Positions 1-64,000 of a stretch of DNA of 64,000 nt are shown here, one piece after another. Location of the stretch: NCBI GenBank assembly GCA_963696535.1, contig CAVOKP010000013.1, forward strand, positions 241,790 to 305,789, given 5' to 3'. Positions within the stretch are counted from its first letter, which is position 1; each line of letters begins with the position of its first letter. The stretch comes from an uncultured Bacteroidales bacterium. GTDB taxonomy: Bacteria; Bacteroidota; Bacteroidia; Bacteroidales; VadinHA17. The notes under the pieces were generated by a model. It was not told where the DNA came from, did not search any database, and was given only the letters and a program-made list of their open reading frames with translations. A program made the position numbers and the translations under genes.

Positions 1-55
1 ACCCTAATCCAAGGGCGGTTCTGCCCAGGAAATCTCTGCGCGATAATTTTTTCAT
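1..55 (-). CDS. 5' end (partial) of an exported protein with a twin-arginine signal
   Basis: The reverse strand has ATG at 55..53 and reads MKKLSRRDFLGRTALGLG, a classic Tat motif (RRxFL). The ORF continues off the window edge. Confidence 0.45.
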   Translation of the reverse strand, partial: MKKLSRRDFLGRTALGLG

Positions 56-70
56 GTGGTTAAATTATTT

Positions 71-149
71 ATAATCAATTAACTATCGATATTATATCAT
101 TATGATATCGTTTTGATATTATAATGATATCATTATGATATAATCAATC
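71..149. promoter_or_regulatory. AT-rich repeated dyads in a divergent promoter region (candidate operator)
   Basis: The 15-nt near-palindrome ATATCATTATGATAT occurs twice (94-108 and 127-141). GATATTATA occurs twice (88-96, 115-123) and ATAATCAAT twice (71-79, 140-148). The region lies between the divergent Tat-protein gene and the nitroreductase gene. Confidence 0.35.
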
Positions 150-314
150 TTTCAAAGCACCTTTGCCCCCCCTGTCGCATGACTGATTATTATGACAATA
201 AATATAATATAAATTGTCCGAAGTATATTTTTTTGCTCCGCATAAATCAGGAATCACTAACTTTATCACCGTAAGAACTTATCAAAAAATTTAATAATTC
301 AGATTTTTTGAGAA

Positions 315-908
315 ATGTACAATTTAAAACGAGAGGGAATGAATAGGAAAAGCTTATTATTTGTTATTGTGGTGCTTTTATCCGGCACAACTCTGCTAAG
401 GAGTCAGACTATGGTAAATAGTACCATCGATGTCATTATGTCGGGGTATTCTGCAAAAATGTTCTCACAGGAACCTGTTTCCGGCAAGGACCTTGATCTT
501 ATCCTGAAATGCGGAATGAAGGCGCCAAGCGCCAGGAACATCCAGCCCTGGAGATTTACCGTCTTAAAGGATAATGCGCTGACAAGCCAGATCATCTCTG
601 ACATTACACCCGGAAATGTACTGGTTATCATTTCAGGTTTGGATTCAGGGCAGCAGGGAGGATCCGTTGATTTCGACTGCGGCCTGGCAACTGAAAATAT
701 GTACATAGCTGCCCAAAGCCTTGGACTGGGGGCGCATATTTACTGGAGTCCTCTGGCAAACATAAATTCAAAGAAGGAAGCTTTCGGAATTCCTGAGGGC
801 TTCAGGGCAGTTACAGTGCTGAGGATCGGGAATATCGACAAGAGCGTTGATGCGGTATCGGCTGCCTCTGCAAGGAAGAAATTCGAGGAAGTGGTTAACT
901 ATAAATAG
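315..908 (+). CDS. nitroreductase family protein with an N-terminal hydrophobic signal or anchor
   Basis: Contains the nitroreductase motif PSARNIQPWRF and has the expected ~190 aa size. The N-terminus MNRKSLLFVIVVLLSGTTLLRSQ looks like a signal peptide. An alternative start is at 339. Confidence 0.75.
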   Translation: MYNLKREGMNRKSLLFVIVVLLSGTTLLRSQTMVNSTIDVIMSGYSAKMFSQEPVSGKDLDLILKCGMKAPSARNIQPWRFTVLKDNALTSQIISDITPGNVLVIISGLDSGQQGGSVDFDCGLATENMYIAAQSLGLGAHIYWSPLANINSKKEAFGIPEGFRAVTVLRIGNIDKSVDAVSAASARKKFEEVVNYK

Positions 909-927
909 ATTACTGCTCACGAAATGA

Positions 928-1020
928 CCCCCCCAACCCCCCTGTAAGGGGGGCTAATAAACCCAAATCAAAACTTTATGGGGAATAATGGTTTAGCCCC
1001 CTTTCAGGGGGGTCAGGGGG
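928..1020. repeat. GC-rich MITE-like palindromic element
   Basis: The left arm CCCCCCCAACCCCCCTGTAAGGGGGGC (928-954) is the near reverse complement of the right arm GCCCCCTTTCAGGGGGGTCAGGGGG (996-1020). Each arm is itself a C6/G6 hairpin. The element sits between convergent genes. Confidence 0.6.
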
Positions 1021-1034
1021 TTTATACAAAAAAC

Positions 1035-1373
1035 CTAATTCAAGCTCTTCAGGTTCGTTATTGCCTCCGGCACATATTTATGTACACCTGCAACAATAGA
1101 GCAGGTATCCATAAGATCGCATTCGGCACATGTCTCAAATCCCTTTGCCTTTACGCAGTTCCTTATTTCGCACTCGTGGCAGTGGCTGAATTTCGGTCCT
1201 TCCTCCCTGCACCCCGTGCAGTTTATCATTGTATAGTCCAGTCCGGCAGCATTGTAAGCGACCTTCCATTTTTCGGCGGTTGCTTTTCTGAGTTCATCAT
1301 CATCCGCCATTGTTGCAATGTAGGCGTCACAGGTCTTGCAGTCGAGTCCGCAGCAGGAGATTAGTTTTTCCAT
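1035..1373 (-). CDS. DUF3795-like cysteine-rich protein
   Basis: Cys pattern CCGLDCKTCDAY...INCTGC...HCHECEIRNC...CAECDLMDTC is typical of the DUF3795 family. Confidence 0.65.
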   Translation of the reverse strand: MEKLISCCGLDCKTCDAYIATMADDDELRKATAEKWKVAYNAAGLDYTMINCTGCREEGPKFSHCHECEIRNCVKAKGFETCAECDLMDTCSIVAGVHKYVPEAITNLKSLN

Positions 1374-1400
1374 TCATCATATATTTAGTTTACATTGAAA

Positions 1401-1500
1401 AAGCAGGCTGTCTCAAAATCTCAAACATGCCCCCTGCCACCTAAAGGAGGTTTGAATAATCGACTGATACTCAAAAGTCCCCTTTAGGGGATTTAGGGGT
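1401..1500. repeat. partial copy of the hairpin element family seen at 30561-30705
   Basis: AAAGTCCCCTTTAGGGGATTTAGGGG (1474-1499) is identical to 30680-30705. The upstream CCCCCTGCCACCTAAAGGAGG and GGCTGTCTCAAAA segments match 30636-30660 and 30611-30622. Confidence 0.6.
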
Positions 1501-1556
1501 GTTGTCATAAGAAATAAGAAAAAGAACTTAAAAGACAGTCTCTATTTTTTCTCCGG

Positions 1557-3035
1557 CTACAGATGATAAGTTCCTCTGTATTGGTAATCCATCAGTCTGT
1601 GGCTGCAGGCCTCCTTGTCATTTATAAATGTGTATGTTGCCGGATCCCATTTAAGCGGCCTCTTAAGTTCGTTTGCAATATTTCCGAGGCAGCAGGTAAT
1701 TGCAGTGCTGCATCCGACCTCGATCGATGCGATCGGTTTCTCACGCGAACGCACGGCATCGATGAAGTTCTGCATGTGAGGTGAACTGATCTCGAACTGA
1801 AGTCCTGCCTGAGTGGGTGCCGGACGGGCTTGTCCCTGTGCAGCGGCGCCCTGGCGTCCCTGTGTGGCAGCCTGGCGTCCCTGAGCAGGAGCGGCGGGTC
1901 TTTGTCCCTGCGGAGCTCCGGCCGGACGTTCTGCCCTTGGCTGCGGACGGGTTCCTGCAATTTCTGCCGGAATCAGCGAAGCATCAGAGCATGCGATATA
2001 TCCCCTTGCCACTTCGATCCATCCTTTTGTCCCGATGAATTTAATTCCCTGGGCGCCTGGATTATCCTCAAGATAAGGCTGTTCGGTCATTACAACGCCG
2101 GTCTTGTAAATATATGTCATGTATGGCTGGCCATTGTAGCCTTTCGGGATAATTTCGCTCGGGGCGGAACCATCCATTCCGATTGCAGCCTGTGCAATAT
2201 CGAACATATGGGCTCCCCAGTCAGCGGTGTATCCGTTCCCTGTCTCGAGATACCAGCGCCATGCGCCCCAGAGCGTCTCATTCTGGACGGGGTCGAGGGT
2301 AATCTGCGGAGCAAGGTCGGAATGATATTTTATATTATCATCATTGAGCGGACCGAGCCACAGGTTCCAGTTAAGGTTACCCGGAATAGGCATTTCTGGA
2401 AGGTCGAGAGGTTTGGGAGGATCACCAACCTTTGCATAAATCTTTTCAATGTGCCCGATTGCCCCTTTCTGAACAAGCTCTATTGCTTTCTGGAACTCCT
2501 TGCTTGAACGCTGCTGGCTCCCGACCTGGACGACCCGCTTGTTGTCATTTGCAACCCTTGTCATTACCAGGGCCTCCTTAATGGTATAGGAGAGAGGTTT
2601 CTGGACGTAAACATCCTTTCCGGCCTGGCAGGCATGAATTGTCATCAGTGCATGCCAGTGGTCGGGAGTCACAACTTCTACAACATCTATATCCTTGCGT
2701 TCGAGAAGCTGTTCGTACTGTTCATAGGTATCACAGCGGGGTGCGAGCCCCTTTGATTTCTGCCACTCCTCGACGGTTCTTTTAAACCTCTGCTGCTTGA
2801 TTGTGTCAACATCGCAACAGGCAATGACCTGCAGCCCCGGAGCACCTGCAAATCCCCTGAAATCGGAGAGAGCCTGACGTCCAAGACCTATTGTGCCCAT
2901 AAGCACCCGATCGCTTGGAGCAACGCGTATTCCGTTAATAACATAGCTCGGCAGGATGGTGAGACCCGTCAGTCCGATTGCTGACAGCCCCAGGAAATCA
3001 CGCCGGTTTAAACCTTTGGTAGTCTTTTCTTTCAT
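1557..3035 (-). CDS. Tat-exported Gfo/Idh/MocA family oxidoreductase with a low-complexity insertion
   Basis: Has a Tat signal (NRRDFLGLSAIG), a Rossmann N-terminal region (MGTIGLGRQA) and a Gfo/Idh/MocA-like core (VYVQKPL). A ~50 aa Q/G/A/P/R-rich segment interrupts the C-terminal domain. Confidence 0.75.
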   Translation of the reverse strand: MKEKTTKGLNRRDFLGLSAIGLTGLTILPSYVINGIRVAPSDRVLMGTIGLGRQALSDFRGFAGAPGLQVIACCDVDTIKQQRFKRTVEEWQKSKGLAPRCDTYEQYEQLLERKDIDVVEVVTPDHWHALMTIHACQAGKDVYVQKPLSYTIKEALVMTRVANDNKRVVQVGSQQRSSKEFQKAIELVQKGAIGHIEKIYAKVGDPPKPLDLPEMPIPGNLNWNLWLGPLNDDNIKYHSDLAPQITLDPVQNETLWGAWRWYLETGNGYTADWGAHMFDIAQAAIGMDGSAPSEIIPKGYNGQPYMTYIYKTGVVMTEQPYLEDNPGAQGIKFIGTKGWIEVARGYIACSDASLIPAEIAGTRPQPRAERPAGAPQGQRPAAPAQGRQAATQGRQGAAAQGQARPAPTQAGLQFEISSPHMQNFIDAVRSREKPIASIEVGCSTAITCCLGNIANELKRPLKWDPATYTFINDKEACSHRLMDYQYRGTYHL

Positions 3036-3123
3036 TGTAAAATATGGTTTAGGATTAATTGTCCAATAACAGGCTAAAAATAGGAAATACTTTAATTCGG
3101 GTGGACGGGAGCCTGGATATTTT

Positions 3124-3162
3124 CAAAAAAAATCCGGCTGTGAATCTTATCACTGGCCGGAT
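3124..3162 (-). terminator. candidate intrinsic terminator of the small secreted-protein gene
   Basis: Stem ATCCGGC (3132-3138) pairs with GCCGGAT (3156-3162). An A-run at 3124-3132 on the + strand gives a T-run on the - strand. Confidence 0.4.
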
Positions 3163-3185
3163 CCTTAAATCATCCGTAGCGGAGG

Positions 3186-3473
3186 CTATTTTTTAACAGG
3201 CGCCTTTGATCCGCAGGTTGCTGAACATGGTGCCACAGCTTCAGTGCTTTCTGTTTTTTTCTGGGCATCTGCCTGATGACCAGCACAGGTTGCAGGATCG
3301 CATGCACCTGCTTTTTCAGCAGCCTGCTGGCTTCCTGCTGCCTGACAAGGAGCTGTAACGGTTTCTGTTTTGGCTTTCTTTGGATCTTTCTTTGATCCTT
3401 CAGCGTTGACAAAAAGGATCACCACACATGCCATTATTAAAAGACTTCCGATGCTTATTAGTAGTTTCTTCAT
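3186..3473 (-). CDS. small secreted Cys/Ala/Lys-rich hypothetical protein
   Basis: Signal peptide MKKLLISIGSLLIMACVVILFVNA. The mature part has repeated APC...C..C motifs (APCQAAGS, ACDPATCAGH, APCSATCGS). Confidence 0.5.
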   Translation of the reverse strand: MKKLLISIGSLLIMACVVILFVNAEGSKKDPKKAKTETVTAPCQAAGSQQAAEKAGACDPATCAGHQADAQKKTESTEAVAPCSATCGSKAPVKK

Positions 3474-3601
3474 TTGTGAGTTTTTTAAAGTGAGACTTGC
3501 GATATTACTATTTTTTTTTGTATTTCACATTTATATGAACGGAAATTCATACAAATTATTTAATTTTCAAATGTTGAATCCTTAACTAACCTTATTTTGC
3601 A

Positions 3602-4375
3602 ATGAGGAAGATCCTGATCCCGTTTTTCTTTCTGTTAATATCCCTGACAGCATATCCTCAGTATTCAACACTTAATGCCCATTCCCACAATGATTATGAG
3701 AACATCCCGCCTTTTATGCTGGCATATAATAATCATTTCGGATCGATCGAGGCAGATATCTGGGCAGTAAACGGCGAATTATTTGTTTCGCATAATGAAA
3801 ATGACATAAATCCCTCGAGGACTCTTGATTCTCTTTATATTAATCCGATTGTCAGAATATTCAGGCTGAATGGTGGCAAAGCATGGAATGACAATCCGGG
3901 TACATACCAGCTAATGATCGATCTTAAAACTCCCGTTGATCCGACTCTTTCACTGCTTATAAAGAAGCTGGGCAATTATCCAGATGTTTTCAACCCGAGG
4001 ATAAATAAAAATGCAGTCAGGATAGTAATAACCGGAAACAGACCCGAACCAGCAAGGTTTAGGGATTATCCGTCATTTGTTTTTTTCGATGGCAATGTGG
4101 CACTGGAATACAGTAAGAAGCAACTGAGAAGAATCGCCCTTTACAGCGAAAATTTCAGGAACTATTCATCGTGGAACGGAGAAGGCGCAATTAAGGAAAA
4201 GGAAAAAGCCAGGCTGGAGGGTATTATTGATTCGGTGCATTCAGTTAAAAAGAAGATCAGGTTCTGGAACACCCCTGATAATGCTGACGCATGGAGATTA
4301 TTCATTGAAATGGGGATCGACTATATAAACACCGACCATATTGCAGGGCTCTCTGACTTTTTAACCAATCGTTGA
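3602..4375 (+). CDS. secreted PI-PLC-like / glycerophosphodiester phosphodiesterase-superfamily protein (AIM6-like)
   Basis: Has a signal peptide and the N-terminal catalytic motif AHSHNDYE, characteristic of PLC-like phosphodiesterase TIM barrels. Confidence 0.65.
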   Translation: MRKILIPFFFLLISLTAYPQYSTLNAHSHNDYENIPPFMLAYNNHFGSIEADIWAVNGELFVSHNENDINPSRTLDSLYINPIVRIFRLNGGKAWNDNPGTYQLMIDLKTPVDPTLSLLIKKLGNYPDVFNPRINKNAVRIVITGNRPEPARFRDYPSFVFFDGNVALEYSKKQLRRIALYSENFRNYSSWNGEGAIKEKEKARLEGIIDSVHSVKKKIRFWNTPDNADAWRLFIEMGIDYINTDHIAGLSDFLTNR

Positions 4376-4378
4376 AAT

Positions 4379-6187
4379 ATGAAGCAGTTTGAACTGATTG
4401 ACTGGATAGTATTCTTCACTTACGCCACTGTTATAGTCGGTCTTGGATTATGGGTCTCAAGAACAAAAAAAGGGCAGCAAAAAACCTCTCAGGACTATTT
4501 CCTGGCTAACCGGTCATTGCCATGGTGGGCAATCGGATCCACACTTCTCGCGGCAAATATCTCGGCCGAGCACTTTATAGCAATGTCAGGATCAGGCTAT
4601 GCCGTGGGACTTGCAATTGCAGCCTATGAATGGATAGCTGCAGCAGTTCTGATCCTTGTCGCCAAATATTTTCTTCCTGTATTCATTGAGAAGAAGATCT
4701 ATACAATGCCGCAGTTCCTTACCCAGCGTTATGATAAGAGAGTAAGCACAAGCCTTGCCGTTTTCTGGATCCTTGTCTACATCTTTATCAATATGACGGC
4801 AGTAATATACCTGGGAGCACTTGCAATGGAACGTATAATCGGATTGCCTCTTATTTACGGGGTCATCCTGTTTTCATTGTTTTCTGCCTTATACTCCCTG
4901 TGGGGAGGGATGAAGGCTGTTGCATGGACCGATGTTTTCAATGTGTTTGTCCTGATACTCGGCGGACTTGTCACAACTGCATTTGCACTTAATGCCCTGA
5001 GCGACGGGAATGGGATACTTGCAGGATTTTCAGAACTTCTGGAGAGGGCCCCTCAGAAATTCCATATGATAATTGAAAAGGGAACCGTATCGGTGCCTGA
5101 CGGTAAAGGCGGAATGAAGGATGCTTTCAATGATCTGCCGGGGCTTGGTGTTGTGATTGGATCGATGTGGCTTACCAATATCGGATTCTGGGGTTTCAAT
5201 CAGTTCATTATCCAGCGCGGGCTTGCAGGGAAATCGCTAAAGGAGGCCCAGCACGGCGTTGTATTTGCCGGGTACCTGAAACTGCTTGTCCCCCTCCTGG
5301 TTGTAATACCCGGGATCGCCGTTTTTGCACTCGGCGTAAAACTTGGAAAATCGGATGAAGCCTATCCATGGCTTATCGCCAATATTATTCCGGTGGGGAT
5401 CTCAGGTCTTTCGCTGGCTGCGATTGCCGCTGCGGCCGTGTCGTCGATAAGTTCCCTTGTTAACAGTACCTCGACGATTTTTACAATCGACATATACAAG
5501 AGCTATCTCAATAAAAACGCTTCGGAAAAACAGCTTGTGACAACAGGAAGGATAACGGCATTGATAGCTCTGGTGATCGCAACTGCTGTTGCTCCGCAGC
5601 TTAAGACCCTCGATCAGGCATACCAGTATATCCAGGAATATACCGGATATATCTATCCCGGAACGTTCCTGATATTCTTCTGCGGGCTCTTCTGGAGAAA
5701 GGCGTCTGCAAATGCTGCACTATGGACTGCGATCCTCACCATACCATTGGGGATACTGTTCAAAGTCATAAATCCGGAGATGCCTTTTATCCTGCGCATA
5801 GGTTATGTTTTCATTGTCCTCTCCTTTGTGATGATAGGTCTCAGCCTGATTGACAGAAATCATACAATTGAAAATGTTCATAATGCTGAACTCGCAAGGA
5901 AGAGAGTCTCTCTAGGGACAAGAATGATAGTATTTGCAGCTCTTGCCGGAATAACAATGGCTTTTTTCGCCGGGAAGTATAAAAACCTGGCGCTCGAAGC
6001 CGGATATGTGCTTGTTGCCGGATTTATCCTTCTGGGGTTGATTATTATCCTTAACAACACCCAGAAGAAAATGAATGAGAAGGGGATCATAATCAGGGAA
6101 GGGATTTTCAAAACCACCCCGGCGTTTAATATTGCAGCAATAGGTGTTTGCGGACTGCTGGCACTTCTTTATACGGTTTTCTGGTGA
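4379..6187 (+). CDS. sodium:solute symporter (SSS/SGLT family), probably the inositol transporter
   Basis: Polytopic 602 aa protein with the SSS N-terminal signature DYFLANRSLPWWAIGSTLLAANISAEHFIAMSG. The substrate assignment comes only from its position in the iol locus. Confidence 0.8.
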   Translation: MKQFELIDWIVFFTYATVIVGLGLWVSRTKKGQQKTSQDYFLANRSLPWWAIGSTLLAANISAEHFIAMSGSGYAVGLAIAAYEWIAAAVLILVAKYFLPVFIEKKIYTMPQFLTQRYDKRVSTSLAVFWILVYIFINMTAVIYLGALAMERIIGLPLIYGVILFSLFSALYSLWGGMKAVAWTDVFNVFVLILGGLVTTAFALNALSDGNGILAGFSELLERAPQKFHMIIEKGTVSVPDGKGGMKDAFNDLPGLGVVIGSMWLTNIGFWGFNQFIIQRGLAGKSLKEAQHGVVFAGYLKLLVPLLVVIPGIAVFALGVKLGKSDEAYPWLIANIIPVGISGLSLAAIAAAAVSSISSLVNSTSTIFTIDIYKSYLNKNASEKQLVTTGRITALIALVIATAVAPQLKTLDQAYQYIQEYTGYIYPGTFLIFFCGLFWRKASANAALWTAILTIPLGILFKVINPEMPFILRIGYVFIVLSFVMIGLSLIDRNHTIENVHNAELARKRVSLGTRMIVFAALAGITMAFFAGKYKNLALEAGYVLVAGFILLGLIIILNNTQKKMNEKGIIIREGIFKTTPAFNIAAIGVCGLLALLYTVFW

Positions 6188-6235
6188 TGAACCAGTAACG
6201 GGATATTCGGTTAATTGGTAGTAGGCAGTAGATGG

Positions 6236-6354
6236 GAAGAAACCCACCCCCGCCCCTCCCGGGAGGGGAGCCGGAAGGGACGGTCTTCTTGCTTCGGTCA
6301 GTAAACCAGTAACCAGCAACGAGCAACGAGGAACGAGGAACGAGCAACAATAAA
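6236..6354. repeat. GC-rich element followed by a degenerate heptamer array
   Basis: CCCACCCCCGCCCCTCCCGGGAGGGGAGCC resembles the reverse complement of 35100-35118. It is followed by eight 7-nt units: CAGTAAA CCAGTAA CCAGCAA CGAGCAA CGAGGAA CGAGGAA CGAGCAA CAATAAA (6299-6354). Confidence 0.7.
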
Positions 6355-6388
6355 ATAATTACAACAACCACTTCTTCAAAAGATTTCC

Positions 6389-7480
6389 ATGGAAACAGAT
6401 TCACAGCAAAAAGAAGCATACAAAAGTACTCTTCACAAAATGACGCAAACAACTCCGACTGTCCTTTGGAACGATTCCTGTTCCATTGAGGAGCTGACTA
6501 ACTCGATCGGTCACGGGGCTGTCGGAGCTACCTGCAACCCCGTGATCGTCCTGAATGTACTTAAGCAGGAGTGGAATATATGGAAAGAGAGGATCCTGCA
6601 GATAATCATGGAGAATCCCTTTGCAACGGAGGACGAAATAGCCTGGAATCTTATCGGCGAGATGTCGGTGAAAGCAGCAGCACTGCTTCGGCCTGTTTTT
6701 GACAGGGAGAACGGAAGGAACGGACGGCTGTCGATCCAGACCGATCCGAGGTTATACAGGGATCCAAAAAGGATCCTTGCCCAGGCTGTTCAGTTCAGTG
6801 AACTCGCTCCAAACATGATCGTGAAAATTCCTGTCACAAAGGCCGGGGTGGAGGCCATAGAAGAGGCAACCTACAGGGGCATAAGCATCAATGCAACAGT
6901 AAGTTTCACCCTGCCTCAGGCCGTTGCGGTGGCGGAAGCCGTGGAACGCGGGCTCACACGGCGGGAAAGGGAGGGAAAGGATATAAACACCATGGGTCCC
7001 GTATGCACGCTGATGGTTGGCAGGCTCGACGACTGGCTTAAGGTTGTGACCGAAAAAGAAAATATAATTGCCAACCCTGAGGCTGTCGACTGGGCAGGCG
7101 TTGCAGTAATGAAGAAAGCCTACAGGATTTATAACGAACGGGGATATCGTTTGAGGCTTTTAAGCGCGGCATTCAGGCATCACCGTCACTGGTCGGAATT
7201 CATCGGGGGGAACGTGGTCATCTCGCCTCCCTGGCAGTGGCAGATGCGGTACAATGCTTCGGATGTGACAGTGGAGAACAGAATGGATAAACCTGTTGAT
7301 CAGGCAATAATAACCGAACTTGAGAAGAAATTTACTGACTTCCGGCGCGCTTACGATGAGAAAGGGATGACCGTAGAAGAATTCGACGGATTCGGAGCAA
7401 CTGTCAGAACATTGCGCCAGTTTTCACAGGCTACAACGGACCTTATTTTAAAAATCAGGGATATAATGTTGATTAGATAA
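6389..7480 (+). CDS. transaldolase / fructose-6-phosphate-aldolase family protein
   Basis: Motifs LWNDS, GATCNPVIV and the Schiff-base lysine context MIVKIPVTKAG are typical of class I transaldolase-family enzymes. An alternative start is at 6440. Confidence 0.75.
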   Translation: METDSQQKEAYKSTLHKMTQTTPTVLWNDSCSIEELTNSIGHGAVGATCNPVIVLNVLKQEWNIWKERILQIIMENPFATEDEIAWNLIGEMSVKAAALLRPVFDRENGRNGRLSIQTDPRLYRDPKRILAQAVQFSELAPNMIVKIPVTKAGVEAIEEATYRGISINATVSFTLPQAVAVAEAVERGLTRREREGKDINTMGPVCTLMVGRLDDWLKVVTEKENIIANPEAVDWAGVAVMKKAYRIYNERGYRLRLLSAAFRHHRHWSEFIGGNVVISPPWQWQMRYNASDVTVENRMDKPVDQAIITELEKKFTDFRRAYDEKGMTVEEFDGFGATVRTLRQFSQATTDLILKIRDIMLIR

Positions 7481-7522
7481 TGTTGAAATAATGTTGAAAT
7501 AATGTTGAAATGGTGTTGAAAT
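7463..7522. repeat. 11-nt tandem repeat (ATAATGTTGAA x4 plus degenerate copies)
   Basis: Reads directly as ATAATGTTGAA ATAATGTTGAA ATAATGTTGAA ATGGTGTTGAA. It overlaps the stop codon of the transaldolase gene. Confidence 0.8.
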
Positions 7523-7536
7523 AAAGATAAGATCAA

Positions 7537-8430
7537 GTGATAAGAGATAAAAAATGCCCATGGCTGGCAAAATCATACCCGGATGAGGAGAAATACCAGA
7601 ACATCACTGCCGGGGAGGCAGGATGGAAGTATCTGAATTTCACGGCGAGGACCATGAAATCAGGACAGAAGTGGATTGGGGGGACCGGCGACAGTGAGTA
7701 CCTGTTTGTACTGCTCGGAGGTAATTTCTCGGCGGAAACCTCTGCCGGTACCTGGAAGACCTGGAACGGCAGGAAAGATGTGTTCAGCGGACTGCCCCAT
7801 GCTCTCTATCTGCCTCCAAATACTGAATATGAAATCTCGCCTGCAGGTGAAATCCTTGATATTGCATGCGGTTGGTGCGCCACCGAAAAGAGATATCCTG
7901 AAAGGCTTATATCACCTGCCGATGTGGTGCAAATGGGAATTGAATTAAGGGGCGGCGATAATGCCAGCAGGCAGATAAACAGTATATTGCCTCCCGGATC
8001 TGAGAGCAGCCGGCTGGTTTGCGTGGAGGTATATACTCCTTCCGGAAACTGGAGCTCGTTCCCTGCACATAAGCATGATACCAGAAAAACCGATCCTTCC
8101 ACCGGCAAGCTTCTTGAAGCAAGCCTTGAAGAGATCTATTTCTATAAAATTGACAAGCCGCAGGGATTTGCAATCCAGAAGATTTATAACGACGACCGCA
8201 GTCTGGATGAGATTGCAGAGGCGCATTGCAACGACCTGGTGATGGTTCCCCAGGGTTACCATCCTGTTGTTGCAGGACATGGATACAATGTTTATTACCT
8301 GAATTTCCTTGCGGGCAGCGACCAGAGCCTTGTCAGTACGGATGATCCGGACCACAAATGGATCTACGGGACATGGAGGGAGATGGATTCGCGGCTTCCG
8401 ATGGTAACAATTGAAATGAATTGCAGATAA
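7537..8430 (+). CDS. iolB: 5-deoxy-glucuronate isomerase
   Basis: Cupin-type IolB-like sequence (FPAHKHDT, VPQGYHPV) located next to iolD. A GTG start is inferred because there is no in-frame ATG nearby. Confidence 0.8.
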   Translation: MIRDKKCPWLAKSYPDEEKYQNITAGEAGWKYLNFTARTMKSGQKWIGGTGDSEYLFVLLGGNFSAETSAGTWKTWNGRKDVFSGLPHALYLPPNTEYEISPAGEILDIACGWCATEKRYPERLISPADVVQMGIELRGGDNASRQINSILPPGSESSRLVCVEVYTPSGNWSSFPAHKHDTRKTDPSTGKLLEASLEEIYFYKIDKPQGFAIQKIYNDDRSLDEIAEAHCNDLVMVPQGYHPVVAGHGYNVYYLNFLAGSDQSLVSTDDPDHKWIYGTWREMDSRLPMVTIEMNCR

Positions 8431-8440
8431 TCATTTACAC

Positions 8441-8509
8441 CATTGCGGATTGCGGATTAACGAATTCGGATTTCCAATCCGAAATCACAAATTCGAAATC
8501 CGAAATTTC
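8441..8509. repeat. 7-nt periodic element (GCGGATT / TCGGATT words), inverted homolog of 14030-14100
   Basis: Parses as TTGCGGA TTGCGGA TTAACGA ATTCGGA TTTCCAA TCCGAAA TCACAAA TTCGAAA TCCGAAA. Its reverse complement aligns with 14030-14100. Confidence 0.75.
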
Positions 8510-8555
8510 AATAAGTGCAACATAATAGGATTAACTTTATGCAAGGTTTATTTAC

Positions 8556-10415
8556 ATGAAAACACTCAGGTTAACTGCCGGACAGGCAATAGTAAGGTTT
8601 CTGAAAAACCAGTATGCTGAACGCGACGGCGTTGAAAACCGGTTTTTTGCAGGATGCCTGGGAATATTTGGTCACGGTATTGTCGCCGGAGTTGGAGAGG
8701 GCTTGATGGAAAATCCTGATTTCAGGTACTATATGACCAGGAACGAACAGGCTTCGGTGCATATAGCCGCTGCTTATGCGAAGATGAAGAACCGCATGGC
8801 AACTTTCGCATGCATCTCATCAATCGGACCCGGTGCCACGAATATGGTAACTGGTGCAGCATGTGCAACCATCAACAGGCTTCCGGTATTGATTATACCC
8901 GGTGATATTTTTGTACGCCGGAATGTCGCCCCGGTGCTTCAGCAGCTCGAATCCCCATTTTCACAGGACGTTTCGGTAAATGATTGTTTCAAGCCTGTTT
9001 CAAAATACTGGGACAGGATAAGCAGGCCTGAGCAGCTCATCTTTACTCTGCCCGAAGTTATGAGAGTGCTCACTTCACCTGCCGATACCGGGGCAGTAAC
9101 CCTTGCCCTGCCGCAGGATGTTCAGGCGGAGGCTTTTGATTTTCCTGAAGAATTTTTTCAAAAGAGAATCTGGAAGATCGCACGGCCGAGGCCCGATTCA
9201 GATTCATTAAGGGAAGCGTCAGTCCTTATCAGGAATTCGAGGAAACCGGTTATTATAGCAGGGGGAGGAATAATTTACAGCGAGTCGGCGGAAATCCTGA
9301 AAAGATTTGTTGAACAGACCGGAATTCCCGTTGCCGAGACATTTGCAGGGAAAGGATCGCTGCCTTATGATCACCCTTCAAATCTTGGAGCTGTCGGTGC
9401 CACCGGAACTCCCGGTGCCAATGAGTTTACCTCCGGAGCTGACCTGATAATCGGGATCGGCACCCGATACAGCGATTTTACGACAGCATCAAAGACCGCA
9501 TTTCAGAACCCTGATGTCAGATTCATAAATATTAATGTCGCTGCATTCGACTCATATAAAAACTCTGCATTGCCAGTTACGGCCGATGCAAAAGTGTGCC
9601 TTGAAGAGCTTGCAATGCTGCTTGGTGATTACAGGGTGGCAGAGGAGTACTCAAATCGTGCAGCCATTGCAAACAAATCATGGGATGAGAAGGTAAGTGA
9701 GATATGCAGGGAATCGGGAGCAATTCCTGTCTCCCAGGCCGAAGTGATCGGAGCTGTCAGCGAGTGTGCCGGCCCGTCCGATGTTGTACTGTGCGCTGCC
9801 GGAAGCCTTCCCGGCGATCTCCATAAGCTATGGCGAACTACCGATCCCAAAGGTTTTCACCTCGAATACGGATATTCGACGATGGGATACGAATGTGCAG
9901 CAGGAATTGGCGCCAGAATGGCATGTCCCGACCGTGAGATATTCGTAATGGTAGGAGACGGGAATTACCTGATGATGAACAGCGAAATTGTAACAGCAGT
10001 GCAGGAAGGGATAAAAGTCATAATCATCCTGCTTAACAACAATGGATTCGGAAGCATAGGCGCGCTCTCGGAATCGATCGGATCGCAGCGTTTCGGGACA
10101 AAATACCGTTACCGTGATCAGAAAACCGGCCAGCTGACAGGCGAAACCCTTCCGGTGAATTTTGCTCAAAATGCCCGAAGCCTTGGAGCATATGTAATTG
10201 AAGCCACGGATATAAAATCATTGAAAAATGCGATTGAAGAGGCCAAAGCACAGACAATGACAACGGTAGTTACAATTGAAACGGATCTCTATAAGGGTGT
10301 CCCTGGTTATGCATGGTGGGAAGTGCCGGTTGCTGAAGTGTCTGAAATAGACACAGTTAATGAGGCTTATAAGATTTATTTAAATAATAAAAAGAAACAA
10401 AGGTATTTGCTGTAA
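8556..10415 (+). CDS. iolD: 3D-(3,5/4)-trihydroxycyclohexane-1,2-dione acylhydrolase (TPP-dependent)
   Basis: A 619 aa ThDP enzyme. The N-terminus LTAGQAIVRFLKNQY...FGHGIVAGVGEGL and the GDGNYLM ThDP motif match the IolD pattern. Confidence 0.85.
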   Translation: MKTLRLTAGQAIVRFLKNQYAERDGVENRFFAGCLGIFGHGIVAGVGEGLMENPDFRYYMTRNEQASVHIAAAYAKMKNRMATFACISSIGPGATNMVTGAACATINRLPVLIIPGDIFVRRNVAPVLQQLESPFSQDVSVNDCFKPVSKYWDRISRPEQLIFTLPEVMRVLTSPADTGAVTLALPQDVQAEAFDFPEEFFQKRIWKIARPRPDSDSLREASVLIRNSRKPVIIAGGGIIYSESAEILKRFVEQTGIPVAETFAGKGSLPYDHPSNLGAVGATGTPGANEFTSGADLIIGIGTRYSDFTTASKTAFQNPDVRFININVAAFDSYKNSALPVTADAKVCLEELAMLLGDYRVAEEYSNRAAIANKSWDEKVSEICRESGAIPVSQAEVIGAVSECAGPSDVVLCAAGSLPGDLHKLWRTTDPKGFHLEYGYSTMGYECAAGIGARMACPDREIFVMVGDGNYLMMNSEIVTAVQEGIKVIIILLNNNGFGSIGALSESIGSQRFGTKYRYRDQKTGQLTGETLPVNFAQNARSLGAYVIEATDIKSLKNAIEEAKAQTMTTVVTIETDLYKGVPGYAWWEVPVAEVSEIDTVNEAYKIYLNNKKKQRYLL

Positions 10416-10422
10416 CATTTAC

Positions 10423-10480
10423 ACTTTGCATCTTTGCGTCTTTGTGGCAAAAAGATTAGCCACTAAGGCGCTAAGGCGCC
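10423..10480. repeat. 8-nt periodic arrays (CTTTGCNT x3; CTAAGGCG x2)
   Basis: CTTTG recurs at 10424, 10432 and 10440. CTAAGGCG occurs at 10463 and 10471. Confidence 0.7.
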
Positions 10481-10531
10481 AAGAATTACTGAATTATTAA
10501 AATTAATCTAGCAAAAACATTGTGTAAAAGC

Positions 10532-12004
10532 ATGACTGTAGTTCATAAAAATTATATCAACGGGGAATGGGTTGAAAGCAGAAGCGTTGCATTTCTTGAT
10601 GTCGTAAATCCATCCGACGGCACTGTTCTTTCAAAGGTTCCTGCCGGATCGGGTGAAGATGTGGCGTTTGCAGCAGAGAAAGCTTACCATGCATATTTGT
10701 CGTGGAAGGAGGTTCCGGCGACCCAGCGCATCCAGTATCTGTTTAAGATGAAGCAGATACTCGAGAAAGACGCTGATGAGATTTCAGTGATCTGTACAAA
10801 GGAGAGCGGAAAAACTTTTGCCGAATCGAAGGCTGAGATCGTTAGGGCAGTTGAAAACATGGAGGTTGCCTGCGGGATTCCAAAGCTGCTTCAAAGCGAA
10901 TTCTCTGAAGATATCACAAGGGGAATCGATGAATTTGTGATCCGTCAGCCGGTCGGCACGGGAGCTTGCATCGCCCCTTTCAACTTCCCTGTAATGATAG
11001 CATTCTGGTTCATGCCGTATGCAATTGCCTGCGGAAATACATATATTGTAAAGCCATCGGAGAAAGTGCCGGGTACAATGACCCGTATTTTCGAGCTCTT
11101 TGAGGAACTGAATCTTCCCCCGGGTGTTCTGAATCTTGTACACGGCGGAAAAGAGACGGTTGATGCAATCCTTAATCATCCGTCCATCTCTGCAATAAGT
11201 TTTGTGGGCTCAACCAATGTGGCAAAATATATTTATCAGACAGGTGTTGCAAACGGAAAGCGAGTTCAGGCACAGGGAGGCGCCAAGAATCCGGTTGTGG
11301 TGATGTCTGACGCAGATCCCGATACAACGGTTAAAATCATTGCCGACAGCGCATTCGGATGTGCCGGACAGCGATGTCTTGCTGCGTCTCTTGCGATACT
11401 CGTGGGCGAGGCGGGAAAAGTCTTCACTGAGAAAATTGTTGCTGCAGCCCGCGGGAAAAGGACAGGGGACGGCCTGGAGGAGGGAGTTGAAATGGGGCCT
11501 GTTATCACAAGTCAGAGCATGGTCCGCATCAATGGCCTCATAAAAAGTGGCCTGGATGATGGTGCAACAATGCTTCTCGACGGACGCGGTCTTAAGGTGC
11601 CCGGACACAAAAATGGGAATTTCATTGGTCCTGTAATCCTTGGGAATGTAAGTCCTGAAAGTGAGATCTATAACACTGAGGTCTTCGGGCCTGTACTGTG
11701 CATTGTAAATACTGAAACCCTCGACGATGCCATTGAGCTGATCAACAGGAGCCGGTATGGCAACTCAGCCTGCATATTTACACGAAACGGTGCAGCAGCC
11801 AGGAAATTCAGACACGAGGTTCTTGCCGGTAATATAGGTATTAACATTGGCATCGCTGCTCCAATGGCTTTCTTTCCATTCAGCGGATGGAAGGAGAGCT
11901 TCTTCGGGGATCTGCACGGACAATCAAACCATGCAGTTGAATTCTACACACAGACGAAAGTGGTTATTGAACGCTGGCATGATGAATGGACAAGAAAATT
12001 CTAA
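10532..12004 (+). CDS. mmsA: CoA-acylating methylmalonate/malonate-semialdehyde dehydrogenase
   Basis: Aldehyde dehydrogenase fold with catalytic Cys context FGCAGQRCLA and an MmsA/IolA-like N-terminus NYINGEWVES. The ATG at 10532 is preferred over the TTG at 10520. Confidence 0.85.
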   Translation: MTVVHKNYINGEWVESRSVAFLDVVNPSDGTVLSKVPAGSGEDVAFAAEKAYHAYLSWKEVPATQRIQYLFKMKQILEKDADEISVICTKESGKTFAESKAEIVRAVENMEVACGIPKLLQSEFSEDITRGIDEFVIRQPVGTGACIAPFNFPVMIAFWFMPYAIACGNTYIVKPSEKVPGTMTRIFELFEELNLPPGVLNLVHGGKETVDAILNHPSISAISFVGSTNVAKYIYQTGVANGKRVQAQGGAKNPVVVMSDADPDTTVKIIADSAFGCAGQRCLAASLAILVGEAGKVFTEKIVAAARGKRTGDGLEEGVEMGPVITSQSMVRINGLIKSGLDDGATMLLDGRGLKVPGHKNGNFIGPVILGNVSPESEIYNTEVFGPVLCIVNTETLDDAIELINRSRYGNSACIFTRNGAAARKFRHEVLAGNIGINIGIAAPMAFFPFSGWKESFFGDLHGQSNHAVEFYTQTKVVIERWHDEWTRKF

Positions 12005-12015
12005 AACCTGACGAT

Positions 12016-12915
12016 ATGATAAAAATTGCAAATGCCCCATGTTCCTGGGGTGTGCTCGAATTCGAACTTGAAGGCAAAGCCGCTGGCTTTGAACAGGTAC
12101 TTGATGAGATAAGGGAGACAGGATACCAGGGCACCGAACTGGGCGACTGGGGATTTATGCCTGTCGATCCAAAGGAGCTCAGAAAAGAGCTTGACAAACG
12201 GTCCCTCGCCATGGTCGGAGCTTTTGTCCCTGTCTTTCTGAAAGACGGGACAAAACATAAAGCCGGGGCTGAAACTGCCGTAAAAACTGCAAGACTGATG
12301 GCTGACGCCGGCTATCCGGATGCTTTTATAGTACTTGCCGACGAGAATGGCAGCATTAAGGAGAGGACAGAAAATGCAGGCAGGGTAAAACCATCTATGG
12401 GACTCGCCGATGCTGAGTGGAAGGTATTTGCAGAAGGCGCTGATCTTGTTGCAGGTGAGGTTAAAGCCAGAACAGGCCTGCGGACGGTGTTTCATCACCA
12501 CTGCGCCGGTTATGTAGAAACACCTGCTGAAATAGATAAACTGCTGTCCCTTACCGATCCTGCACTTGTCGGACTGGTCCTCGACATGGGCCACTATATG
12601 TTCGGCGGAGGTGATCCGCTTCATGCCCTGAAAAAACATAAAGACCGGATCTGGCATATCCATTTCAAGGATTGTCATCCGGAAACGGTTGAAAGATCAA
12701 GGAAAGAAGGCTGGGACTATTTTAAATCGGTCGCCGGCGGAGTGTTTTGCGAACTGGGAAAGGGAGCGGTCGATTTCAATGCAATCGTGAAGGAACTTCA
12801 TAATCAGAATTATTCAGGATGGATAGTCGTCGAGCAGGATGTGCTCCCCGGGATGGGAAACCCGAAAGTATGCGCACAGCGAAACAGGGAATATATTAAA
12901 TCGCTGGGACTATGA
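12016..12915 (+). CDS. iolE: xylose-isomerase-like TIM-barrel protein, probable inosose dehydratase
   Basis: Has PF01261-like features (HIHFKD, WIVVEQD) and lies between mmsA and iolG. The ATG at 12016 is preferred over 11986, which overlaps mmsA by 19 nt. Confidence 0.6.
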   Translation: MIKIANAPCSWGVLEFELEGKAAGFEQVLDEIRETGYQGTELGDWGFMPVDPKELRKELDKRSLAMVGAFVPVFLKDGTKHKAGAETAVKTARLMADAGYPDAFIVLADENGSIKERTENAGRVKPSMGLADAEWKVFAEGADLVAGEVKARTGLRTVFHHHCAGYVETPAEIDKLLSLTDPALVGLVLDMGHYMFGGGDPLHALKKHKDRIWHIHFKDCHPETVERSRKEGWDYFKSVAGGVFCELGKGAVDFNAIVKELHNQNYSGWIVVEQDVLPGMGNPKVCAQRNREYIKSLGL

Positions 12916-12920
12916 GAAAA

Positions 12921-12976
12921 TCAGGCGTCAGGCGTCAGGCGTCAGGTGACAGGCCTCATGCCCCCAGCCCCCGGCA
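12921..12976. repeat. heptamer array (TCAGGCG x3, then degenerate units)
   Basis: Reads TCAGGCG TCAGGCG TCAGGCG TCAGGTG ACAGGCC TCATGCC CCCAGCC CCCGGCA, starting right after the iolE-like stop codon. Confidence 0.8.
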
Positions 12977-13015
12977 ACTTAATCAAACATCAGGCATAAC
13001 CTTAAAAAGAAAAAT

Positions 13016-14029
13016 ATGAAAAAACTAAAACTTGGAGTAATCGGTACCGGTAGGATCGGCAAGGTTCATATAGCAACGCTTGTCCAGAATGTTCCGCAGG
13101 CCGACGTAGTGGCAATTGCAGATATCAATCTAAACAGTGCCAGCGAGGTTGCAAAATCGTTTGGAATAACCTCTGTCTTCACCAGTTACATGGACGTCCT
13201 TAATCATCCCGAAGTTGAGGCCGTTGCAATCTGTTCCCCGACCGACACCCATGCCAGGTACATTGTTGATGCGGCACATGCAGGCAAGCATATCTTTTGC
13301 GAGAAACCCGTGGATCTTTCGCTCGATGTCATAAAGGGGGCAATTGAAGCTGTTGAGAAAGCCGGCGTAAAGCTGATGGTCGGTTTCAATCGACGGTTCG
13401 ATCCGAACTTCTTTAAAATAAGGCAGCTTGTTGCCGATGGGAAGATAGGGGAGCCACATATACTTAAAATCACATCGCGTGACCCCGCTCCACCGCCTGC
13501 TGAGTACAGCGCTACATCAGGGGGAATGTTCATGGATATGACAATTCATGATTTTGACATGGCAAGGTATATTACCGGCAGTGAAGTGACGGAGGTTTAT
13601 GCAAAGTCGGCAGTCCTTGTCGATCCTGCCATCGGCAGGGCGGGAGATGTTGATACAGCAGTAATAACACTGAGCTTTGCAAACGGGGCGATAGGGGTTA
13701 TCGACAACAGCCGCAAGGCGGTATACGGGTATGACCAGCGTGTCGAAATATTCGGGTCGAAGGGGATGGTGTGTGCCGATAATAATTTTCCTGACAATCA
13801 CCGCTATTTTGCAGATGACGGCGTTCATGGTCCGCTTCCCCTTAACTTCTTTATGGACAGGTACCTTGAGGCATATGCAAACGAGATGAAGATCTTTTGC
13901 GATGCGGTGATAAATGACAGGGAACTTCCGGTATCAGGTACCGACGGACTTATGTCGGTTGCAATTGCACTGGCCGCGAAAAAATCACACCTTGAAAACA
14001 GACCGGTGAAGCTGAGTGAAATTATTTGA
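13016..14029 (+). CDS. iolG: inositol 2-dehydrogenase (Gfo/Idh/MocA)
   Basis: N-terminal Rossmann motif LKLGVIGTGRIGKVH, the EKP motif (FCEKPV), a 337 aa length and the iol context. Confidence 0.75.
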   Translation: MKKLKLGVIGTGRIGKVHIATLVQNVPQADVVAIADINLNSASEVAKSFGITSVFTSYMDVLNHPEVEAVAICSPTDTHARYIVDAAHAGKHIFCEKPVDLSLDVIKGAIEAVEKAGVKLMVGFNRRFDPNFFKIRQLVADGKIGEPHILKITSRDPAPPPAEYSATSGGMFMDMTIHDFDMARYITGSEVTEVYAKSAVLVDPAIGRAGDVDTAVITLSFANGAIGVIDNSRKAVYGYDQRVEIFGSKGMVCADNNFPDNHRYFADDGVHGPLPLNFFMDRYLEAYANEMKIFCDAVINDRELPVSGTDGLMSVAIALAAKKSHLENRPVKLSEII

Positions 14030-14143
14030 GAATTTCGGACTTCGGATTTGTGATTTCGGATTTCAAATCCGCAATCCACATTCCGCAATCCGAAATAATT
14101 TCATTCCGCAATCCGCAATCAAAAATCCGCAATCCGCAATCAA
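14030..14143. repeat. 7-nt periodic element (TTCGGAT / AATCCGC words)
   Basis: Reads TTTCGGA CTTCGGA TTTGTGA TTTCGGA TTTCAAA TCCGCAA ... AATCCGC AATCCGC. The first ~70 nt are an inverted homolog of 8441-8509. Confidence 0.75.
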
Positions 14144-14172
14144 TATTACACAGTTTTAAAGATTTATAAAAT

Positions 14173-14886
14173 ATGCAAAAACTCAATTATCTGTTTTTAT
14201 TTCTTCTGCTTCCACTTTGTACCGGAGCCCAGGAACCAGTTTCTCCGGTTGCCACAATAAAGAAATGCAGTGATTTTACAGTGACAGGAGATGGGAGTTC
14301 AGCCGCCTGGAACAGGACCGAATGGATGAATCTTACTCATCAGGGCTCAGGGTCGACCATTTACGAAACAAAAGTCAAGGCGCTCTATTCACCTGCCGGT
14401 ATCTATTTTCTTTTCAGGTGCCAGGATGCAAAGCTGACAACCACTATGCAGGCCGACAATATGAATCTCTGGGAGGAAGATGTTGTGGAGGTTTTTCTGT
14501 GGACATCCGAGGATTTCCCTGTCTATTTTGAATATGAGATCTCTCCGATGGATTTTGAACTGCCCATAATGGTGCCGAATTACAAGGGCAGGTTTCTTGG
14601 CTGGCTTCCCTGGAAATACGGCGGTGACAGGAGGGTAATTCATGCCACAAGCGCCGAGGGCGGTGAAAAGAAAAGCGGTGGCGCTGTAACAGCGTGGACT
14701 GCGGAATTCTTTATCCCGTTCAAGCTGCTGAATCCTCTGCCACTGGTTCCTCCGTCATCAGGAACAAAATGGAGGGCAAACATGTACAGGGTTGATTATG
14801 ACAATGGCTCATCGAGTTTTGCCTGGCAGAAGACCAGCAGATCGTTCCATGAGTATAACAGCTTTGGGACGTTTATCTTTGAGTAG
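14173..14886 (+). CDS. secreted carbohydrate-binding family 9-like (DOMON-like) protein
   Basis: Signal peptide plus the CBM9-like core ALYSPAGIYFLFRCQD...LWEEDVVEVFL...YFEYEISP. Confidence 0.6.
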   Translation: MQKLNYLFLFLLLPLCTGAQEPVSPVATIKKCSDFTVTGDGSSAAWNRTEWMNLTHQGSGSTIYETKVKALYSPAGIYFLFRCQDAKLTTTMQADNMNLWEEDVVEVFLWTSEDFPVYFEYEISPMDFELPIMVPNYKGRFLGWLPWKYGGDRRVIHATSAEGGEKKSGGAVTAWTAEFFIPFKLLNPLPLVPPSSGTKWRANMYRVDYDNGSSSFAWQKTSRSFHEYNSFGTFIFE

Positions 14887-14903
14887 CCGGCACGGATGGT
14901 TTT

Positions 14904-16271
14904 CTATTTATCGTTTCCCTGAAGCAGGTTTTTAATATCAGGGTCTCCTGCGTAATCCATTGCAGTTTTGCCTTCATTATCCTTAAGATCGGGGTTTGCC
15001 CCTTTTTCAAGGAGCAGCTTTACAACATCCGCATGGCCGTTCATAGAAGCAACCATAAGATCGGTGTATTTTGCAGTTTTGTTCGCATATACCTGTCCGG
15101 GTCTTTTAAGGAATATTTTTGCGATTGCCGTAAATCCGCTTCTCGAAGCACGGATAAATGCTGTTGTTTTATCGGCTTTTGCGACAAGTTCGTCATTTTC
15201 CCTGCTCCATGGGGATAATTTGACAGCCTCCAGAGCCCCGCTTTCGTTTGAAGTGACCATTGCCGTAACATTCTCGGTAAACTGAAGCTCCTTTTTAAGT
15301 CCTGCGTAAAGTTTTGTCCGGATACTGTCAGCAATATCATCCCGTGCTGTAATTACAATTGCTTTTGTACCATCAGTCTCACGTGAATCTGGTTTAGCTC
15401 CGTTTTCAAGCAATGCCTTAACAATTGCCGTATGGCCGTTAAGAGATGCAAGAAAGAGGGCATTTGATCCGTCGGCCGTTTTAAGGTTGATATCGGCGCC
15501 GGAAGCCATAAGGAACTTCACGAAATCAGTCTGTCCAAGCATAGCTGCCGTCATCAGGGCAGTTGTTCCCCCCTTGTCGGCAAGGTTCGGATCTGCCCCT
15601 GCGTCGAGAAGCAGCATGGCAACAAATGTGTATCCGAATAGTGAAGCCTGGATAAGGGCGGTTGTATTGTAGTTATAATCCTGGATATCCACCAGGGCTC
15701 CCTTATCGAGCAATAGTGTAATTATTTCCGTATAACCGTTCTGTGCGGCCAGCATCAGGGATGTATAACCGTCGTATGCCCTGATATTCGGATTTGCTCC
15801 ATAGTCGAGCAATAATTTGACTATTTCAGTGTGGCCGTTCTGGGCGGCCATCATAAGAGCACCAGTGCCGTCAAGGGCTTGCAAATCAGGATCAAATCCT
15901 TTTTCAAGAAGAAGTTTTACTATCCTGGCATGACCATTATAAGATGCGAACATTCCGGCAGTTGCTCCGTCAATGGCCGCCAGGTTCGGATCGGCTCCCC
16001 GGTTGAGCATGATCCTGACTGCTTTCGTATATCCCTTCGATGCTGCATACATAAGTATGCTTCTGTCGTAGATATCGGTGTAATTCACATTATTGACGTT
16101 CCTGGCAATTTCTAGCATGTTGATCCTGTCCTGTGCATTCTCCTGACGCTCCATTATTTTTTCTTCCTTAGCTTCCTGAGCTGAGAGATCGATTGTTCCA
16201 CAGAACAATAATAGGACGATTAAGGCTGATGTATAAATCGTTTTCATCTGATGTGGTTTAAAAGCTGACAA
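14904..16271 (-). CDS. secreted ankyrin-repeat protein
   Basis: Signal peptide followed by about ten 33-aa ANK units of the type G.TALM.AA..GH..IVKLLL..GA.PN. Confidence 0.85.
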   Translation of the reverse strand: MSAFKPHQMKTIYTSALIVLLLFCGTIDLSAQEAKEEKIMERQENAQDRINMLEIARNVNNVNYTDIYDRSILMYAASKGYTKAVRIMLNRGADPNLAAIDGATAGMFASYNGHARIVKLLLEKGFDPDLQALDGTGALMMAAQNGHTEIVKLLLDYGANPNIRAYDGYTSLMLAAQNGYTEIITLLLDKGALVDIQDYNYNTTALIQASLFGYTFVAMLLLDAGADPNLADKGGTTALMTAAMLGQTDFVKFLMASGADINLKTADGSNALFLASLNGHTAIVKALLENGAKPDSRETDGTKAIVITARDDIADSIRTKLYAGLKKELQFTENVTAMVTSNESGALEAVKLSPWSRENDELVAKADKTTAFIRASRSGFTAIAKIFLKRPGQVYANKTAKYTDLMVASMNGHADVVKLLLEKGANPDLKDNEGKTAMDYAGDPDIKNLLQGNDK

Positions 16272-16533
16272 CCTGGTATTCAGCCATTAAACAAACAAAG
16301 AGCAGGAATGTTCTCTACTCCACAGTTTTTATGATAGTTACAACACCAAAGTTCCAAATAATCAATGTTATAAAATTACAAAAGATTCTGCTAACAATCA
16401 TAATACTGAATCCGGAATTAGCGGAAGGGAACGGAGGAGAAACACGAAAAATTATGAAAATCCGGAGAAACACCTTTATTAGAGCCTCTTTCCTGCAATA
16501 TACATCAGTGCCATGCCGTTTATATTAAGAATT

Positions 16534-16728
16534 ATGAAGGCAAAAAGAAATATCAGGGAGAAGGTTAAAACCAAGTTTGTTAAGATTAACAATTCAACCT
16601 GGATTGAGACCGATGTTTCGATTCCTGATGAAGTTGCCAGAATGCATTATTATCAGAAGGCAAATCATACACAACCTCCCACATATATAGGCCAGCTCAG
16701 GGATTATATTTCAAACATCAATATCTGA
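16534..16728 (+). CDS. small basic hypothetical protein
   Basis: The ORF is followed directly by a good terminator. MKAKRN is preferred as the start. No family was recognised. Confidence 0.3.
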   Translation: MKAKRNIREKVKTKFVKINNSTWIETDVSIPDEVARMHYYQKANHTQPPTYIGQLRDYISNINI

Positions 16729-16745
16729 TCAGGATAGGCAGTCTG

Positions 16746-16773
16746 CCTCCGGGATCGTTTCCGGAGGTTTTTT
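16746..16773 (+). terminator. intrinsic terminator
   Basis: Stem CCTCCGG (16746-16752) pairs with CCGGAGG (16761-16767), followed by TTTTTT (16768-16773). Confidence 0.7.
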
Positions 16774-16856
16774 ATTGGAAAATATTTCCATGACATTAAT
16801 AAAACATTGACTTTTGTGAATGCAAAGACTAAATTTGTATTGACAATCGCGTAAAT

Positions 16857-16988
16857 ATGGCCCAAAAGATATTCAACGAGTATCCCAAGCGAAAAACAGT
16901 CGCTTTCTGGATCGCAATAACCATAGGTTTGGTTTTGTTTGCCTGCCTGATGTTCCTGCTGGTCAATTACACCATGGCCCTGTTCTAG
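16857..16988 (+). CDS. candidate 43-aa single-pass membrane peptide
   Basis: My own translation gives MAQKIFNEYPKRKTVAFWIAITIGLVLFACLMFLLVNYTMALF. A TAAATTTG (TAnnTTTG) box lies at 16830-16837. The ORF is absent from the supplied track because it is under 60 aa. Confidence 0.3.
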   Translation: MAQKIFNEYPKRKTVAFWIAITIGLVLFACLMFLLVNYTMALF

Positions 16989-17152
16989 TGCCGGATTGGT
17001 TATATTAATGATATTCAGCTAATTACTGTAGATCCAGAATGCGGATTCTGTTCCATAGTTAATAAAATCTTATTTCAATTAAAAGTTTTATTTTTAAGCA
17101 ACCGGTTAACTCTAGTCACTCTAAGTACTCTGATTTTAATAACTATTTTACC

Positions 17153-17899
17153 ATGAAATATTCATTTAAACCTTTGCCTGCTCTGATAGCGGTAATCCTG
17201 TTTTTATTTCCCCGGATAGACTCACTGTCACAGGAAACTGCGATCGAGTTTGGGGAGGCCATTTTCCTGAAAGACTTTACTCCTGCTGACCAGAAGAAGA
17301 ACATACAATTGAAATGGATAAATGTCAATACGGCTGAGGAGACATGGTCAAAGCGGAGAAAGGTGCTGAAATGCTTCGGTGATCCAATAGGTGTGATGCG
17401 ATCAGAGAGGCAATTTGAAAATTTCATGCTGCATATCGAGTGGAAGCACACCGAGCCCGGAGGTAATTCAGGAGTATTCGTCTGGTCCGACGCCATTCCC
17501 GACGAGAAATCGCGCCTCCCAAATGGAGTTGAAGTTCAGATGCTTGAGCTTGATTGGGTAAAACTTAATACGCGGGATGGCGTCATTCCTCCTGATGCAT
17601 ATGTGCATGGCGAGCTTTTTGGAGTTGGTGGGGTGACTACAACGCCCGACAATCCAAGGGGAACCAGGAGCAAGTCGGTCGAAAACAGGTGCAAGGGCAG
17701 GGGCAACTGGAATGTTTATGATGTGGTGTGCGTTGATGGTGTAATTAAGCTTTCGGTAAACGGTAAATTTGTAAACGGGATAAGCAAGTCATCAAAGAAA
17801 AAGGGATATGTCTGTCTGGAATCAGAAGGAGCAGAGATCCATTTCCGGAATATAAAAATCATCGAGCTGCCTGCAGGAACGAATCCTGAAGGACTCTGA
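17153..17899 (+). CDS. DUF1080 (3-keto-disaccharide hydrolase-like) secreted protein
   Basis: Signal peptide plus DUF1080 hallmarks: [12 protein letters not shown]...GGNSGVF and the C-terminal [14 protein letters not shown]. Confidence 0.75.
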
Positions 17900-17921
17900 T
17901 GACCCATCAGGCTTCAGGGAT

Positions 17922-18272
17922 TCAGCCCCCGTCCTCCCTTCCTGATAAAACATGGTGCAGGATAAACAATGCACCTGTGATCAATATCGGAACCAGGATT
18001 ATCAATGATCCTGAATTGCCTGAGAAAGTCTTGAAAAATATTGCAAGCGCCAGGCTCAGAAGGATAAAAATCATGCCTCCGATAATTTCATTTTTCCATG
18101 CGATGACCAAAGCAACGATCAGAACAAAGGCTGGAATGTTGTGGATCAGAAATCCAAGAAGCTGTTTGCCCATCGATTCTTCTCCTCCAAAGGAATCGAG
18201 GGAAAACATCATCATGAAGAGTATCGCAAGGATAGCCAGTATCCTTGGAAACCATAACAGGATTTTAAGCAT
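17922..18272 (-). CDS. small integral membrane protein (hypothetical)
   Basis: Has four predicted hydrophobic helices. The start MLKILLWFPRIL is preferred. The antisense ORF 17899..18297 has non-protein-like composition. Confidence 0.5.
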   Translation of the reverse strand: MLKILLWFPRILAILAILFMMMFSLDSFGGEESMGKQLLGFLIHNIPAFVLIVALVIAWKNEIIGGMIFILLSLALAIFFKTFSGNSGSLIILVPILITGALFILHHVLSGREDGG

Positions 18273-18506
18273 TGTTTCTGATTTCGTTAATGAATAACAG
18301 GGAAATTTTGAATCAAATACCTGTTGAAAGGTATGATTAATATGAAAGCAAGGCAAATATATTTAATGCAATGACTGTCTTTATCCGCCTCCCGATGGAT
18401 ATTTGGTCATTATTATATTGATATACAATAATTTATATACCTGAAACAACAATTATTTTATCTGAAACAATATCTTTTTATTTCATCAAAAAGATGTCCT
18501 GAATAA

Positions 18507-18541
18507 TTTGGAGAATTGCAATTTATAAACTACATTTGTAG
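18507..18541 (+). promoter_or_regulatory. Bacteroidetes-type promoter with an overlapping BlaI-type operator palindrome
   Basis: TTTG (18507-18510), a 20-nt spacer, then TACATTTG (18531-18538), which matches TAnnTTTG. The perfect dyad CTACA-TT-TGTAG (18530-18541) contains the TACA/TGTA half-sites typical of BlaI/MecI operators. Confidence 0.6.
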
Positions 18542-18566
18542 ATAGTTGTCACTAAAAGTAGACAGA

Positions 18567-18944
18567 ATGTACCTGACAAACGCCGAGGAGCAAGTAATGA
18601 AGGTGCTGTGGGAACTTGAAAAAGCCTTCATTCGGGATTTAATGAATGAATTTCCTGATCCGAAACCTGCCCAGACCACTGTTTTTACATTACTGAAAAG
18701 AATGATCGACAAGGGCTTTGTGGGTTTCAGGCAGTACGGGAATTCGCGGGAGTATTATCCTCTTGTAACAAAGAGTGAATATTTTTCGCGTCAGATCGGC
18801 AGCATGATCAAGGATTTCTTCAACGACTCCACTGCGCAGTTTGCATCATTTTTTGCCGGCGCGACTGATATGACCAGGGAGGAACTTGAGGAACTGAGGG
18901 AAATAGTGGATAAAAAAATTGCTAATAAAAAGGCAAAGAAATGA
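18567..18944 (+). CDS. BlaI/MecI/CopY family transcriptional repressor
   Basis: Winged-helix N-terminus LTNAEEQVMKVLWE. It is about 125 aa and overlaps the downstream M56 gene by 4 nt. Confidence 0.85.
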   Translation: MYLTNAEEQVMKVLWELEKAFIRDLMNEFPDPKPAQTTVFTLLKRMIDKGFVGFRQYGNSREYYPLVTKSEYFSRQIGSMIKDFFNDSTAQFASFFAGATDMTREELEELREIVDKKIANKKAKK

Positions 18945-21043
18945 CTGCTTTCATCATCAAGTCAGGTATCAGCATGGTTTTGCTGTTCGGTCTCTATTAT
19001 ATGAATCTCAGGAAAGAAAAGCTTTTCATCTTCAACAGGTATTACCTGATATTCTCGGTTCTGTTTTCCCTGACTGTACCCTTCATTTCGATCCCGGTGA
19101 ATATCGGCTCTCAAAATGCAGTCAGCGAATTAATGACAGTTCTGAACTATAAGCCTGAGTTAAATCCAATTGAGCCAGGAGCTGGAGCAGTCATTCCGGA
19201 AGAACCATTTCCAGGTATGGCAGATTTTTATTATTTGGATCAACCTGAATTAACAGGATTTCCCCCGTTTGACCTCAAAAAAATCCTGTTAATACTATAC
19301 CTGTCGGGACTTATGCTGATGCTGGTCCGGTTCTGCAGGAATATTTTACTCGTTCGCCGGATGTACAGGCGTTCTGAAAGAAATGAACATGAAGGATACA
19401 AGATTGCCTTGCTTGATTATCCCGTTAATCCATTCAGCTTCCTTAGTACGGTTTTTCTTAACAGGCAGGACTACCTTGAAAAGCGGATTGCCGGGAATGT
19501 CCTCAGGCATGAGATTGAACATGTCAGACAATCCCATTCATACGATATCATTTTCTTTGAGATGCTGCAGATAGTTTACTGGTTCAATCCGGTGGTTTTT
19601 CTTTATGAATGGGCAGCGAGGATCAACCACGAATATCTTGCTGATGAAGCAGTAGTCAGAAACACATCAGACAAAGAGACTTATGCATCTGACCTGATTA
19701 ATTTCATAACGGGCAGAGCCGGTGTGCCGTTTGCAAGCGGATTCGGTCAGTCCATGATAAAGAAGCGCCTGTTTATGCTGAACACGAAGAGCAGCAGGCG
19801 GACCAGTAATATCAGGTTGGGAATCACCATGATTATATCGGTTCTGCTGCTGATTGTCTCGGGAATCAGGCCAGCTTACTCTGACAATCAGGATCGCAAA
19901 AGCAAAAAGCAGATTGCTGTAAATGATGATATTGTGATTGAAGAAGTAAATTTCAGAAATCCAGATTTCAAGATTACGAAAGCCCTGGTTGTAATCGATG
20001 GCAGGGAACTTGGTCCAGATGACACTTTAAAAGTTGACCCGAAAAAGATTAAAGCCATTGGTATTCTCAAGGATCGCAGGGCAATCCGTAAATATGGCAG
20101 AATCGCCAGGAATGGGGCTGTTGAGATAACAACTTATGAAAATAACAAGGGATATGAACCTGATTCACTGTATTTCAAGCCAATTTATACAGTAAACAAT
20201 AAGATACCTGAAGGTCCGGTAACAATCCCGTTTTTGAATCTGTATTCATTAAGTATCTGGACTTATCCGATATTCCCCCAGCAGGATCTCATAAAGCGGT
20301 GGAGGACGATAGATATAATGACAAGGGACTATTACAGGATAAGAGGAAAGGTTATTCAGAAGAATGGTGAACCTTTGCCCGGAGTGGTGGTAACCGTCTC
20401 TGACAATCCTTCGAGGGTGACTTCAGACAGAGACGGGCGTTTTCTCGTGGAGGATGTAGGATCAAAGGCCGTTGCTGAATTATCGGCTGAGGGATATGAA
20501 CCTCTCTATTTTAAAGCAGGCGGAATGGTCTTCAAGTCTGACCTGACGATAACACTCGACAAAAAGGATGAACCTGATCAAACCGTGATATGGCTTAATG
20601 ACAAAATCAGGGATTTTTCAGGCAGATGGAAATACAACAAGGAATTGTCCGGGCTGCCCGTCAATTTAAATAATTATGTTTATGATATCAGTCAGTATGG
20701 TTCTGATTCAATGATGATAAGCACTTCGGCGACTCTTAAAAATGACAGGGAGCTTAATCACAGCGGGGTGTTTGTCTTCAATTCAGTAAAGACCGAAGAA
20801 TCAGATATATATGAAACCACAAAATCCACAATCACATGTTCGATCGATGCTGGCGGACAATCCTTCTCAATAACCCGTCAGATGAAGAGCAAGATTGGAT
20901 TGTACAGTGAGAACAGAATGACTGATACTTATTCGCTCAGTGATGATGGAAAACAGCTGATAATCCGCACATTAATCTATATACCCGGCGATCCTTCCGG
21001 ACTACCCAGAGAAATTCCAAAAATGGTTTTTGACAGGATGTGA
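18941..21043 (+). CDS. M56 (BlaR1-like) membrane metalloprotease / signal transducer with a long extracytoplasmic C-terminus
   Basis: N-terminal TM helices, the HExxH site RHEIEHVRQSH, and a CarboxypepD_reg-like segment (RGKVIQKNGEPLPGVVVTVSD) in the C-terminal half. Confidence 0.8.
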   Translation: MTAFIIKSGISMVLLFGLYYMNLRKEKLFIFNRYYLIFSVLFSLTVPFISIPVNIGSQNAVSELMTVLNYKPELNPIEPGAGAVIPEEPFPGMADFYYLDQPELTGFPPFDLKKILLILYLSGLMLMLVRFCRNILLVRRMYRRSERNEHEGYKIALLDYPVNPFSFLSTVFLNRQDYLEKRIAGNVLRHEIEHVRQSHSYDIIFFEMLQIVYWFNPVVFLYEWAARINHEYLADEAVVRNTSDKETYASDLINFITGRAGVPFASGFGQSMIKKRLFMLNTKSSRRTSNIRLGITMIISVLLLIVSGIRPAYSDNQDRKSKKQIAVNDDIVIEEVNFRNPDFKITKALVVIDGRELGPDDTLKVDPKKIKAIGILKDRRAIRKYGRIARNGAVEITTYENNKGYEPDSLYFKPIYTVNNKIPEGPVTIPFLNLYSLSIWTYPIFPQQDLIKRWRTIDIMTRDYYRIRGKVIQKNGEPLPGVVVTVSDNPSRVTSDRDGRFLVEDVGSKAVAELSAEGYEPLYFKAGGMVFKSDLTITLDKKDEPDQTVIWLNDKIRDFSGRWKYNKELSGLPVNLNNYVYDISQYGSDSMMISTSATLKNDRELNHSGVFVFNSVKTEESDIYETTKSTITCSIDAGGQSFSITRQMKSKIGLYSENRMTDTYSLSDDGKQLIIRTLIYIPGDPSGLPREIPKMVFDRM

Positions 21044-21166
21044 GCTGGCATTCCAGATCCACAATCACCACGGATAACACGGAAATACACGGATTTAAAA
21101 TTACCGGTTATAATAAAATTGACTTTGGCATTTTGCTGGTGTAACTTTGATATTTAATCTTTTATT

Positions 21167-21412
21167 ATGGGAGAAATTGATGGAGAATGGTTATTCGCTG
21201 TCTGGATGTGGATAGTGGTTGTGATGCTTATTGTGATGGGAATAAGGGATTATCGGGCAAGAAGGCATTTGCCCAAGAATCCCGGGGACAAACGAGCAAA
21301 TCGAAGAATTGCTTTGGATAATCTTAAATTTTTCCTTGGAATAAAGGATAAGGATGATGGTGATAATCCAATGAAACATTTGGCAGGAGATAATGATACA
21401 CTTTTCAGATAA
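21167..21412 (+). CDS. small membrane-anchored hypothetical protein
   Basis: Has one hydrophobic helix (WLFAVWMWIVVVMLIVMGI) and a charged tail. No family was recognised. Confidence 0.3.
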   Translation: MGEIDGEWLFAVWMWIVVVMLIVMGIRDYRARRHLPKNPGDKRANRRIALDNLKFFLGIKDKDDGDNPMKHLAGDNDTLFR

Positions 21413-21430
21413 AGTATCCCCCCAACTTTA

Positions 21431-21575
21431 GAGCAGCACAGCCAATTTGATCCTTAGCCCTGAAAGGGCATGAAAAAGGCACCACCAATGTGGTGCGATG
21501 TGAATTACCACCGGTAAAACCGGTGGCTTATGGTGCCCCCTTGATGTCAAGCCCTGAAAGGGCGGGATGCTGCTT
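21431..21575. repeat. four-hairpin structured element, copy A (candidate ncRNA or structured repeat)
   Basis: Hairpins are GCCC-TGAAA-GGGC (21457-21469), GCACCAC-CAAT-GTGGTGC (21479-21496), CCACCGG-TAAAA-CCGGTGG (21508-21526) and GCCC-TGAAA-GGGC (21551-21563). A possible closing stem is GAGCAGCA / TGCTGCTT. Its homolog is at 26331-26462. Confidence 0.6.
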
Positions 21576-21585
21576 TAGAAAAGGA

Positions 21586-22596
21586 TTAATCATTGATGAA
21601 TATTCCATCTCCTGTGCCAAGCCAGATCCTCTTGTCGGTTGCCTGTTTGATTGTAAATACACTTGACTCTCTGAAGGTTGAATCATCGACAATCCATCGT
21701 TCTCCGTTAAACACTGCATATCCTCCTGACATAGAGCACCATATGTTATCCTCATCATCGACTGTCAGTGATTTTATTCTGGCCATGTCATTGATTCTTA
21801 ATTGTTCCGTATTATGTTCATCAAATATGAACACCTGAGGTCCGGGATTTATCCCAAGGCTTGATAATGAATAATCAATGGCTCCGCATATTTTATTTTG
21901 AGAATTGATATCAATGTTGGTAAAATAATAAGGGACAAATCCCAGGTCTTCACTTGTATATGTCTTCCAGTTTGTTCCTGAGATCTTTATCAGATATGTA
22001 TTATTTACAACTTCTGATAAGGCGAGCCAGACGTTATCATCACTATCGATAGCAATGCCCTTTACGGAATTGACCGGCAACTTTGAATTCTCCGGTGTAA
22101 AGACTTTCCAGTCAGTTCCATCAAATCTGACAAAACCTCCTTCCCTGAATCTGCAGGAAGTAAACCATACATTATCTTTTGAATCAATAGCTATCGAGTA
22201 AACAAAATCCTCGGGAATGGGGCTGTTGGATGTATTGTAATGTGTAAACTTACTGCCATCATATTTAATGATTCCGTCACAGCCGATCCATACATTATCC
22301 TTGCTGTCAACAGCAATATCCCAAATGACTGAGCCGGCAGGCAGAATTGAATTAGAAGAATTGTAAATTATAGTTTCCTGCGGATTATATTTTATTAATC
22401 CCTGTTTAAAGGTCCCGACCCAGGCATTTCCTTTGCTGTCAAATGCAATGGATTTAACGAAATAGCCTTCCAGTATTTTTAAGTCAAAGCTGGTGTTTGG
22501 ATTACCTGGCGATTTATCAGGGAAACTTGTTTTCTCACAGGAAGCGAGAGAAATCAATAAAGCTAATATGGTAGCTATATTTTTCATTATCAGCAT
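21586..22596 (-). CDS. lipoprotein with two-component-regulator-propeller (Reg_prop) beta-propeller repeats
   Basis: Lipobox LISLASC and repeated DSKGNAWVGT / DSKDNVWIG / DSDDNVWLA motifs, about seven blades. Confidence 0.75.
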   Translation of the reverse strand: MLIMKNIATILALLISLASCEKTSFPDKSPGNPNTSFDLKILEGYFVKSIAFDSKGNAWVGTFKQGLIKYNPQETIIYNSSNSILPAGSVIWDIAVDSKDNVWIGCDGIIKYDGSKFTHYNTSNSPIPEDFVYSIAIDSKDNVWFTSCRFREGGFVRFDGTDWKVFTPENSKLPVNSVKGIAIDSDDNVWLALSEVVNNTYLIKISGTNWKTYTSEDLGFVPYYFTNIDINSQNKICGAIDYSLSSLGINPGPQVFIFDEHNTEQLRINDMARIKSLTVDDEDNIWCSMSGGYAVFNGERWIVDDSTFRESSVFTIKQATDKRIWLGTGDGIFIND

Positions 22597-22682
22597 TTAT
22601 ATGATGAGTTTCATTACTGTTTCGTTGCGTTACCTGGTGATTTATTTTAATTGTTCAATTACTTACAAATGATCATTGTGTG

Positions 22683-22922
22683 TCATTTCCTGCCTGAAAT
22701 AACAGCTCTGCCCGCGTAGCCAAAAGCATTTAGAGTGCGTTTGTTTTCTGCCTATTCCATGATTGCTTCAATAGCCTCGCGCGGCCGCATGTCATCCGGT
22801 CGTTCTTTTTCAAAGAATTTAAGAAGTCTCCCGGCTTCTTTAGCTGGTTTAAAACCAAAAAGTTTATGGTAGTAAGAATCACGCCATAATTTACTGTCTT
22901 TGGATTTTGGTGCTTTTATCAT
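22683..22922 (-). pseudogene. decayed paralog of the Imm5-like gene at 25422-25802
   Basis: Aligns with 25422-25802 but carries TGG->TAG (open only for 56 aa, MIKAPKSKDSKLWRDSYYHKLFG...EAIME*) and an internal deletion of roughly 125-130 nt. The 3' end ...NAFGYAGRAVISGRK is still recognisable. Confidence 0.7.
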
Positions 22923-23117
22923 TTAAAGTCATTAATTCCCGTTTAAGGGCTAAAATTCCCACAAATTGTTACAAAAGTATCAGAAAATGATACAAAAGTG
23001 GTAGACTTTGATATTTGATTAGCCGAAATTTGATTTAGAATTTATGATAAGGATCCTGGAAACTGATAATGCAAACTCTGATATCAAATTCTTTATATTA
23101 ACTAAATCCATTCAACT

Positions 23118-23552
23118 ATGAAAACAAAAGCCTTCTTTTTGCTATGTCTGTTTCTTGCCTTTTCTGTTTCTCAGCTTTCTGCTCAAACCTTAAAGAAAGG
23201 TGCTGTAGTTGCAGTTGGCGTTTATGAAATGACACTTAATCCTGACGTATCAATGAATCAATTTATTGATTTTTACAACAATAAATATGTTCCGGAACTT
23301 GATAAGAACTGGCCGGGTATAAAGACATATTTAATGATTGGTGATAGAGGAGAGAACAAGAACAAATTAGGTATGATTCTGATTTTTGAATCTGTTGCTG
23401 TAAGAGATAAATACTATCCGGTTGAGGATGAGGAAACCCTCTCTGATGCAGTTAAAGCGGCAAACGAAAAGATGAAAGTAATTGATGCTGAAATGAGCAA
23501 ATATGTAGTTTCTGGAACTAGGACAACCTATACTGACTGGATTATTAAGTAG
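23118..23552 (+). CDS. secreted hypothetical protein (144 aa)
   Basis: Clear signal peptide MKTKAFFLLCLFLAFSVSQLSAQ. No family was recognised. Confidence 0.5.
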   Translation: MKTKAFFLLCLFLAFSVSQLSAQTLKKGAVVAVGVYEMTLNPDVSMNQFIDFYNNKYVPELDKNWPGIKTYLMIGDRGENKNKLGMILIFESVAVRDKYYPVEDEETLSDAVKAANEKMKVIDAEMSKYVVSGTRTTYTDWIIK

Positions 23553-23851
23553 TAATCTTTTAACAATCTGTTTCTTTTAAAGCCCTGGAAAATCAGGTAC
23601 GAAGGGAAGGTGGTTTTTATTTTACACCAGTCATTTAAGATTGTGTTTAATGCAAACGTAGAGGTAACAGTTGATCACCATGTTGAGAAAATTCAATTCC
23701 CGGGGAATGTATCATTATTAAAGATGTTACAGAAGAATCAAATCCGGGGATTGCATTCTGACTTCGGATGGCATAGCAGGCTACATCCGATTAATCCGGC
23801 GATCCGTTGGCTCTATCCTAAAATGAAACCTCATGAAGAATTGTTATAGGT

Positions 23852-25126
23852 TTACTCAACTGAAGGGTCACTGACCTTTCCCATAAATAATATAGTGCCT
23901 GTTGAGGTTTCGTGGATGAAATACAGGAAGGGGCGATCAAGATCAATTTTCCAGATGGTCGGTTCCGGATCCGGTCCTGCCGAAGTAAACCTGATCTCCA
24001 CGATTGTAGCTGCTGCCGCTTCCGTGCCCTCCTCATTTGTTTCGATGAATGACTGATGGATTACTCTGCTTATCTGAAGCCGTTGATCACTTATATTTCT
24101 GAAATCAGCCCCGTCGGAGAAGGCAATACCCATTCCCAGGCCTATCAGATCTTCATTTAATAATCTTTTGTAGTCATATTTGAACCTCGGCATGCTGAGT
24201 TCAACAATATGAGTGTTATTTTCCAGCAGCGACATCCATTTATTCCACTTTGATGATGTGAGAGACTCCGCTGCATCAGAAACGGAAACACCGGCATCGG
24301 GTAATACGATTAACATTGAATAATTGCCCTGCCCATATGGAATATCGACAATCATAAGTTCATTGTCTTTTGCAGCTTTCAGGTTTTCCTCCTGGTGCAT
24401 CATCGGAACATTTTTGGGTTCTGCTGGTGTAACATAGAACGGTTCTTCCTTTGTGTCAGTCTTGTCAAACTGATACCTCCACTTCCCGTTGAAATAGACA
24501 GCATTTATCAGAAGCATTGCAAGATCAGGATCAAGGTTATCGAGCATATCGATAATCTTATCGTGGGTTTTTTCCTCAATCCACCCGTTTACAATATCAA
24601 CTGCATCAGGATCTGTGACATCAATGCCTCTTGCTTCAGCTTTGTACCAGTTTTGTACGTCGTTCATAAACTTCTGTTTAACCAAAAGCCGTTTTTCAAC
24701 CCAGACTGAGTTGGCGATTTCGAGTACCACCCGTTCATCAACCGGTACCATCTCAGTCATCAACTTGAGGTAGGTATCATTTATCTGTTCAAGTGTATTA
24801 CCATCGAGTCTTAAAGCCTTTTTCATAGCTTCAAAGGTCTCGCCAGATGCACCATTAAGGGTCATTGAAAGAGCGCTGGTGATGCTGAAGGGAGAGATCA
24901 TTATGTTCTCATTTCCTTTTGCATCAGAAAGGATTGGTTTGAACAGATCAAATGCAAATGTATTTGCAGAGTCTATTACTTCTTTTTGATGAATATCCGT
25001 AACAATGGTTACAGGATCTCCCGGATCGATGGGCTGATCATTTTGACCATTTTTTTTACAGGAAGGAACCAGAACAAGTGAAATGAAAGCTGTTAAAAAC
25101 AATACAACTTTGGATATATTTTTCAT
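23852..25126 (-). CDS. serpin (serine protease inhibitor) lipoprotein
   Basis: Serpin motifs SPFSITSALSMTLNGASGET, the inhibitory-type hinge EEGTEAAAAT and the C-terminal DRPFLYFIHE. The start MKNISKVVLFLTAFISLVLVPSC (lipobox) at 25126 is preferred over 25171. Confidence 0.85.
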   Translation of the reverse strand: MKNISKVVLFLTAFISLVLVPSCKKNGQNDQPIDPGDPVTIVTDIHQKEVIDSANTFAFDLFKPILSDAKGNENIMISPFSITSALSMTLNGASGETFEAMKKALRLDGNTLEQINDTYLKLMTEMVPVDERVVLEIANSVWVEKRLLVKQKFMNDVQNWYKAEARGIDVTDPDAVDIVNGWIEEKTHDKIIDMLDNLDPDLAMLLINAVYFNGKWRYQFDKTDTKEEPFYVTPAEPKNVPMMHQEENLKAAKDNELMIVDIPYGQGNYSMLIVLPDAGVSVSDAAESLTSSKWNKWMSLLENNTHIVELSMPRFKYDYKRLLNEDLIGLGMGIAFSDGADFRNISDQRLQISRVIHQSFIETNEEGTEAAAATIVEIRFTSAGPDPEPTIWKIDLDRPFLYFIHETSTGTILFMGKVSDPSVE

Positions 25127-25170
25127 ATAGAGGGTATTTAGGTTACAATTCCTGAACAAAAATTGTACCA

Positions 25171-25395
25171 TTATAAATCATTGATGAAGATTCCATCTCA
25201 TGGACCAAGGCAGATACGCTTGTCGGTTGCCTGTTTGATTGTAAATACACTTGATTCTCTGAAGGTTGAATCATCGACAATCCATCGTTCTCCGTTAAAT
25301 ACTGCATATCCTCCTGACATTGAGCACCATATGTTATTCTCACTATCGATTGTCAGTTATTTTATTCTAGCCATATCATTGATTCTTAGTTGTTC
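25171..25395 (-). pseudogene. 3' remnant of a propeller gene paralogous to 21586-22596
   Basis: The reverse strand reads NDMARIK*LTIDSENNIWCSMSGGYAVFNGERWIVDDSTFRESSVFTIKQATDKRICLGP*. It is homologous to the last ~70 codons of 21586-22596, contains stop codons, and lacks the upstream ~850 bp. Confidence 0.75.
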
Positions 25396-25421
25396 AATTA
25401 CTGACAAATGATGATTATCTG

Positions 25422-25802
25422 TCATTTCTTCCCTGAAATAACAGCTCTGCCCGCGTAGCCAAAAGCACCCAGGGCATGAGTAGGCACATGCCAGGACCCG
25501 ACAGCTTGTCCGGCAGCATGTGCAGCATATTTTGCAGCATTGGATTTTGCATCCCGGGCAGCGGCATGAGCATTAAGAGATAGTATGCGAACCTCTTTCA
25601 TTCCAAGAGTGCGTTTGTCCTCCGACCATTCCCTGATTGCTTCAATAGCCTCACGTGGTCGCATGTCATCGGGTCGTTCCTCCTCAAAGAATTTAAGAAC
25701 TCTCCCGGCTTCCTTCGCTGCTTTAAGACCAAAAAGTTTATGGTAGTAAGAATCACGCCATAATTTACTGTCTCTGGATTTTAGTGCTTTTATCATTTGC
25801 AA
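25422..25802 (-). CDS. Imm5-like helical protein (family often mis-annotated as SbcC; putative immunity-type protein)
   Basis: The pattern FEEERPDDMRPREAIEAIREW...AHAAARDA...AAHAAGQAV...HVPTHALGA is recalled from the Imm5-like family. No search was run. The true start may be the third codon (25796). Confidence 0.5.
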   Translation of the reverse strand: MQMIKALKSRDSKLWRDSYYHKLFGLKAAKEAGRVLKFFEEERPDDMRPREAIEAIREWSEDKRTLGMKEVRILSLNAHAAARDAKSNAAKYAAHAAGQAVGSWHVPTHALGAFGYAGRAVISGKK

Positions 25803-25885
25803 GATAGAATGTTGTTATATGCTGAGAACCATTTCATTAGGCAGTGATGACTGCTTAATTGTTAATTATATTAGTGTAATAAAAT

Positions 25886-26227
25886 TAACTGCCTATCCCT
25901 TTCAGTCAAGTATAAGATGACTTTCGGGAATGATATATAAAATTATCAATTTTTGTTATTTATACCCCCTTCCCAGCCTTCCCTGCAGACTGGCTCCTTC
26001 GCTAAAATTGCCCACCGGGCAATTTCTTAACGCTCGACCCTCCCACGGGGGAAGGAGCAAGGCCTCCCGCTTTGCGGGACGGGAAAGGGGGTCAATTAGA
26101 ATAATAGAAAATTTACTGATTAATAAAGTTAAGATTCAAAATATTTTAAGACTGACTTCTTATTAGTGATTCCCGACACTCAATTTAATAAAATGTCAAC
26201 TACTTGATTAAAAGGGATAGGCAGTTA
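25886..26227. repeat. 17-bp inverted repeats enclosing a GC-rich palindromic element
   Basis: TAACTGCCTATCCCTTT (25886-25902) is the exact reverse complement of AAAGGGATAGGCAGTTA (26211-26227). The core at 25965-26091 (CCCCCTTCCC...GGGAAAGGGGG) is homologous, in inverse orientation, to 34998-35118. Confidence 0.65.
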
Positions 26228-26330
26228 AAATTAATTATAATACTCCATTATAGACAGATGAAGTCATCTTCGGCAAGTTTTATTTTATCCTGATTCTCCA
26301 TCTTGCGACAATTGAACAGCTATGCAGATT

Positions 26331-26462
26331 ACATTATGCTCTGCCCTGAAAGGGCAAAACAAAGGCACCACTAATGTGGTGCGATGTGAATAACCGCCGG
26401 TGTAACCGGTGGATGGATGCCACCCAATGATGTCAAGCCCTGCAAGGGCGCGATGTTATTCA
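26331..26462. repeat. four-hairpin structured element, copy B
   Basis: Hairpins lie at 26343-26355, 26365-26382, 26394-26412 and 26437-26449. Their spacing is identical to copy A (offsets 0/22/51/94). Differences fall in loops or give a G-U pair (CCGCCGG / CCGGTGG). Confidence 0.6.
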
Positions 26463-26490
26463 AAATCCGCACAAATGAAAGATGACTTAA

Positions 26491-26636
26491 GGTGACGAGA
26501 ATTCAGGATTGCCTCCGGCGATCCATTGGTGGGGGAGCTTCAAAGGCATCAGATCAGACGCCCTGCGGGCTTTAACGAGGGATTACCTCCTCTCTTCATT
26601 CGTCGGTGATCCCTTGTGGGGGAGGCTTCAAAGCCA
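26491..26636 (+). repeat. two tandem ~85-nt units (candidate small RNA region)
   Basis: GGCGATCCATTGGTGGGGGAGCTTCAAAGGC (26517-26547) matches GGTGATCCCTTGTGGGGGAGGCTTCAAAGCC (26605-26635). Each is preceded by ACGAG..GGATT.CCTCC. No credible ORF is present. Confidence 0.4.
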
Positions 26637-26644
26637 GAGAAAAA

Positions 26645-26671
26645 ACACGCCTCTGGCGTGTTTTATTTTTT
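26645..26671. terminator. bidirectional intrinsic terminator
   Basis: Stem ACACGCC (26645-26651) pairs with GGCGTGT (26655-26661). It is flanked by an upstream A-run and a downstream TTTATTTTTT. Confidence 0.65.
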
Positions 26672-26723
26672 GTTTTACTTTCGCCACCTTTCGAAAGCGA
26701 GCTTTCTTTGGTGTCTCAGTAAA

Positions 26724-26749
26724 ACAAAAAAACCGTGCTTTGCACGGTT
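26724..26749 (-). terminator. terminator downstream of tRNA-Ser
   Basis: Stem AACCGTGC (26731-26738) pairs with GCACGGTT (26742-26749). An A-run on the + strand (26724-26732) gives a T-run on the - strand. Confidence 0.7.
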
Positions 26750-26760
26750 TTCTCTGGCTT

Positions 26761-26852
26761 TGGCGGAGAAAGAGGGATTCGAACCCCCGGTCCACCGATA
26801 GGCGGACAACGGTTTTCAAGACCGCCGCATTCGACCGCTCTGCCATTTCTCC
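26761..26852 (-). tRNA. tRNA-Ser (anticodon UGA), CCA encoded
   Basis: The reverse complement is GGAGAAATGGCAGAGCGGTCGAATGCGGCGGTCTTGAAAACCGTTGTCCGCCTATCGGTGGACCGGGGGTTCGAATCCCTCTTTCTCCGCCA. It has acceptor GGAGAAA/TTTCTCC, anticodon loop CT-TGA-AA, a long variable arm and the T-loop GTTCGAATC. Confidence 0.9.
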
Positions 26853-27182
26853 ATACACTTATGAACCCTAAACCGCATTCAACCGCGGAGTCTATCCCGC
26901 ACGGCGGGACCATTTCTCCATTTCTCTCACTCTTTTCCGGTCCGCCGCAAAGATAATATTTTTTTGACTTTTTGGAATTTTTATCTCAAATAATCGAAAT
27001 GTCAGATTATCAGACAGATATACTATTTATTAACAGGATTTTAACATTTCCAAATGCTCAAAATGCGGAAATCTAGAACTAATGGGCTGTTGCGACATTT
27101 TTTAATCACCGGGTAAATTTCCTGAAAAACACCCCACTTTGTACTAAAACCGCCACTATTTGCGCAAAATAGACAAAATTTA

Positions 27183-27213
27183 TTTGCACATGATATAAAT
27201 TGGAATATATTTG
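27183..27213 (+). promoter_or_regulatory. Bacteroidetes-type promoter of the HU gene
   Basis: TTTG (27183-27186), a 19-nt spacer, then TATATTTG (27206-27213), which matches TAnnTTTG. It lies ~43 nt upstream of the ATG at 27256. Confidence 0.55.
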
Positions 27214-27255
27214 TACCCAATTAGAACCATTGGTCTAACCCTTAAATCTTTCATT

Positions 27256-27525
27256 ATGACAAAAAAAGAATTAGTAAATGCAATTGCTGAGGATGCAGGT
27301 CTTTCAATCAAAGATTCAGGCAAGGCTTTGAATTCATTCGTTGCAGCTTTTGGAAAAGCAATGAAAAAAGGTCAGAGAATCCAGCTCCCGGGAATGGGTA
27401 CCTTTAAAGTTGCAAAAAGAAGCGCAAGAGTTGTTCGCAACCCCCGTACCAATGCAAAACTGAATGTTCCTGCAAAGAAAGTTGTGAAATTCAAACCCGC
27501 CCCTGCTCTTAACAAAGGTCTTTAA
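27256..27525 (+). CDS. hup: HU family DNA-binding protein
   Basis: MTKKELVNAIAEDAGLS...GTFKVAKRSARVVRNPRTN is canonical HU/IHF. The ATG at 27256 is preferred because the promoter overlaps the TTG at 27211. Confidence 0.9.
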   Translation: MTKKELVNAIAEDAGLSIKDSGKALNSFVAAFGKAMKKGQRIQLPGMGTFKVAKRSARVVRNPRTNAKLNVPAKKVVKFKPAPALNKGL

Positions 27526-27548
27526 TCCCAATTTATTGAGATTGCCTT

Positions 27549-27578
27549 GGGGGTGTTTATCAAACACCCCCTTTTTTT
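27549..27578 (+). terminator. intrinsic terminator of the HU gene
   Basis: GGGGGTGTTT-ATC-AAACACCCCC followed by TTTTTTT. Confidence 0.85.
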
Positions 27579-27743
27579 GAACAAATCCACCATTTCCCTG
27601 TTTCTTGTTGAAGAAAAAGTTATGTTAGTTAAATACGGGTGTTTGAAAAACTATAAACACCATATTAAAATAATATTCGTAAAGTAGTTTTCAATTTTTT
27701 TACTATTTTTGATCTGCTAAATCCCGGTTCAAAAAAGAAAGCA

Positions 27744-28451
27744 ATGAACTGTATAATAGTCGATGATGATAAACTGAGCTGTAAACTCCTTGAAGGCTAT
27801 GTCAACAAATATGCCTCGCTGAACCTGGTTGGCGTATTTAACGACCCTGTTACCGCAAGGAATGAAATCTCGAAACAAAAAGATGTCGACCTTATACTGC
27901 TCGACGTTAAAATGCCCGAAATGGACGGCTTCGATCTTATCGGAAGCCTCGATCATCCGCCCAACATTATAATTGTATCGGGAGGCGGGGAATTTGCCCT
28001 GAAAGCTTTTGATTTCAATGTTGTCGACTTTCTCCTGAAACCTGTCTCATATGCGAGGTTTTGCAAGGCCATCGACAAGGTAGTCCGCTATTTCTCTCCC
28101 AAGGAAATCAGCAAATCGGGCGATGAGGAGATCTTTATTAAGAAAGGCTCATCACTTGTTAAGCTTAAGCTACGGGAAATCGTTTTTGTGGAAGCTCTTG
28201 AAAACTATGTCACCCTCAACACAAATACCGAGAAGTTCACTATTCATTTTACGATGAAAGCCATCGAAAGCCAGCTTCCGTCAGGTGTATTTATAAGGGT
28301 CCACAGGTCATTCATTATAAACAAGAGCATGATCCAGGCCATCAAGGAGAGCTCCCTTGATTTAATGGTTGGTCATACATTTAAGAACATTCCGGTTGGA
28401 AAATCATTCAGGGATTCACTTCTGAACGACATTAACGTGATGGCCAGATAA
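27744..28451 (+). CDS. LytTR-family response regulator (REC + LytTR)
   Basis: REC domain (IIVDDD...DLILLDVKMPEMDG) and the C-terminal LytTR motif (FIRVHRSFIIN). No adjacent kinase gene. Confidence 0.85.
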   Translation: MNCIIVDDDKLSCKLLEGYVNKYASLNLVGVFNDPVTARNEISKQKDVDLILLDVKMPEMDGFDLIGSLDHPPNIIIVSGGGEFALKAFDFNVVDFLLKPVSYARFCKAIDKVVRYFSPKEISKSGDEEIFIKKGSSLVKLKLREIVFVEALENYVTLNTNTEKFTIHFTMKAIESQLPSGVFIRVHRSFIINKSMIQAIKESSLDLMVGHTFKNIPVGKSFRDSLLNDINVMAR

Positions 28452-28466
28452 TCAGCCGACTTTCAG

Positions 28467-29672
28467 ATGTTCAAAAACCGGCAGCTTTTTCTTAAACATC
28501 TCGGACAAACATCTCTTTCACCCTTGCTTCTTGAAATAGAAAGGGCCGAAGGAGTTTTTCTTTTTGGCCCTTCAGGGGAGAAATATCTCGACCTTATATC
28601 TGGCGTTTCAGTAAGCAACACCGGACACAGGCATCCTAAAGTCGTAAACGCGGTTAAGGAACAGGTCGATTCGTATATGCATCTGATGGTTTATGGAGAA
28701 ATGATCCAGAGCCCCCAGGTGAAATATGCTGAACATCTTGCCGGGTCACTTCCGCCTTCACTCGGTTGTGTCTATTTTGTCAATTCGGGAAGCGAGGCAG
28801 TCGAGGGCGCACTGAAGCTTGCCAAGAGATTCACGGGCCGCAGCAAGATTGTCTCATTTGAGAATTCTTACCATGGAAGCACTCACGGCGCCCTTAGCAT
28901 CCAGGGCAGCGAAGAATTCCGGAATGCCTTCAGGCCCCTTCTGCCGGATACATTCCGTGCCAGGTTCAACGATATGGAATCCCTTGAAATAATTGATGAA
29001 AAAACGGCATGCGTCATAATAGAGCCAGTACAGGGTGAGGCAGGTATAATCTGGCCTGAAAAAGGGTTCCTTGAAATGGTTAGGCAAAAATGCAGCGAAA
29101 CAAAGTCTCTACTTGTATTCGACGAGATCCAGACCGGTTTCGGACGCCTGGGCCACATGTTTGCACTCGACAGGTTCGGGGTTGTGCCCGACATTCTCCT
29201 TCTTGCAAAAGCACTGGGAGGAGGAATGCCTCTGGGTGCCTTTATTTCGTCGGGTGAGATCATGTCATCACTTGCTTCCAAACCGCCCCTTGGACATATA
29301 ACCACATTCGGGGGACATCCGGTATGCTGTGCTGCCGGACTTGCATCAATGAAGGTGCTTAAGGAAGAATACCTTATTGAATCATGCTCCGGTAAATCAA
29401 AGCTCTTCAGGGATCTGCTGCGTCATGATCTTATTTCCTCAATAAGAGGGGAGGGGCTGCTGCTTGCAGTTCAGCTCAAAAAACCCGAACATGTGAAGAT
29501 GGCGATTTCCAGGGCTCCGGATTTTGGCCTGATACTTGATTATTTCCTTTTCTGCAACGATTCATTCAGGATTGCACCTCCCCTTACAATCAGCGAGGAA
29601 GAAATCTCTCTGGCATGCAGGCAGGTTATCGCTCTTCTGGATGAAGTGCAGAGAAATACATCCGATAAATGA
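28467..29672 (+). CDS. class-III PLP aminotransferase (acetylornithine/ornithine aminotransferase-like)
   Basis: Class III aminotransferase hallmarks SGSEAVEGALKLA, the VFDEIQTGFGR motif and LLAKALGGGMPLGA. Confidence 0.8.
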   Translation: MFKNRQLFLKHLGQTSLSPLLLEIERAEGVFLFGPSGEKYLDLISGVSVSNTGHRHPKVVNAVKEQVDSYMHLMVYGEMIQSPQVKYAEHLAGSLPPSLGCVYFVNSGSEAVEGALKLAKRFTGRSKIVSFENSYHGSTHGALSIQGSEEFRNAFRPLLPDTFRARFNDMESLEIIDEKTACVIIEPVQGEAGIIWPEKGFLEMVRQKCSETKSLLVFDEIQTGFGRLGHMFALDRFGVVPDILLLAKALGGGMPLGAFISSGEIMSSLASKPPLGHITTFGGHPVCCAAGLASMKVLKEEYLIESCSGKSKLFRDLLRHDLISSIRGEGLLLAVQLKKPEHVKMAISRAPDFGLILDYFLFCNDSFRIAPPLTISEEEISLACRQVIALLDEVQRNTSDK

Positions 29673-30493
29673 AGAAAATCTCCATATTCTTAATCCTTGC
29701 TTTTATTAAGTTGTTTTCAGTTTCTGAAGGCGTGGCTTCAGGATCTGATACTTCAGCGGTCCTTGCAAAGCTTTTTTCCCGGTTGATGGCCAGCCGCGAT
29801 GACACTCACAGGATAAGAATAAATGATTCAATAAAATTCATTATTGACGGCTACTCCGAATCCGATACGGCATTCACTCACAGATTCGATAACCTGAAAT
29901 ACCTGGGGCAGATCACTTCAAAAGATTCCCGGCTGAAAATAATTACATGGAACCTGATCCTTGCAGATTCTCCGGGAAGGTATTACTGTTATTTTATTAA
30001 CAATACCGGAAAGCAAAGCCGCGTTTACCGGCTTGAGGGCAGATACACTGAAGCCCCGGTAAAAAGCGAAGTCATATATAACGAAAAAGACTGGTACGGA
30101 GCTCTTTATTATGATCTGAGACGATATGGGAAAGGCAATGAAAACTACTGGGTGCTTCTGGGAATTGATTTCGGGAATCCTTCCATCACCCGGAAGATAA
30201 TTGATGTGGTGAGCTTCACTCCGGAAGGCAGAATAATTTTCGGCCGGAGAATTTTTGGCCAGGGAGATACGGCAAAATTCAGGGAGGTACTTGAATACAG
30301 CTCCGAAGCCGTGGTATCACTGAAATTCGTTTCAGATAAATCGATAGTGTTTGATCATCTTGTTCCTCTCTCCCCGGCCATGAAAGATAATAAGCAATAT
30401 TACGGTCCAGATTTCTCATACGACGCCTTCAATCTCGAAAAGGGTGCCTGGATCTTCAGGTCAAACGTGGATATAAGAAACAGGAAGAAGTAG
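29669..30493 (+). CDS. secreted hypothetical protein
   Basis: Has a signal peptide and is translationally coupled to the aminotransferase by a 4-nt overlap. No family was recognised. Confidence 0.5.
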   Translation: MKKISIFLILAFIKLFSVSEGVASGSDTSAVLAKLFSRLMASRDDTHRIRINDSIKFIIDGYSESDTAFTHRFDNLKYLGQITSKDSRLKIITWNLILADSPGRYYCYFINNTGKQSRVYRLEGRYTEAPVKSEVIYNEKDWYGALYYDLRRYGKGNENYWVLLGIDFGNPSITRKIIDVVSFTPEGRIIFGRRIFGQGDTAKFREVLEYSSEAVVSLKFVSDKSIVFDHLVPLSPAMKDNKQYYGPDFSYDAFNLEKGAWIFRSNVDIRNRKK

Positions 30494-30555
30494 TTTCTGG
30501 TTTCTGGTTCCATGTTGCTAGTTTCTGGTTGCTAGTTTCTCTCTGCTGTTTGCCT
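30493..30555. repeat. heptamer array (GTTTCTG / GTTGCTA units)
   Basis: Reads GTTTCTG GTTTCTG GTTCCAT GTTGCTA GTTTCTG GTTGCTA GTTTCTC TCTGCTG TTTGCCT. Its reverse complement resembles the array at 6299-6354. Confidence 0.8.
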
Positions 30556-30560
30556 TTTTG

Positions 30561-30705
30561 CCCCTAAATCCCCTGAAGGGGACTTTCGCGTTATCCGGAA
30601 AATCAAAGAGGGTGTCTCATAAGCCAACAAAATTACCCCCTGCCCCCTAAAGGGGATTCTCTAAAATACTGAATATCTGAAAGTCCCCTTTAGGGGATTT
30701 AGGGG
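30561..30705. repeat. MITE-like element with 26-bp terminal inverted repeats
   Basis: CCCCTAAATCCCCTGAAGGGGACTTT (30561-30586) matches the reverse complement of AAAGTCCCCTTTAGGGGATTTAGGGG (30680-30705) with one mismatch. The right half is duplicated at 1401-1500. Confidence 0.7.
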
Positions 30706-30844
30706 TAGGTAACGAGAAGCAGGCTTTTGAGACAACCTCTAGGGGACAAAACAACCAAAAAGTGACTATTTGTCAGTTTCCAGTGAACGGCATATATTTT
30801 GAATGGAAATGGGGTTGATTGTCTAACCTTTTAAAATTACCGAT

Positions 30845-32890
30845 ATGCAAACAGGAAAAATAGGAGTTACCACCGAGAACATATTTCCGATAATAAAGAA
30901 ATTCCTCTATTCTGATCATGAGATATTTCTCCGCGAACTTATCTCAAATGCCGTTGATGCAACCCAGAAGCTGAAGGCAGTTGCCTCGGCAGGAGATTTT
31001 AAAGGGGATCTGGGTGACCTGACCATCAGGGTTTCGGTTGACAAAAAGAAGAAAACAATAAAGGTCTCCGATTCCGGTGTCGGGATGACATCCGGCGAGA
31101 TCGACAAATACCTCAACCAGATAGCCTTTTCGAGCGCAAATGATTTTCTTGAAAAATACAAGGATCAGGTGAATTCAATGATCGGTCACTTCGGTCTTGG
31201 ATTCTATTCTTCATTCATGGTGTCGGACAAGGTTGAAGTGATTTCAAAATCCTGGGATGAAACGGAACCGGCAGTGAAGTGGACCTGCGACGGGAGCCCT
31301 GAATACAAGATTGAAGAAACCGTCAGGGAGGTCAGGGGAACTGACGTTATCCTTTACATCGACAAGGAGTCGAAGGATTTCCTCGAGGAGAACAAGATTG
31401 AGGAGCTTCTTAAGAAATACTGTAAATTCCTTCCCGTTGAAATCGCTTTCGGCCAGGAGAAGGAGTGGAAGGACGGAAAATATGTAGAGACCGGAAAAGA
31501 CAAGATAATAAACAACACAAAACCGGCATGGACCCTGAAGCCTGCCGATCTTAAGGAGGAAGACTACCTTAAATTCTATAAGGAGCTCTATCCCGTCGGC
31601 GATGACCCGTTGTTCAACATCCACCTGAATGTCGACTATCCATTCAAACTTACGGGGATACTCTATTTCCCGAAGATCAAATCAAACATCGAGATACAGA
31701 AGAATAAGATACAGCTTTACTCCAACCAGGTATTCGTTACCGATTCCGTCGAAGGGATCGTTCCCGAGTTCCTCACGCTCCTGCACGGGGTAATTGATTC
31801 TCCCGATATACCGCTGAACGTCTCCAGGAGCTATCTCCAGAGCGATTCAAATGTAAAGAAGATTTCTTCGCACATCACAAAGAAGGTTGCCGACAGGCTC
31901 AACGATATTTTCAAGAATAACCGCGAGGAGTTTGAAAAGAAATGGGATAACCTGAAGCTTTTTATCGTGTATGGAATGATAACGGAGGAGAAATTCTATG
32001 AAAAGGCCTCAAAATTTGCACTCTTCAAAACCACCGATGACAAGTATTTTACATACGAGGAGTATGAAAAGCTGATTAAGGCTAACCAGACCGACAAGAA
32101 CAAGACGCTGGTTTACCTCTATTCAACCAATAAGACGGATCAGTATACTTATATCGAAAAAGCAAAAAGCAAGGGCTATGATGTCCTCAACCTCGACGGT
32201 CAGCTCGACATTCACCTTATCAATCACCTTGAGACCAAGTTTAAGGATTCAAGGTTTGTCAGGGTCGACTCAGATGTGATTGACAAGCTTATTCTCAAGG
32301 AGGAACCAAAAAAATCAAAACTTTCGCAGGTCCAGCAGGATGACCTGAAAAGCGTTTTCAACGTCAGGGTCAAATCTAAGGAGATCTATAACGCCGTTCC
32401 AGAGACTCTCGACGAAAATGATGCCCCCGTGATTATTACCCAGTCGGAATTCATGCGCAGGATGAAGGAGATGTCGCAGCTTGGAGGCGGGATGAATTTC
32501 TACGGTGAGCTTCCCGACAGCTTCAACCTTGTGGTCAATGTAAACCATCCGCTTGTGGTAAAGATATCGGAGGACCTTCAGACCCGGGAAAGCAGCAAAC
32601 TCGAGGCAAATAATACCGAACGGGAAAGGCTCAGGGAGGAGATCTCATTCATGGAAAAGGAGCATGGCAAGAAAAAGCATGACGAGATCAGCCAGTTCGA
32701 AAAGGATGATCTTGAGAAACTCCGCAAGGAACTCGAGACAATCGAATCGGCAAGGAAGGAGATTCTTGAGGGTTACGGATCAGGCAGCAAAATAGTCAAA
32801 CAGTTGATCGACCTTGCATTGCTTGCAAATAATATGCTGAGGGGAGAGGATCTGAGCACTTTCGTGAAACGAAGCGTGGAGCTGCTTTAA
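30845..32890 (+). CDS. htpG: molecular chaperone HtpG (Hsp90)
   Basis: 681 aa. The N-terminal GHKL ATPase motif FLRELISNAVDA and overall Hsp90 architecture are present. Confidence 0.9.
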   Translation: MQTGKIGVTTENIFPIIKKFLYSDHEIFLRELISNAVDATQKLKAVASAGDFKGDLGDLTIRVSVDKKKKTIKVSDSGVGMTSGEIDKYLNQIAFSSANDFLEKYKDQVNSMIGHFGLGFYSSFMVSDKVEVISKSWDETEPAVKWTCDGSPEYKIEETVREVRGTDVILYIDKESKDFLEENKIEELLKKYCKFLPVEIAFGQEKEWKDGKYVETGKDKIINNTKPAWTLKPADLKEEDYLKFYKELYPVGDDPLFNIHLNVDYPFKLTGILYFPKIKSNIEIQKNKIQLYSNQVFVTDSVEGIVPEFLTLLHGVIDSPDIPLNVSRSYLQSDSNVKKISSHITKKVADRLNDIFKNNREEFEKKWDNLKLFIVYGMITEEKFYEKASKFALFKTTDDKYFTYEEYEKLIKANQTDKNKTLVYLYSTNKTDQYTYIEKAKSKGYDVLNLDGQLDIHLINHLETKFKDSRFVRVDSDVIDKLILKEEPKKSKLSQVQQDDLKSVFNVRVKSKEIYNAVPETLDENDAPVIITQSEFMRRMKEMSQLGGGMNFYGELPDSFNLVVNVNHPLVVKISEDLQTRESSKLEANNTERERLREEISFMEKEHGKKKHDEISQFEKDDLEKLRKELETIESARKEILEGYGSGSKIVKQLIDLALLANNMLRGEDLSTFVKRSVELL

Positions 32891-32902
32891 TATTACTGAC
32901 CG

Positions 32903-32960
32903 CTGGCGCCGATTTGCAATCGGTGCCAGAATTGCCAGGCACGGATTGCAAATCCGCGCC
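32903..32960. terminator. pair of related hairpins between convergent genes (probable bidirectional terminator)
   Basis: H1 is CTGGCGCCGATT-TGC-AATCGGTGCCAG (32903-32929). H2 is GGCACGGATT-GCA-AATCCGCGCC (32938-32960). H2 resembles the reverse complement of H1, with paired changes CCGATT/AATCGG to CGGATT/AATCCG. Confidence 0.55.
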
Positions 32961-32983
32961 AGCAAGAGAAATTAAAAGGGAGT

Positions 32984-33505
32984 TTAGATCATTCTTCCGA
33001 CTTCACCCTTTATATAATCGATTGCTGCCCTTGTGGGCTCCTGATCGAGTTCCATCACCTTGCCAAGAAGCTGTTTGCTTAGTTCGAGGCCGGGAGCATC
33101 ACCCTTAATCTTTTCGGCTTCGCTATTGATTATCTTGATTGTGTTGGAGCGGGCGTTCCTGACAACCTCCCAGGCCTGCGGGCTCATATAGATCTGCTGG
33201 GAAAGGTTATGCTCGAATTCACTCCTTATCGTTGTAACAAGGGCAGACTGCAGCTGCGAGGCTGTCATGTCGGGAGTGCTGACCCTCATAAGCAGGGATT
33301 CGAGGGATATTCTTTCAAGGAAAAGGACGATCCGTTCATATGCCTGGAGCTTGATCGGGGTGACACTCCTGGCACCCTGAAGGATTATTTCCTGCCTTCT
33401 CTTCTCCTGATCGTTTTTAATCATATTCCGCAGGATCATCCATGCAGTCAATAGAACCAGCAGAGCAGGAACAACGATTTTTATAATGTCAATAAGATAT
33501 TCCAT
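32984..33505 (-). CDS. N-terminally anchored hypothetical protein
   Basis: The start MEYLIDIIKIVVPALLVLLTAWMIL gives a single TM helix, followed by a helical soluble domain. No family was recognised. Confidence 0.5.
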   Translation of the reverse strand: MEYLIDIIKIVVPALLVLLTAWMILRNMIKNDQEKRRQEIILQGARSVTPIKLQAYERIVLFLERISLESLLMRVSTPDMTASQLQSALVTTIRSEFEHNLSQQIYMSPQAWEVVRNARSNTIKIINSEAEKIKGDAPGLELSKQLLGKVMELDQEPTRAAIDYIKGEVGRMI

Positions 33506-33597
33506 GGTAAACAGATTAAAAATACAAACGTAAGATAATTTCACTGAATTAGTTATTTCTAACGATAGGTTATTGTCTTAAAAAAGAACAAGAAAAA

Positions 33598-33700
33598 TTA
33601 ACCGCAAAGGACACAGAGTATTCGCAAAGGTCGCGAAGTACTTTTTAATAGTCTATTAGCTTTGCGTGCTTTGCGAATACTCTGTGTCCTTTGCGGTTAA
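33598..33700. repeat. perfect 32-bp inverted repeat (103-bp palindromic element)
   Basis: TTAACCGCAAAGGACACAGAGTATTCGCAAAG (33598-33629) is the exact reverse complement of 33669-33700. The loop is 39 nt. It lies in the divergent region between the 33505(-) and 33802(+) starts. Confidence 0.85.
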
Positions 33701-33801
33701 AATCATTCTCGTAACATCCGGGGAATATTCTTTTTGTTTTTAATTTTTACTTCATACATTTGATTCCGTCCTTAACGGATTTTCACTTCAAAAATCTATT
33801 T

Positions 33802-34995
33802 ATGGAATACTTATCTGACAGAATAAAATCGCTATCGGTTTCCCAAACGCTTGCAATGGCTCAGAAGAGCAGGGAATTAAAGGCAAAAGGTCTGGATATC
33901 ATCAGTCTGAGCCTTGGGGAGCCCGATTTCAATACCCCTGAATATATCAAGGAGGCTGCCAAAAGGGCCATCGATGAGAATTATTCAAAGTACCCTCCCG
34001 TTCCGGGTTACAATGATCTCAGGGATGCCATTTCGAAGAAGTTCAGGGAGGAGAACGGCATCAGTTATACAAGCGATCAGATAATCGTATCGGCGGGAGG
34101 GAAACATTCACTTATCAATGTAATCCTGTCAATTGTCAATCCGGGGGAGGAAGTGATAATCCTGGCCCCGTACTGGGTAAGCTATTATGATCAGATCATT
34201 CTTGCCGGCGGAAAGCCGGTGGTTGTTGAAGCGCTGCTTGAGAATGATTTCAAGGTCAGCCCCGGCCAGCTTGAATCGGCAATCACAGAAAAGACACGGC
34301 TTGTGATTTTCAATTCTCCGTCGAATCCGACGGGGATGGTTTATTCGGGGGAAGAGATGGAAAAAATCGCCAGGGTGATTGAAAGGCATGAGGGGCTTTT
34401 TGCAATCTCCGATGAGATATATGAGCACATTATCTTTGAAGGCAGCCATGTCAGCCTGGCATCATTCGATTTTATTTACGACCGCGTGATAACAGTCAAC
34501 GGAGTTTCAAAGGGATATGCCATGACAGGCTGGAGGATCGGGTATATCGGTGCTCCTCTCTGGCTTGCAAAAGCCTGCAACAAGCTCCAGGGACAGTTTA
34601 CCTCGGGAGTCTGTTCAATTGCCCAGAGGGCGGCCCTTGCAGCCATCGGGGGAGATGACGGGTCGCGGCAGATGATGAAGGAGGCATTTCACCGGCGGCG
34701 CGATCTTATATGCGGGCTGCTGAATGAAGTTAAAGGAATTAAGTTAAGAGTCCCCCAGGGAGCTTTCTATGTAATGCCTGATATATCCTGGTATCTTGGG
34801 AAATCAGATGGAAATACGGTGATAAACAATTCCGACGATCTCGCACTCTTCCTTCTTGACAAGGCACAGGTTGCGGTAGTTGGCGGAGATGCTTTCGGAG
34901 CGCCGGAATGCATAAGGATATCATATGCAAATTCGGATGAATTGCTTGTTGAAGCTGTAAAGAGGATTAAGAAAGCCCTTGAACTATTGAAATAA
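33802..34995 (+). CDS. PLP-dependent aminotransferase class I/II (aspartate aminotransferase-like)
   Basis: Motifs LSLGEPDFNTP, NSPSNPTG and the PLP-lysine context VNGVSKGYAMTGWR. The ATG at 33802 is preferred over the TTG at 33760. Confidence 0.85.
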   Translation: MEYLSDRIKSLSVSQTLAMAQKSRELKAKGLDIISLSLGEPDFNTPEYIKEAAKRAIDENYSKYPPVPGYNDLRDAISKKFREENGISYTSDQIIVSAGGKHSLINVILSIVNPGEEVIILAPYWVSYYDQIILAGGKPVVVEALLENDFKVSPGQLESAITEKTRLVIFNSPSNPTGMVYSGEEMEKIARVIERHEGLFAISDEIYEHIIFEGSHVSLASFDFIYDRVITVNGVSKGYAMTGWRIGYIGAPLWLAKACNKLQGQFTSGVCSIAQRAALAAIGGDDGSRQMMKEAFHRRRDLICGLLNEVKGIKLRVPQGAFYVMPDISWYLGKSDGNTVINNSDDLALFLLDKAQVAVVGGDAFGAPECIRISYANSDELLVEAVKRIKKALELLK

Positions 34996-34997
34996 AA

Positions 34998-35118
34998 GGG
35001 GAACTTTCCCAAAGCTCCCCTCCTGGGGGCCGACCGTAAAGAAATCAGCCTGTGGCTGATTTTAGGGAGGAGCCAGACTGCAGGGGAGATTTGTGGTGGA
35101 GGGGCTGGGGGTGGGTTA
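34998..35118. repeat. GC-rich palindromic element (same family as 25965-26091 and 6236-6290)
   Basis: GGAGGAGCCAGACTGCAGGGGAG matches the reverse complement of 25982-26003. The central hairpin AAATCAGCC-TGT-GGCTGATTT replaces AAATTGCCC-ACC-GGGCAATTT of the other copy. The end GGAGGGGCTGGGGGTGGG matches the reverse complement of 6243-6260. Confidence 0.65.
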
Positions 35119-35137
35119 AAACTCTAGAGATTACAAT

Positions 35138-35692
35138 TCAGTATTTATTATACGAAACCGTCACCTCCTGGGATTTCCGTTTCTTTGCCCTGTACTCGCC
35201 CTGCGGATAACCGATAGAAATAAGAAGTCCGACTCTTTTAGATGAGGGTATCTTAAGGATGCTCCTGACCTGTTTCTCATCATACCAGCCAATTATGCAT
35301 GATCCCAGTCCTTCGGCAGTTGCCTGCAGACACATATTCTCAGCGGCAATGCCGATATCAATGTGTGAGTAGTCCTTGTTTTTGATTGTTCCACCGACCT
35401 TGGAGGAGAAATTAGGATTTTCCCTGACGATAACTATCAATACCGGAGCCTGGCTGACAAATCCATTCATGCCAAGCAGTTTGGCAGAAGCAGCTTCCGC
35501 CAGTGTGCTTCGCAGTGCAGGATCGGTGACGACAATAAATTTCCAGGGCTGAGCATTGCAGGCAGATGGGGCCATCCTGCCCGCCTCGGTTATACGATCG
35601 AGTTTTTCCTGTTCTACCGGTTTATCTCTGTATTTTCTTTCACTTTGCCGCCTGAGGATAAGCTCAAGCATTTTCTTTCCTTCACTCATCAA
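35138..35692 (-). CDS. nitroreductase family protein
   Basis: Motif PSACNAQPWKFIVV. It directly abuts the rubrerythrin stop codon, so the two are probably one operon. Confidence 0.8.
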   Translation of the reverse strand: MMSEGKKMLELILRRQSERKYRDKPVEQEKLDRITEAGRMAPSACNAQPWKFIVVTDPALRSTLAEAASAKLLGMNGFVSQAPVLIVIVRENPNFSSKVGGTIKNKDYSHIDIGIAAENMCLQATAEGLGSCIIGWYDEKQVRSILKIPSSKRVGLLISIGYPQGEYRAKKRKSQEVTVSYNKY

Positions 35693-36271
35693 TTAATAGT
35701 TTTCAGCCTTTAGTTCGAAATAGCTTTCAGGATGCAGGCATGCCGGGCAGTTCTTCGGGGGTTTGGTCCCGAAATGAACATAGCCGCACTTCCTGCAGTA
35801 CCAGAAAACCTTTCCCTCGCGTTCGAAAACCCTGTTTTTCATAATATTGTCGAGAAGCTTCCTGTATCTTTCTTCATGAATCTTTTCGGCTGATGCTATA
35901 GCCTTGAATGCTGTGGCAATAGTCTTGAAACCTTCAGCTTCAGCTTCCTTTGCGAATGCCGGGTAAAGGTCACTCCATTCTTCATGTTCGCCGTCGGCGG
36001 CAGCCCCGAGGTTCTCACTCGTTGCACCTGTTTTTCCTGCCGGGTAGGATGCTGTTATTTCAACCATGCCTCCTTCCAGAAATTTAAAAAACCTCTTTGC
36101 GTGCTGCTGTTCCTGTGCGGCTGTCTCAAGGAAAATTGCGGAAATCTGCTCATATCCTTCCTCCTTTGCAACCTTGGCGGCAAATTCATACCGGTTCTTG
36201 GCCTGCGATTCACCTGCAAAGGCCTTAAGCAGGTTCTGTTCTGTCTTTGTTCCTTTCAAACTCTTTTCCAT
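35693..36271 (-). CDS. rbr: rubrerythrin
   Basis: N-terminal [24 protein letters not shown] (ferritin-like di-iron domain) and a C-terminal rubredoxin-like CRKCGY...CPAC. Confidence 0.9.
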
Positions 36272-36411
36272 ATAATCTGTTTTTAAGTATAATAATACAA
36301 TTAGGTGATTTATTAAAAAAACTATCAGGTATTAGTTTTGGCAAAAATACCTATCTTTAGTTTCAAATTTACCTTATTGGCGATATTTATTAACCTTAAT
36401 TAATCAAAAAA

Positions 36412-36975
36412 ATGGCAGTATTACTAGTGATTTTTGCGATCATTGTGCTCCTTGTCTTCTTTGCTATCTCGCTTTACAACAGGCTTGTCAGGCTGAGGAA
36501 CAACAGGGAGCAGGCATTTGCTGATGTTGATGTGCAGCTTAGACAAAGGCATGATCTCATACCCCAGCTTGTTGAAGCCGTCAAGGGTTACATGGTGCAT
36601 GAAAGGGGCGTGCTGACCGAGATAACGGAGGCGCGGGCGAATGCCATGAAAGCGACCACGATAAATGAGAAGATAGCTGCTGAAACCAGGCTCTCAAGTG
36701 CCCTTGATGGATTGAAGGTGTCGGTGGAAGCCTATCCCGACCTTAAGGCCAGTCAGAATTTCCTTGATCTTCAGAATGAGATTTCGGATGTCGAAAACAA
36801 GATTGCAGCAGCCCGCAGATTCTTTAACTCAGCAACCAAGGAGCTCAACACCGCAACTGAACTGTTCCCTTCGAATATTGTTGCCACACTTTTCAACTTC
36901 AGGCGCGAACCGATGTTCGACCTCGGGGAAAAACGTGCCCAGATAGAGGAACCGCCTCAGATCAAGTTCCAGTAA
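36412..36975 (+). CDS. lemA: LemA family protein
   Basis: N-terminal TM helix plus the typical LemA sequence YNRLVRLRNNREQAFADVDVQLRQRHDLIPQLV. Confidence 0.85.
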   Translation: MAVLLVIFAIIVLLVFFAISLYNRLVRLRNNREQAFADVDVQLRQRHDLIPQLVEAVKGYMVHERGVLTEITEARANAMKATTINEKIAAETRLSSALDGLKVSVEAYPDLKASQNFLDLQNEISDVENKIAAARRFFNSATKELNTATELFPSNIVATLFNFRREPMFDLGEKRAQIEEPPQIKFQ

Positions 36976-36976
36976 T

Positions 36977-37918
36977 ATGAAGTATTTCGGACTCCAAAGC
37001 CAGATAAGAAGAAACAACACGAACTCGGTTTTGATTCTCCTGATGTTCCCGCTCGTGTTTTACGGTCTTACCTGGCTTTTCCTCTTTTTTACATCGATGC
37101 AGATGGAGCGCGAAGAGATGGGTTTGATAAATGTGAACCGGACATTCCTGTCAACCATCCCATGGATAACAATCGGTGTAGCCGTGTGGTTCCTTGTTGC
37201 ATGGTTTTCGCATACCTCCATTATCAATTCCGCAACAAATTCAAAACCTCTTGAAAGAAAAGAAAACAAACGAGTGTATAATCTTGTCGAGAACCTCTGC
37301 ATCTCGGCAGGTATGCAGATGCCTAAAGTAAATATCATTGAGGATGATTCACTGAATGCTTTTGCGAGCGGGATAAACGAAAAGACATATGCCGTGTCGC
37401 TTTCAAGGGGTATTATCGACAAGCTTCAGGATGATGAGCTCGAGGCAGTGATCGCGCACGAACTGACCCATATCAGGAACCGGGATGTAAGACTTCTGAT
37501 AATCTCTATCGTCTTTGTCGGCATTTTCGGTTTTATAACGGAAATGCTTTTCAGGTCGATGAGGTTTGGGAGTATCGGCAGGGGTAAAAAAGAGGGCGGA
37601 GGTATTATTATTGCCCTGTTTCTTGCGCTTTTCGGTTATCTGCTTGCCTCACTTTTCAGGTTTGCCCTTTCAAGGAAGCGGGAATATCTTGCTGACGCCG
37701 GTTCTGCCGAGCTTACAAGGAGGCCTCTGTCCCTTGCCTCAGCACTCCGGAAGGTGTCAGCTGATCCTACCATTGAGGCTGTAAAAAGAAAGGATGTTGC
37801 CCAGATGTTTATCGAAAACCCTCAGGAAGGAGAGGAGAAGGTCAGGTTTTCTTTTGCCAATCTGTTCGCAACTCACCCTCCGATCCTGAAGAGGATACAA
37901 ATTCTTGAGCAATACTAG
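36977..37918 (+). CDS. M48 family zinc metalloprotease (HtpX-like)
   Basis: HELTHIRNRD (HExxH), TM helices, and a start 1 nt after the lemA stop codon. Confidence 0.8.
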   Translation: MKYFGLQSQIRRNNTNSVLILLMFPLVFYGLTWLFLFFTSMQMEREEMGLINVNRTFLSTIPWITIGVAVWFLVAWFSHTSIINSATNSKPLERKENKRVYNLVENLCISAGMQMPKVNIIEDDSLNAFASGINEKTYAVSLSRGIIDKLQDDELEAVIAHELTHIRNRDVRLLIISIVFVGIFGFITEMLFRSMRFGSIGRGKKEGGGIIIALFLALFGYLLASLFRFALSRKREYLADAGSAELTRRPLSLASALRKVSADPTIEAVKRKDVAQMFIENPQEGEEKVRFSFANLFATHPPILKRIQILEQY

Positions 37919-38544
37919 GATTTCTTCCTGATGAGCTTTGATTCTTCTCCCCTGAGGAGTCTTGAAATGTTCTTCCTGTGAGTGAAGATGAGAGCTATTG
38001 CCACTGTAACGGAGAATATTTTAAAAAATACTGAAGGAGTTCCGAAGAAAAGGAACAGAAATACCGGAAAGGCTATCCCGGCAATCATTGAAGAGAGTGA
38101 AACATAACCGGAGATAAGGAGAACGCAAAGGAAGACTCCCAGGCATGATATTGTAAGCAGGGGATGGATCGCCAGGAGAACTCCGGAAATTGTTGCCACT
38201 CCCTTCCCGCCGCGGAACCTGGCAAACACCGGAAAAATATGACCGGTTACTACAGCCATTCCTGCCAGGATCTGGTAATTTGTAATCATTGCAGTACCTT
38301 CACCTGCCAGGTTGAAGAATACAGGCAGCATTGCAGCTGTCCAGCCTTTAAGGACATCGATCAGCAGAACCGGAACACCAGTTTTCCAGCCAAGGACCCT
38401 TATCACATTTGTGGCACCTGCATTTCCGCTTCCGTGCTCCCTGACATCAACTTTATGGAAGATCTTCCCGGCCCAGACCGCCGTGGCAATTGATCCCAGC
38501 AGGTATGACAGTATCAGTGTGAGGGATATTTTTAAAAGACTCAT
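37915..38544 (-). CDS. plsY: glycerol-3-phosphate acyltransferase PlsY
   Basis: Motif HGSGNAGATN, a polytopic topology and a ~200 aa length. Confidence 0.85.
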   Translation of the reverse strand: MSLLKISLTLILSYLLGSIATAVWAGKIFHKVDVREHGSGNAGATNVIRVLGWKTGVPVLLIDVLKGWTAAMLPVFFNLAGEGTAMITNYQILAGMAVVTGHIFPVFARFRGGKGVATISGVLLAIHPLLTISCLGVFLCVLLISGYVSLSSMIAGIAFPVFLFLFFGTPSVFFKIFSVTVAIALIFTHRKNISRLLRGEESKLIRKKS

Positions 38545-38559
38545 TTTATACTCCGATTG

Positions 38560-40179
38560 TCAGATTCCGGGTCCCGATTCTGCCAGCTTCGCAGTCTCTT
38601 CGTTCGAGGCAAATTTGCTGAAGTTGTTAATGAACTTCAATGCCAGATCGGTGGCGGCAAGATGCCATTTAACGCGTGAATCCCATGACTCTGAGGGATC
38701 GAGCAGATTAGTCCTGACTCCGTCAATCTTGTCGGGGATGCTCAGATTGAAAACAGGAAGTGTACTGAATTCATATTTTTTTATCGAGTCATCAAGGATG
38801 GAATTGATTATCAGCCTCGTGGTCGGAAGTTCAATCCTGCTTCCCGTGCTGCAGGGCCCGCCTGTCCATCCTGTGTTCACGAGCCATGCCTCAGCATTGT
38901 GAAGCTTCATTTTCCGCGTGAGCTCATTAGCATAAATTATCGGATCGAGCATAAGGAAGGCTGCCCCAAAGCATGCTGAGAATGAGGGAACAGGCTCGAT
39001 GATGCCTCTTTCCGTCCCTGCCACCTTGGCTGTATATCCGCTGAGAAAATAATATCTTGTCTGTTCTTCCGTAAGCCGGCTGACCGGGGGAAGGACGCCG
39101 AATGTATCGGCTGTCAGGAATATTACCTTGGTTGCATGACCAGCTTTGGAGATGGGTTTTACTATATTGCTGATGTGGTAAATAGGATATGAGACCCTTG
39201 TGTTTTCCGTTTTTGAATCGTTGTTGAAGTCAATCGTTCCGTCGGATTGTACAACAAGGTTTTCGAGAAGTGCATCGCGTCTGATGGCATCGTAAATGTC
39301 AGGTTCATTCTTTCTGTTCAGCCTGATGCACTTGGCATAGCAGCCTCCCTCGAAATTGAAAATGCCGTCATCGTCCCATCCATGCTCATCGTCGCCTACC
39401 AGTGCCCGGTCGGGATCGGTCGAAAGGGTTGTCTTTCCGGTTCCTGAAAGTCCGAAGAAAATGGCAACATCTCCCTTTTTTCCTACATTGGCGGAACAGT
39501 GCATCGATGTAATCCCCCTGAGAGGAAGGTAATAATTCATTACGGAGAAAATCCCTTTTTTCATCTCGCCGCCATACCATGTACCTCCAATCACTGCCAT
39601 TCCGGCCTTAAGGTTGAAGAAGACAAAGTTTTCTGAATTGAGCCCCTGCTTTTTCCAGTCGGGATTTGTTGTCTTTGATGCGTTGAGAACCACAAACTGC
39701 GGAGCGAAATTTGCAAGCTCCCCGGGTTCGGGCCTGATAAACATGTTTTTAACAAAATGCGCCTGCCATGCAACTTCAAGCACAAATCTGACTGCCAGCC
39801 TGGTATTCACATTGGCTCCGCAAAAGCAGTCGACCACGAAGATCCTTTTCCCTGACAGCTGTTTTGCTGCAAGCTTCCTGCAGTGTTCCCATATCTCATT
39901 GGAAATTGGCTTGTTATCGGAAACTTTGGCCTTCTCGGATTTCCACCAGACTGTATCCCTGGTCGTATCGTCCATCACAACATATTTATCATTTGGGGAT
40001 CGTCCCGTGAAAATGCCTGTATCGACTGAAATGGCGCCTGAACGGGTTATTATTCCTTTTTCATAGCCTGTCAGCCCGGGTTTTGTCTCCTCGGCGAACA
40101 GTGTGTTGTAGGATGGATTATAAAGAATTTCGACAGGATTTTCTATTCCGTAATTCCTGAGATCATCGGGGGTTACCAT
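38560..40179 (-). CDS. pckA: phosphoenolpyruvate carboxykinase (ATP)
   Basis: Kinase-1a motif [11 protein letters not shown] and a 539 aa PckA-like sequence throughout. Confidence 0.9.
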
Positions 40180-40309
40180 AGCTGGTTTTTTCTGATTGTA
40201 ATAAGAGTTATCAAATGTATAAATTATTTCAATAAACAGGAGAGGGTTTTTCCCGCTGCAGGGGTCTTTAATATGGTTAAAAACAGAGGTTCATAGTTCA
40301 GGGGCAGGC

Positions 40310-40345
40310 TTGAAAAGCGAAAGGGCGCCGTAAGGGCGCCCTTTT
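40310..40345 (-). terminator. intrinsic terminator downstream of ppdK
   Basis: GGGCGCC-GTAAG-GGCGCCC (40323-40341) with T-rich flanks on both strands. Confidence 0.65.
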
Positions 40346-40369
40346 CTGTGTGTTGGGATAAAGATAGAA

Positions 40370-43096
40370 TTATTTCCCGTATTTTATCGACGATTGTGCT
40401 GCAGCAAGCCTGGCTATCGGAACCCTGTAAGGGGAGCAGCTTACATATGTCAATCCGGTTTTGAAACAGAATTCAACAGAAGCGGGATCTCCTCCCTGTT
40501 CACCGCAAATACCAACTTTTAAATCCGGTTTTGTAGCCCGGCCTTTTTCGACCGACATCCTGATCAGCTGTCCCACACCTTCCTGGTCAATAGTCTGGAA
40601 CGGGTCGGCTGCAAGCATCTTCTTGTCGAGATAGTCATTGAGGAATCCGCCGATATCATCACGGCTGAATCCGAATGTCATCTGGGTAAGATCGTTGGTG
40701 CCGAATGAGAAGAAATCGGCTGATTTTGCCATCTGATCGGAAAGCAGTGTTGCCCTTGGGATCTCGATCATGGTGCCATATTTATAATCGATCTTTTTTA
40801 GTCCTGATTTTTTGAGGACTTCCGCATAGACCTGGTCAACCACTTTTTTGGTAACATCAAGTTCGGATACATCGCATGTTACAGGCACCATCAGCTCAGG
40901 TTTCGGATTCTTTTTCTCCTTGAGAAGATCGGCCGTAGCCTCGAACATTGCGCGCACCTGCATTTCTGTAATCTCGGGATAGGTTATGCCAAGACGTACT
41001 CCGCGGTGACCCATCATCGGATTGCTTTCATGGAGGGCTTCACCCCGTTTTGCGACATCTGATTTCTTAATACCCAGTGCTTTGGCGAGTTCAGCCTGTT
41101 TTTCAGCTCCCTGTGGAACAAACTCATGAAGAGGAGGATCCATCAGACGGAAAGTGACCGGCAAACCATCCATGGCTTCCAGGGTGGATTTCATATCTTT
41201 CTTTACATATTTGTGCAATTCATTGAGCGCTTTGCGGCGTTCAGCTTCATTTGCACTCAGGATCATTTTACGAAGGAGGAATAAAGGCTGTTCTGATCCT
41301 TTGCCATAAAACATGTGCTCGATGCGGAAGAGTCCGATGCCTTCAGCTCCGTATTCGCGTGCGATCACTGCATCCTCTGCTGTATCTGCATTTGTACGGA
41401 CCCCCATTTTCCTGTATTTGTCGACGATCTTCATAAACGACTTGAAGCTTGGGTTTTCCGTTGCATCCATTAGTGTTATTGCACCTTTGTATACATTTCC
41501 CTTTGTACCGTTGATCGTGATAACATCACCCTCTTTCAGAACCAGGTCGGTTCCGGATACTTTTATCTTTTTAGCTGATGCATCAACATGAAGGGAGCCT
41601 GCGCCCACAACGCAGCACTTTCCCCAGCCGCGTGCAACCAGTGCAGCGTGAGATGTCATTCCTCCGCGTGCAGTAAGTATACCGACGGCAGCACGCATTC
41701 CTTCAACGTCCTCCGGGTTTGTCTCTTCGCGAACCATGATGACAGTCTCTCCTTTCCGGGTCCAGGCAACTGCATCTTCGGCAGTGAAAACTATTTTACC
41801 AACCGCAGCACCGGGTCCGGCAGGCAGACCTTTGGCAATCGGAGTTACTTTCTTCTCGGCTGCAGGATCACAAATCGGGTGAAGAAGCTCATCAAGCTGC
41901 GACGGATCGACACGTGTGACAACTGTTTTTTCGTCGATCAGTTTTTCTTTAAACATGTCCATAGCCATGTTTACGGCCGCGGTACCTGTCCGTTTTCCGA
42001 CACGGCACTGAAGCATAAAGAGTTTATTCTCCTGAATTGTAAATTCTATGTCAAGCATGTCGTGGAAATTCTTCTCCAGGATATGGCGTATTTCCACAAG
42101 TTCCTTGTACGTTTTGGGCATTGCTTCCTGCATGCTCTTCAGATGTTTGTTCTGCTCATTTTTGGTTTCGTTGTTCAGGGGACTCGGAGTTCTTATCCCG
42201 GCAACAACATCCTCACCCTGTGCATTTACGAGCCATTCACCATAGAACTGGTTCTCGCCGGTTGCAGGGTTGCGTGTAAAGGCGACACCTGTTGCGGATG
42301 AATCACCCATGTTTCCGAATACCATGGCCTGAACGTTCACGGCAGTGCCCCAGTTGTCAGGAATCCCTTCGATACGGCGGTACGATACGGCTTTTTTCCC
42401 GTTCCAGCTCTTGAAAACAGCCTTGATACTTCCTTCGAGCTGTTCCTTTGCATCATCAGGGAATGGTTTTCCGAGAACCTGTTTGATTTTCTTCTTGAAT
42501 TTCTCTGAAAGATCCTTGAGCTCATCAGCAGAAATATCGGTATCTGACTTGTAGCCTTTCTTTTTCTTGAAATCATCGAGCATTTCATCAAGCTGCTTGC
42601 GGATACCTCTTCCTTCACCAAGTTCAATCCCTTCAGCTTTCTCCATAACCACGTCGGCGTACATCATAATCAAACGACGGTAGGAATCCCATACAAAACG
42701 GGGATTATTGGTTTTTTTGAGGAAACCCGGAATTGTAGCTGTGCAAAGTCCGATATTCAGAACAGTGTCCATCATGCCGGGCATCGATTTGCGTGCGCCT
42801 GAACGGCAAGATACAAGCAAGGCGTTTGAAGGGTCGCCATATTTCATTCCCATAGTCTCTTCGGTCAGCTTCATGGCTGCCCAGACTTCAGGCATCAGTT
42901 CCTTGGGAAGAGTGCAATCGTTTGCGTAATATTCATTACATGCATCGGTTGTAATTGTAAAACCGGCGGGTACGGGCAGCCCGAGGAGACACATTTCTGC
43001 AAGATTGGCCCCCTTGCCGCCAAGAAGATTCTTCATATCTGCTTTACCCTCTGCAGTCTTCCTGCCAAAGGAATAAACTCTTTTTACTTTCGACAT
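40370..43096 (-). CDS. ppdK: pyruvate, phosphate dikinase
   Basis: 908 aa. N-terminal ATP-grasp region (LLGGKGANLAEM), phosphohistidine region GGMTSHAALVARG and a C-terminal PEP-utilising TIM barrel. Confidence 0.92.
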   Translation of the reverse strand: MSKVKRVYSFGRKTAEGKADMKNLLGGKGANLAEMCLLGLPVPAGFTITTDACNEYYANDCTLPKELMPEVWAAMKLTEETMGMKYGDPSNALLVSCRSGARKSMPGMMDTVLNIGLCTATIPGFLKKTNNPRFVWDSYRRLIMMYADVVMEKAEGIELGEGRGIRKQLDEMLDDFKKKKGYKSDTDISADELKDLSEKFKKKIKQVLGKPFPDDAKEQLEGSIKAVFKSWNGKKAVSYRRIEGIPDNWGTAVNVQAMVFGNMGDSSATGVAFTRNPATGENQFYGEWLVNAQGEDVVAGIRTPSPLNNETKNEQNKHLKSMQEAMPKTYKELVEIRHILEKNFHDMLDIEFTIQENKLFMLQCRVGKRTGTAAVNMAMDMFKEKLIDEKTVVTRVDPSQLDELLHPICDPAAEKKVTPIAKGLPAGPGAAVGKIVFTAEDAVAWTRKGETVIMVREETNPEDVEGMRAAVGILTARGGMTSHAALVARGWGKCCVVGAGSLHVDASAKKIKVSGTDLVLKEGDVITINGTKGNVYKGAITLMDATENPSFKSFMKIVDKYRKMGVRTNADTAEDAVIAREYGAEGIGLFRIEHMFYGKGSEQPLFLLRKMILSANEAERRKALNELHKYVKKDMKSTLEAMDGLPVTFRLMDPPLHEFVPQGAEKQAELAKALGIKKSDVAKRGEALHESNPMMGHRGVRLGITYPEITEMQVRAMFEATADLLKEKKNPKPELMVPVTCDVSELDVTKKVVDQVYAEVLKKSGLKKIDYKYGTMIEIPRATLLSDQMAKSADFFSFGTNDLTQMTFGFSRDDIGGFLNDYLDKKMLAADPFQTIDQEGVGQLIRMSVEKGRATKPDLKVGICGEQGGDPASVEFCFKTGLTYVSCSPYRVPIARLAAAQSSIKYGK

Positions 43097-43192
43097 ACTT
43101 TTATGAATTTATTATAAACTTAATTTGTTGGTTCCGGAAAATAAGGTGCAAATTTAATATTAAAATTTGAATTTCTGAACAGCATTTGAAAT

Positions 43193-44092
43193 TCATGATC
43201 GCGGATGAAACATAATAAGGGTATCGCGCAGGTAACTCCTGTCGATATGGGTGTAGATCTCGGTTGTTAGGATCGATTCATGCCCGAGCATCTCCTGAAC
43301 TGCCCTCAGGTCGGCACCTGCCTCTACCATATGGGTTGCAAATGAGTGGCGGAAGGTATGGGGGCTGATCTTTTTCATGATCCCTGCTTTTCCTGCCAGA
43401 TCCCTGACTATTGTGAAAATCATGGCCCTGGTCAGCTTCCTGCCGCGGCGGTTAAGGAAGACCACGTTTTCGTCGTGAATCACTGGCAGCCTGCTTCGGT
43501 CAATCCTGTAAAGGTCGATCTCCCTGAGGGCCTTATTGCTTACCGGCACCAGCCTTTGCTTATTGCCCTTGCCGGTTATGCTGACGAAGCCTTCGCCGTA
43601 ATGGATATCGGTAAGCCTCAGGTTCACAAGTTCTGAGACCCTCAGCCCGCATCCGTAAAGAGTTTCAATGATTGCCTTGTTCCTGTGTCCTTCGGATTTG
43701 CTGAGATCGATCGCATCAACTATCCTGTCGATTTCCGCGACTGATAAAACCTCAGGCAGTTTTAGTCCGATCCTTGGGGATTCGAGCAGGGAAGATGGAT
43801 TTTCGGCGATTTCACCGTCAATCAGAAGGAATTTGTAAAAAGCCCTTATGCCTGAAAGCACCCTCGACTGGGTTCTTGCATTCTGATTGTCTGACCCGAA
43901 CCTGTTGATGAAATCCTTAAGATCGGGATAACTCACGGATGATGGTTCAATTTCCTTGCCTGAAATGTGAATATATTCCTCAAGCCTTCTGACGTCGGCA
44001 AGATATGCTTCAATGCTGTTCTCCGATAGTGATTTTTCGAGCCTCAGATAATTTTCGAAGTTCTTTAATGCAGCTTTCCAGGAAAGGCTCAT
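43193..44092 (-). CDS. xerD: site-specific tyrosine recombinase XerD
   Basis: A 299 aa Xer-type sequence with the C-terminal catalytic region HTFRHSFATHMVEAGADLRAVQEMLGHESILTTEIYTH. Confidence 0.85.
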   Translation of the reverse strand: MSLSWKAALKNFENYLRLEKSLSENSIEAYLADVRRLEEYIHISGKEIEPSSVSYPDLKDFINRFGSDNQNARTQSRVLSGIRAFYKFLLIDGEIAENPSSLLESPRIGLKLPEVLSVAEIDRIVDAIDLSKSEGHRNKAIIETLYGCGLRVSELVNLRLTDIHYGEGFVSITGKGNKQRLVPVSNKALREIDLYRIDRSRLPVIHDENVVFLNRRGRKLTRAMIFTIVRDLAGKAGIMKKISPHTFRHSFATHMVEAGADLRAVQEMLGHESILTTEIYTHIDRSYLRDTLIMFHPRS

Positions 44093-44206
44093 CCGGTTTG
44101 ATTGGTTTTACAGTGCAAAGTAATACAAAGTAATGCAACCCTGCAGATCCGATCCTTCAATATTTTAGTTATTTTTGCACCTTACTGACATCTGAAAACC
44201 ACCGGG

Positions 44207-44650
44207 ATGAAAATTCAAATAATAAACGGTCCTAATCTTAATCTGCTCGGAAAAAGAGAGCCGGAAAAATATGGCACTGAAACTTTTGAGGAGAGGATCA
44301 GTACTTTAAGGGAAATATTTCCTGAGATAGCGTTCGATTATTTTCAGTCGAATATTGAGGGGGAGATTATCAACAAGCTCCATGAGACGGGATTTTCATA
44401 CGATGGGATTATCCTTAACCCGGGGGGCTACACCCATACATCGGTTTCCATAGCAGATGCCGTGGCTTCGGTGAAGAGTCCTGTGGTCGAAGTTCACATA
44501 ACCAATATTGCAGCAAGGGAGGAGTTCCGGCATAACAGTCTTGTGGGAAGGTACTGTGCAGGCACTATTGCAGGCTTCGGTCTTGATGGTTACAGGCTGG
44601 CAGTCGAAGCATTGATCGGGATCAGGAAGAAATCAAAACAGCCGGAATGA
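44207..44650 (+). CDS. aroQ: type II 3-dehydroquinate dehydratase
   Basis: INGPNLNLLGKREPEKYG is the canonical AroQ N-terminus. Confidence 0.9.
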   Translation: MKIQIINGPNLNLLGKREPEKYGTETFEERISTLREIFPEIAFDYFQSNIEGEIINKLHETGFSYDGIILNPGGYTHTSVSIADAVASVKSPVVEVHITNIAAREEFRHNSLVGRYCAGTIAGFGLDGYRLAVEALIGIRKKSKQPE

Positions 44651-46077
44651 TAAGGAAAAGGACAAAGATCGTGGCGACCATTTCTGACAAGAGATGTGAT
44701 CCTGATTTCATAAGGGAACTCTATAGGGAGGGAATGGATGTGATAAGGATCAATTCAGCACATCTGAATACCGAAGGGGCCCTGAGGATAATCCAGAATG
44801 CCCGTATGGTTTCGGATAAAATCGCAATTCTCCTCGATACAAAAGGGCCCGAAATACGGACGACTGTGTGTGATGCCCCGATAGAGCTCAAAAAGGGCTC
44901 AGCAATATTGATTGCCGGAAATCCCGGGGAAAAAACCACCGGCAATATCATTAATGTTTCATATCCTGCATTTGTTGCTGACGTACCTGCAGGTTCTGCA
45001 GTTCTTATAGATGACGGGGACCTGGAGCTGAAAGCCGTAAAAAGAAATGGTGAATTCCTCGAATGCCTTGTGGAAAATGATGGTATCCTGGGATCCAGGA
45101 AAAGCGTTAACCTTCCCGGTGTAAAAATATGCCTTCCGTCGCTGACGGAAAAGGACAGGATATTCATTAAAATGGCTGTCGATAACGGAGTCGATTTCAT
45201 CGCACACTCATTTGTAAGGTCAAAACAGGATGTTCTTGATGTTCAGGCGGTTCTGGACGATTATCAAAGCAGTATCAAGATTATTGCCAAGATTGAGAAT
45301 GCAGAGGGTGTTGAAAACATAGATGAGATCCTCGAAAATGTCTATGGGATTATGGTTGCCAGGGGTGACCTTGGCATTGAGATTCCATATGAAAAGATCC
45401 CAGGCATTCAGAAAATGATGATCTCAAAGTGTATAAACGCCAGGAAACCGGTAATAGTAGCGACGCAGATGCTCCATTCAATGATCACCAATCCCCGGCC
45501 CACACGTGCCGAGGTAAGCGATGTGGCAAGCGCCATATACTCTCAGACTGATGCATTGATGCTCAGCGGGGAGACTGCCAACGGGAAATATCCGGTTGAA
45601 GCTGTGAAAACAATGTCAAGAGTTGCACTTGAAGTTGAGGAAAACAAGGAAAGGTTCCTCGATCTTTCTTCAGCCGGGATAACAGGCCAGATTTCAGCAT
45701 ATCTTGCGAAGGTTGCGGTTAAAACATCCGTACGGATTGGGGCAAAAGCAATCATTGCGGATACGACAGCCGGAAAAGCAATCAGGGATATGGCTTCGTA
45801 CAGGGGTTATAATCTGATCCTTGCGCAATGCTATCTTACATGCACGATGAGAGAGCTGGCCATGTCGTACGGAGTGTACGCAAATTACCAGGAAAGAAAG
45901 AAATCGGTTGACGATTTCCTGAAGATTGCCCTGACGGATCTTTCAGCACGGCACTACCTTAAGCCGGATGATGTGATAGTGGTCCTGGCCGGAAATTTCT
46001 CGGGGCAAACGGGATTTTCATTTATCGAAGTCGGGACCGTCGGGTATCTCAAGGACAGGGTCGACATAGTGGATTGA
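44647..46077 (+). CDS. pyk: pyruvate kinase
   Basis: RKRTKIVATI start, MVARGDLGIEIP and other PK motifs. There is an ATGA overlap with aroQ. Confidence 0.9.
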   Translation: MIRKRTKIVATISDKRCDPDFIRELYREGMDVIRINSAHLNTEGALRIIQNARMVSDKIAILLDTKGPEIRTTVCDAPIELKKGSAILIAGNPGEKTTGNIINVSYPAFVADVPAGSAVLIDDGDLELKAVKRNGEFLECLVENDGILGSRKSVNLPGVKICLPSLTEKDRIFIKMAVDNGVDFIAHSFVRSKQDVLDVQAVLDDYQSSIKIIAKIENAEGVENIDEILENVYGIMVARGDLGIEIPYEKIPGIQKMMISKCINARKPVIVATQMLHSMITNPRPTRAEVSDVASAIYSQTDALMLSGETANGKYPVEAVKTMSRVALEVEENKERFLDLSSAGITGQISAYLAKVAVKTSVRIGAKAIIADTTAGKAIRDMASYRGYNLILAQCYLTCTMRELAMSYGVYANYQERKKSVDDFLKIALTDLSARHYLKPDDVIVVLAGNFSGQTGFSFIEVGTVGYLKDRVDIVD

Positions 46078-46133
46078 CATATATTTATGGTCTGATTTTT
46101 GATGTTATTTTAATGCCGTAAACAAGGGTTTCA

Positions 46134-46613
46134 ATGGTCAGATTGCTGTTTTTCTCATTGTGGATGGCTGCCCATCCCGTTCATGTCTCTCTGATGAGCA
46201 TCGATTACGTGAAGGAGCGGAATATTTTCAATGTGTTTCTGAAAGTATACTTTGATGATTTACTCGTTGATTCGGGAATTGAACCAAATGCACAGAAAAA
46301 ACTTGTCTTTTCGGGGGATGATGAATTCACACGTAAGGTTATTTCTGATTATCTGAACGACAGGATCATGCTAATTGTCAACAACCGGCAGATAAAGGCA
46401 AAACTTGTAAATATGGATCTTTCGGATAATGAATTACGAATGAATCTGGTTTTCGGTGCAGCCGGAAAAGTAAATTCGATTACCGTGAAGAATCTTATAA
46501 TGACCTCCCTTTACAGCGACCAGGCAAATATGATAATTGTGAAAGTGAATGATTTTGAGGAGGGTGTCAGACTGACCAGTCTGGAAACTGAGAAGAGGTT
46601 TGAAATTAATTAA
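46134..46613 (+). CDS. hypothetical protein (possibly DUF6702-like)
   Basis: The N-terminal AAHPVHVSLMSIDY resembles the H-x-x-H-V-S start I recall for DUF6702. This is a weak assignment. Confidence 0.4.
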   Translation: MVRLLFFSLWMAAHPVHVSLMSIDYVKERNIFNVFLKVYFDDLLVDSGIEPNAQKKLVFSGDDEFTRKVISDYLNDRIMLIVNNRQIKAKLVNMDLSDNELRMNLVFGAAGKVNSITVKNLIMTSLYSDQANMIIVKVNDFEEGVRLTSLETEKRFEIN

Positions 46614-46641
46614 CATAAAGGTTGAGAGGAGATTACGCAAG

Positions 46642-49264
46642 GTGAAGAGTCTGAAATTCAAGAAACTGATAGTCATTGCCCTTCTGCTGATCGGTTTCAG
46701 TCAAATACGGGCAACCCATAACAGGGCTGGCGAGATCACTTATGTTCAGCTGTCGGATCTCTCATTCGAGATTACAATCACAACATATACATACACACTG
46801 AGCTTTGCCGACAGGCCCCAGCTTGAAGTTGAATGGGGGGATAATTCGACTTCGATAGCTGACAGGCAAAGCATTCTTTTTCTCCCCAATTATTACAAGA
46901 GGAATATATATAAAATAATACATACCTATCCCGGGCCAGGTGTCTATAAGATTGTTGTTCAGGATCCTAACAGGAACGCTGATGTTCTTAACATACCAAA
47001 CTCGGTTAACGTTGTTTTCTCAATATCAACTGTTCTGATCGTAAATCCGTCGATCGGCCGTAACAACACCCCGGTACTGCTTAATCCGCCATATGACAAG
47101 GCTGCCCGCGGATATATTTTCATTCATAATCCGGGTGCATATGATCCGGATGGAGACAGCCTTTCTTATGCTCTTACAGTCTGCACCAGGGAGGATGGTA
47201 AGCCGATTGAGAATTACCGCCTGCCTCCGGCAACGAATTTTATCAGGGTTGATTCAATCTCTGGCGACCTTATTTGGAACACTCCGCGTGACACCGGGGC
47301 ATATAATGTCGCAATGGAGATTCAGGAGTGGCGTTTCGGAAAAAAGATCGGAGTGGTTATAAGGGATATCCAGATAAACGTTTACGATACGAAAAACAAG
47401 CCTCCTGTCATCGGCCCTCTGTACGACAGATGCGTTGTTGCAGGGGAGGTAGTGGATTTCAATATTACCGCAACCGATCCCGACAATGACTTTCTTAGTC
47501 TTTTCTCAACATCAGGCATATACAGCCTTGCCGCCTGCCCCGCCACATTTACGAAAATTGATTCAGTTGCCGGACGCTCAACTTCCCGGTTCCGCTGGGC
47601 AACATGCCTCGAGGCGGTAAGGAATCAGCCATATGATATCATCATAAAAGCGGATGATTACAGCGGCGAGAAGAAGCTGTCGGATATCGACAACTTCCGG
47701 ATAAAGGTTCTCGGACCTCCGCCTGTTCTGACAGGCGTCTCACCTGAAGGGAAGTTCATGCGTCTGGTGTGGAATAATTACGGTACTTCTGCTATTTCGG
47801 GCTTTAATATTTACCGTAAGGAGGGTGCTTCATCATTTGCTCCCGATTCATGCACTTCAGGGATTCCGGCATCAACAGGCTTCGTTAAGGTTGGTTACAT
47901 ATCCGGCAGCACCACTGTTTCCTATATCGACACCGAAAACGGGCAGGGCCTTCAGTACGGAAGGGAGTACACCTACCGCATCGTCGCAGTTTTTGCAAAC
48001 GGAGCCGAAAGCAAGGCTTCAAACGAAATCACCTCATCGCTGGTTTCCGGGGTCCCGGTTATAACGAATGTAACCGTTAGAACCACCTCTGCGACAAATG
48101 GATCAATCGTTGTTAGATGGATAAAGCCTGACAAGCTCGATACGATCCCAGCCGCAGGACCATATGAATACCTTATTTACAGGGCTGACGGAATAACGGG
48201 CACCAACTACACACAGGTGAGGTCAATACAGACAGCCACTTTAAATGAGACATCTTTTACCGATACCCTTATCAATACCCGGGCAGGCGGATTTATTTAC
48301 AAGATCGAACTTTACAATAATGCTCCGGGAAACAGGTTCCTTATCGGAGAACCCGGCTATGCATCGTCGGTATTTCTTGTGGCGAATCCGGGTGACAGGA
48401 AGGTCCGTTTCACCATAAGCCGGAATGTGCCATGGATTAACACAAGGTACGATTTCTTCAGGCTTAATGAGGCAACAATGAGATATGACTCGGTTGGAAC
48501 CTCAAACCTGCTTGAATTCGTTGATGCGGGACTTGTTAACGGCAGGCAGTACTGCTATAAAGTCAGGTCAACCGGAGGATATACCCCGGTTGATATGCCC
48601 AAAAACCTTATTAACTTTTCACAGGAGACATGTGTTACTCCAATTGACAACGAAGCCCCGTGCCAGCCAGGGATTACAGTCACCAGCCAGTGCGACAGCC
48701 TTTACAATACTGTCCGCTGGAGCATTACAGATGCCGCCTGTCTGGATGATGTAGCCGGATACAATATTTACTACAAGACGATTACTGATGAGAATATGGC
48801 CCTGTCTGACTGTTATAGATGACAAGAACACCTTCAGCTACAAGCACCTGCCGGGTGAAGTTATTTCAGGGTGCTATGCAGTTTCTGCCTTCGACCTGAT
48901 AGGCAATGAGAGTCTGAAATCAGTAATGATCTGCGTTGATTCATGTAACTTTTACGAGATCCCGAATGTCTTTACGCCAAACGGGGATGATATTAATGAC
49001 TGGCTTAAGGCAAAAACTTCGGGGCTTGTCGAGAAGGTCGATTTCAAACTTTTCAACCGTTATGGGGTGCTTATCTTTCAGACCGATGAGCCGAGGTTAA
49101 ACTGGGACGGCACTTACAGGGGAAAGATTGTTTCTCCGGGCGTTTACTTCTATCAGTGCGATGTCTTTGAAAGGAGGATCTCCGGTCTTGAGCAGTTCCA
49201 CCTTTCAGGCTTTATTCATGTTATTACTGAAGCAGGTGCAACAGTCACCAAACCGGAATTGTAA
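46642..49264 (+). pseudogene. large T9SS (type B, gliding-motility-associated) C-terminal-domain surface protein, split by a +1 frameshift near 48800
   Basis: Part 1 (46642..48822, GTG start, signal peptide MKSLKFKKLIVIALLLIGFSQIRA, THNRAGEITY motif). Part 2 (frame +1 relative to part 1, open from 48755 to 49264) ends in the CTD YEIPNVFTPNGDDINDWL...FNRYGVLIF. Skipping one T after GCC CTG gives a continuous ...ENMALLTVIDDKNTFSYKHL. Confidence 0.65.
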
Positions 49265-49284
49265 TTAAAGCGAGATTTTCGGAC

Positions 49285-50487
49285 ATGAAAAAAATATTAT
49301 TGTTTATTGCGTTAACCGCGATCGCCCTAATCACGGCAGCACAAAAGCCGGTTGATTATCTGATGGAGGGAAAAGCTCTAATTCAGGCCGGAAAGCCAGA
49401 TGAAGCTGTAACTGTATTGTCGGAAGCGCTGAAGAGCTTCCCTGAAACAGGATTATATCTGGGACGTGCCGAGGCATATATGGCAAAGGGGGACTATTCA
49501 CAGGCAATAAACGATTATAATTCAGCCAATAAGATCACTCAATCATCAGGAGAATTCGGGCTGGCGAGGATTTATGCCCTTAAGGGGGATGCCGCAACGG
49601 CTGTTTATCACCTTGAATCAAACCTGCGATCCCCATTCAGGAAAAGCGAGAAGGAGATAATGCTTGATCCCTCTTTCAGCACAGTTGAAAACCGTCCTGA
49701 ATGGCGACAGTTCTGGAAGAAAGATCTGTACGGAGCTCTCGAGAGGGGTATTGCTGAAATAGAATACAGCATCTCGACCGGAAATACAGGTGATGCAAAA
49801 ACCATCCTTTCCGAACTTTCAGGGAATTATCCAGGACATGATGAAATTGCATATGCTGGAGCACTCGTAAGCTTGGCGGAGAAGAAGAATGCTGAAGCTG
49901 TCAAAGCACTTACGATTCTCCTGGCTGACGAACCGGGGAATGAAAAATACCTGAGGCTTCTTTCCCGTGCACAGGAAGCATCGGGGAACTTCGCCGGAGC
50001 ATCATCATCGTACAGCAGGCTTATGGATAATGGCGTTGGCGATCCTGAACTTCTGATGCTCAGGGCAGAATGTTACAGGAAAACCGGTGAGACCGGAAAG
50101 GCTCTTGATGATGTTGCAAGGTATCTCGGTCTTTATCCCGGAAACAAAAAAGCGCTCAGCTTTGCCGGAAAGATTGAAGCGGCATCCGGGGATAATCTGA
50201 AGGCTCTCCAGTATTTCTCCGAAAACCTTAGGCTCCATCCCAATGATGCAGATTGCTATATTGACAGGGCCAACTCCTACTTCGTATCACGGTCGTGGGA
50301 TTTTGCAATAAAGGATTACAGCATGTCGCTCGACCTCCATCCTGAAAATCCGGATGCATGGCTGAACAAGGGCATTGCCCTTCTCAATTCCGGAAAGAGG
50401 GCGGATGCCTGTTATGATTTCAGGAGATCATTCAATCTTGGAAATAAAAAGGCCGCAGAGTACCTGAGCAGAAACTGCATAAAATAA
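49285..50487 (+). CDS. tetratricopeptide-repeat protein (secreted)
   Basis: Signal peptide plus multiple TPR units (AEAYMAKGDYSQAINDYNSA and similar). Confidence 0.8.
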   Translation: MKKILLFIALTAIALITAAQKPVDYLMEGKALIQAGKPDEAVTVLSEALKSFPETGLYLGRAEAYMAKGDYSQAINDYNSANKITQSSGEFGLARIYALKGDAATAVYHLESNLRSPFRKSEKEIMLDPSFSTVENRPEWRQFWKKDLYGALERGIAEIEYSISTGNTGDAKTILSELSGNYPGHDEIAYAGALVSLAEKKNAEAVKALTILLADEPGNEKYLRLLSRAQEASGNFAGASSSYSRLMDNGVGDPELLMLRAECYRKTGETGKALDDVARYLGLYPGNKKALSFAGKIEAASGDNLKALQYFSENLRLHPNDADCYIDRANSYFVSRSWDFAIKDYSMSLDLHPENPDAWLNKGIALLNSGKRADACYDFRRSFNLGNKKAAEYLSRNCIK

Positions 50488-50503
50488 TCCCTGACCGAAC
50501 GTA

Positions 50504-52660
50504 CTATTTAATATTCCTGAGGATCTTCTCGAACAGGTCGCGGGGCTTGAATGGTTTCAGCACATAGTCGTTGATACTCAGGTTTTCAATCTTGTCATGG
50601 CTTTCCGACATTATTGCCGCCGTCAGTGCTACGACGGGAATTGATCTTATTTCCGGGTTTCCGGATTCCCTGATCTTCCTTGTTGCCTCAATGCCATCCA
50701 TGACGGGCATATGAAGATCCATAAGGATCAGGTCAAAACTTTCCTTCTCCAGGATCTCAAGAGCAAGTTTCCCATTTTCAACATGGGTTACTTTGACACC
50801 CCACCCTGTCAGGAACTTGTTTGCAACGAAAAAATTGATCCTGTTGTCTTCTGCAACAAGGATTTTCCTTCCCTCCAGTCCGGTATATGACTCATTCGGC
50901 TCTCCTGCCTCAATCCTTGCACCGCCCTCGGGAATGCCGAAGCTAAGGACAAACCTGAAGGTTGATCCTTTATCAGGTTCACTAATCACCTCGATCTTCC
51001 CATTCTGAAGTTCAACCAGCTTTTTGCATATTGCAAGTCCCAGCCCGGTTCCGCCGAAATGCCGCGTGGTATCAGTTGCTGCCTGCGTAAAACTCTCAAA
51101 AATCATTTCATGCTTGTCACTGGGGATGCCTATACCGGTATCCCTGACGATAAATTCAATGCTTGATTTGCCATTCTTCCGCTCAAGTTCTTTTATAATA
51201 ACATGAATACTGCCCCGCTGGGTGAATTTAAGTGCATTTGAAAGCAGATTTGAAAGAATCTGGTTAAGCCTTATTGAATCGCCGATTACCTCTGCAGGCA
51301 GGTCATTCTCCTTTATAATGTCAAATTCGAGATTCTTGGATTTGGTCCTGAAAGAATAAGTCCTCATTATATCTTTCAGGAAGGCGTCGAGATTGAACCG
51401 TGCCTGTTCGAATTCTATCTTTCCCGACTCCATCTTGTTGTAATCGAGTACATCATTGACAAGTGTGAGGAGGTGATTGCCTGAAAATCTCAGGGTTTTA
51501 ATGAAATCCATCTGATCCTCCCTGGGGTTACCCTGCAGCAGCAGATTTGTAATCCCGATCACTTCGTTCAGGGGAGTGCGGATCTCGTGGCTCATGGTTG
51601 ACATGAACTGCTGCTTGGATGCAGCAGCCTCCTCGGCTTTTCTGCCCGCCTGGATAACATTGTCGATCATTATTCTCCGCTGTATTGCAATAGCTATCTG
51701 ATTTCCGATAAATTCAAAGACATTTACATCCTCCTGTGAAAATTTATCCTCGTCATGATAATCCTGGAAAGCCATTACTCCTATGATCTCCTTGTCGGCT
51801 ACCAGCGGAACACCCATCCATACTTTGCATGGTGTGCCAATCATTGAAATATCTCCGGAGTTCTCAAGGTTTTTAAGGTCATTTACCTTTAGCAGAACTG
51901 ACTTTCTAAGACCTATTGCCCATTTTGTGATTGTTTTGCGGGCGGGGACATTTTCAAACTTGTCTTTTTCATCCGAGAAAAACGGGAGGGAAAGGGAATC
52001 GGTCTTCTTATCGTACAAGGCTATGAAGAAATTGCTTGTATCCCAGATCTTGCCTAATTCATGAACTATTGTCGGGTATATATCCTTGATATCAAGCTGG
52101 TTAAGGGCCGCGGTTGAAATGTTGTAAAGAATCTCCTGTATTATCTCATGCTTTTTTTCCTGGGAAATGTCCCTGTAAATGCCAAGCGAAGCGACTATCT
52201 TATCATTTATCAGAATATTTGTTGCTATCAGCGATACCTGAATCCTGCGGCCTGATTTATCGGATCTTATTGTCTGCCTTGTCAGTTTGTGCTTTTCAGC
52301 TGCAATTATTTCCGGGCTGATGGATTCGGATTTCATCTCCTCGGGCAGAATAAGATCATCTATCATCCTGTTGGTTGCCTCTTCCGCTGTGTACCTGAAC
52401 AGATCGGTGAATTCCCTGTTGATCAATACAATTTTCCCATCATTGTCAATTATGGCAATTGCTTCAGGGATTGAATCAATCAGATGTTCCAGGAAAGCTT
52501 TTTCCCTGCTCACATGCACCTGATCACCGCCGGATAGATTCTCTTTCCGCCTGCCGTCCCTCGACTTCAGGGATTCGATTTCTTCCTTAAGCTTCCTGTT
52601 TGCCAGGAGGAGTTCCTCATATTTGAGTTTTGTTTCAGTCATGCCTGTATCAGAGTGCAT
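50504..52660 (-). CDS. hybrid sensor histidine kinase/response regulator (coiled coil-PAS-GAF-HisKA-HATPase-REC)
   Basis: H-box SHEIRTPLN, G-boxes DTGIGI and GGTGLGL, and a C-terminal REC domain DLILMDLHMPVMDG. Confidence 0.85.
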   Translation of the reverse strand: MHSDTGMTETKLKYEELLLANRKLKEEIESLKSRDGRRKENLSGGDQVHVSREKAFLEHLIDSIPEAIAIIDNDGKIVLINREFTDLFRYTAEEATNRMIDDLILPEEMKSESISPEIIAAEKHKLTRQTIRSDKSGRRIQVSLIATNILINDKIVASLGIYRDISQEKKHEIIQEILYNISTAALNQLDIKDIYPTIVHELGKIWDTSNFFIALYDKKTDSLSLPFFSDEKDKFENVPARKTITKWAIGLRKSVLLKVNDLKNLENSGDISMIGTPCKVWMGVPLVADKEIIGVMAFQDYHDEDKFSQEDVNVFEFIGNQIAIAIQRRIMIDNVIQAGRKAEEAAASKQQFMSTMSHEIRTPLNEVIGITNLLLQGNPREDQMDFIKTLRFSGNHLLTLVNDVLDYNKMESGKIEFEQARFNLDAFLKDIMRTYSFRTKSKNLEFDIIKENDLPAEVIGDSIRLNQILSNLLSNALKFTQRGSIHVIIKELERKNGKSSIEFIVRDTGIGIPSDKHEMIFESFTQAATDTTRHFGGTGLGLAICKKLVELQNGKIEVISEPDKGSTFRFVLSFGIPEGGARIEAGEPNESYTGLEGRKILVAEDNRINFFVANKFLTGWGVKVTHVENGKLALEILEKESFDLILMDLHMPVMDGIEATRKIRESGNPEIRSIPVVALTAAIMSESHDKIENLSINDYVLKPFKPRDLFEKILRNIK

Positions 52661-52708
52661 TATTGTTAATAGTAACGTGATTTTGGTCAGGTACCGTATA
52701 TAAGAAGT

Positions 52709-53356
52709 CTAATTCTGCTTTTTTTTCTCAGAGTAGAATCTGCAAAATTCCTTTAATCCGCATTCGTCGCAAAGCGGTTTTCTGGCCATGCAAATGTATC
52801 GTCCGTGGAGTATCAACCAGTGGTGAGCCTCATGCATCATGTCAGCAGGAATGTTCCTTGAAAGCTGCATCTCGGCGGCAAGAGGTGTTTTTGCATTTCT
52901 CACGAGACCAATCCTTTTAGATACCCTGAAAACGTGTGTGTCGACTGCCATTACCGGTTTACGGAAGACAACTGAGGCTACGACATTTGCAGTTTTCCTT
53001 CCTACACCGGGAAGCTTTTGAAGCTCAGAAGGTTCGGATGGGACAACTCCTCCAAAATCGTTCACAAGCATTCTGGCCATACCCACGAGATGTTTTGCTT
53101 TGTTATTCGGATAGGAGCATGACCTTATATACCCGAAAATATCTGATGGTTCGGCTTTCGCCATTGATGAGGCATCAGGATATTTTTCAAGAAGCGCCGG
53201 GGTGATAATGTTAACCCTTTTGTCGGTGCACTGAGCCGACAATATCACAGCCACAATCAAACCGAACGGATCGGTGTAGCTCAGCTCCGTTTCGGGGGCA
53301 GGCATGCTTATCCGGAAATAATCGATGGTCCTGCGGTATCTTTCCTTGAGTGTCAT
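52709..53356 (-). CDS. nth: endonuclease III
   Basis: HhH-GPD motif LPGVGRKTANVV and a C-terminal 4Fe-4S Cys cluster C..C..C.....C. Confidence 0.9.
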   Translation of the reverse strand: MTLKERYRRTIDYFRISMPAPETELSYTDPFGLIVAVILSAQCTDKRVNIITPALLEKYPDASSMAKAEPSDIFGYIRSCSYPNNKAKHLVGMARMLVNDFGGVVPSEPSELQKLPGVGRKTANVVASVVFRKPVMAVDTHVFRVSKRIGLVRNAKTPLAAEMQLSRNIPADMMHEAHHWLILHGRYICMARKPLCDECGLKEFCRFYSEKKKQN

Positions 53357-53483
53357 AAGAAGCGGGAAAAGTAAGATGTTAAGTTAATGTTTTTATCGTT
53401 AACCGGAATCCGCAAAGAGTTTGAAAGTGTTTTAGCATGTAATAACAGATGTTTTTATAACTTTAACGGGCAATAGAATAGAT

Positions 53484-54521
53484 TTGGAAAAAATAACCAT
53501 TAATACAGGCAGTTCTGTTTCAGAGATTCTCATCGGTGCCAGATGGGAGGATGTCCGTGGAATGCTTCCGGAATCGGATGTGGCGGTTATCACCGACAAT
53601 AACATCTACCGGATTTACGGGGAAGGATTTCCTGATTTCCCGGTCTTTCAGATCAAGGCTGGGGAGGCAAGCAAAAAGATTGAGGTAGTCGAATCACTTG
53701 CAGAAAGACTCATTGACGCCGGCATAGACAGGAAAGGGCTTATCCTTGGCATCGGAGGAGGAGTGGTGTGCGACATTGCCGGGTTTCTGGCTTCAATTTA
53801 TATGCGAGGGATCAGATGCGCCTACGTTTCATCTTCACTTCTATCCCAGGTTGATGCCAGTACGGGTGGGAAGAACGGAGTTAACCTGGGCGGGACGAAA
53901 AACGTGATCGGGTGTTTCAAACAACCGGAATTCGTAATCTGCGATCCTGCAATGCTGAAAACTCTCCCTGAGGATGAATATTTTTCAGGTCTTGCAGAAC
54001 TTATTAAAACAGCCCTTATCGGTAATGCAAAGCTCTTTGAGATTATTGAAAACAACTATGAAGCGATAGCCAAAAGAGATCAGAACCTCCTTTCAATGTG
54101 CATTTCAATGGCAGTTAATTTCAAGGCAGCTGTAGTATCGGAAGATGAGAAGGAGGAAGGGTTAAGGAGGATACTCAATTTCGGCCATACCTACGGGCAT
54201 GTGATCGAGGTTTACAAATCCTTCAGGCATGGATATGCAGTTGCATCAGGTATGGAGCTTGCAGCAAAATTCTCTCTGGCAAGGGGATTGATCACCCCCC
54301 GGGAGTGCAGCAGGATAATTGCTCTCCTTAAATCGTTCAGGCTCCTCCGGATGCACGATATTCCTGATGACCAGATGAGGCAGCTTGTAATGAGAGATAA
54401 GAAAAAGGCAGGGAACGATATATATTTTGTTTTTCTGAATGGAATCGGAAAGGCAGTCGTTGAAAAAATTCCGGCAGCCGAGGCGGTTGATTTTTACAGG
54501 GATAACAGGCCCGGAAACTAA
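53484..54521 (+). CDS. aroB: 3-dehydroquinate synthase
   Basis: Motifs GIGGGVVCDIAGFLAS, GGKNGVN and FGHTYGH. A TTG start is inferred. Confidence 0.85.
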   Translation: MEKITINTGSSVSEILIGARWEDVRGMLPESDVAVITDNNIYRIYGEGFPDFPVFQIKAGEASKKIEVVESLAERLIDAGIDRKGLILGIGGGVVCDIAGFLASIYMRGIRCAYVSSSLLSQVDASTGGKNGVNLGGTKNVIGCFKQPEFVICDPAMLKTLPEDEYFSGLAELIKTALIGNAKLFEIIENNYEAIAKRDQNLLSMCISMAVNFKAAVVSEDEKEEGLRRILNFGHTYGHVIEVYKSFRHGYAVASGMELAAKFSLARGLITPRECSRIIALLKSFRLLRMHDIPDDQMRQLVMRDKKKAGNDIYFVFLNGIGKAVVEKIPAAEAVDFYRDNRPGN

Positions 54522-54532
54522 TAATCTTCATT

Positions 54533-55528
54533 ATGAACTCTTTTGGTGTTGTTTTCAGAGTGTCGGTTTTCGGTGAGTCGCATGGCAACTCTATCGGAGT
54601 GGTTATTGATGGTTGTCCTCCGGGGATACCCATCGCACCCGATGATTTCATGACCGACCTTTCAAGAAGGCAGAGCGGGAGCAGGGGTACAACAAAACGC
54701 AGGGAGGCTGATACCCCGGAGATTCTCAGCGGTGTTTACGACGGCAATACCACAGGTGCCCCGGTTACTATTGCTACAAGGAACAGTGACAGGATTTCAT
54801 CTGATTATGATGATTTTAAAAGTGTTCCGAGGCCTGGGCATGCTGATTATGTCTCAGGAATCAAATTCTCCGGTTTTGCCGATATGCGGGGGAGCGGCCA
54901 TTTCTCAGGACGGATCACATGGGGTCTGGTTGCGGCAGGCGTAATAGCAAAGCTGATTGTACGTCCCTCCGTTATAAGCGCAAAACTGATCTCAGCAGGA
55001 GGATCGACTGACATAGAGCAGGCAATTGAAAAGGCGATGGCTGAAGGGGACTCAATCGGCGGCATTGTCGAATGCACAATCGCCAATCCCCCGAAAGCAT
55101 TAGGGGAGCCATTCTTTTATTCAGTGGAATCTTCAATCAGCCATATCGTTTTTTCAATTCCGGCAATAAAGGGGATCGAATTCGGTGCAGGTTTTTCGGC
55201 TGCCTCAATGAAGGGTTCAGCTCACAATGATCCTTTTATTGACGGAACCGGAAAGACACTGACAAATAATTCAGGGGGCATCAACGGCGGTATCTCAAAC
55301 GGAAACGAAATAATCTTCAGGGCGGCTGTCAAACCAACATCATCGACCGGTTCAGTTCAGCGGACATTCGATTTCAGCAGGGGAGAAATGACTGAACTCG
55401 GCGTAAGGGGGCGCCACGATACCTGCATTGCACTAAGAATGCCGGTAATAATCGAGGCGGCCGCTGCAATAGCATTGGCTGATCTTCTTATGATCGACCG
55501 CGGGATAAACGCCTCAAGAAAACTCTGA
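54533..55528 (+). CDS. aroC: chorismate synthase
   Basis: N-terminal FRVSVFGESHGNSIGVVIDGCPPGI and the GRHDTC motif. Confidence 0.9.
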   Translation: MNSFGVVFRVSVFGESHGNSIGVVIDGCPPGIPIAPDDFMTDLSRRQSGSRGTTKRREADTPEILSGVYDGNTTGAPVTIATRNSDRISSDYDDFKSVPRPGHADYVSGIKFSGFADMRGSGHFSGRITWGLVAAGVIAKLIVRPSVISAKLISAGGSTDIEQAIEKAMAEGDSIGGIVECTIANPPKALGEPFFYSVESSISHIVFSIPAIKGIEFGAGFSAASMKGSAHNDPFIDGTGKTLTNNSGGINGGISNGNEIIFRAAVKPTSSTGSVQRTFDFSRGEMTELGVRGRHDTCIALRMPVIIEAAAAIALADLLMIDRGINASRKL

Positions 55529-55534
55529 CATTTT

Positions 55535-56863
55535 CTAAAGGTTTTTATATTCAATTTTCAATATTCTGGATGTTGAGGTTGTTACTTTAAACCTCTCGTC
55601 AAGCCTTTCTCCGATTATCCACACTATTTCCCCTGCGGATTCGAGTATCAGGGCATTTTCCTTTCTTAAAAGCGAATATTTTGAGTCGATAAAATAGTCA
55701 CTAAGCTTCTTTTTATTATTCATTCCCAGGGGATAGAAAAAATCCCCTTTTATCCATCTGCGGATAACCAAAGGGTATTCAATCCTTTCTGAATCCATGC
55801 ATGCAATGCCCTTGCTTCGGGGTATCCTGTAACCAGGACTGATATCAATTTCAATGGCCGACTTTATTCCGGGCACATTTTGAAGATCTTCAACACAAGC
55901 AATTTCAATTTTCTCATAGCTTTCGGTACCCAGAGGAGAAACTATGATCTCATCCCTGTCCCTGACGATCCGGTGGGTTTTGGTAAACAGCTGTTTTCCG
56001 GTCCCTCCTGAAATGAGTCTGATCAGACCGGTCGAAACTGAACCTGTAACGTTGTAGGCACTGAACAGCTCGTAGAGCAAAGCCCGGCTTTTCTGAAACT
56101 TTTTAAGGCTTTCAACATTGAAAATCGTTGTTTTTCCTTTCTTAAATGAAGAGCCTGCCCTTATCTTTTCAATGTATTCAGATAATATTTCATCGATTCC
56201 GGCAAGCCTTGCTGCTGTTGCTTTAAGGGATTCCTCAAGCGAGGGATTTATTTCTTTCAGAACAGGAATGACTAGATGCCTTATTTTATTCCTTGTATAT
56301 TTGGTTTCGGCATTTGATTTATCTTCCCTGAATGGCACCTTGTTTTCAATGCAGTATTTTTCGATATCATGCCTTGATGCAAACAGAAGCGGACGGATGA
56401 TCTTGTTGGCCGAAGGCCTCATTCCTGAAAGGCCTGTCAATCCCGTACCCCTTGTCAGGTTGATCAGCATGGTCTCGATATTGTCGTTCATGTTATGGGC
56501 AACTGCTGTATGGCTGTAATTGTTTTCAAGCCTCGTTTTTTCGAACCATTCATACCGCAGTTCCCTCGCGGCCATCTGAACGGAAATACCTTTTGCCGAA
56601 GCATGCTCAATGGTTTTGAAACGGATTGAATAAAAGGGGATTCCGTTCTTTTCGGCAAAGTCCCTTACCATCTCCTCATCGAGATCAGACTCGGTACCTC
56701 TCAGGCTGAAATTGCAGTGGGCAATGCCGGTGTCCGTTCCCATCCTTTTGAACAGGTGTGTCATAACCATTGAGTCAATCCCGCCGCTGACTGCAAGAAG
56801 TATCCTGTCGTGCTTACCGAGAAGATTGTTTTTTTTGATATAGCTTTTAAATTCTTTAAACAT
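55535..56863 (-). CDS. tilS: tRNA(Ile)-lysidine synthase
   Basis: PP-loop LLAVSGGIDSMV, a 442 aa length and TilS-like sequence throughout. Confidence 0.9.
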   Translation of the reverse strand: MFKEFKSYIKKNNLLGKHDRILLAVSGGIDSMVMTHLFKRMGTDTGIAHCNFSLRGTESDLDEEMVRDFAEKNGIPFYSIRFKTIEHASAKGISVQMAARELRYEWFEKTRLENNYSHTAVAHNMNDNIETMLINLTRGTGLTGLSGMRPSANKIIRPLLFASRHDIEKYCIENKVPFREDKSNAETKYTRNKIRHLVIPVLKEINPSLEESLKATAARLAGIDEILSEYIEKIRAGSSFKKGKTTIFNVESLKKFQKSRALLYELFSAYNVTGSVSTGLIRLISGGTGKQLFTKTHRIVRDRDEIIVSPLGTESYEKIEIACVEDLQNVPGIKSAIEIDISPGYRIPRSKGIACMDSERIEYPLVIRRWIKGDFFYPLGMNNKKKLSDYFIDSKYSLLRKENALILESAGEIVWIIGERLDERFKVTTSTSRILKIEYKNL

Positions 56864-56880
56864 GCTTTCAGGATTGGATT

Positions 56881-58830
56881 TTATCGGAATGGTATTACCG
56901 ATGGTTGACCTGGTTCAAAATTATTTGGTTTCAGCAACTGTTGCCCGGAAATCAATAATGAGGATGTTCTTGAATATTTCGGAAGGTCCGGGAAAAATCC
57001 AAGCCGGATCTGGAAAGTGTTGAATATGAGATTGTCGTTTCTGATCCTTATACCAAGACCTATTGCTGAAAGGACGTCTCCGCTCCCTGCAAATTCGTTG
57101 GTGCCGAACAGGAATCCGGCATCTGCAAAACCGAAAAAAGCAAACCTGAAGCCGTAGAAATTAACCGGACTGAAAAACACCGATTCAAAACTGACCGAAA
57201 GCCGTTGGGTATTTTCAGTGGAATCATTCCTGAATCCGGAAAAACCGTTTTCACGGTTAAAAGTGAGGCCTTCATCCGAATACCTGTCAAAACCCCTCGT
57301 GTAGTCTGCGTTAACAAAATTTCTGATCCGGTACCTTCCGAGATATGAAAGATTTGAAATAAAGTTTGCCCTTAAACAAAGAATTCCCTGTTCGGATTGC
57401 CCCTCATTTATAAAGGTTCCCAGTCCGGCAGAAGTATAAATATAGCCTAGCCCTCTTACTGATCCGCCTATTGATCCTGAGAGTGAGGCATAACGTCTTT
57501 CCTTGAATTCGTTGATCTCTTTTCCAAGTGTGAGATTCATCAGTCCGCCGTGCGGGATATCTTCTGTGCGGCCGTAGCCATACACAAGACTTGCTTTGTA
57601 AAATTTCTGTACCGACCATGAGACTGATCCCAGGAATATCTTATACTGCTGAAGGTGATGGTATGATTCAGGCAGGATAAAAGGGTGGCTGAAAACATTA
57701 TTGTTGGTGTACCTTGCACCCAGGATCAGCCTGCTGACTTTGCCGGCATCCAGAAGAAAAGACCTGAGGAGCCAGTAATCCTGGAGGTTGTATTTAACCG
57801 GGGCAGGTTCCGGGAGTGAATCGAGGTCATCAGATGTGAACATCTCCCTTACTGAGATGCTCCCGGCATATTTTGTTGAGGCGCTTATCAGCTTGCGGCT
57901 CAGGTCAAAGCCAAAGGTCTTTTTCCCAAGGCCGTCAAAGTAATAGATTTCAAGATTTGCAAACGACCTGCTTATGTTGTTTATCTTGTAGTTTACTCCA
58001 AACCCGGGTGAATCAGTGAATTCTGAATCCCATGGTAATTCAACCCCGAATTCATGCCCCATGCCGAAAACATTTTTTTCAAACAGCGACAATGATCCTT
58101 TGTCAACTCCGCTGAGGCTTGCCTTTGCGCCAAGTGAATAGATGTCCTTTGTGACAACTATAATATCGGCTTCAGAACCTGATACGGGAACAACAATTAT
58201 CCTAGCATCGTCAATATAAGGCAGCTCCCTGAGATATCTTTCATTATCGCTGAGGTTAAGCGGTGATATGGTATCCCCTTCATGGAAAAGGAGATTTTTC
58301 CGTACAATAATTTCGTTTGTATTGATATGAGTCCTGTTCAGCAGCTTCTCGGTTTTATTGGGTACGTTGAAATCGGGGGTGCTTATATTTGAACCGAAGA
58401 CATTCAGGCGTCTGATCTCAATCTTCCTGATCTTCAGTCCTTTAAAATCAATGAAAGGGATATCGCTTGAACCGGTTATCTCTTTTCTGGATTCCGGCTC
58501 GTGAGATATGATAACGAAGTCATATAATTTTCTGGTAATCAGTTTTTTTGACGCCCTGCTCTTCAGGGAGTCAAGAAAGACAAGGGTTATCTGGTTATCC
58601 GAACCTGCAGGGGAAATAAGGTCTGAAAAGCCTGAAAAGTCGGTTCCTGATAATGATAAATTAATGTTTCCGGTTTCAATTGAAGGGATGCTGGCGTGAT
58701 CTCTCCTGCCCGGTTCATCTCCGGCCGGTTGCTGGGAGGATACTGTACTGAAAATAAAAAAGAATGCCTGGAAGTATAGGAGTCTTCTAAAATACTGGTA
58801 CTCTATTGTATGAACATTTTCAGGTTTCAT
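56881..58830 (-). CDS. outer-membrane beta-barrel protein, tentatively Omp85/BamA-like
   Basis: Hydrophobic leader, a POTRA-like segment (LKIRKIEIRRLNVFG) and a long C-terminal region of alternating aromatic beta-strand pattern. The start at 58830 is preferred. The family call is tentative. Confidence 0.4.
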   Translation of the reverse strand: MKPENVHTIEYQYFRRLLYFQAFFFIFSTVSSQQPAGDEPGRRDHASIPSIETGNINLSLSGTDFSGFSDLISPAGSDNQITLVFLDSLKSRASKKLITRKLYDFVIISHEPESRKEITGSSDIPFIDFKGLKIRKIEIRRLNVFGSNISTPDFNVPNKTEKLLNRTHINTNEIIVRKNLLFHEGDTISPLNLSDNERYLRELPYIDDARIIVVPVSGSEADIIVVTKDIYSLGAKASLSGVDKGSLSLFEKNVFGMGHEFGVELPWDSEFTDSPGFGVNYKINNISRSFANLEIYYFDGLGKKTFGFDLSRKLISASTKYAGSISVREMFTSDDLDSLPEPAPVKYNLQDYWLLRSFLLDAGKVSRLILGARYTNNNVFSHPFILPESYHHLQQYKIFLGSVSWSVQKFYKASLVYGYGRTEDIPHGGLMNLTLGKEINEFKERRYASLSGSIGGSVRGLGYIYTSAGLGTFINEGQSEQGILCLRANFISNLSYLGRYRIRNFVNADYTRGFDRYSDEGLTFNRENGFSGFRNDSTENTQRLSVSFESVFFSPVNFYGFRFAFFGFADAGFLFGTNEFAGSGDVLSAIGLGIRIRNDNLIFNTFQIRLGFFPDLPKYSRTSSLLISGQQLLKPNNFEPGQPSVIPFR

Positions 58831-59530
58831 GAGGAGTTTTGAGCAGCACATCATCAGAGTTGAACTGGAATCCAAGCCGTTTGCCGGTAATAACCCTTGA
58901 ATGCTGGATTTTTGCTTCAGCCTGCCCGACAGTGGCTATCTTGACAGTATCGTACGGCGGCACCAGGAGATCAAATTCAAGGCAGTACTGAATTGCCGTG
59001 GATATTATCACCTGCAGGGAGGGTCTTGAAATTGCTTCATTTCCATAGTTTGAAAACAGCATCCCCATCTGGCGCTTCCCTTCGACGAGATACTGATTCT
59101 CATGGTTTATGAATATCCTTGCAATAAGATAGCCAAGGTCATCGAACCTTGAGTACTTGAATGAATCAAAAAGAAAATTGTAGATGTTTATTATACCCGA
59201 GTAGGCATTGAACTTGTTCTTCTGAATATAAGGTGTTTTCCAGGCCGGATGTTCCCTGTCGAACTGAAAGATGTTTGAATGCATGCTGAAGAGCAGGATA
59301 TCCCCGGCAACCTTTAGCTGGGCATCAAAACTGCTTCTGTCGGTGTATTCCATTTTTATCCTTGAATCTACGTCGCCGAGGTTTACATTGACATCTTTTG
59401 CAAGGTTTTTCAGAATATCCTTAACCACGCTGAACCATTCGAGGGTATTGTCATATACCCTTTGTTTCAGCATTGATTTTTGCTTCAGTGTGCCGATAAT
59501 TATCGTTTTCTTGTCATCAAGTTCCGACAT
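58820..59530 (-). CDS. hypothetical cytoplasmic protein
   Basis: A 236 aa ORF with protein-like composition, co-oriented with and overlapping the downstream gene. No family was recognised. Confidence 0.5.
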   Translation of the reverse strand: MSELDDKKTIIIGTLKQKSMLKQRVYDNTLEWFSVVKDILKNLAKDVNVNLGDVDSRIKMEYTDRSSFDAQLKVAGDILLFSMHSNIFQFDREHPAWKTPYIQKNKFNAYSGIINIYNFLFDSFKYSRFDDLGYLIARIFINHENQYLVEGKRQMGMLFSNYGNEAISRPSLQVIISTAIQYCLEFDLLVPPYDTVKIATVGQAEAKIQHSRVITGKRLGFQFNSDDVLLKTPHET

Positions 59531-59594
59531 GGTCCGTTAGATTTTAAAGTAATTCACCTCTAAATTAATAATTTAAATTCAATACTGACGGCAG

Positions 59595-61070
59595 CTAATA
59601 TGATCTGGCAAACAGAACACGTCTCTTTGACGGCTTCCCCGAATAAATGCATTTGCCATCCTCTTCAGGGGAATCAAAGGGTATGCATCTGATTGTTGCC
59701 TTGGTTTCTTCCTTTATTTTCTCTTCGGTTTCAGCTGTTCCGTCCCAGTGGGCCATTATAAAACCTCCCTGATTATCAATTATTTCAAGGAATTCGCTCC
59801 AGGTGTCAATATAAAATGTATTATCTGCCCTGAATTTTATTGCCCTCCGGTAAATATTCGACTGAATTTCTTCCATGAGGCCCTTTACTCTGTCCGTAAC
59901 GGAGCCGGCGGGGATGGTTGTTTTTTCGAGGGTATCCCTCCGGGCTATCTCAACTGTATCATTTTCAATGTCGCGCGGACCAATGGCAATCCTGACCGGA
60001 ACACCCTTAAGTTCATAATCTGCAAATTTATATCCCGGTTTATAGTTATCCCTGTCATCGTATTTAACTGAGATTCCGGCTTTCTCAAGGTCCGCCTTTA
60101 TAAACCTCGCTTTTGCAGAGATAGCCTCAACCTGATCGGATGTTTTATAGATAGGGATAATCACAACCTGAAGCGGAGCGAGACGCGGAGGCAGGATAAG
60201 TCCGTTATTGTCGGAATGGGCCATGATAAGAGCTCCAACCATCCTTGTTGACAGCCCCCAGGATGTTGCCCACACATAATCGAGCTTCCCGGTTTTGTCG
60301 GTAAACTGGACCTCAAATGCTTTTGCAAAATTTTGTCCGAGGAAATGACTTGTCCCGGCCTGCAAAGCCTTGCCATCCTGCATCAGTGCCTCAATGGTGT
60401 ATGTGTCGAGGGCTCCCGCAAACCGTTCATTTTCACTTTTATATCCCTTGATAACAGGAAGAGCCATATAGTTCTCGGCAAAATCAGCATAAACATTAAG
60501 CATTCTTTCTGTTTCCTCAACTGCCTCTTCCCTTGTGGCATGGGCGGTATGGCCCTCCTGCCACAGGAATTCGGATGTGCGGAGAAAAAGCCTCGTGCGC
60601 ATTTCCCATCTTACTACATTTGCCCACTGGTTTATCAGTATCGGAAGATCGCGGTACGACCGTATCCAGTTCTTGTATGAATTCCAGATTATCGTTTCGG
60701 ATGTGGGACGGATTATTAGCTCCTCCTCAAGCTTCGCCGAAGGATCAACGATAATGTCCTTTCCATTTTCATCCATCTTGAGCCTGTAGTGGGTTACCAC
60801 TGCACACTCTTTTGCAAATCCCTTAACATGGGCGGCTTCCTTGCTGAAAAATGATTTAGGTATGAAAAGCGGGAAATAGGCATTGACATGACCGGTTGCC
60901 TTGAACATTTTATCCAGTCCTGCCTGGATGTTTTCCCAGATTGAATAACCATAGGGTTTAATAACCATGCAACCTCTTACTGCAGAGTTTTCAGCAAGGT
61001 CGGCTTTGATAACCAGGTCGTTGTACCATTGTGCATAGTTTTCCTCCCTGTTTGTTAAGAACTTCGCCAT
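59595..61070 (-). CDS. proS: proline--tRNA ligase (archaeal/eukaryote-like type)
   Basis: 491 aa. N-terminal [15 protein letters not shown], class II motifs and the C-terminal domain ending ...FARSY. Confidence 0.9.
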
Positions 61071-61326
61071 TTTTTGGTATGGAATTTGTTTTTAAGATTG
61101 TTGAAAAAATCGGATCGTAAAAATAGCTAAAACTCGGGAAATAAAAAACAGGTTCATTTTCATTGTAAAATGGACAAACTAAAACACTTCGGAACCCGTT
61201 TTTAAATTAAATTGGCAGTTTGATAAATAATATTAAATTTGCTGAAGCGCAAAAAGATAAACGAAAACATTTGGTACAGATTTTGATAGTTATAAGGTGA
61301 GAAACAAAAAGAAATAAATAAACATC

Positions 61327-62670
61327 ATGAAAGCATTGTATTACATATCCGGACTTGCCCTTCTTACTTTTGCTTCCTGTTCATCGGGACTCTATGTGGG
61401 AACGGAATATGATGATCTCTATTTTCAGAGTTCGGACCAGCCTGTAACGCAGGTCCGCACGAGGGCCAGCCAGCCAATGGCAGAAGGTAACCTGCAGTCC
61501 GGAGCATACTATGATAATATTTATGCAGCCGATACGCTTGTATCAAGGGAATACACTGAAGCTGTTGGAGATGATTATTCGGGTGGTTACACTGATTATA
61601 ACTACTACGATAATTATTCATATGCCGGCAGGCTGAACAGGTTTTACGGAAATTATTTCAATCCTTACTGGAGAGATCCCTTCTACAGCAGCTGGTACCC
61701 TTCATTCGGCTTTAATTATATGTACGGCGGATTCCCCTACTCATACGGGTACTACGACCCGTTCTATTATGACTATTTCAGCCCGTACAGCTACGGAGGC
61801 TTTTACAACAGCGGCTATTTCATGCATAATTATTACGGGGGCCTCTATGGGATGAATTATTACAGTCCCTACTACAGACCATGGTATTCACCCTACTATT
61901 ATGGCGGATATCCTTCTTACTCGTTCAACGACAGGGACGTGAATTATGGCAGAAGGGAAAGACCAAGCACCCTTTCCACGAGATGGAGCGGCGGCGGCGG
62001 ATCCTCTTCACCTGCGGCTGCATCATCAAGAAGGACAGATATCAGTACAGGTGCAGTTTCTGCCAATCCCGGATCAGCAACGGGCACATCTTCTGCCACC
62101 TCCAGGCGGACGGTAAATCCTGCATACAATACCCAGCAGCCAGTTACCGCTACCCAGCGGGCAGCAACCCAGGGTACGGTGAAATCTGGAACCGAAAGCT
62201 CCACAGGAACCCAGACAAGAAGGGCACCAACAACCCGCCCCGAGTACAATCAGTCTGACAGGACCTATACTCCAAGCTACAGCAGTCCCCGTATCAGCAC
62301 ACGGCCGACTTATAACAACACAAGGGTAAACAGCAATGTTAACACCAACACGACCAGGCCGGCAATCCAGAGAAACAACCAGAACTCATCCACCAGCGGA
62401 AGAACCAGCTCATCATATTCTTCAGCCCCGGTCAGAAGCGGTTCCTCCTCAGGCAGCTCGGGAAGCTATTCCGTACCAACAAGGAGGAGTTCAGGCAGCT
62501 CGTACTCATCAGGATCATCATACAGCTCAGGAGGCAGCAGATCATCATACAGCAGCGGTGGTTCATACTCATCAGGTTCATCGTCAGGTTCATCATCAGG
62601 TTCATCATCAGGGTCGTCATCATCAGGACGTTCATCATCGGGTTCCTCATCAAGCGGCAGCAGAAGGTAA
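61327..62670 (+). CDS. Tyr/Gly-rich then Ser/Thr-rich low-complexity lipoprotein
   Basis: Lipobox LLTFASC. Residues ~60-200 are dominated by Y/G/F/P/S (YYDPFYYDYFSPYSYGGFYNSGYF). The C-terminal half is S/T/R/N-rich and ends in (SSGS)n, encoded by 12-nt tandem DNA repeats. Confidence 0.7.
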   Translation: MKALYYISGLALLTFASCSSGLYVGTEYDDLYFQSSDQPVTQVRTRASQPMAEGNLQSGAYYDNIYAADTLVSREYTEAVGDDYSGGYTDYNYYDNYSYAGRLNRFYGNYFNPYWRDPFYSSWYPSFGFNYMYGGFPYSYGYYDPFYYDYFSPYSYGGFYNSGYFMHNYYGGLYGMNYYSPYYRPWYSPYYYGGYPSYSFNDRDVNYGRRERPSTLSTRWSGGGGSSSPAAASSRRTDISTGAVSANPGSATGTSSATSRRTVNPAYNTQQPVTATQRAATQGTVKSGTESSTGTQTRRAPTTRPEYNQSDRTYTPSYSSPRISTRPTYNNTRVNSNVNTNTTRPAIQRNNQNSSTSGRTSSSYSSAPVRSGSSSGSSGSYSVPTRRSSGSSYSSGSSYSSGGSRSSYSSGGSYSSGSSSGSSSGSSSGSSSSGRSSSGSSSSGSRR

Positions 62671-62764
62671 CGAAAGAACTGGTTTATTTCCATAATTGAC
62701 ATTTGATTTCAGTACATTCTAAATTCAGGAGTGCAGATATACTCTTCAGTAAAAAGAAAAAATA

Positions 62765-64000
62765 ATGAAAAGAACATTATTAATATTGGCAGCAGCAATC
62801 ATGGCATTTACAGGAGCACTGGCCCAGAATGTCGATGATGCACTTAGATATTCCCAGATATTCTACAACGGAACAGCCAGGTTCATGTCGATGAGCGGGG
62901 CATTCACGGCGCTCGGCGGCGATCTTTCGTCGCTCAGCCAGAATCCCGCCGGAATCGGGGTTTTCAGATCATCCGAAATATCCCTTACACCCCAGCTATT
63001 TCATTCCAAAACATCAGCCAGCTTTAACGGAACCACGAATGACTACCTTTATAATTTCAATCTCGGACAGGCCGGGATTGTCACCAATATGATAAACGGG
63101 ACTGGTACAAGCGGACTGATATCCCTTAATATCGGGTATTCATTCAACAAAACCAATAACCTGAACTCTTCAACAAGGATCCAGGGAAGAAGTACCGAAA
63201 GTTCAATGGCTGATTACTGGGCTGATTCCGGTTACGGAACCACGTATACTGATCTCTCAGGTGCTGCGGGAATAGCTTATGACGCCTGGATTATTGACAC
63301 AATAACCGGAAGCGGCGCAAAAAGATATGGAACTGTGTTTTCCAATTACGGTGACAATGCTGTTTCAGATTACGGCCAGAGCTTAAGGAGGCTGATAACA
63401 AACGAAGGCTATACCGGCGAACATGCATTTTCTATCGGCGGCAACTATTCAAACAAGGTATATTTCGGTGCAACCCTTGGGGTCAGCAGGATAAGGTATA
63501 CCGGACATTATGAACACCTCGAAAAGGCCGATTACTATCTCGACTCGGAATTCAGCGATTTTACCTATGTCGAGCATTTTGAAAACACCGGCACCGGGGT
63601 ATCCCTGAAAATAGGAACCATAATCAAACCAACCGACGAATTAAGGATAGGGCTTGCATTTCATTCACCTACACTGTACAAGATCTATGAAAGATTCTAT
63701 GATGATATAACTTCAAATTTCACAGATGGCGAACAGTACGAATACTACAACGAAGAGTTAAAATACAACTATGCCCTTACCACCCCGTTCAGAGCCCTGG
63801 CAGGTGTTGCTTACCAGTTCAAGAAACTTGGATTGCTGAGTGTTGATTATGAATTCGTTGACTACAGCACAATCAGGTTCTCCGAGACGGGTGATAATTA
63901 TGATTACAGCGAGAAGAACCTTGAGATCAAGAACACACTGAAACCTGTAAGCAATATCCGGTTAGGAGGCGAGCTCAGGCTCAACAAGATGTATTTCAGG
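62765..64000 (+). CDS. FadL/OMPP1-like outer-membrane beta-barrel protein (partial, runs off the window)
   Basis: My own translation gives MKRTLLILAAAIMAFTGALAQNVDDALRYSQIFYNGTARFMSMSGAFTALGGDLSSLSQNPAGIG... It is open for all 412 codons to the window end. It is absent from the supplied track because no stop codon lies within the window. Confidence 0.6.
   Translation, partial: MKRTLLILAAAIMAFTGALAQNVDDALRYSQIFYNGTARFMSMSGAFTALGGDLSSLSQNPAGIGVFRSSEISLTPQLFHSKTSASFNGTTNDYLYNFNLGQAGIVTNMINGTGTSGLISLNIGYSFNKTNNLNSSTRIQGRSTESSMADYWADSGYGTTYTDLSGAAGIAYDAWIIDTITGSGAKRYGTVFSNYGDNAVSDYGQSLRRLITNEGYTGEHAFSIGGNYSNKVYFGATLGVSRIRYTGHYEHLEKADYYLDSEFSDFTYVEHFENTGTGVSLKIGTIIKPTDELRIGLAFHSPTLYKIYERFYDDITSNFTDGEQYEYYNEELKYNYALTTPFRALAGVAYQFKKLGLLSVDYEFVDYSTIRFSETGDNYDYSEKNLEIKNTLKPVSNIRLGGELRLNKMYFR

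Follow-up and report, generated by a model that had tools for sequence, protein, structure and literature searches.

We analyzed a 64-kb stretch of DNA (the window) using its ORF list and family profile searches and identified a single compact row of eight genes on the + strand, at positions 3602-14029. Intergenic gaps within the row did not exceed 201 nt, and the iolA and iolE genes overlapped by 19 nt. The first gene (3602..4375) encodes a GDPD_2-like phosphodiesterase of 257 aa (PF13653, 40.9 bits) with a signal peptide (N-terminus MRKILIPFFFLLISLTAYPQ), which probably acts outside the cytoplasm and liberates inositol there from glycerophosphoinositol-type compounds. Homologues of this protein were encoded upstream in four of the loci used for comparison (L003, L005, L006 and L009); the Thermus iol cluster is likewise flanked by a GDPD gene. 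The second gene (4379..6187) encodes an SSF sodium:solute symporter (PF00474, 236 bits; TIGR00813, 348 bits) that is presumed to be the inositol importer. It is followed by the gene of a divergent, long-type transaldolase-family protein of 363 aa (6389..7480; PF00923, TAL_FSA, 131 bits), referred to here as TAL. An SSF gene adjoined TAL in 11 of the 13 Bacteroidota loci (8 upstream and 3 downstream) and was two genes away from it in L008.

The remaining five genes of the row matched inositol catabolic families. IolB, the 5-deoxy-glucuronate isomerase that makes 5-dehydro-2-deoxy-D-gluconate (DKG), is encoded at 7537..8430 (TIGR04378, 308 bits, cutoff 205), the TPP-dependent ring-opening hydrolase IolD at 8556..10415 (TIGR04377, 893 bits, cutoff 715), and the CoA-acylating (methyl)malonate-semialdehyde dehydrogenase IolA/MmsA at 10520..12004 (TIGR01722, 575 bits, cutoff 448). 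These are followed by an IolE-like inosose dehydratase with an AP_endonuc_2 TIM barrel (11986..12915) and the myo-inositol 2-dehydrogenase IolG (13016..14029; TIGR04380, 468 bits, cutoff 355). The IolE-like protein scored 223 bits with TIGR04379, under the cutoff of 290; this model was its best match, aligned over the full length (model positions 2-288 of 290), and the protein was 65-90% identical to its counterparts in other Bacteroidota TAL loci. A secreted CBM9-like protein with a signal peptide (14173..14886, + strand; PF06452, 29.6 bits) may be encoded by the last gene of the operon, and such a gene occupied the equivalent position in L006, L027 and L081. The family searches thus confirmed the gene inventory given in an earlier note, which had listed a transporter, iolG, an iolE-like gene, iolD, iolB and mmsA/iolA with the TAL gene upstream of iolB. 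As far as sequence can indicate, the locus is best explained as a working myo-inositol catabolic operon. Like the canonical pathway of B. subtilis and Salmonella, it provides transport, IolG, an IolE-like protein, IolD, IolB and IolA, with equivalog-level scores except for IolE, and it presumably shares with that pathway the intermediates up to DKG and malonate semialdehyde as an end product. Unlike the canonical pathway, it carries a transaldolase-family gene, and IolC (PfkB) and IolJ (class II aldolase) are not encoded in the window.

The absence of iolC and iolJ from the locus had been pointed out in the earlier note, and two kinds of search agreed with it. Pfam scans covered 40 of the window's larger ORFs, all ten in or beside the locus among them, and detected neither a PfkB kinase nor a class II aldolase or DUF2090 domain, and six-frame tblastn of the 64-kb window with IolC, IolJ and IolC-DUF2090 references gave no match at E<=1e-3. 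IolC and IolC-DUF2090 also had zero matches at this threshold across 1.43 Mb of TAL loci (81 loci), in which we found no PfkB signature, DhaK or DhaL. The only class II aldolase in the 81 loci was a shortened copy in L008, ending at model position 210 of 277 and lying directly upstream of iolB-TAL, which looks like a decaying iolJ. In a large survey iolC is a core gene of iol clusters (PMC9430895), and all four canonical iol clusters that we inspected carried iolC together with an aldolase. TAL is the sole aldol-type enzyme in the window cluster.

We then compared 80 species-level genomes carrying a TAL 68-87% identical to that of the window. IolB or IolD was encoded within 10 kb of TAL in 48 of the 80 genomes, where random placement would give ~0.1, and the median distance was 3.7 kb. 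This proximity was observed in 31 of 43 Acidobacteriota loci and in 5 of 24 loci from Spirochaetota, Chloroflexota and other groups. Co-occurrence with iolB/iolD across Bacteroidota, which the earlier note had raised as a check, was found in 12 of 13 loci. The association of TAL with iol genes is far beyond chance. In the clade of the window the neighbours of TAL were always IolB, IolD and IolA, and in the window operon, which retains IolG, E, D, B and A, TAL lies between the transporter and iolB.

TAL itself fell far short of the cutoffs of all transaldolase and FSA equivalog models. Its best NCBIfam match was PRK03343 (122 bits, cutoff 367), and the cutoffs of the full-length transaldolase models range from 234 to 712; with the FSA model it scored 40 bits against a cutoff of 246. 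In both sequence and fold it came closest to the long transaldolases of Corynebacterium and Neisseria (3R5E and 3CLM; PRK03343, tal_mycobact; 72.7 bits), and an AlphaFold model of moderate confidence (pLDDT 72) resembled the C. glutamicum Tal 3R5E in fold (TM 0.73). TAL belongs to the 360-aa long transaldolase branch and not to the 220-aa FSA branch. An identical protein (P0001) comes from a contig of ~583 kb. The active-site residues are D29, N50, Q117, K146, T170, M209, R212 and R263. The Asp, Asn, Lys, Thr and both Arg of the long transaldolases are conserved, and these include the catalytic Asp, the Schiff-base Lys (K146) and the two phosphate/anion-binding Arg. On the other hand, TAL was only 17-22% identical to the long transaldolases, from which it differs by Glu to Gln, Phe to Met and Ser226 to Ala changes; its second Arg is also followed by an additional His-rich motif, RHHRHW. 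Where transaldolases have the catalytic Glu96 and FSA has Gln59, TAL has Gln117. Met209 stands at the switch position, which is Phe178 in transaldolases and Tyr131 in FSA; all 81 close relatives and 33 of the 48 representatives of the family have Met there. The roles of Q59, T109 and Y131 in FSA have been described (PMC13259622). With Gln117 and no compensating Tyr, the acid/base role of the Glu is left without an evident proton-transfer partner. E. coli FSA (1L6W) shares with TAL the superfamily, the Schiff-base Lys and the Gln at the Tal Glu96 position, but it is a 220-aa decamer with a Tyr131 proton shuttle, whereas TAL is of the long Tal type with Met.

We consider it likely that TAL takes over from IolC and IolJ by cleaving DKG, whichever the mode of cleavage. 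This role, proposed in the earlier note, was strongly supported by the synteny in Bacteroidota, Acidobacteriota and some Spirochaetota and by the lack of IolC and DUF2090 at the TAL loci. A strict replacement is too strong a statement, since an iol cluster of Clavibacter pCI3 has both iolC and a DeoC-type aldolase and lies next to a 52% identical TAL whose active-site signature is the same. According to the predicted route, the SSF symporter would bring inositol in, and IolG, IolE, IolD and IolB would convert it to DKG. The ketone of unphosphorylated DKG would then form a Schiff base on Lys146, and the C3-C4 bond would be broken to yield malonate semialdehyde. Because IolA is retained, malonate semialdehyde must still be made; its oxidation by IolA to acetyl-CoA and CO2 would pull the TAL reaction forward. 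The dihydroxyacetone (DHA) unit bound to TAL would most likely be passed to glyceraldehyde-3-phosphate (GAP), forming fructose-6-phosphate (F6P). The net reaction would be DKG + GAP to F6P + malonate semialdehyde, and a pathway-specific kinase would be unnecessary. That DKG is the substrate, that its C3 unit is transferred and that GAP accepts it are all inferred, and we advance the transfer to GAP only tentatively. Fischer projections indicate that DKG is configured like D-fructose (3S,4R) and that its hydroxymethyl ketone is free, as Tal/FSA donors need, while in DKG-6-P the phosphate would be on the DHA end and unfit for the donor site.

Two known systems offer partial parallels. In one, IolJ is replaced within iol clusters by an unrelated class I (Schiff-base) DKG-6-P aldolase, the DUF2090 part of an IolC-DUF2090 fusion (Price et al. 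2022; PMC9007349). That enzyme is of the DeoC/LacD family and needs phosphorylation by IolC, whereas the window candidate has the Tal/FSA fold and the kinase and DUF2090 are absent. The other, the sulfo-TAL pathway, is a precedent in which a single transaldolase supplants the kinase and aldolase of sulfo-EMP (PMC7491151). As predicted for TAL, the ketose on which this enzyme acts bears an anionic tail but no phosphate, and the enzyme passes the DHA unit to GAP and yields F6P and a C3 acid aldehyde. SF-TAL (BmSF-TAL, PDB 8BC3), however, is of the ~220-aa small subfamily and matched TAL only remotely (26.5 bits), and its substrate is a sulfonate while that predicted for TAL is a carboxylate.

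The earlier note had proposed direct cleavage of unphosphorylated DKG with release of free DHA. The unphosphorylated form of DKG suits the chemistry, and the synteny and absence evidence applies equally to a TAL that acts like FSA and yields free DHA and malonate semialdehyde, with a DHA/glycerol kinase encoded elsewhere. Gln117, at the position of FSA Gln59 and not of Glu96, is consistent with such a lyase, and E-to-Q changes are among the engineered transaldolase-to-aldolase conversions in the PDB (4RZ5, 4RZ6 and 4XZ9). The hydrophobic Met209 in place of Tyr131, however, argues against DHA release of the FSA type, as do the long-branch membership of TAL with its low FSA score and the lack of DhaK/DhaL at all 81 loci. 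Release is therefore not favoured and appears somewhat unlikely; passing the DHA unit on to GAP is no less probable.

It seems quite improbable that TAL is a plain transaldolase of the pentose-phosphate pathway (S7P + GAP to E4P + F6P and the reverse) that only accompanies the iol genes, while genes elsewhere supply IolC to phosphorylate DKG and an aldolase, perhaps the class II FBA of housekeeping metabolism, to cleave it. Database annotation does name TAL a "transaldolase", a 51% identical homologue adjoins RpiB and Rpe, the surroundings of a 43% homologue look like housekeeping genes, and the Clavibacter TAL occurs together with iolC. The absence of IolC was established over the 64-kb window and the related loci, and the rest of the genome may encode iolC; the survey cited above often found the fourth core gene outside the cluster (in 810 of 1,024 three-gene iol clusters; PMC9430895). 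An ordinary transaldolase, however, would not be expected to score 122 bits against cutoffs of 234-712 or to have Gln for the catalytic Glu. The canonical inositol pathway does not involve such an enzyme, yet TAL is found inside iol operons in three phyla, and IolC was missing from 81 of 81 loci.

Members of the family outside inositol contexts, including the one beside RpiB and Rpe, share the Gln117/Met209 signature, which therefore does not specify DKG; no alignment column split the TALs of IolB/IolD loci from those of other loci. Some TAL loci in Anaerolineae and Spirochaetota encode IolN (NF041098, 546 and 301 bits) and an IolM-like dehydrogenase without IolB/IolD, like the IolG-IolM-IolN-IolO route of Thermotoga maritima, and the TAL family therefore accompanies this second inositol route too. 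The product reported for the IolM/IolN route does not have the stereochemistry of a Tal donor. The window differs in having IolE/IolD/IolB and no IolM or IolN. The least probable reading is that TAL acts in inositol metabolism on another free ketose, such as a 2-keto-hexuronate (5-keto-gluconate, fructuronate or tagaturonate type) or the product of another inositol isomer, with the DKG step solved otherwise: the indistinguishable TAL active sites in IolN/IolM-like loci, an AP_endonuc_2-TAL fusion (P0127) and the aldehyde dehydrogenase and SDR neighbours of TAL in Bryobacterales are in its favour, but the constant IolB, IolD and IolA neighbours in the window's clade speak against it, no pathway intermediate other than DKG has the donor motif that is needed, and no other cluster product supplies the malonate semialdehyde needed by IolA.

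Cleavage of DKG by TAL thus stands as the preferred reading. In the literature searched we found no description of a TAL-based, kinase-free ending of the inositol pathway. The recurrence of the arrangement in several phyla points to an undescribed kinase-free completion of the myo-inositol pathway.

The inositol locus of the window (3602-14029, plus strand) consists of a single row of genes, all on the same strand, with intergenic gaps of at most about 200 nt and with iolA and iolE overlapping. The first gene of the operon (3602-4375) encodes a secreted GDPD_2-like protein by Pfam and is followed by an SSF sodium:solute symporter (Pfam/NCBIfam) and by a 363-aa transaldolase-family (TAL_FSA; PF00923) protein, here called TAL, at 6389-7480. 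NCBIfam scans placed IolB (308 bits, cutoff 205), IolD (893 bits, cutoff 715), IolG (468 bits, cutoff 355) and IolA, the CoA-acylating methylmalonate/malonate-semialdehyde dehydrogenase (575 bits, cutoff 448), all above the equivalog or subfamily cutoffs of the canonical iol cluster. An IolE-like TIM-barrel protein had TIGR04379 as its full-length best match at 223 bits, below the cutoff of 290, and a CBM9-like secreted protein (14173-14886) follows iolG. The earlier note had listed a myo-inositol catabolic locus with a transaldolase-family gene and no iolC or iolJ, and this gene content proved correct since the Pfam and NCBIfam scans agreed with a six-frame tblastn of the window, in which IolC, IolJ and DUF2090 queries found no match; the GDPD-like first gene was absent from its description. 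With a secreted phosphodiesterase of this type as its first gene, the operon may in fact be directed at glycerophosphoinositol or at lipids of inositol. The Thermus iol cluster (L084) is likewise flanked by a GDPD gene. Sigma-70 promoters and terminators predicted in 2900-17200 were as numerous as in shuffled controls, a result that carries no information here since Bacteroidota promoters differ.

Other genes of the window were noted as well. Upstream of the operon, 1557-3035 (minus strand) encodes a divergent GFO/IDH/MocA oxidoreductase of 492 aa, which has a twin-arginine signal and weakly matched a BT_2158-like glycoside 3-dehydrogenase. Together with a 3-keto-disaccharide-hydrolase-family protein (17153-17899, plus strand), it hints at a periplasmic glycoside 3-oxidation system beside the inositol operon. 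Two proteins of eukaryote-like type, a 455-aa ankyrin-repeat protein (14904-16271) and a 439-aa serpin (23852-25171), are encoded on the minus strand.

The enzymes missing from the operon are IolC, the PfkB-family kinase of 5-dehydro-2-deoxy-D-gluconate (DKG), and a DKG-6-P aldolase, of which neither the class II (IolJ) nor the DUF2090 type was found in the window. Pfam analysis assigned none of the 40 larger window ORFs that were scanned to the PfkB kinase, class II aldolase or DUF2090 families. Reference IolC, IolJ and IolC-DUF2090 queries were drawn from the annotated clusters of Bacillus, Thermus and a Rhizobium plasmid, and none of them matched the window by six-frame tblastn at E<=1e-3. 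In a wider search over 1.43 Mb of sequence, made up of the window and 81 related loci, the three reference IolCs, including the IolC-DUF2090 fusion, again had no match at E<=1e-3, and neither DhaK nor DhaL was found; the PfkB signature was absent from the ORFs of the 81 loci. The sole class II aldolase match in these loci was a 214-aa fructose-bisphosphate-aldolase-like ORF of a Prolixibacteraceae MAG (JABGRN010000087; L008:5630-6274), which lies directly upstream of iolB-TAL, ends at position 210 of the 277 positions of the Pfam model and has no iolC near it. This truncated ORF may be a relic or decaying iolJ left after replacement. Clustering of the neighbouring ORFs of TAL loci followed by Pfam analysis showed that the frequent clusters were regulators, transporters and dehydrogenases, with no kinase or aldolase family among them. 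All four canonical clusters that we inspected (Bacillus mycoides, Thermus thermophilus, Rhizobium and Clavibacter) carried iolC and an aldolase inside the cluster, and iolC was one of four core cluster genes in a survey of 7,384 iol-positive species (PMC9430895). DUF2090, the known alternative to IolJ, is fused to IolC, the kinase still being required (PMC9007349). The iol cluster of the window has the pattern of a sulfo-TAL-type bypass, with a Tal-family enzyme present and the pathway kinase and aldolase absent.

We compared TAL with family models and solved structures. TAL matched PF00923 with 131.2 bits (cutoff 27; model positions 1-236 of 285), and its best NCBIfam match, PRK03343, reached 121.7 bits where the cutoff is 367. 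The scores for tal_mycobact (82.9 bits, cutoff 233.75), talAB (57, cutoff 396) and the fructose-6-phosphate aldolase (FSA) model TIGR00875 (40.1 bits, cutoff 245.95, residues 122-184 only) were also below the cutoffs, and its 363 aa exceed the roughly 220-aa architecture of the small-subfamily FSA. The closest solved structure by sequence was the C. glutamicum transaldolase 3R5E (72.7 bits). A Foldseek search of the PDB with an AF2 model of TAL (pLDDT 72, pTM 0.74) returned transaldolases for all of the top 50 hits, the best being 3R5E with a TM of 0.73 and 22% identity. TAL is a member of the Transaldolase/FSA superfamily, a class I aldolase TIM barrel with a transaldolase-type fold.

For residue mapping, E. 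coli TalB and FSA, numbered by exact matches to 1UCW and 1L6W, respectively, were aligned with TAL and 48 family representatives. The Schiff-base lysine on strand beta-4 (TalB Lys132) corresponded to K146, and Asp17, Thr33, Asn35, Thr156, Arg181 and Arg228 of TalB corresponded to D29, T48, N50, T170, R212 and R263. Since the Schiff-base lysine and its partner residues align with those of TalB, the covalent machinery of TAL is kept; K146, D29, N50 and T170 were invariant in the 81 close relatives, as were 121 of the 363 TAL residues overall. The classical transaldolase pair of Glu and Phe was not found: TAL has Q117 in place of the general acid/base Glu96 (Gln59 in FSA) and M209 at the switch position of Phe178 (Tyr131 in FSA). 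The catalytic water network Gln59-Thr109-Tyr131 described for FSA (PMC13259622) is only partial, Gln117 and Thr170 being present and Tyr being replaced by Met209. TAL thus has neither of the two acid/base solutions, the Tal Glu being Gln and the FSA Tyr being Met, and it lies outside the classical transaldolase and FSA equivalog families because the defining residues tested were absent and the scores fell below the cutoffs. At the phosphate site R212 and R263 are retained while Ser226 of TalB is replaced by Ala261, and the two arginines could bind phosphate or carboxylate. A His-rich motif, RHHRHW, follows R263, the second anion-binding Arg, with H265 and H267 invariant, and Tyr322 was invariant family-wide, down to 32% identity.

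Read from its keto end, DKG is CH2OH-CO-CHOH-CHOH-CH2-COO-, and we derived from Fischer projections that it has the D-fructose (3S,4R) configuration, which is consistent with the homology of IolJ to FBP aldolase. Seen in this way, DKG has precisely the motif that Tal and FSA enzymes require of a donor. Since the operon keeps IolA, malonate semialdehyde must still be formed, and no aldol-type enzyme other than TAL is encoded there. Given this chemistry of an unphosphorylated donor, the retention of IolA and the place of TAL as the only aldol-type enzyme, we consider it probable from the gene content that TAL cleaves DKG in place of both IolC and IolJ, be it by transfer of the C3 unit or by its release. 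Unphosphorylated DKG would be cleaved by TAL, with malonate semialdehyde passing to IolA, and the C3 unit would be handed to GAP to give F6P, the net reaction being DKG + GAP -> F6P + malonate semialdehyde. As far as DKG the route would follow the canonical iol pathway, and from there on it is predicted to work like sulfo-TAL. We propose the transfer to GAP by analogy, as a plausible step held at rather less than even confidence. It is preferred because of the long-Tal ancestry of TAL, the hydrophobic residue (Met) that occupies the switch position and the two retained anion-binding Arg residues, and because no DHA kinase was found in the 81 loci and the sulfofructose transaldolase pathway provides an exact precedent for the transfer mode (PMC7491151).

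The earlier note had proposed that TAL cleaves unphosphorylated DKG directly, releasing free dihydroxyacetone (DHA) in the manner of FSA. The derived donor motif fits an unphosphorylated substrate. Release of free DHA could occur since TAL has the FSA-like Gln at the Glu96 position, but we regard it as unlikely, the long-Tal ancestry, Met209 and the lack of a DHA kinase in the 81 loci all standing against it. In DKG-6-P the hydroxymethyl group of the DHA unit is phosphorylated, like C1 of fructose-1,6-bisphosphate, and Tal and FSA enzymes do not accept such donors. Action of TAL on DKG-6-P, replacing IolJ only, was rejected on this ground, and since DKG-6-P is an implausible Tal/FSA donor, TAL, if it acts in the pathway, would use unphosphorylated DKG and bypass IolC. 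Retro-aldol ring-opening of scyllo-inosose was rejected as IolE, IolD and IolB are all retained.

Close relatives of TAL number in the thousands; in the best 120 clusters the identity was 78% or more and the length about 362 aa. When one genome was scanned for each GTDB species, at least 568 genomes encoded a TAL relative. Neighbourhoods were counted for the best 80 loci of these (TAL identity 68-87%), which came from Bacteroidales, Rikenellaceae, Prolixibacteraceae, Acidobacteriota including Bryobacterales, Spirochaetota, Anaerolineae and Victivallales. Of the 80 loci, 48 encoded IolB or IolD no more than 10 kb from TAL, at a median distance of 3.7 kb, as compared to about 0.1 loci expected under random placement, and 59 had some inositol-pathway marker. 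The earlier note had suggested looking at this co-occurrence across Bacteroidota, where it was seen in 12 of 13 loci; the figures were 31 of 43 for Acidobacteriota and 5 of 24 for the remaining phyla. The order in Bacteroidota was essentially that of the window (SSF-TAL-IolB-IolD-IolA-IolE-IolG), whereas Acidobacteriota had a different but equally conserved order (IolE-permease-IolG-TAL-DegT-IolG2-LacI) with IolD, IolB and IolA nearby. In 17 acidobacterial iol clusters (e.g. L055:2770-4068 and L022) a DegT/DnrJ/EryC1-type aminotransferase lay directly 3' of TAL, accompanied by a second IolG-like dehydrogenase, which suggests the handling of amino-cyclitols such as scyllo-inosamine. Among the TAL-family proteins, P0156 (TAL + IolB) and P0211 (TAL + Zn-ADH) had partial domains only; these were rejected as Rosetta-stone fusions and kept solely as evidence of adjacency because they resemble frameshift-merged neighbours. 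P0127 (655 aa), a full-length AP_endonuc_2-TAL fusion, looks real.

An NJ tree revealed TAL subclades from Spirochaetota and Anaerolineae without IolB or IolD. Five of these loci (L013:508-2695, L078:5827-8908, L020, L033 and L034) carried Thermotoga-type inositol genes, with IolN, the 3-dehydro-scyllo-inosose hydrolase, scoring 546 and 301 bits (cutoff 245). IolN was accompanied by IolM-like Zn-dehydrogenases and by IolO-like or hydroxypyruvate-isomerase-like TIM barrels, and DUF6282 and AP_endonuc_2 proteins were also encoded. Since TAL loci without IolB or IolD hold IolN- and IolM-like genes, the TAL clade accompanies both inositol routes, IolE/D/B and IolM/N. The product reported for IolN is 5-keto-L-gluconate. 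We derived a (3R,4S) configuration for this compound, one that does not suit a Tal donor, and TAL on the IolN route would need a further epimerisation or a different stereochemistry of hydrolysis.

TAL and IolC are not strictly exclusive because both occur on plasmid pCI3 of Clavibacter michiganensis subsp. insidiosus (L087; NZ_CP021037.1, 30838-31962). The TAL of pCI3 is 52% identical and has the same Gln/Met signature. Its neighbours are a gene for a GntR regulator and a canonical iol cluster, which includes iolC, a gene for a DeoC-type aldolase and an mmsA that looks truncated; in the Clavibacter genome paper the TAL gene is no more than listed. This cultured organism provides a counter-example to strict replacement and is tractable for genetics. 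Beyond the close relatives, a family set of 361 representatives (E<=1e-30) also showed the signature in non-inositol settings. Signature-bearing homologues adjoined RpiB and Rpe (P0123), ppk and ppx (P0142), an SDR or GFO oxidoreductase, or a second TAL with Lar_N and a 2-hydroxyacid dehydrogenase. A 34% identical homologue on plasmid p1 of Shinella sp. H4-D48 (L088; NZ_CP093338.1, 66653-67873) lies inside an acetoin-dehydrogenase-like cluster, between the E1 and E2/E3 genes, with a class II aldolase, TIM and phosphatases alongside. Since relatives in non-inositol contexts share it, the Gln/Met signature is a family trait and no proof of DKG specificity. No alignment column separated the TALs of IolB/IolD loci from those of loci without them, so no DKG-specific residue can be named.

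A full-text search of openly available papers found none that connects a transaldolase with DKG or with the catabolism of inositol. The arrangement appears to be new in the literature searched, all of its support coming from comparative genomics. Tentatively, and with less confidence than for the transfer step itself, we suggest TAL as the founding member of a long-transaldolase subfamily that is widespread (at least 568 species-level genomes in at least five phyla) and would act on the unphosphorylated keto-sugar acids formed when the inositol ring is opened. Such a subfamily would provide a kinase-free, transaldolase-dependent ending of inositol catabolism, to F6P and malonate semialdehyde, would accompany both IolE/D/B and IolM/N, and would use a Gln/Met acid-base arrangement, perhaps with the family-invariant Tyr322, unlike Tal and FSA. 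The arrangement is widespread, and the claim for TAL can be tested directly on a single recombinant protein and bears on the prediction of pathways. If it is true, biocatalysis would gain a Tal/FSA-fold enzyme with unusual catalytic residues for a carboxylated, unphosphorylated donor. A second natural kinase/aldolase pair would also have been replaced by one transaldolase, joining sulfo-TAL, which would suggest that evolution has a general shortcut of this kind for sugars whose tails are anionic. In soils, peat and guts, the inositol released from phytate and from inositol lipids is a major source of carbon. If the claim holds, pathway predictors such as GapMind and searches of the IolCatGC type would give wrong calls on inositol use in Bacteroidales, Acidobacteriota and Spirochaetota.

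Follow-up and report, generated by a model that had tools for sequence, protein, structure and literature searches.

Two copies of a discrete, non-coding, hairpin-rich spacer repeat of about 135–140 nt lie in the 64-kb stretch of DNA that we analyzed (hereafter the window), and we put at roughly 50% the probability that this element is comparable in behavior to MITE, BOX or REP/BIME elements, as a mobile element of low copy number that is non-autonomous or a relic. The element is dispensable and modular: both whole copies and an internal body have been gained or lost between close strains, and the copies are placed in different, unrelated spacers. A mobile or dispensable repeat is supported by the discrete ends, by the terminal inverted repeat (TIR) and direct repeats of copy A, by the presence/absence differences, by the modularity and by diverged homologs found elsewhere. 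The earlier note on this DNA had proposed either a novel structured RNA or a structured mobile repeat. Our analysis favors the mobile repeat over an essential new RNA, while the RNA half of that proposal held only in part.

Copy A (E_A) occupies positions 21433–21573 and copy B (E_B) positions 26324–26459, both on the plus strand. Copy A consists of a 24-nt leader starting with GCAG, four hairpins (hp1 to hp4) and the tail GGGATGCTGC; copy B has a 19-nt leader that also starts with GCAG, the same four hairpins and the tail GCGATGTTAT. The first hairpin of copy A (hp1, 21457–21469, GCCC-TGAAA-GGGC, that is GCCCTGAAAGGGC) is identical to the last one (hp4, 21551–21563), which is preceded by TGATGTCAA. 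Between them lie hp2 (21479–21496, GCACCAC-CAAT-GTGGTGC) and hp3 (21508–21526, CCACCGG-TAAAA-CCGGTGG), the latter with the conserved GATGTGAATTA directly before it and belonging to the core that is common to distant homologs. The corresponding hairpins of copy B are found at 26343–26355, 26365–26382, 26394–26412 and 26437–26449. In copy A, the 94 nt at 21470–21563 form a variable body composed of a linker, hp2, the GATGTGAAT linker, hp3, the TGATGTCAA linker and hp4; the 13-nt hairpins on its borders, hp1 and hp4, are identical to each other, and near-identical strains lack the body. The modules thus follow one another as a leader starting with GCAG, a terminal hairpin X (GCCCTGAAAGGGC), an optional hp2, the core (AUGUGAAUAA, hp3 and a linker), a second hairpin X and the tail GGGATGYT. 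As for coding potential, the element contains short ORFs only, with stops in the other frames.

A repeat search aligned copies A and B in register over 120 nt, with no gaps and 81% identity, and MAFFT agreed. The similarity spans the whole unit and stops at its ends. In both copies, the hairpins start at the same offsets of 0, 22, 51 and 94 nt, the linkers GATGTGAAT and TGATGTCAA show no difference, and a single one of the 44 stem positions differs, leaving a G-U pair. These results bear out the description given in the earlier note of two copies with the same four stem-loops at equal offsets, joined by conserved linkers and differing in ways that keep the pairing intact. The mismatches between the two copies are of all kinds and are not adenine-specific.

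At the ends of copy A, GCAGCA (21433–21438) pairs with TGCTGC (21568–21573), giving a 6-bp TIR that is part of a closing helix. Exactly outside the TIR, TTTAGA stands on both sides (21427–21432 and 21574–21579), a possible target-site duplication of 6 bp; both the TIR and the same flanks are also seen in L127 and L128. The closing helix, which had been suggested for copy A from its letters, does exist there, and it is missing in copy B and in all copy B orthologs. No TIR was detected in copy B or in its six orthologs, and no direct repeat flanks copy B; the want of a TIR or target duplication in copy B and its orthologs counts against a mobile element. We also observed that the TTTAGA repeat of copy A is readable as an extension of the closing helix via G-U pairs.

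The spacer filled by copy A is a convergent one, flanked by an 81-aa ORF on the plus strand and a propeller gene on the minus strand (21586–22596). The stop of the ORF (21410–21412) precedes the start of copy A by 45 nt, and that of the propeller gene (21586–21588) is about 10 nt from the end of the copy. Copy B lies between an Imm5-like gene and tRNA-Ser (26761–26852, minus strand), which is the only ARAGORN prediction; both placements are as first reported. Read along the minus strand, tRNA-Ser is followed by copy B, a 33-nt inverted-repeat pair, the Imm5-like gene, a propeller-gene remnant, a serpin, a 144-aa gene (plus strand), an Imm5-like remnant, the intact propeller gene and, last, copy A. 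The region from 16 to 28 kb is low in GC (0.37–0.41 vs. 0.45–0.49), and synteny with every relative is kept to the right of tRNA-Ser and broken to its left. Neighboring segments are duplicated at 90–91% identity and are placed differently relative to the element. Because the two copies of the element share 81% identity, against 90–91% for the duplicated genes, and because the arrangement differs, we conclude that the element was not copied together with these adjacent genes.

Every copy lies in a spacer, in most cases one that closely follows a stop codon and separates convergent genes. The copies in L001, L018 and L095 follow stop codons, and copy B and its orthologs separate the island genes from the 3′ side of tRNA-Ser. 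The 64-kb window contains no transposase or RAYT, which counts against a mobile element, and no reverse transcriptase. Its housekeeping genes and the lack of a transposase point to the chromosome of an uncultured Bacteroidales bacterium. No integrase was found in or beside the segment between the two copies, and the only tyrosine recombinase, a 299-aa XerC/D-like gene, lies at a distance of 17 kb. The propeller gene behaves as a dispersed single-gene module. A linkage between this gene and the element was considered and rejected, as nine propeller homolog loci (78–92% identity) lack the element after the gene, with the exception of a partial one in L001.

Rfam 15 gave no match at the gathering score or at E<=10 at either copy, in agreement with the failure of the first reading to assign the element to a known RNA family, and no match at E<=1 at the homologous sites in L095, L001, L018 and L110. 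Likewise, BLAST against phage and plasmid collections found no match to the element, and neither did a literature search with the hairpin and linker strings; pattern scans of viral contigs returned no matches or glycine-rich coding matches only. A third copy was not found in the window, also with the filters of the covariance model off. The 24-base pattern made of the two linkers was absent from 185,579 representative genomes and gave 8 matches in a JGI metagenome set, one of which was genuine (L015). Using the identical HU protein next to tRNA-Ser as an anchor, we recovered five further copy B orthologs, so that six are available (L015, L110, L111, L114, L118 and L119), all in close relatives and about 300 nt from tRNA-Ser. 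Copy A is 78–82% identical to every copy B ortholog, and the orthologs are 84–99% identical among themselves; as copy A is equidistant from all of them, it is an old paralog and not a local duplicate.

An nhmmer profile built from copies A and B and L015 alone was then run over 1.4 Mb of related loci and found diverged copies in L095 (E=1.5e-6) and L001 (E=1.5e-3). A covariance model of the core (R1), whose E-values are rough, added only weak matches, namely L018, an inverted neighbor of the L095 copy on the minus strand and a partial L001 copy after the propeller gene. Related loci totaling about 1.6 Mb, which sample the genomes but do not amount to a census, contained no copies beyond these. 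The element is thus present twice in 64 kb and once or twice per sampled genome region, and this low copy number counts against the favored reading. The hairpin repeat family is real but rare, and it is restricted to a lineage of uncultured Bacteroidales. The distant copies in L095 and L001 have three hairpins, without hp2, and lie in other Bacteroidales in unrelated gene contexts. They retain AATGTGAATAA, hp3, the terminal hairpin and, between these two hairpins, the linker of about 24 nt. L001 has the terminal hairpin and tail once more, without the core, directly after the propeller gene, and the terminal hairpins in L001 differ from each other. The LytTR regulator that neighbors the L095 copy is only 48% identical to that of the window, which argues that the sharing spans distant lineages.

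Among the related loci are also close strains in which the body or a whole copy is missing. Site A exists in three states: a three-gene block, a short form with one hairpin and the four-hairpin form of the window. In L110, L005, L129 and L130, three genes (ABC2, ABC and HTH-pentapeptide; 2.8 kb) stand exactly at the place of 168 nt of the window (21418–21585), a segment that holds copy A and has no homology to the relatives L110 and L005. L127 and L128, which are 96–99% identical to the window over 17973–22220, have the same leader, tail, TIR and TTTAGA flanks with one hairpin only, so that the short form reads TTTAGA-GCAGCACATCCAATTTGATCCTTA-GCCCTGAAAGGGC-GGGATGCTGC-TTTAGA. The extra 94 nt of the window lie between hp1 and hp4, which are identical 13-mers, and recombination or slippage between these 13-nt direct repeats would give exactly this difference. 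Since a divergence of about 20% separates the body of copy A from that of copy B, a deletion in L127 and L128 is more economical than a recent gain in the window. We considered it less likely that an 81-nt core had been inserted into a hairpin already in place, duplicating 13 nt, than that a deletion had occurred between hp1 and hp4, because of this same divergence and because the L001 terminal hairpins are unlike each other. Although a 13-nt repeat could be collapsed in short-read assembly, the short form is present in two independent assemblies, which come from different projects.

Site B is occupied in L110 and L114, where the element follows a lipoprotein gene at a distance of about 50 nt. 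This lipoprotein gene is also present in L005 and L117, but there about 46 nt replace about 197 nt and the element is absent. A precise empty site was recovered at neither of the two sites, the alternative state being a replacement and not a precise excision, and this too counts against a mobile element.

For each copy and on either strand, none of 200 dinucleotide shuffles folds as well as the real sequence (z-scores between -4.4 and -6.9). Of the stem cells in the eight close full-length copies, 97% are paired, 5 cells being G-U. The idea that the stems are kept by compensatory change was not sustained in this set, which contains no compensatory double change and five unpaired substitutions and so counts partly against an RNA. 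Nevertheless, stem columns are less variable than non-stem columns in the close copies (6/44 vs. 30/69, p=0.0009), an observation that weighs against the favored reading; among the copy B orthologs alone the values are 6/44 and 18/69 (p=0.16). When distant and weak matches are added, in an alignment that is fitted to the model and leans towards structure, 3 of the 11 pairs are changed on both sides, and clear compensatory variants in distant copies are GCTC/GAGC and CCCCGG/CCGGGG. The lower variability of the stems and these few compensatory pairs show that the hairpins are under some selection, which makes an RNA-level role possible. However, palindromes recognized as DNA would covary alike, so that covariation does not choose between RNA and DNA.

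The two strands of the element are not equivalent in every respect. Each element has 3–6 GATG motifs on the plus strand and none on the minus strand, against an expectation of 0.74, and the spacing of the motifs shows no helical phasing or other regularity. Wobble changes in the stems amount to about four independent G-U events on the plus strand vs. one C-A, and RNAalifold lengthens hp4 by 9 pairs that include three G-U pairs, an extension that only the plus strand allows. Folding energies, both of the consensus and of single sequences, indicate no strand preference. On the minus strand, hp2 is followed by CTTTTTCAT (copy A) or CTTTGTTTTG and has a terminator-like score in both copies; hp1, hp3 and hp4 have no U tract on either strand, and the distant homologs are without hp2. 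Conserved unpaired motifs such as AUGUGAAUAA and the one-strand GATG are not what a decaying selfish repeat predicts, and they count against the favored reading.

Several of these observations would fit a true structured non-coding RNA that is transcribed from the plus strand as a small RNA or as a 3′-UTR module, with the two copies as paralogous genes and with the hairpins and the single-stranded GAUG and AUGUGAAUAA motifs bound by a protein or by another RNA. Such an RNA would be new, as no known family matches. It would account for the folding scores, for the restrained stems, for the plus-strand bias of the wobble changes, of GATG and of the hp4 extension, and for the pairs changed on both sides once distant copies are included; in addition, most copies lie downstream of a co-oriented gene and the core is common to distant lineages. 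We nonetheless consider it unlikely. A conserved promoter is impossible, as four unrelated left flanks begin within 19 nt of hp1; strains 96–99% identical to the window have lost the four-hairpin body, and close relatives lack copy B. The eight close copies contain disruptive and no compensatory changes, the energies show no strand preference, and the compensatory pairs come largely from weak matches aligned to the model itself, which recognition of the palindromes as DNA would equally produce. A combination of the two ideas, in which the core (AUGUGAAUAA, the CCNCCGG-loop-CCGGNGG hairpin, the linker of about 24 nt and the GCYC-UGAAR-GRGC hairpin) is a functional RNA module of a new class moved by a small mobile carrier, seems to us quite improbable. 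In that case, the core could be a protein-binding or processing signal read from the GAUG-rich strand, and the dispensable flanking modules could be the vehicle that carried it, as a payload, between Bacteroidales lineages.

The position of the copies suggests two further explanations, both of which we regard as very unlikely, the recombination site somewhat more so than the terminator. A compound bidirectional terminator could have evolved in place between convergent units, the likeness of A and B resulting from a local segmental duplication. Both copies do separate convergent units (the 81-aa ORF and the propeller gene; the island genes and tRNA-Ser), hp2 and its T-rich tail are terminator-like on the minus strand, and neighboring segments are duplicated at 90–91% identity. 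But a U tract accompanies one of the four hairpins only, on one strand only, the element at 81% identity is arranged differently from the duplicated genes and was not copied with them, and distant Bacteroidales have homologs at loci unrelated to these; nor would such an origin explain why the linkers are conserved and why GATG is confined to one strand. The copies could instead be a site-specific recombination site or att remnant, as direct repeats ending a 4.9-kb island beside tRNA-Ser, or attC-like cassette sites. As direct repeats, they bracket 21.6–26.3 kb within the low-GC region, which ends at tRNA-Ser where synteny with all relatives breaks; the cargo varies from lineage to lineage, the breakpoints falling at the element's left end, and the bracketed genes (propeller, Imm5-like and serpin) are duplicated or shuffled, the propeller being a dispersed module. 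Against this, the segment has no integrase in or beside it and the XerC/D-like gene is 17 kb off, copy B is colinear with L015 and the other orthologs throughout, with no attL/attR chimerism and no identical core, 81% identity over 120 nt is unlike att cores, and in L110 a single copy of the element accompanies the same island genes. As to integron attC sites, there are no paired RYYYAAC/GTTRRRY boxes (one near-match, CCCCAAC, lies left of copy A without a partner), the element consists of four separate hairpins and no IntI-like gene was found. A TR/VR pair of a DGR was also rejected, given that the mismatches are not adenine-specific, both copies are non-coding and the window has no reverse transcriptase.

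Classical REP, BOX and MITE families are abundant. MITEs such as Correia, RUP and ERIC are 100–200 bp long, non-coding, folded and usually AT-rich. The element resembles them in size, lack of coding capacity, folding and insertion polymorphism, and one of the two copies, copy A, has a 6-bp TIR and a 6-bp flanking direct repeat. The element differs from them in that its TIR is very short and missing in copy B, in that it is GC-rich relative to its surroundings and in that no parent IS lies in the window. Compared with intrinsic (Rho-independent) terminators, the element shares GC-rich hairpins just past stop codons and in convergent spacers, and hp2 with CUUUUUCAU / CUUUGUUUUG on the minus strand fits the simple pattern. 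In contrast to them, it has four hairpins with conserved linkers, three of them without a U tract, and recurs as a 135-nt unit at unrelated loci.

The pneumococcal BOX elements are composite spacer repeats (boxA-boxB(n)-boxC) with terminal modules and variable internal modules that vary in length between strains; they have a TIR and target duplications, are often co-transcribed as 3′ adducts of genes and exceed 100 copies per genome (PMC3049150). Our element is likewise short, non-coding, strongly folded and located in spacers, with constant terminal and strain-variable internal modules: in L127 and L128 it comprises only leader, a single hairpin and tail, in the window the 94-nt body is present as well, and L095 and L001 are without hp2. 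Unlike BOX, it is low-copy, its internal body is not a tandem array of one module, and a TIR with a direct repeat is found at copy A only. This comparison is one of anatomy and not of sequence, as the host phylum differs and homology is not expected.

REP sequences are palindromes with a GTAG or CGTC tag at the foot, located downstream of ORFs between convergent or co-directional genes; they are high-copy, with one consensus per family and alternating orientation in BIMEs, and have been proposed to act in termination and mRNA stabilization and as substrates for rearrangement (PMC3733652). Similarly, our element is a cluster of short GC-rich palindromes beside a conserved unpaired tetranucleotide (GATG 3′ of the stems, or CATC 5′ of the stems on the other strand), and it too lies downstream of ORFs in convergent or co-directional spacers. 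It differs by its three different palindromes in one orientation, by a GATG that is not the GTAG/CGTC tag, by its low copy number and by the lack of a RAYT in the window. The family is therefore set apart from the named repeats, and we file it under the general kind of composite spacer repeats and not under any named family.

If the element is a mobile or relic repeat of this kind, it would insert into short spacers downstream of genes, where recombination or slippage between the two identical 13-nt hairpins could remove the body and homologous exchange through the element may help to shuffle neighboring cargo genes. Where convergent genes are transcribed into the element, its GC-rich hairpins could form structures at the 3′ ends of the transcripts that act in termination or in protection from 3′ exonucleases, a role that has been proposed for REP and BOX elements. 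From its position and anatomy, we infer that the element probably supplies 3′-end hairpins and recombination substrates.

Small structured spacer repeats are poorly catalogued in environmental Bacteroidales, and the element would, if our reading is right, represent a previously undescribed family of them. It would also mark the recombination-prone junctions of the tRNA-Ser-linked variable region and explain the assembly breaks and strain-level length differences seen there. For RNA discovery, it is a warning that a clean multi-hairpin pattern present in two copies can still be dispensable. The element does not open a long-standing question, and its GATG and AUGUGAAUAA motifs deserve attention only if they prove constrained in a larger census.

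The left end of the element is sharply defined among the copy B orthologs, in which four unrelated flanks join within about 5 nt of GCAG, the motif with which copy A also starts. The breakpoints of the variable region beside tRNA-Ser coincide with this left end. The phylogeny of copy B disagrees with that of its flanks: in L111 the flanks are 98% and the element 87% identical to the window, and in L114 the flanks are 91.5% and the element 98% identical. Separately, the leader of the window's copy B looks chimeric between two allele types.

Next to the 3' end of tRNA-Ser(UGA), and abutting it, is a symmetric structure with several stems that spans about 140 nt (26626-26762). Its outer stem is formed by AAAGCCAGAGAAAA and TTTTCTCTGGCTTT, each strand carries one GC hairpin with a T tract, and the stem at its centre is TTTTGTTTTAC...GTAAAACAAAA. 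Partial tandem "units" were found at 26505-26560 and 26579-26645. The structure is carried by 19 of the related loci and, where its location was checked, it lies just upstream of tRNA-Ser. Analysis of 10 relatives with RNAalifold gave 49 pairs, 26 of which show compensatory double changes, and no match was found among the Rfam families. This element may be a sturdier structured element than the four-hairpin repeat of copies A and B. Alternatively, similarity between the two arms of a long palindrome, maintained at the DNA level, could account for it.

The tRNA-Ser gene also marks the end of a low-GC stretch (16000-28000) that contains ankyrin-repeat, BlaI/BlaR1-like, propeller, serpin and Imm5-like genes, with no integrase in its gene content. 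Left of tRNA-Ser, the gene content differs in each relative examined, which indicates that this region is a hot spot of gene turnover.

Within this stretch, the Imm5-like/propeller pair has undergone a mosaic duplication (21585-22924 versus 25173-25798, 90-91% identity; repeat families D1, D2 and D6). On one side of the serpin gene and a gene encoding 144 aa, the duplication left an Imm5-like remnant (22752-22922), and on the other side a propeller remnant (25173-25395). The pair occurs only once in L110, one of the related loci.

In its behaviour, the propeller gene (21586-22596) resembles a dispersed single-gene module. Across the window and related loci L001, L002, L005, L101, L102 and L120-L126, it occurs with accompanying flanks in at least 8 different gene neighbourhoods. 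The sequence that moves with the gene extends roughly 70 nt beyond it on the upstream side (ACGCAACCAA...TCATCATATAAAT) and roughly 40 nt on the downstream side (GTACTGCCGCCAACACGGAC). Several contigs of about 1.13 kb, obtained from different samples, have approximately the same end points. In the window, copy A takes the place of the gene's usual 3' flank.

Directly left of copy B, a pair of 33-nt inverted repeats (25880-25912 and 26201-26233, 88% complementary) encloses 288 nt, including an ORF of 78 aa that matches nothing in Pfam. The repeats and the sequence between them may constitute a small inverted-repeat element. Longer inverted repeats of 66 nt (8442-8507 and 14031-14096, 83% complementary), composed of short AATCCGCAAT / ATTTCGGATT-type repeats, surround a 5.5-kb inositol-catabolism-like block containing genes for a TPP enzyme and an aldehyde dehydrogenase, a TIM-barrel gene and a GFO/IDH/MocA gene. 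The spacer between the DUF7935 and aminotransferase genes harbors a palindrome (33598-33700; inverted pair I2) with 41-nt arms that are 93% complementary and a 21-nt loop.

Finally, a second spacer repeat family, represented by GTCCCCTTTAGGGGATTTAGGGG and AAGCAGGC...TTGAGACA, is present in direct and inverted copies at 1400-1500 and 30560-30760. CCCTGAARGGG-like hairpins are enriched in the window, with 16 observed against 2.6 expected.

What the first reader, a model, noticed from the sequence alone, without database searches (positions are those of the whole stretch)
21586..25802. Duplicated propeller + Imm5-like module with reciprocal decay, including a deletion between 10-bp direct repeats
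Module 1 (21586-22922) has an intact propeller gene and a dead Imm5-like gene, with TGG->TAG and an internal deletion of about 125-130 nt. Module 2 (25171-25802) has an intact Imm5-like gene and only the last ~70 codons of the propeller gene, with stop codons. In module 1 the 10-mer TTAATTGTTC occurs at 21798-21807, inside the propeller gene, and again at 22647-22656, upstream of it. Module 2 has a single TTAGTTGTTC (25386-25395) exactly at the junction. The ~850-bp loss therefore looks like a deletion between short direct repeats. This is a clear snapshot of paralog subfunctionalisation or decay in an accessory region. It also suggests the propeller lipoprotein and the Imm5-like protein once formed a functional pair.
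Basis: seen in the sequence. Interest (0 to 1): 0.55.

Follow-up and report, generated by a model that had tools for sequence, protein, structure and literature searches.

The report
Duplicated gene pair, each copy half-dead
A two-gene block (a small immunity-type gene plus a propeller lipoprotein gene) occurs twice in this Bacteroidales-like genome, and each copy has lost a different gene, once by a deletion between 10-bp repeats; this is real and tidy but ordinary genome turnover, and the two genes do not appear to work as a pair.

Summary
Window 21585-22924 and 25173-25798 are colinear direct repeats, 90-91% identical. Copy 1 has an intact Reg_prop propeller lipoprotein gene and a dead Imm5_like gene: W57 TGG->TAG, plus an in-frame net 135-nt deletion that removes the conserved core. 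Copy 2 has an intact Imm5_like gene and only the last 73 propeller codons, with two in-frame stops. The 849 bp missing from copy 2 lie exactly between the only two TTAATTGTTC 10-mers in the 64-kb window. Chance microhomology of 10 nt or more has probability about 8e-5.

Relatives add three points. A single-copy relative (L116) spans the same BlaR1-like to tRNA-Ser interval with both genes intact and adjacent. Other relatives (L030, L036) have a 3.4-kb segment between the two genes. The copies are old: dS is 0.23-0.32, about the same as between these lineages.

The "functional pair" idea is not supported. Outside this small clade, none of 20 Imm5_like loci has the propeller and none of the propeller loci has Imm5_like. 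"Subfunctionalisation" is the wrong term; this is reciprocal loss of redundant copies.

The Imm5_like protein is a cytoplasmic all-helical protein. Its only credible fold match is SsdAI, the immunity protein of a deaminase toxin. The events are ordinary. The most interesting side issue is how mobile and how conserved across phyla the Imm5_like unit is.

The parts
21586..22596 (-). Copy 1: intact propeller lipoprotein gene (336 aa). The likely true start is the ATG at 22587, giving MKNIATILALLISLASC with lipobox LASC.
   Evidence: Pfam Reg_prop 73.5 bits. 89-92% identical, full-length homologues. Related to the periplasmic propellers of Bacteroides hybrid two-component sensors, PDB 4a2l and 3v9f.
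21798..21807 (.). Direct repeat TTAATTGTTC inside the propeller gene (codons 264-267). Left boundary of the segment missing from copy 2.
22647..22656 (.). Second TTAATTGTTC, in the 86-nt spacer between the Imm5 stop and the propeller start. Right boundary of the missing segment.
   Evidence: The spacer is conserved in L116 and L036.
22683..22922 (-). Copy 1: Imm5_like pseudogene. TAG replaces the invariant W57 (22752-22754). A net 135-nt in-frame deletion at 22729-22731 removes residues 65-110, including invariant H77, W102, H103, P105 and H107.
22923..23117 (.). Intergenic region joined directly to the Imm5 start codon. It contains a ~75-85-nt dispersed repeat (22958-23033). The junction is shared with L030 and L036.
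23118..23552 (+). 144-aa secreted protein of unknown family. It lies between the two copies.
   Evidence: No Pfam, NCBIfam or PADLOC hit. 98% identical in L030 and L036. Frameshifted in L116.
23553..23851 (.). Junction region between the convergent 144-aa and serpin genes. About 235 nt (23597-23831) has no homologue in any relative.
23852..25171 (-). Serpin lipoprotein gene. The likely start is M16 at 25126. It lies between the copies and abuts the propeller remnant exactly as serpin abuts the intact propeller in L036.
   Evidence: Pfam Serpin, E = 5.5e-112. Window 23832-25395 is colinear with L036 7202-5645.
25174..25395 (-). Copy 2: propeller remnant, the last 73 codons plus the L030-type ending. 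It has two in-frame stops.
25386..25395 (.). Single TTAGTTGTTC at the deletion junction.
25422..25796 (-). Copy 2: intact Imm5_like gene (124 aa, ATG at 25796).
   Evidence: Pfam PF21805 93.2 bits. Identical protein P0001 in public data. dN/dS of 0.14-0.25 against relatives.
25797..25888 (-). Ancestral ('canonical') 5' flank of the Imm5_like unit. It is present only in copy 2.
   Evidence: Homologous to L028, L029, L022 and L023 (to 25855) and to L116 (to 25888).
21450..21569 (.). Hairpin-rich repeat D3 immediately after the copy 1 propeller. It sits where relatives carry an HTH-pentapeptide/ABC transporter segment.
26336..26455 (.). Second copy, D3' (81-84% identical to D3), next to tRNA-Ser. 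This position is conserved in relatives.
26761..26852 (-). tRNA-Ser(TGA), the conserved right-hand landmark of the variable region.

Best explanation
The variable region lies between a BlaR1-like gene (18941-21043) and tRNA-Ser (26761-26852).

Inferred steps:
1. An ancestral block, Imm5_like -> 86-nt spacer -> propeller lipoprotein, became duplicated head to tail (period 3,588 bp), with its neighbours (a serpin and a 144-aa secreted protein) lying between the copies.
2. The most likely route was an in-situ segmental or tandem duplication in this lineage, followed by flank deletions.
3. Both copies stayed functional for a long time.

Shown steps:
1. Each redundant gene was then lost once.
2. 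In copy 2 the propeller lost 849 bp (its promoter and first 263 codons) by a deletion between two 10-bp direct repeats, the kind produced by replication slippage or illegitimate recombination. The remnant then picked up nonsense mutations.
3. In copy 1 the Imm5_like gene acquired W57->stop and an in-frame 45-codon deletion of its conserved core.
4. The genome is back to one working copy of each gene.

No functional coupling between the two genes is needed to explain this. Imm5_like is most likely an orphan cytoplasmic immunity-type protein against DYW/BaDTF2-type deaminase toxins. The propeller is most likely a surface or periplasmic ligand-binding lipoprotein.
For: - Colinear 90-91% repeats.
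- Gene identities.
- Lesions read codon by codon.
- The 10-mer occurs only at the two boundaries in 64 kb. Random endpoints in this region give 10 nt or more of microhomology with P = 8e-5. The flanks at the junction are the expected hybrid.
- Single-copy state in relatives that cover the same interval: L116 has M56-81aa-ABC/HTH-propeller-Imm5-...-144aa-D3'-tRNA-Ser-HU on one contig, with both genes intact and adjacent. The L030/L036-type locus continues through L124 and L125 to tRNA-Ser with no second block.
- The propeller-serpin junction of copy 2 and the 144aa-Imm5 junction of copy 1 both exist in single-copy L036.
- Age: dS(copy 1, copy 2) is 0.23 for the propeller and 0.32 for Imm5, against 0.33 for window versus L030 or L033. 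dN/dS of the dead copies is still 0.13-0.23, so most of the divergence accrued under selection. Of the 19 propeller differences, 13 fall on the remnant's branch.
- Copy 2 Imm5 is 92% identical to the L030 gene, which is typical for the rest of the region. This favours an origin in the same lineage.
- Imm5_like: AF2 model with pLDDT 92. Top PDB fold hit is 7jtu_B, the SsdA deaminase toxin-immunity complex (prob 0.99, TM 0.58). SsdAI is the all-helical immunity protein (PMC7901873). Imm5 is linked to DYW deaminases (PMC3482391).
Against: - Trees of the shared segments leave copy 1, copy 2 and the relatives as an unresolved polytomy. The copies are not shown to be each other's closest relatives.
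- Copy 2 keeps the ancestral Imm5 5' flank (as in L116 and L028), while copy 1 shares a derived junction with L030 and L036. An in-situ model therefore needs an ancestor that carried both junction types, plus at least 3 later deletions.
- About 235 nt between the 144-aa gene and the serpin has no traceable origin.
- No reads were available to verify the assembly.
- The Foldseek E-value for SsdAI is only 0.5, and no sequence-level link exists.
Confidence: 0.6

Rival explanations
1. Xenologous 'duplication'. The second block (Imm5 5' flank, Imm5_like, propeller, serpin) was not copied in situ. It was imported from a related lineage about 10% diverged and integrated next to the resident block, for example by Campbell-type or homology-facilitated recombination. 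The same reciprocal losses followed.
For: - Divergence between the copies equals divergence between lineages, and the tree is a polytomy.
- The extra block is absent from every relative that covers the interval.
- Copy 2 carries flanks (canonical 5' flank, serpin) that copy 1 lacks.
- The Imm5_like unit is demonstrably mobile: 95% identity over 457 nt between L116 and L028/L029, whose flanks are unrelated.
- The serpin is only 85.5% identical to the L036 and L033 serpins, against 90-93% for neighbouring segments.
Against: - Copy 2 Imm5 is as close to the L030 gene (92%) as the rest of the region is.
- No donor-like lineage was found that is closer to copy 2 than copy 1 is.
- No integrase or mobile-element gene is adjacent. 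The only recombinase in the window is XerD, 17 kb away.
Confidence: 0.27
2. Assembly chimera. Two related genomes, each with a single block (one with a dead Imm5_like gene, the other with a truncated propeller), were joined in the 144aa/serpin intergenic region.
For: - The source is a metagenome-derived contig.
- The copies differ by about as much as co-occurring relatives do.
- The 235-nt junction region is unique to the window.
Against: - The copies are 9-10% diverged, so this cannot be repeat collapse.
- A k-mer misjoin would switch inside the shared segment, not at a unique junction with no shared sequence.
- Both outer flanks (M56 side and tRNA-Ser/HU side) belong to one syntenic interval in L116.
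- The contig is reported as 582 kb.
Confidence: 0.06
3. Imm5_like and the propeller lipoprotein form, or once formed, a functional two-gene module such as an operon, and that is why they were duplicated together.
For: - Same strand, with an 86-96-nt spacer that is conserved in the window, L116 and L036.
- The two genes were duplicated as one block.
Against: - No co-occurrence outside the immediate clade: none of 20 Imm5 loci has the propeller, and only the clade's own contigs among 26 propeller loci have Imm5_like.
- In L030 and L036, 3.4 kb with genes on the opposite strand separates them and the propeller stays intact.
- Each gene survives alone in this genome.
- The products are cytoplasmic versus lipoprotein, so in different compartments.
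- The Imm5_like unit moves as a single-gene 457-nt unit.
Confidence: 0.07

Closest known systems
Reciprocal (complementary) gene loss after segmental duplication; non-functionalisation of redundant paralogues
   Same: A multi-gene block is duplicated. Each gene is later inactivated in one copy only, which restores single-copy dosage.
   Different: It is not subfunctionalisation in the duplication-degeneration-complementation sense, because no sub-functions of one gene are partitioned. The copies also differ in their flanks, so the history involves more than one rearrangement.
Deletions between short direct repeats (replication slippage or RecA-independent illegitimate recombination; classic E. 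coli lacI deletions, from my own knowledge)
   Same: The undeleted copy has the repeat at both boundaries. The deleted copy keeps one repeat with hybrid flanks. The repeat is 10 bp and the span is about 850 bp.
   Different: Nothing substantive. The event is inferred by comparing paralogues and orthologues, not observed directly.
Imm5 / Imm5_like predicted immunity proteins of polymorphic toxin systems (Zhang et al. 2012, PMC3482391) and SsdAI, the immunity protein of the SsdA deaminase toxin (PMC7901873, PDB 7JTU)
   Same: Strong Pfam PF21805 match. Small all-helical cytoplasmic protein. Best fold match is the SsdA-SsdAI complex chain. Relatives include giant multi-repeat proteins that resemble 'polyimmunity' proteins.
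   Different: No toxin gene is adjacent here or in about 30 other loci. The protein is unusually conserved (62-81% identity across many bacterial phyla and archaea) and has four invariant histidines. There is no detectable sequence similarity to SsdAI.
Orphan immunity genes / acquired interbacterial defence clusters of Bacteroidales (mentioned in PMC10470768; otherwise from my own knowledge)
   Same: An immunity-type gene without a cognate toxin, in a variable region of a Bacteroidales-like genome.
   Different: A single gene rather than an array. No associated recombinase. Protection was not tested.
Periplasmic beta-propeller sensor domains of Bacteroides hybrid two-component systems (PDB 4a2l, 3v9f, 3ott)
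   Same: Reg_prop repeats, E = 1e-13 to 1e-17 against these chains.
   Different: A stand-alone 336-aa lipoprotein with no kinase or regulator domains. The ligand is unknown.

Membership tests
Pfam Imm5_like (PF21805) | Sequence scores above the family's gathering threshold | tested here: met
   93.2 bits against a cutoff of 25, E = 1.6e-26, residues 28-122. All close homologues carry PF21805.
Pfam Imm5_like (PF21805) | All-alpha fold like known deaminase-toxin immunity proteins | tested here: inconclusive
   AF2 model: six helices, pLDDT 92. Top Foldseek PDB hit 7jtu_B with prob 0.99, TM 0.58, rmsd 2.5 over 92 columns, but E = 0.5. No sequence-level hit.
Toxin-immunity pair of a polymorphic toxin system | Immunity gene immediately next to a gene with a C-terminal toxin domain | tested here: not met
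   Neighbours in the window are a propeller lipoprotein, a 144-aa secreted protein and a serpin. Neighbours in other genomes are GNATs, DUF1801, CYTH, DUF362 and similar.
Toxin-immunity pair of a polymorphic toxin system | The protein neutralises a cognate toxin | not testable with these tools
   Needs co-expression with DYW/BaDTF2 deaminase toxins.
Reg_prop beta-propeller (PF07494) lipoprotein | Multiple Reg_prop repeats above threshold | tested here: met
   73.5 bits against 20.4. PDB relatives 4a2l and 3v9f.
Reg_prop beta-propeller (PF07494) lipoprotein | Lipoprotein signal peptide with a lipobox cysteine | tested here: met
   MKNIATILALLISLASC read directly from the translation. No dedicated predictor was run.
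Segmental duplication with reciprocal loss | Two colinear direct copies, far more similar than chance | tested here: met
   Three colinear blocks at 90-91% identity, E = 4e-87 to 3e-29.
Segmental duplication with reciprocal loss | Single-copy state in related genomes across the same interval | tested here: met
   L116 covers M56 to HU with one block. The L030/L036-type locus plus L124 and L125 also has one block.
Segmental duplication with reciprocal loss | The two copies are each other's closest relatives (in-situ origin) | tested here: inconclusive
   NJ bootstraps split: copy 2 sister to copy 1 in 102 of 300 (propeller) and 95 of 300 (Imm5). Few informative sites.
Deletion between short direct repeats | Repeat at both boundaries in the intact copy, one repeat with hybrid flanks in the deleted copy, beyond chance | tested here: met
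   The repeat sites are also present in L116, L036 and L030, with at most one mismatch.
Conserved two-gene module (Imm5_like + propeller) | Co-occurrence of the two genes across genomes | tested here: not met
   None of 20 Imm5 loci with at least 1.2 kb downstream has the propeller. Imm5_like is present in only 3 of 26 propeller loci with at least 600 nt upstream, all from the nearest clade and separated by 3.4 kb there.
Integron gene cassette (considered for the Imm5_like unit) | attC site at the 3' end and an integron integrase nearby | tested here: not met
   My R''/R' hairpin scan found nothing at the expected places. The window's only tyrosine recombinase is XerD (319.6 bits against the XerD model, 151.7 against 265 for the integron integrase model). 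No IntI-like hit in 115 loci. The proper attC model (IntegronFinder) was not available.

The most novel reading that the evidence does not exclude
The Imm5_like gene is a self-contained mobile unit of about 457 nt: a 57-nt 5' flank, a 375-nt ORF and 22 nt of 3' flank, with sharp boundaries. It has spread across many bacterial phyla and archaea as an orphan anti-deaminase immunity gene (or, given its four invariant histidines, as a small enzyme). The window and its relatives record repeated copying or relocation of this unit within one locus: four arrangements in four relatives. The 'duplicated module' would then be one episode of an unrecognised cassette-type mobility.
Probability: 0.3. Interest if true: 0.5.

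Novelty: new member of a known kind. Interest (0 to 1): 0.25.

Why it matters
This is a clean, fully resolved textbook case. The intact and decayed states of two genes sit side by side, and the deletion mechanism can be read from the sequence. It also shows how fast this accessory region rearranges between close relatives.

Its practical value is mostly for annotation. Two pseudogenes should be flagged, and no propeller/Imm5 'system' should be inferred.

The wider lead is the Imm5_like unit itself. It is highly conserved, occurs as a solitary gene in very different phyla, and is structurally closest to the immunity protein of a DNA-deaminase toxin. If it protects against such toxins, it would be a widely shared orphan immunity gene.

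Tried and rejected
- Integron-cassette idea for the Imm5_like and propeller units. The unit boundaries start with GTTA (GTTAGCAG, GTTACGCAAC), and a 'CCTAACACGGAC...TTGTCACGGTTTTTGC' element follows gene ends in other genomes. Against it: my attC-like scan was negative, the element is absent from the window, and no integron integrase was found. I left it as unproven.
- Rfam. Nothing but tRNA-Ser at gathering thresholds. There are no credible hits for the D3 repeat or for 25800-26770.
- PADLOC. No hits for Imm5_like, propeller, 144-aa protein or serpin.
- Sequence search of the PDB with Imm5_like, as a single sequence and as a profile. Only chance-level hits.
- Exact-protein look-ups of the window's Imm5_like (P0001) and 144-aa proteins found no contig, so the source contig and its strain variants could not be examined. 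The HU look-up was what finally gave the informative relative, L116.
I repeated it with database proteins only.
- Rooting the duplication with quartets and NJ bootstraps gave no resolution.
- A search for the origin of the 235-nt junction (23597-23831) found nothing.

Full report
**1.

A BLASTN comparison of 21400-23100 with 25000-26000, and an independent repeat search, give three colinear direct blocks:
- 21585-21807 ~ 25173-25395: 223 nt, 204 identical.
- 22647-22728 ~ 25386-25467: 82 nt, 91%.
- 22732-22924 ~ 25606-25798: 193 nt, 173 identical.

Copy 1 spans 1,340 nt and copy 2 spans 626 nt. The difference of 714 nt is 849 nt missing from copy 2 minus 135 nt missing from copy 1. tblastn with both proteins finds no further copies in the window.

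**2.

- 21586-22596(-) encodes a 336-aa protein with Reg_prop repeats (73.5 bits, cutoff 20.4). It has a lipoprotein signal (LISLASC, read). Full-length homologues are 89-92% identical.
- 25422-25796(-) encodes a 124-aa Imm5_like protein (PF21805, 93.2 bits against 25). An identical protein is already in public data (P0001).
- Between the copies lie a 144-aa secreted protein of no known family and a serpin lipoprotein.
- The region is bounded by a BlaI/BlaR1-like pair on the left. On the right are tRNA-Ser, an HU-like gene and a LytTR regulator.

**3. Anatomy of the decay**

Copy 1 Imm5_like reads MIKAPKSKDS...AIEAIME*AENKRTLNAFGYAGRAVISGRK*.
- Codon 57 is TAG. In 34 homologues from many phyla this position is an invariant Trp.
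- 138 nt are replaced by 3 nt, a net loss of 45 codons in frame. The loss removes residues 65-110, including invariant H77, W102, H103, P105 and H107.

The copy 2 propeller remnant is the last 73 codons, with TAA at remnant codon 13 and TGA at codon 66.
- Its ending 'TTA TAA' is not a lost stop. L030, L036 and L051 end the same way.
- With L030, L033 and L034 as outgroups, 13 of the 19 differences between the two propeller segments fall on the remnant's branch and 5 on the intact gene's branch.

**4. The deletion between direct repeats is well supported**

In gene orientation:
- Spacer upstream of the propeller in copy 1: ...CATTTGTAAGTAATTGAACAATTAAAATAAATCACC...
- Inside the propeller gene in copy 1: ...CATAATACGGAACAATTAAGAATCAATGAC...
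- Copy 2: ...CATTTGTCAGTAATTGAACAACTAAGAATCAATGAT...

Copy 2 therefore has the spacer context on one side, one repeat, and the intragenic context on the other. The 10-mer occurs only at these two places in the 64-kb window, on both strands (expected 0.22). For random deletion endpoints in this region, 10 nt or more of microhomology occurs with P about 8e-5. The single-copy relatives L116 and L036 have the same spacer with GAACAATTGA, and propeller orthologues have GAACAATTAA at the same codons. The deletion therefore happened in a block with copy 1's architecture.

**5. What relatives show**

Exact-protein look-ups and a metagenome scan gave several contigs 88-93% identical to this region.

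L116 (ENA ERZ25039461, 14.8 kb) spans the entire interval on one contig. Its order is BlaR1-like, the 81-aa gene, an ABC/HTH-pentapeptide segment, propeller, Imm5_like, a 91-nt Imm5 5' flank, a 3.4-kb segment 'X', an intergenic region with an 85-nt repeat, the 144-aa gene (frameshifted there), a D3'-like element, tRNA-Ser and HU.
- It has one block, with both genes intact.
- The two genes are separated by the same spacer as in the window.

In L030 and L036 (JGI wetland or sediment metagenomes) the same X lies between Imm5_like and the propeller.
- X is inserted about 15 nt before the Imm5 stop. L036 still keeps the Imm5 3' end and the spacer in front of the propeller.
- Imm5 there starts directly after the 144aa-side intergenic region, exactly as in copy 1 of the window.
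- L036 has the serpin immediately after the propeller, exactly as in copy 2: window 23832-25395 is colinear with L036 7202-5645.
- L124 and L125 overlap the end of L030 and run into D3'-tRNA-Ser-HU, so these genomes also have a single block.

So the extra block is specific to the window's lineage. The Imm5-spacer-propeller adjacency is ancestral to this small clade, and the region rearranges constantly.

**6. Age and origin**

- Synonymous divergence between the copies is 0.23 (73 propeller codons) and 0.32 (63 Imm5 codons). Between the window and L030 or L033 it is 0.33.
- dN/dS of the dead copies against relatives is still 0.13-0.23. Most of their divergence therefore accrued under purifying selection, and the inactivations are late.
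- NJ and quartet analyses leave copy 1, copy 2, L030/L036, L051 and L116 unresolved.
- Copy 2 keeps the ancestral 5' flank of Imm5, shared with L116, L028, L029, L022 and L023. Copy 1 shares the derived junction of L030 and L036.

Two histories fit:
- (a) An old in-situ tandem duplication of a larger unit (144aa ... X ... Imm5-propeller-serpin), followed by several deletions. One of these would be recombination between Imm5 copies.
- (b) Import of the second block from a related lineage.

I favour (a). Copy 2's Imm5 is 92% identical to the L030 gene, the same as the rest of the region, and no closer donor was found. The call is not strong (0.6 against 0.27).

A chimeric assembly is unlikely. 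The copies are 10% apart, the unique junction shares no sequence that could cause a misjoin, and both outer flanks belong to one syntenic interval. Reads are still needed to exclude it.

**7. The 'functional pair' is not supported**

- Among 29 Imm5_like loci from other genomes, 20 have at least 1.2 kb of downstream sequence, and none has a propeller homologue.
- Among 40 propeller-orthologue loci, 26 have at least 600 nt of upstream sequence. Only the L030/L037 and L036 contigs contain Imm5_like, 3.4 kb away.
- L033 (90% nt identity) has 8 kb of upstream sequence without Imm5_like.
- Imm5_like has no signal peptide, whereas the propeller is a lipoprotein.
- A reciprocal loss pattern is expected half of the time by chance.

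**8. What Imm5_like probably is**

- The family has 778 cluster representatives at E <= 1e-3. These include 1,390-3,069-aa proteins with 4-12 tandem domains, which resemble the 'polyimmunity proteins' of Zhang et al. (PMC3482391).
- The AF2 model is a confident helical bundle (pLDDT 92).
- Its only high-probability PDB match is chain B of 7JTU, the SsdA-SsdAI deaminase toxin-immunity complex. SsdAI is described as exclusively alpha-helical (PMC7901873). Zhang et al. link Imm5 to DYW-type deaminases, the group to which SsdA belongs. That chain B is SsdAI is my inference from its all-helical fold.
- Two features are unusual for an immunity protein. It is 62-81% identical across Hydrogenedentes, Kiritimatiellia, Verrucomicrobiota, Planctomycetes, Spirochaetes, Elusimicrobia, CPR and several archaeal MAGs. 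It also has four invariant histidines.
- In L116 and in L028/L029 the same 457-nt unit is 95% identical while the flanks are unrelated. It therefore moves as a single-gene unit.
- I tested an integron-cassette explanation and could not support it.

**9. Verdict**

This is a real, neatly documented case of duplication followed by complementary pseudogenisation, with one deletion mediated by a 10-bp direct repeat. It lies in a rearrangement-prone accessory region next to tRNA-Ser. The processes are well known. The instance is new but ordinary. The term 'subfunctionalisation' and the proposed propeller/Imm5 partnership should be dropped.

Noticed in passing
window 21450-21569 and 26336-26455: A ~115-120-nt hairpin-rich repeat (81-84% identical). 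It is bounded by GCCCTGAAAGGGC hairpins and has internal stems GGCACCAC...GTGGTGC and CCACCGGT...ACCGGTGG. On the minus strand it carries a terminator-like hairpin plus T-run. The tRNA-Ser-side copy is conserved in relatives (L116 8886-9009, L117, L124, L125). The copy after the propeller is unique to the window. No Rfam match.
   Followed up: partly
window 25880-26233: MITE-like element: 33-nt inverted repeats (88% complementary) flanking 288 nt with a GC-rich, strongly self-complementary core (about 25965-26095). It sits 25 nt beyond the end of the Imm5 5' flank. No Rfam hit and no homologue in the fetched loci.
   Followed up: partly
L003-L021 (genome contigs); alignment A1: Imm5_like proteins are 62-81% identical across at least 10 bacterial phyla, CPR and archaeal MAGs. 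Invariant residues include Y18, H19, D44, R46, P47, W57, H77, W102, H103, P105, H107 and Y114. The gene is always solitary, among unrelated small genes. This is unusually conserved for an immunity protein.
   Followed up: partly
L116 4475-4930 vs L028 1017-1473 / L029 169-625: A 457-nt unit (57-nt 5' flank + Imm5_like + 22 nt) is 95% identical between contigs whose flanks are unrelated. The boundaries are sharp (left ...GTTAGCAG / ATTAAGCAG, right ...CATTTGTATAG). This suggests single-gene mobility by an unknown mechanism.
   Followed up: partly
L116 4953-7719 vs L030 1626-4957 and L036 1477-4766: The same 3.4-kb segment lies upstream of Imm5_like in L116 but between Imm5_like and the propeller in L030 and L036. 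It carries four genes, including a Fib_succ_major protein. L036 retains an Imm5 3' remnant in front of the propeller. This implies an earlier Imm5 duplication or relocation in that lineage.
   Followed up: partly
L023-L029, L006, L036 3144, L039 2691, L044 373 and 10592: A dispersed element starts with (G/C)CTAACACGGAC, followed by ...TTGTCA(C/T)GGTTTTTGC...CTGCACC..TGACA. It sits right after gene ends, always on the gene strand, next to both Imm5_like and propeller genes in other genomes. It is absent from the window. It is attC-like at its 5' end (GCCTAAC), but this is not demonstrated.
   Followed up: partly
L033 619-1956 and 5402-6722; L116 7804-8231: More duplication and decay in relatives. 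L033 has one intact and one fragmented serpin copy, each about 85% identical to the window's serpin. The 144-aa gene is frameshifted in L116.
   Followed up: no
window 22958-23033; L030 1029-1114 and 1616-1700; L036 880-965, 1467-1551 and 7977-8071: A 75-85-nt dispersed repeat lies in the 144aa-Imm5 intergenic region. In L030 and L036 it flanks Imm5_like on both sides.
   Followed up: no
L017 1410-1764; L018 5001-5357 and 6276-6632: Other genomes also show Imm5_like turnover. A Kiritimatiellia MAG has a copy with an internal gap (residues 87-100 missing). Another contig has two tandem copies.
   Followed up: no
P0241 (2410 aa), P0282 (3069 aa), P0285 (1390 aa): Giant proteins with 4-12 tandem Imm5_like domains (34-36% identity to the query). 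They resemble polyimmunity proteins.
   Followed up: no
window 26506-26640: Two direct copies of GTGGGGGAG(G)CTTCAAAG(G)C, about 90 nt apart, downstream of tRNA-Ser. The segment 26506-26573 is 96% identical to L116 9185-9251, much more than its surroundings (79%).
   Followed up: no
window 18546-21043: BlaI/MecI-type repressor gene followed by a 700-aa BlaR1-like M56 peptidase with a CarboxypepD_reg domain. This is the conserved left landmark of the variable region.
   Followed up: no
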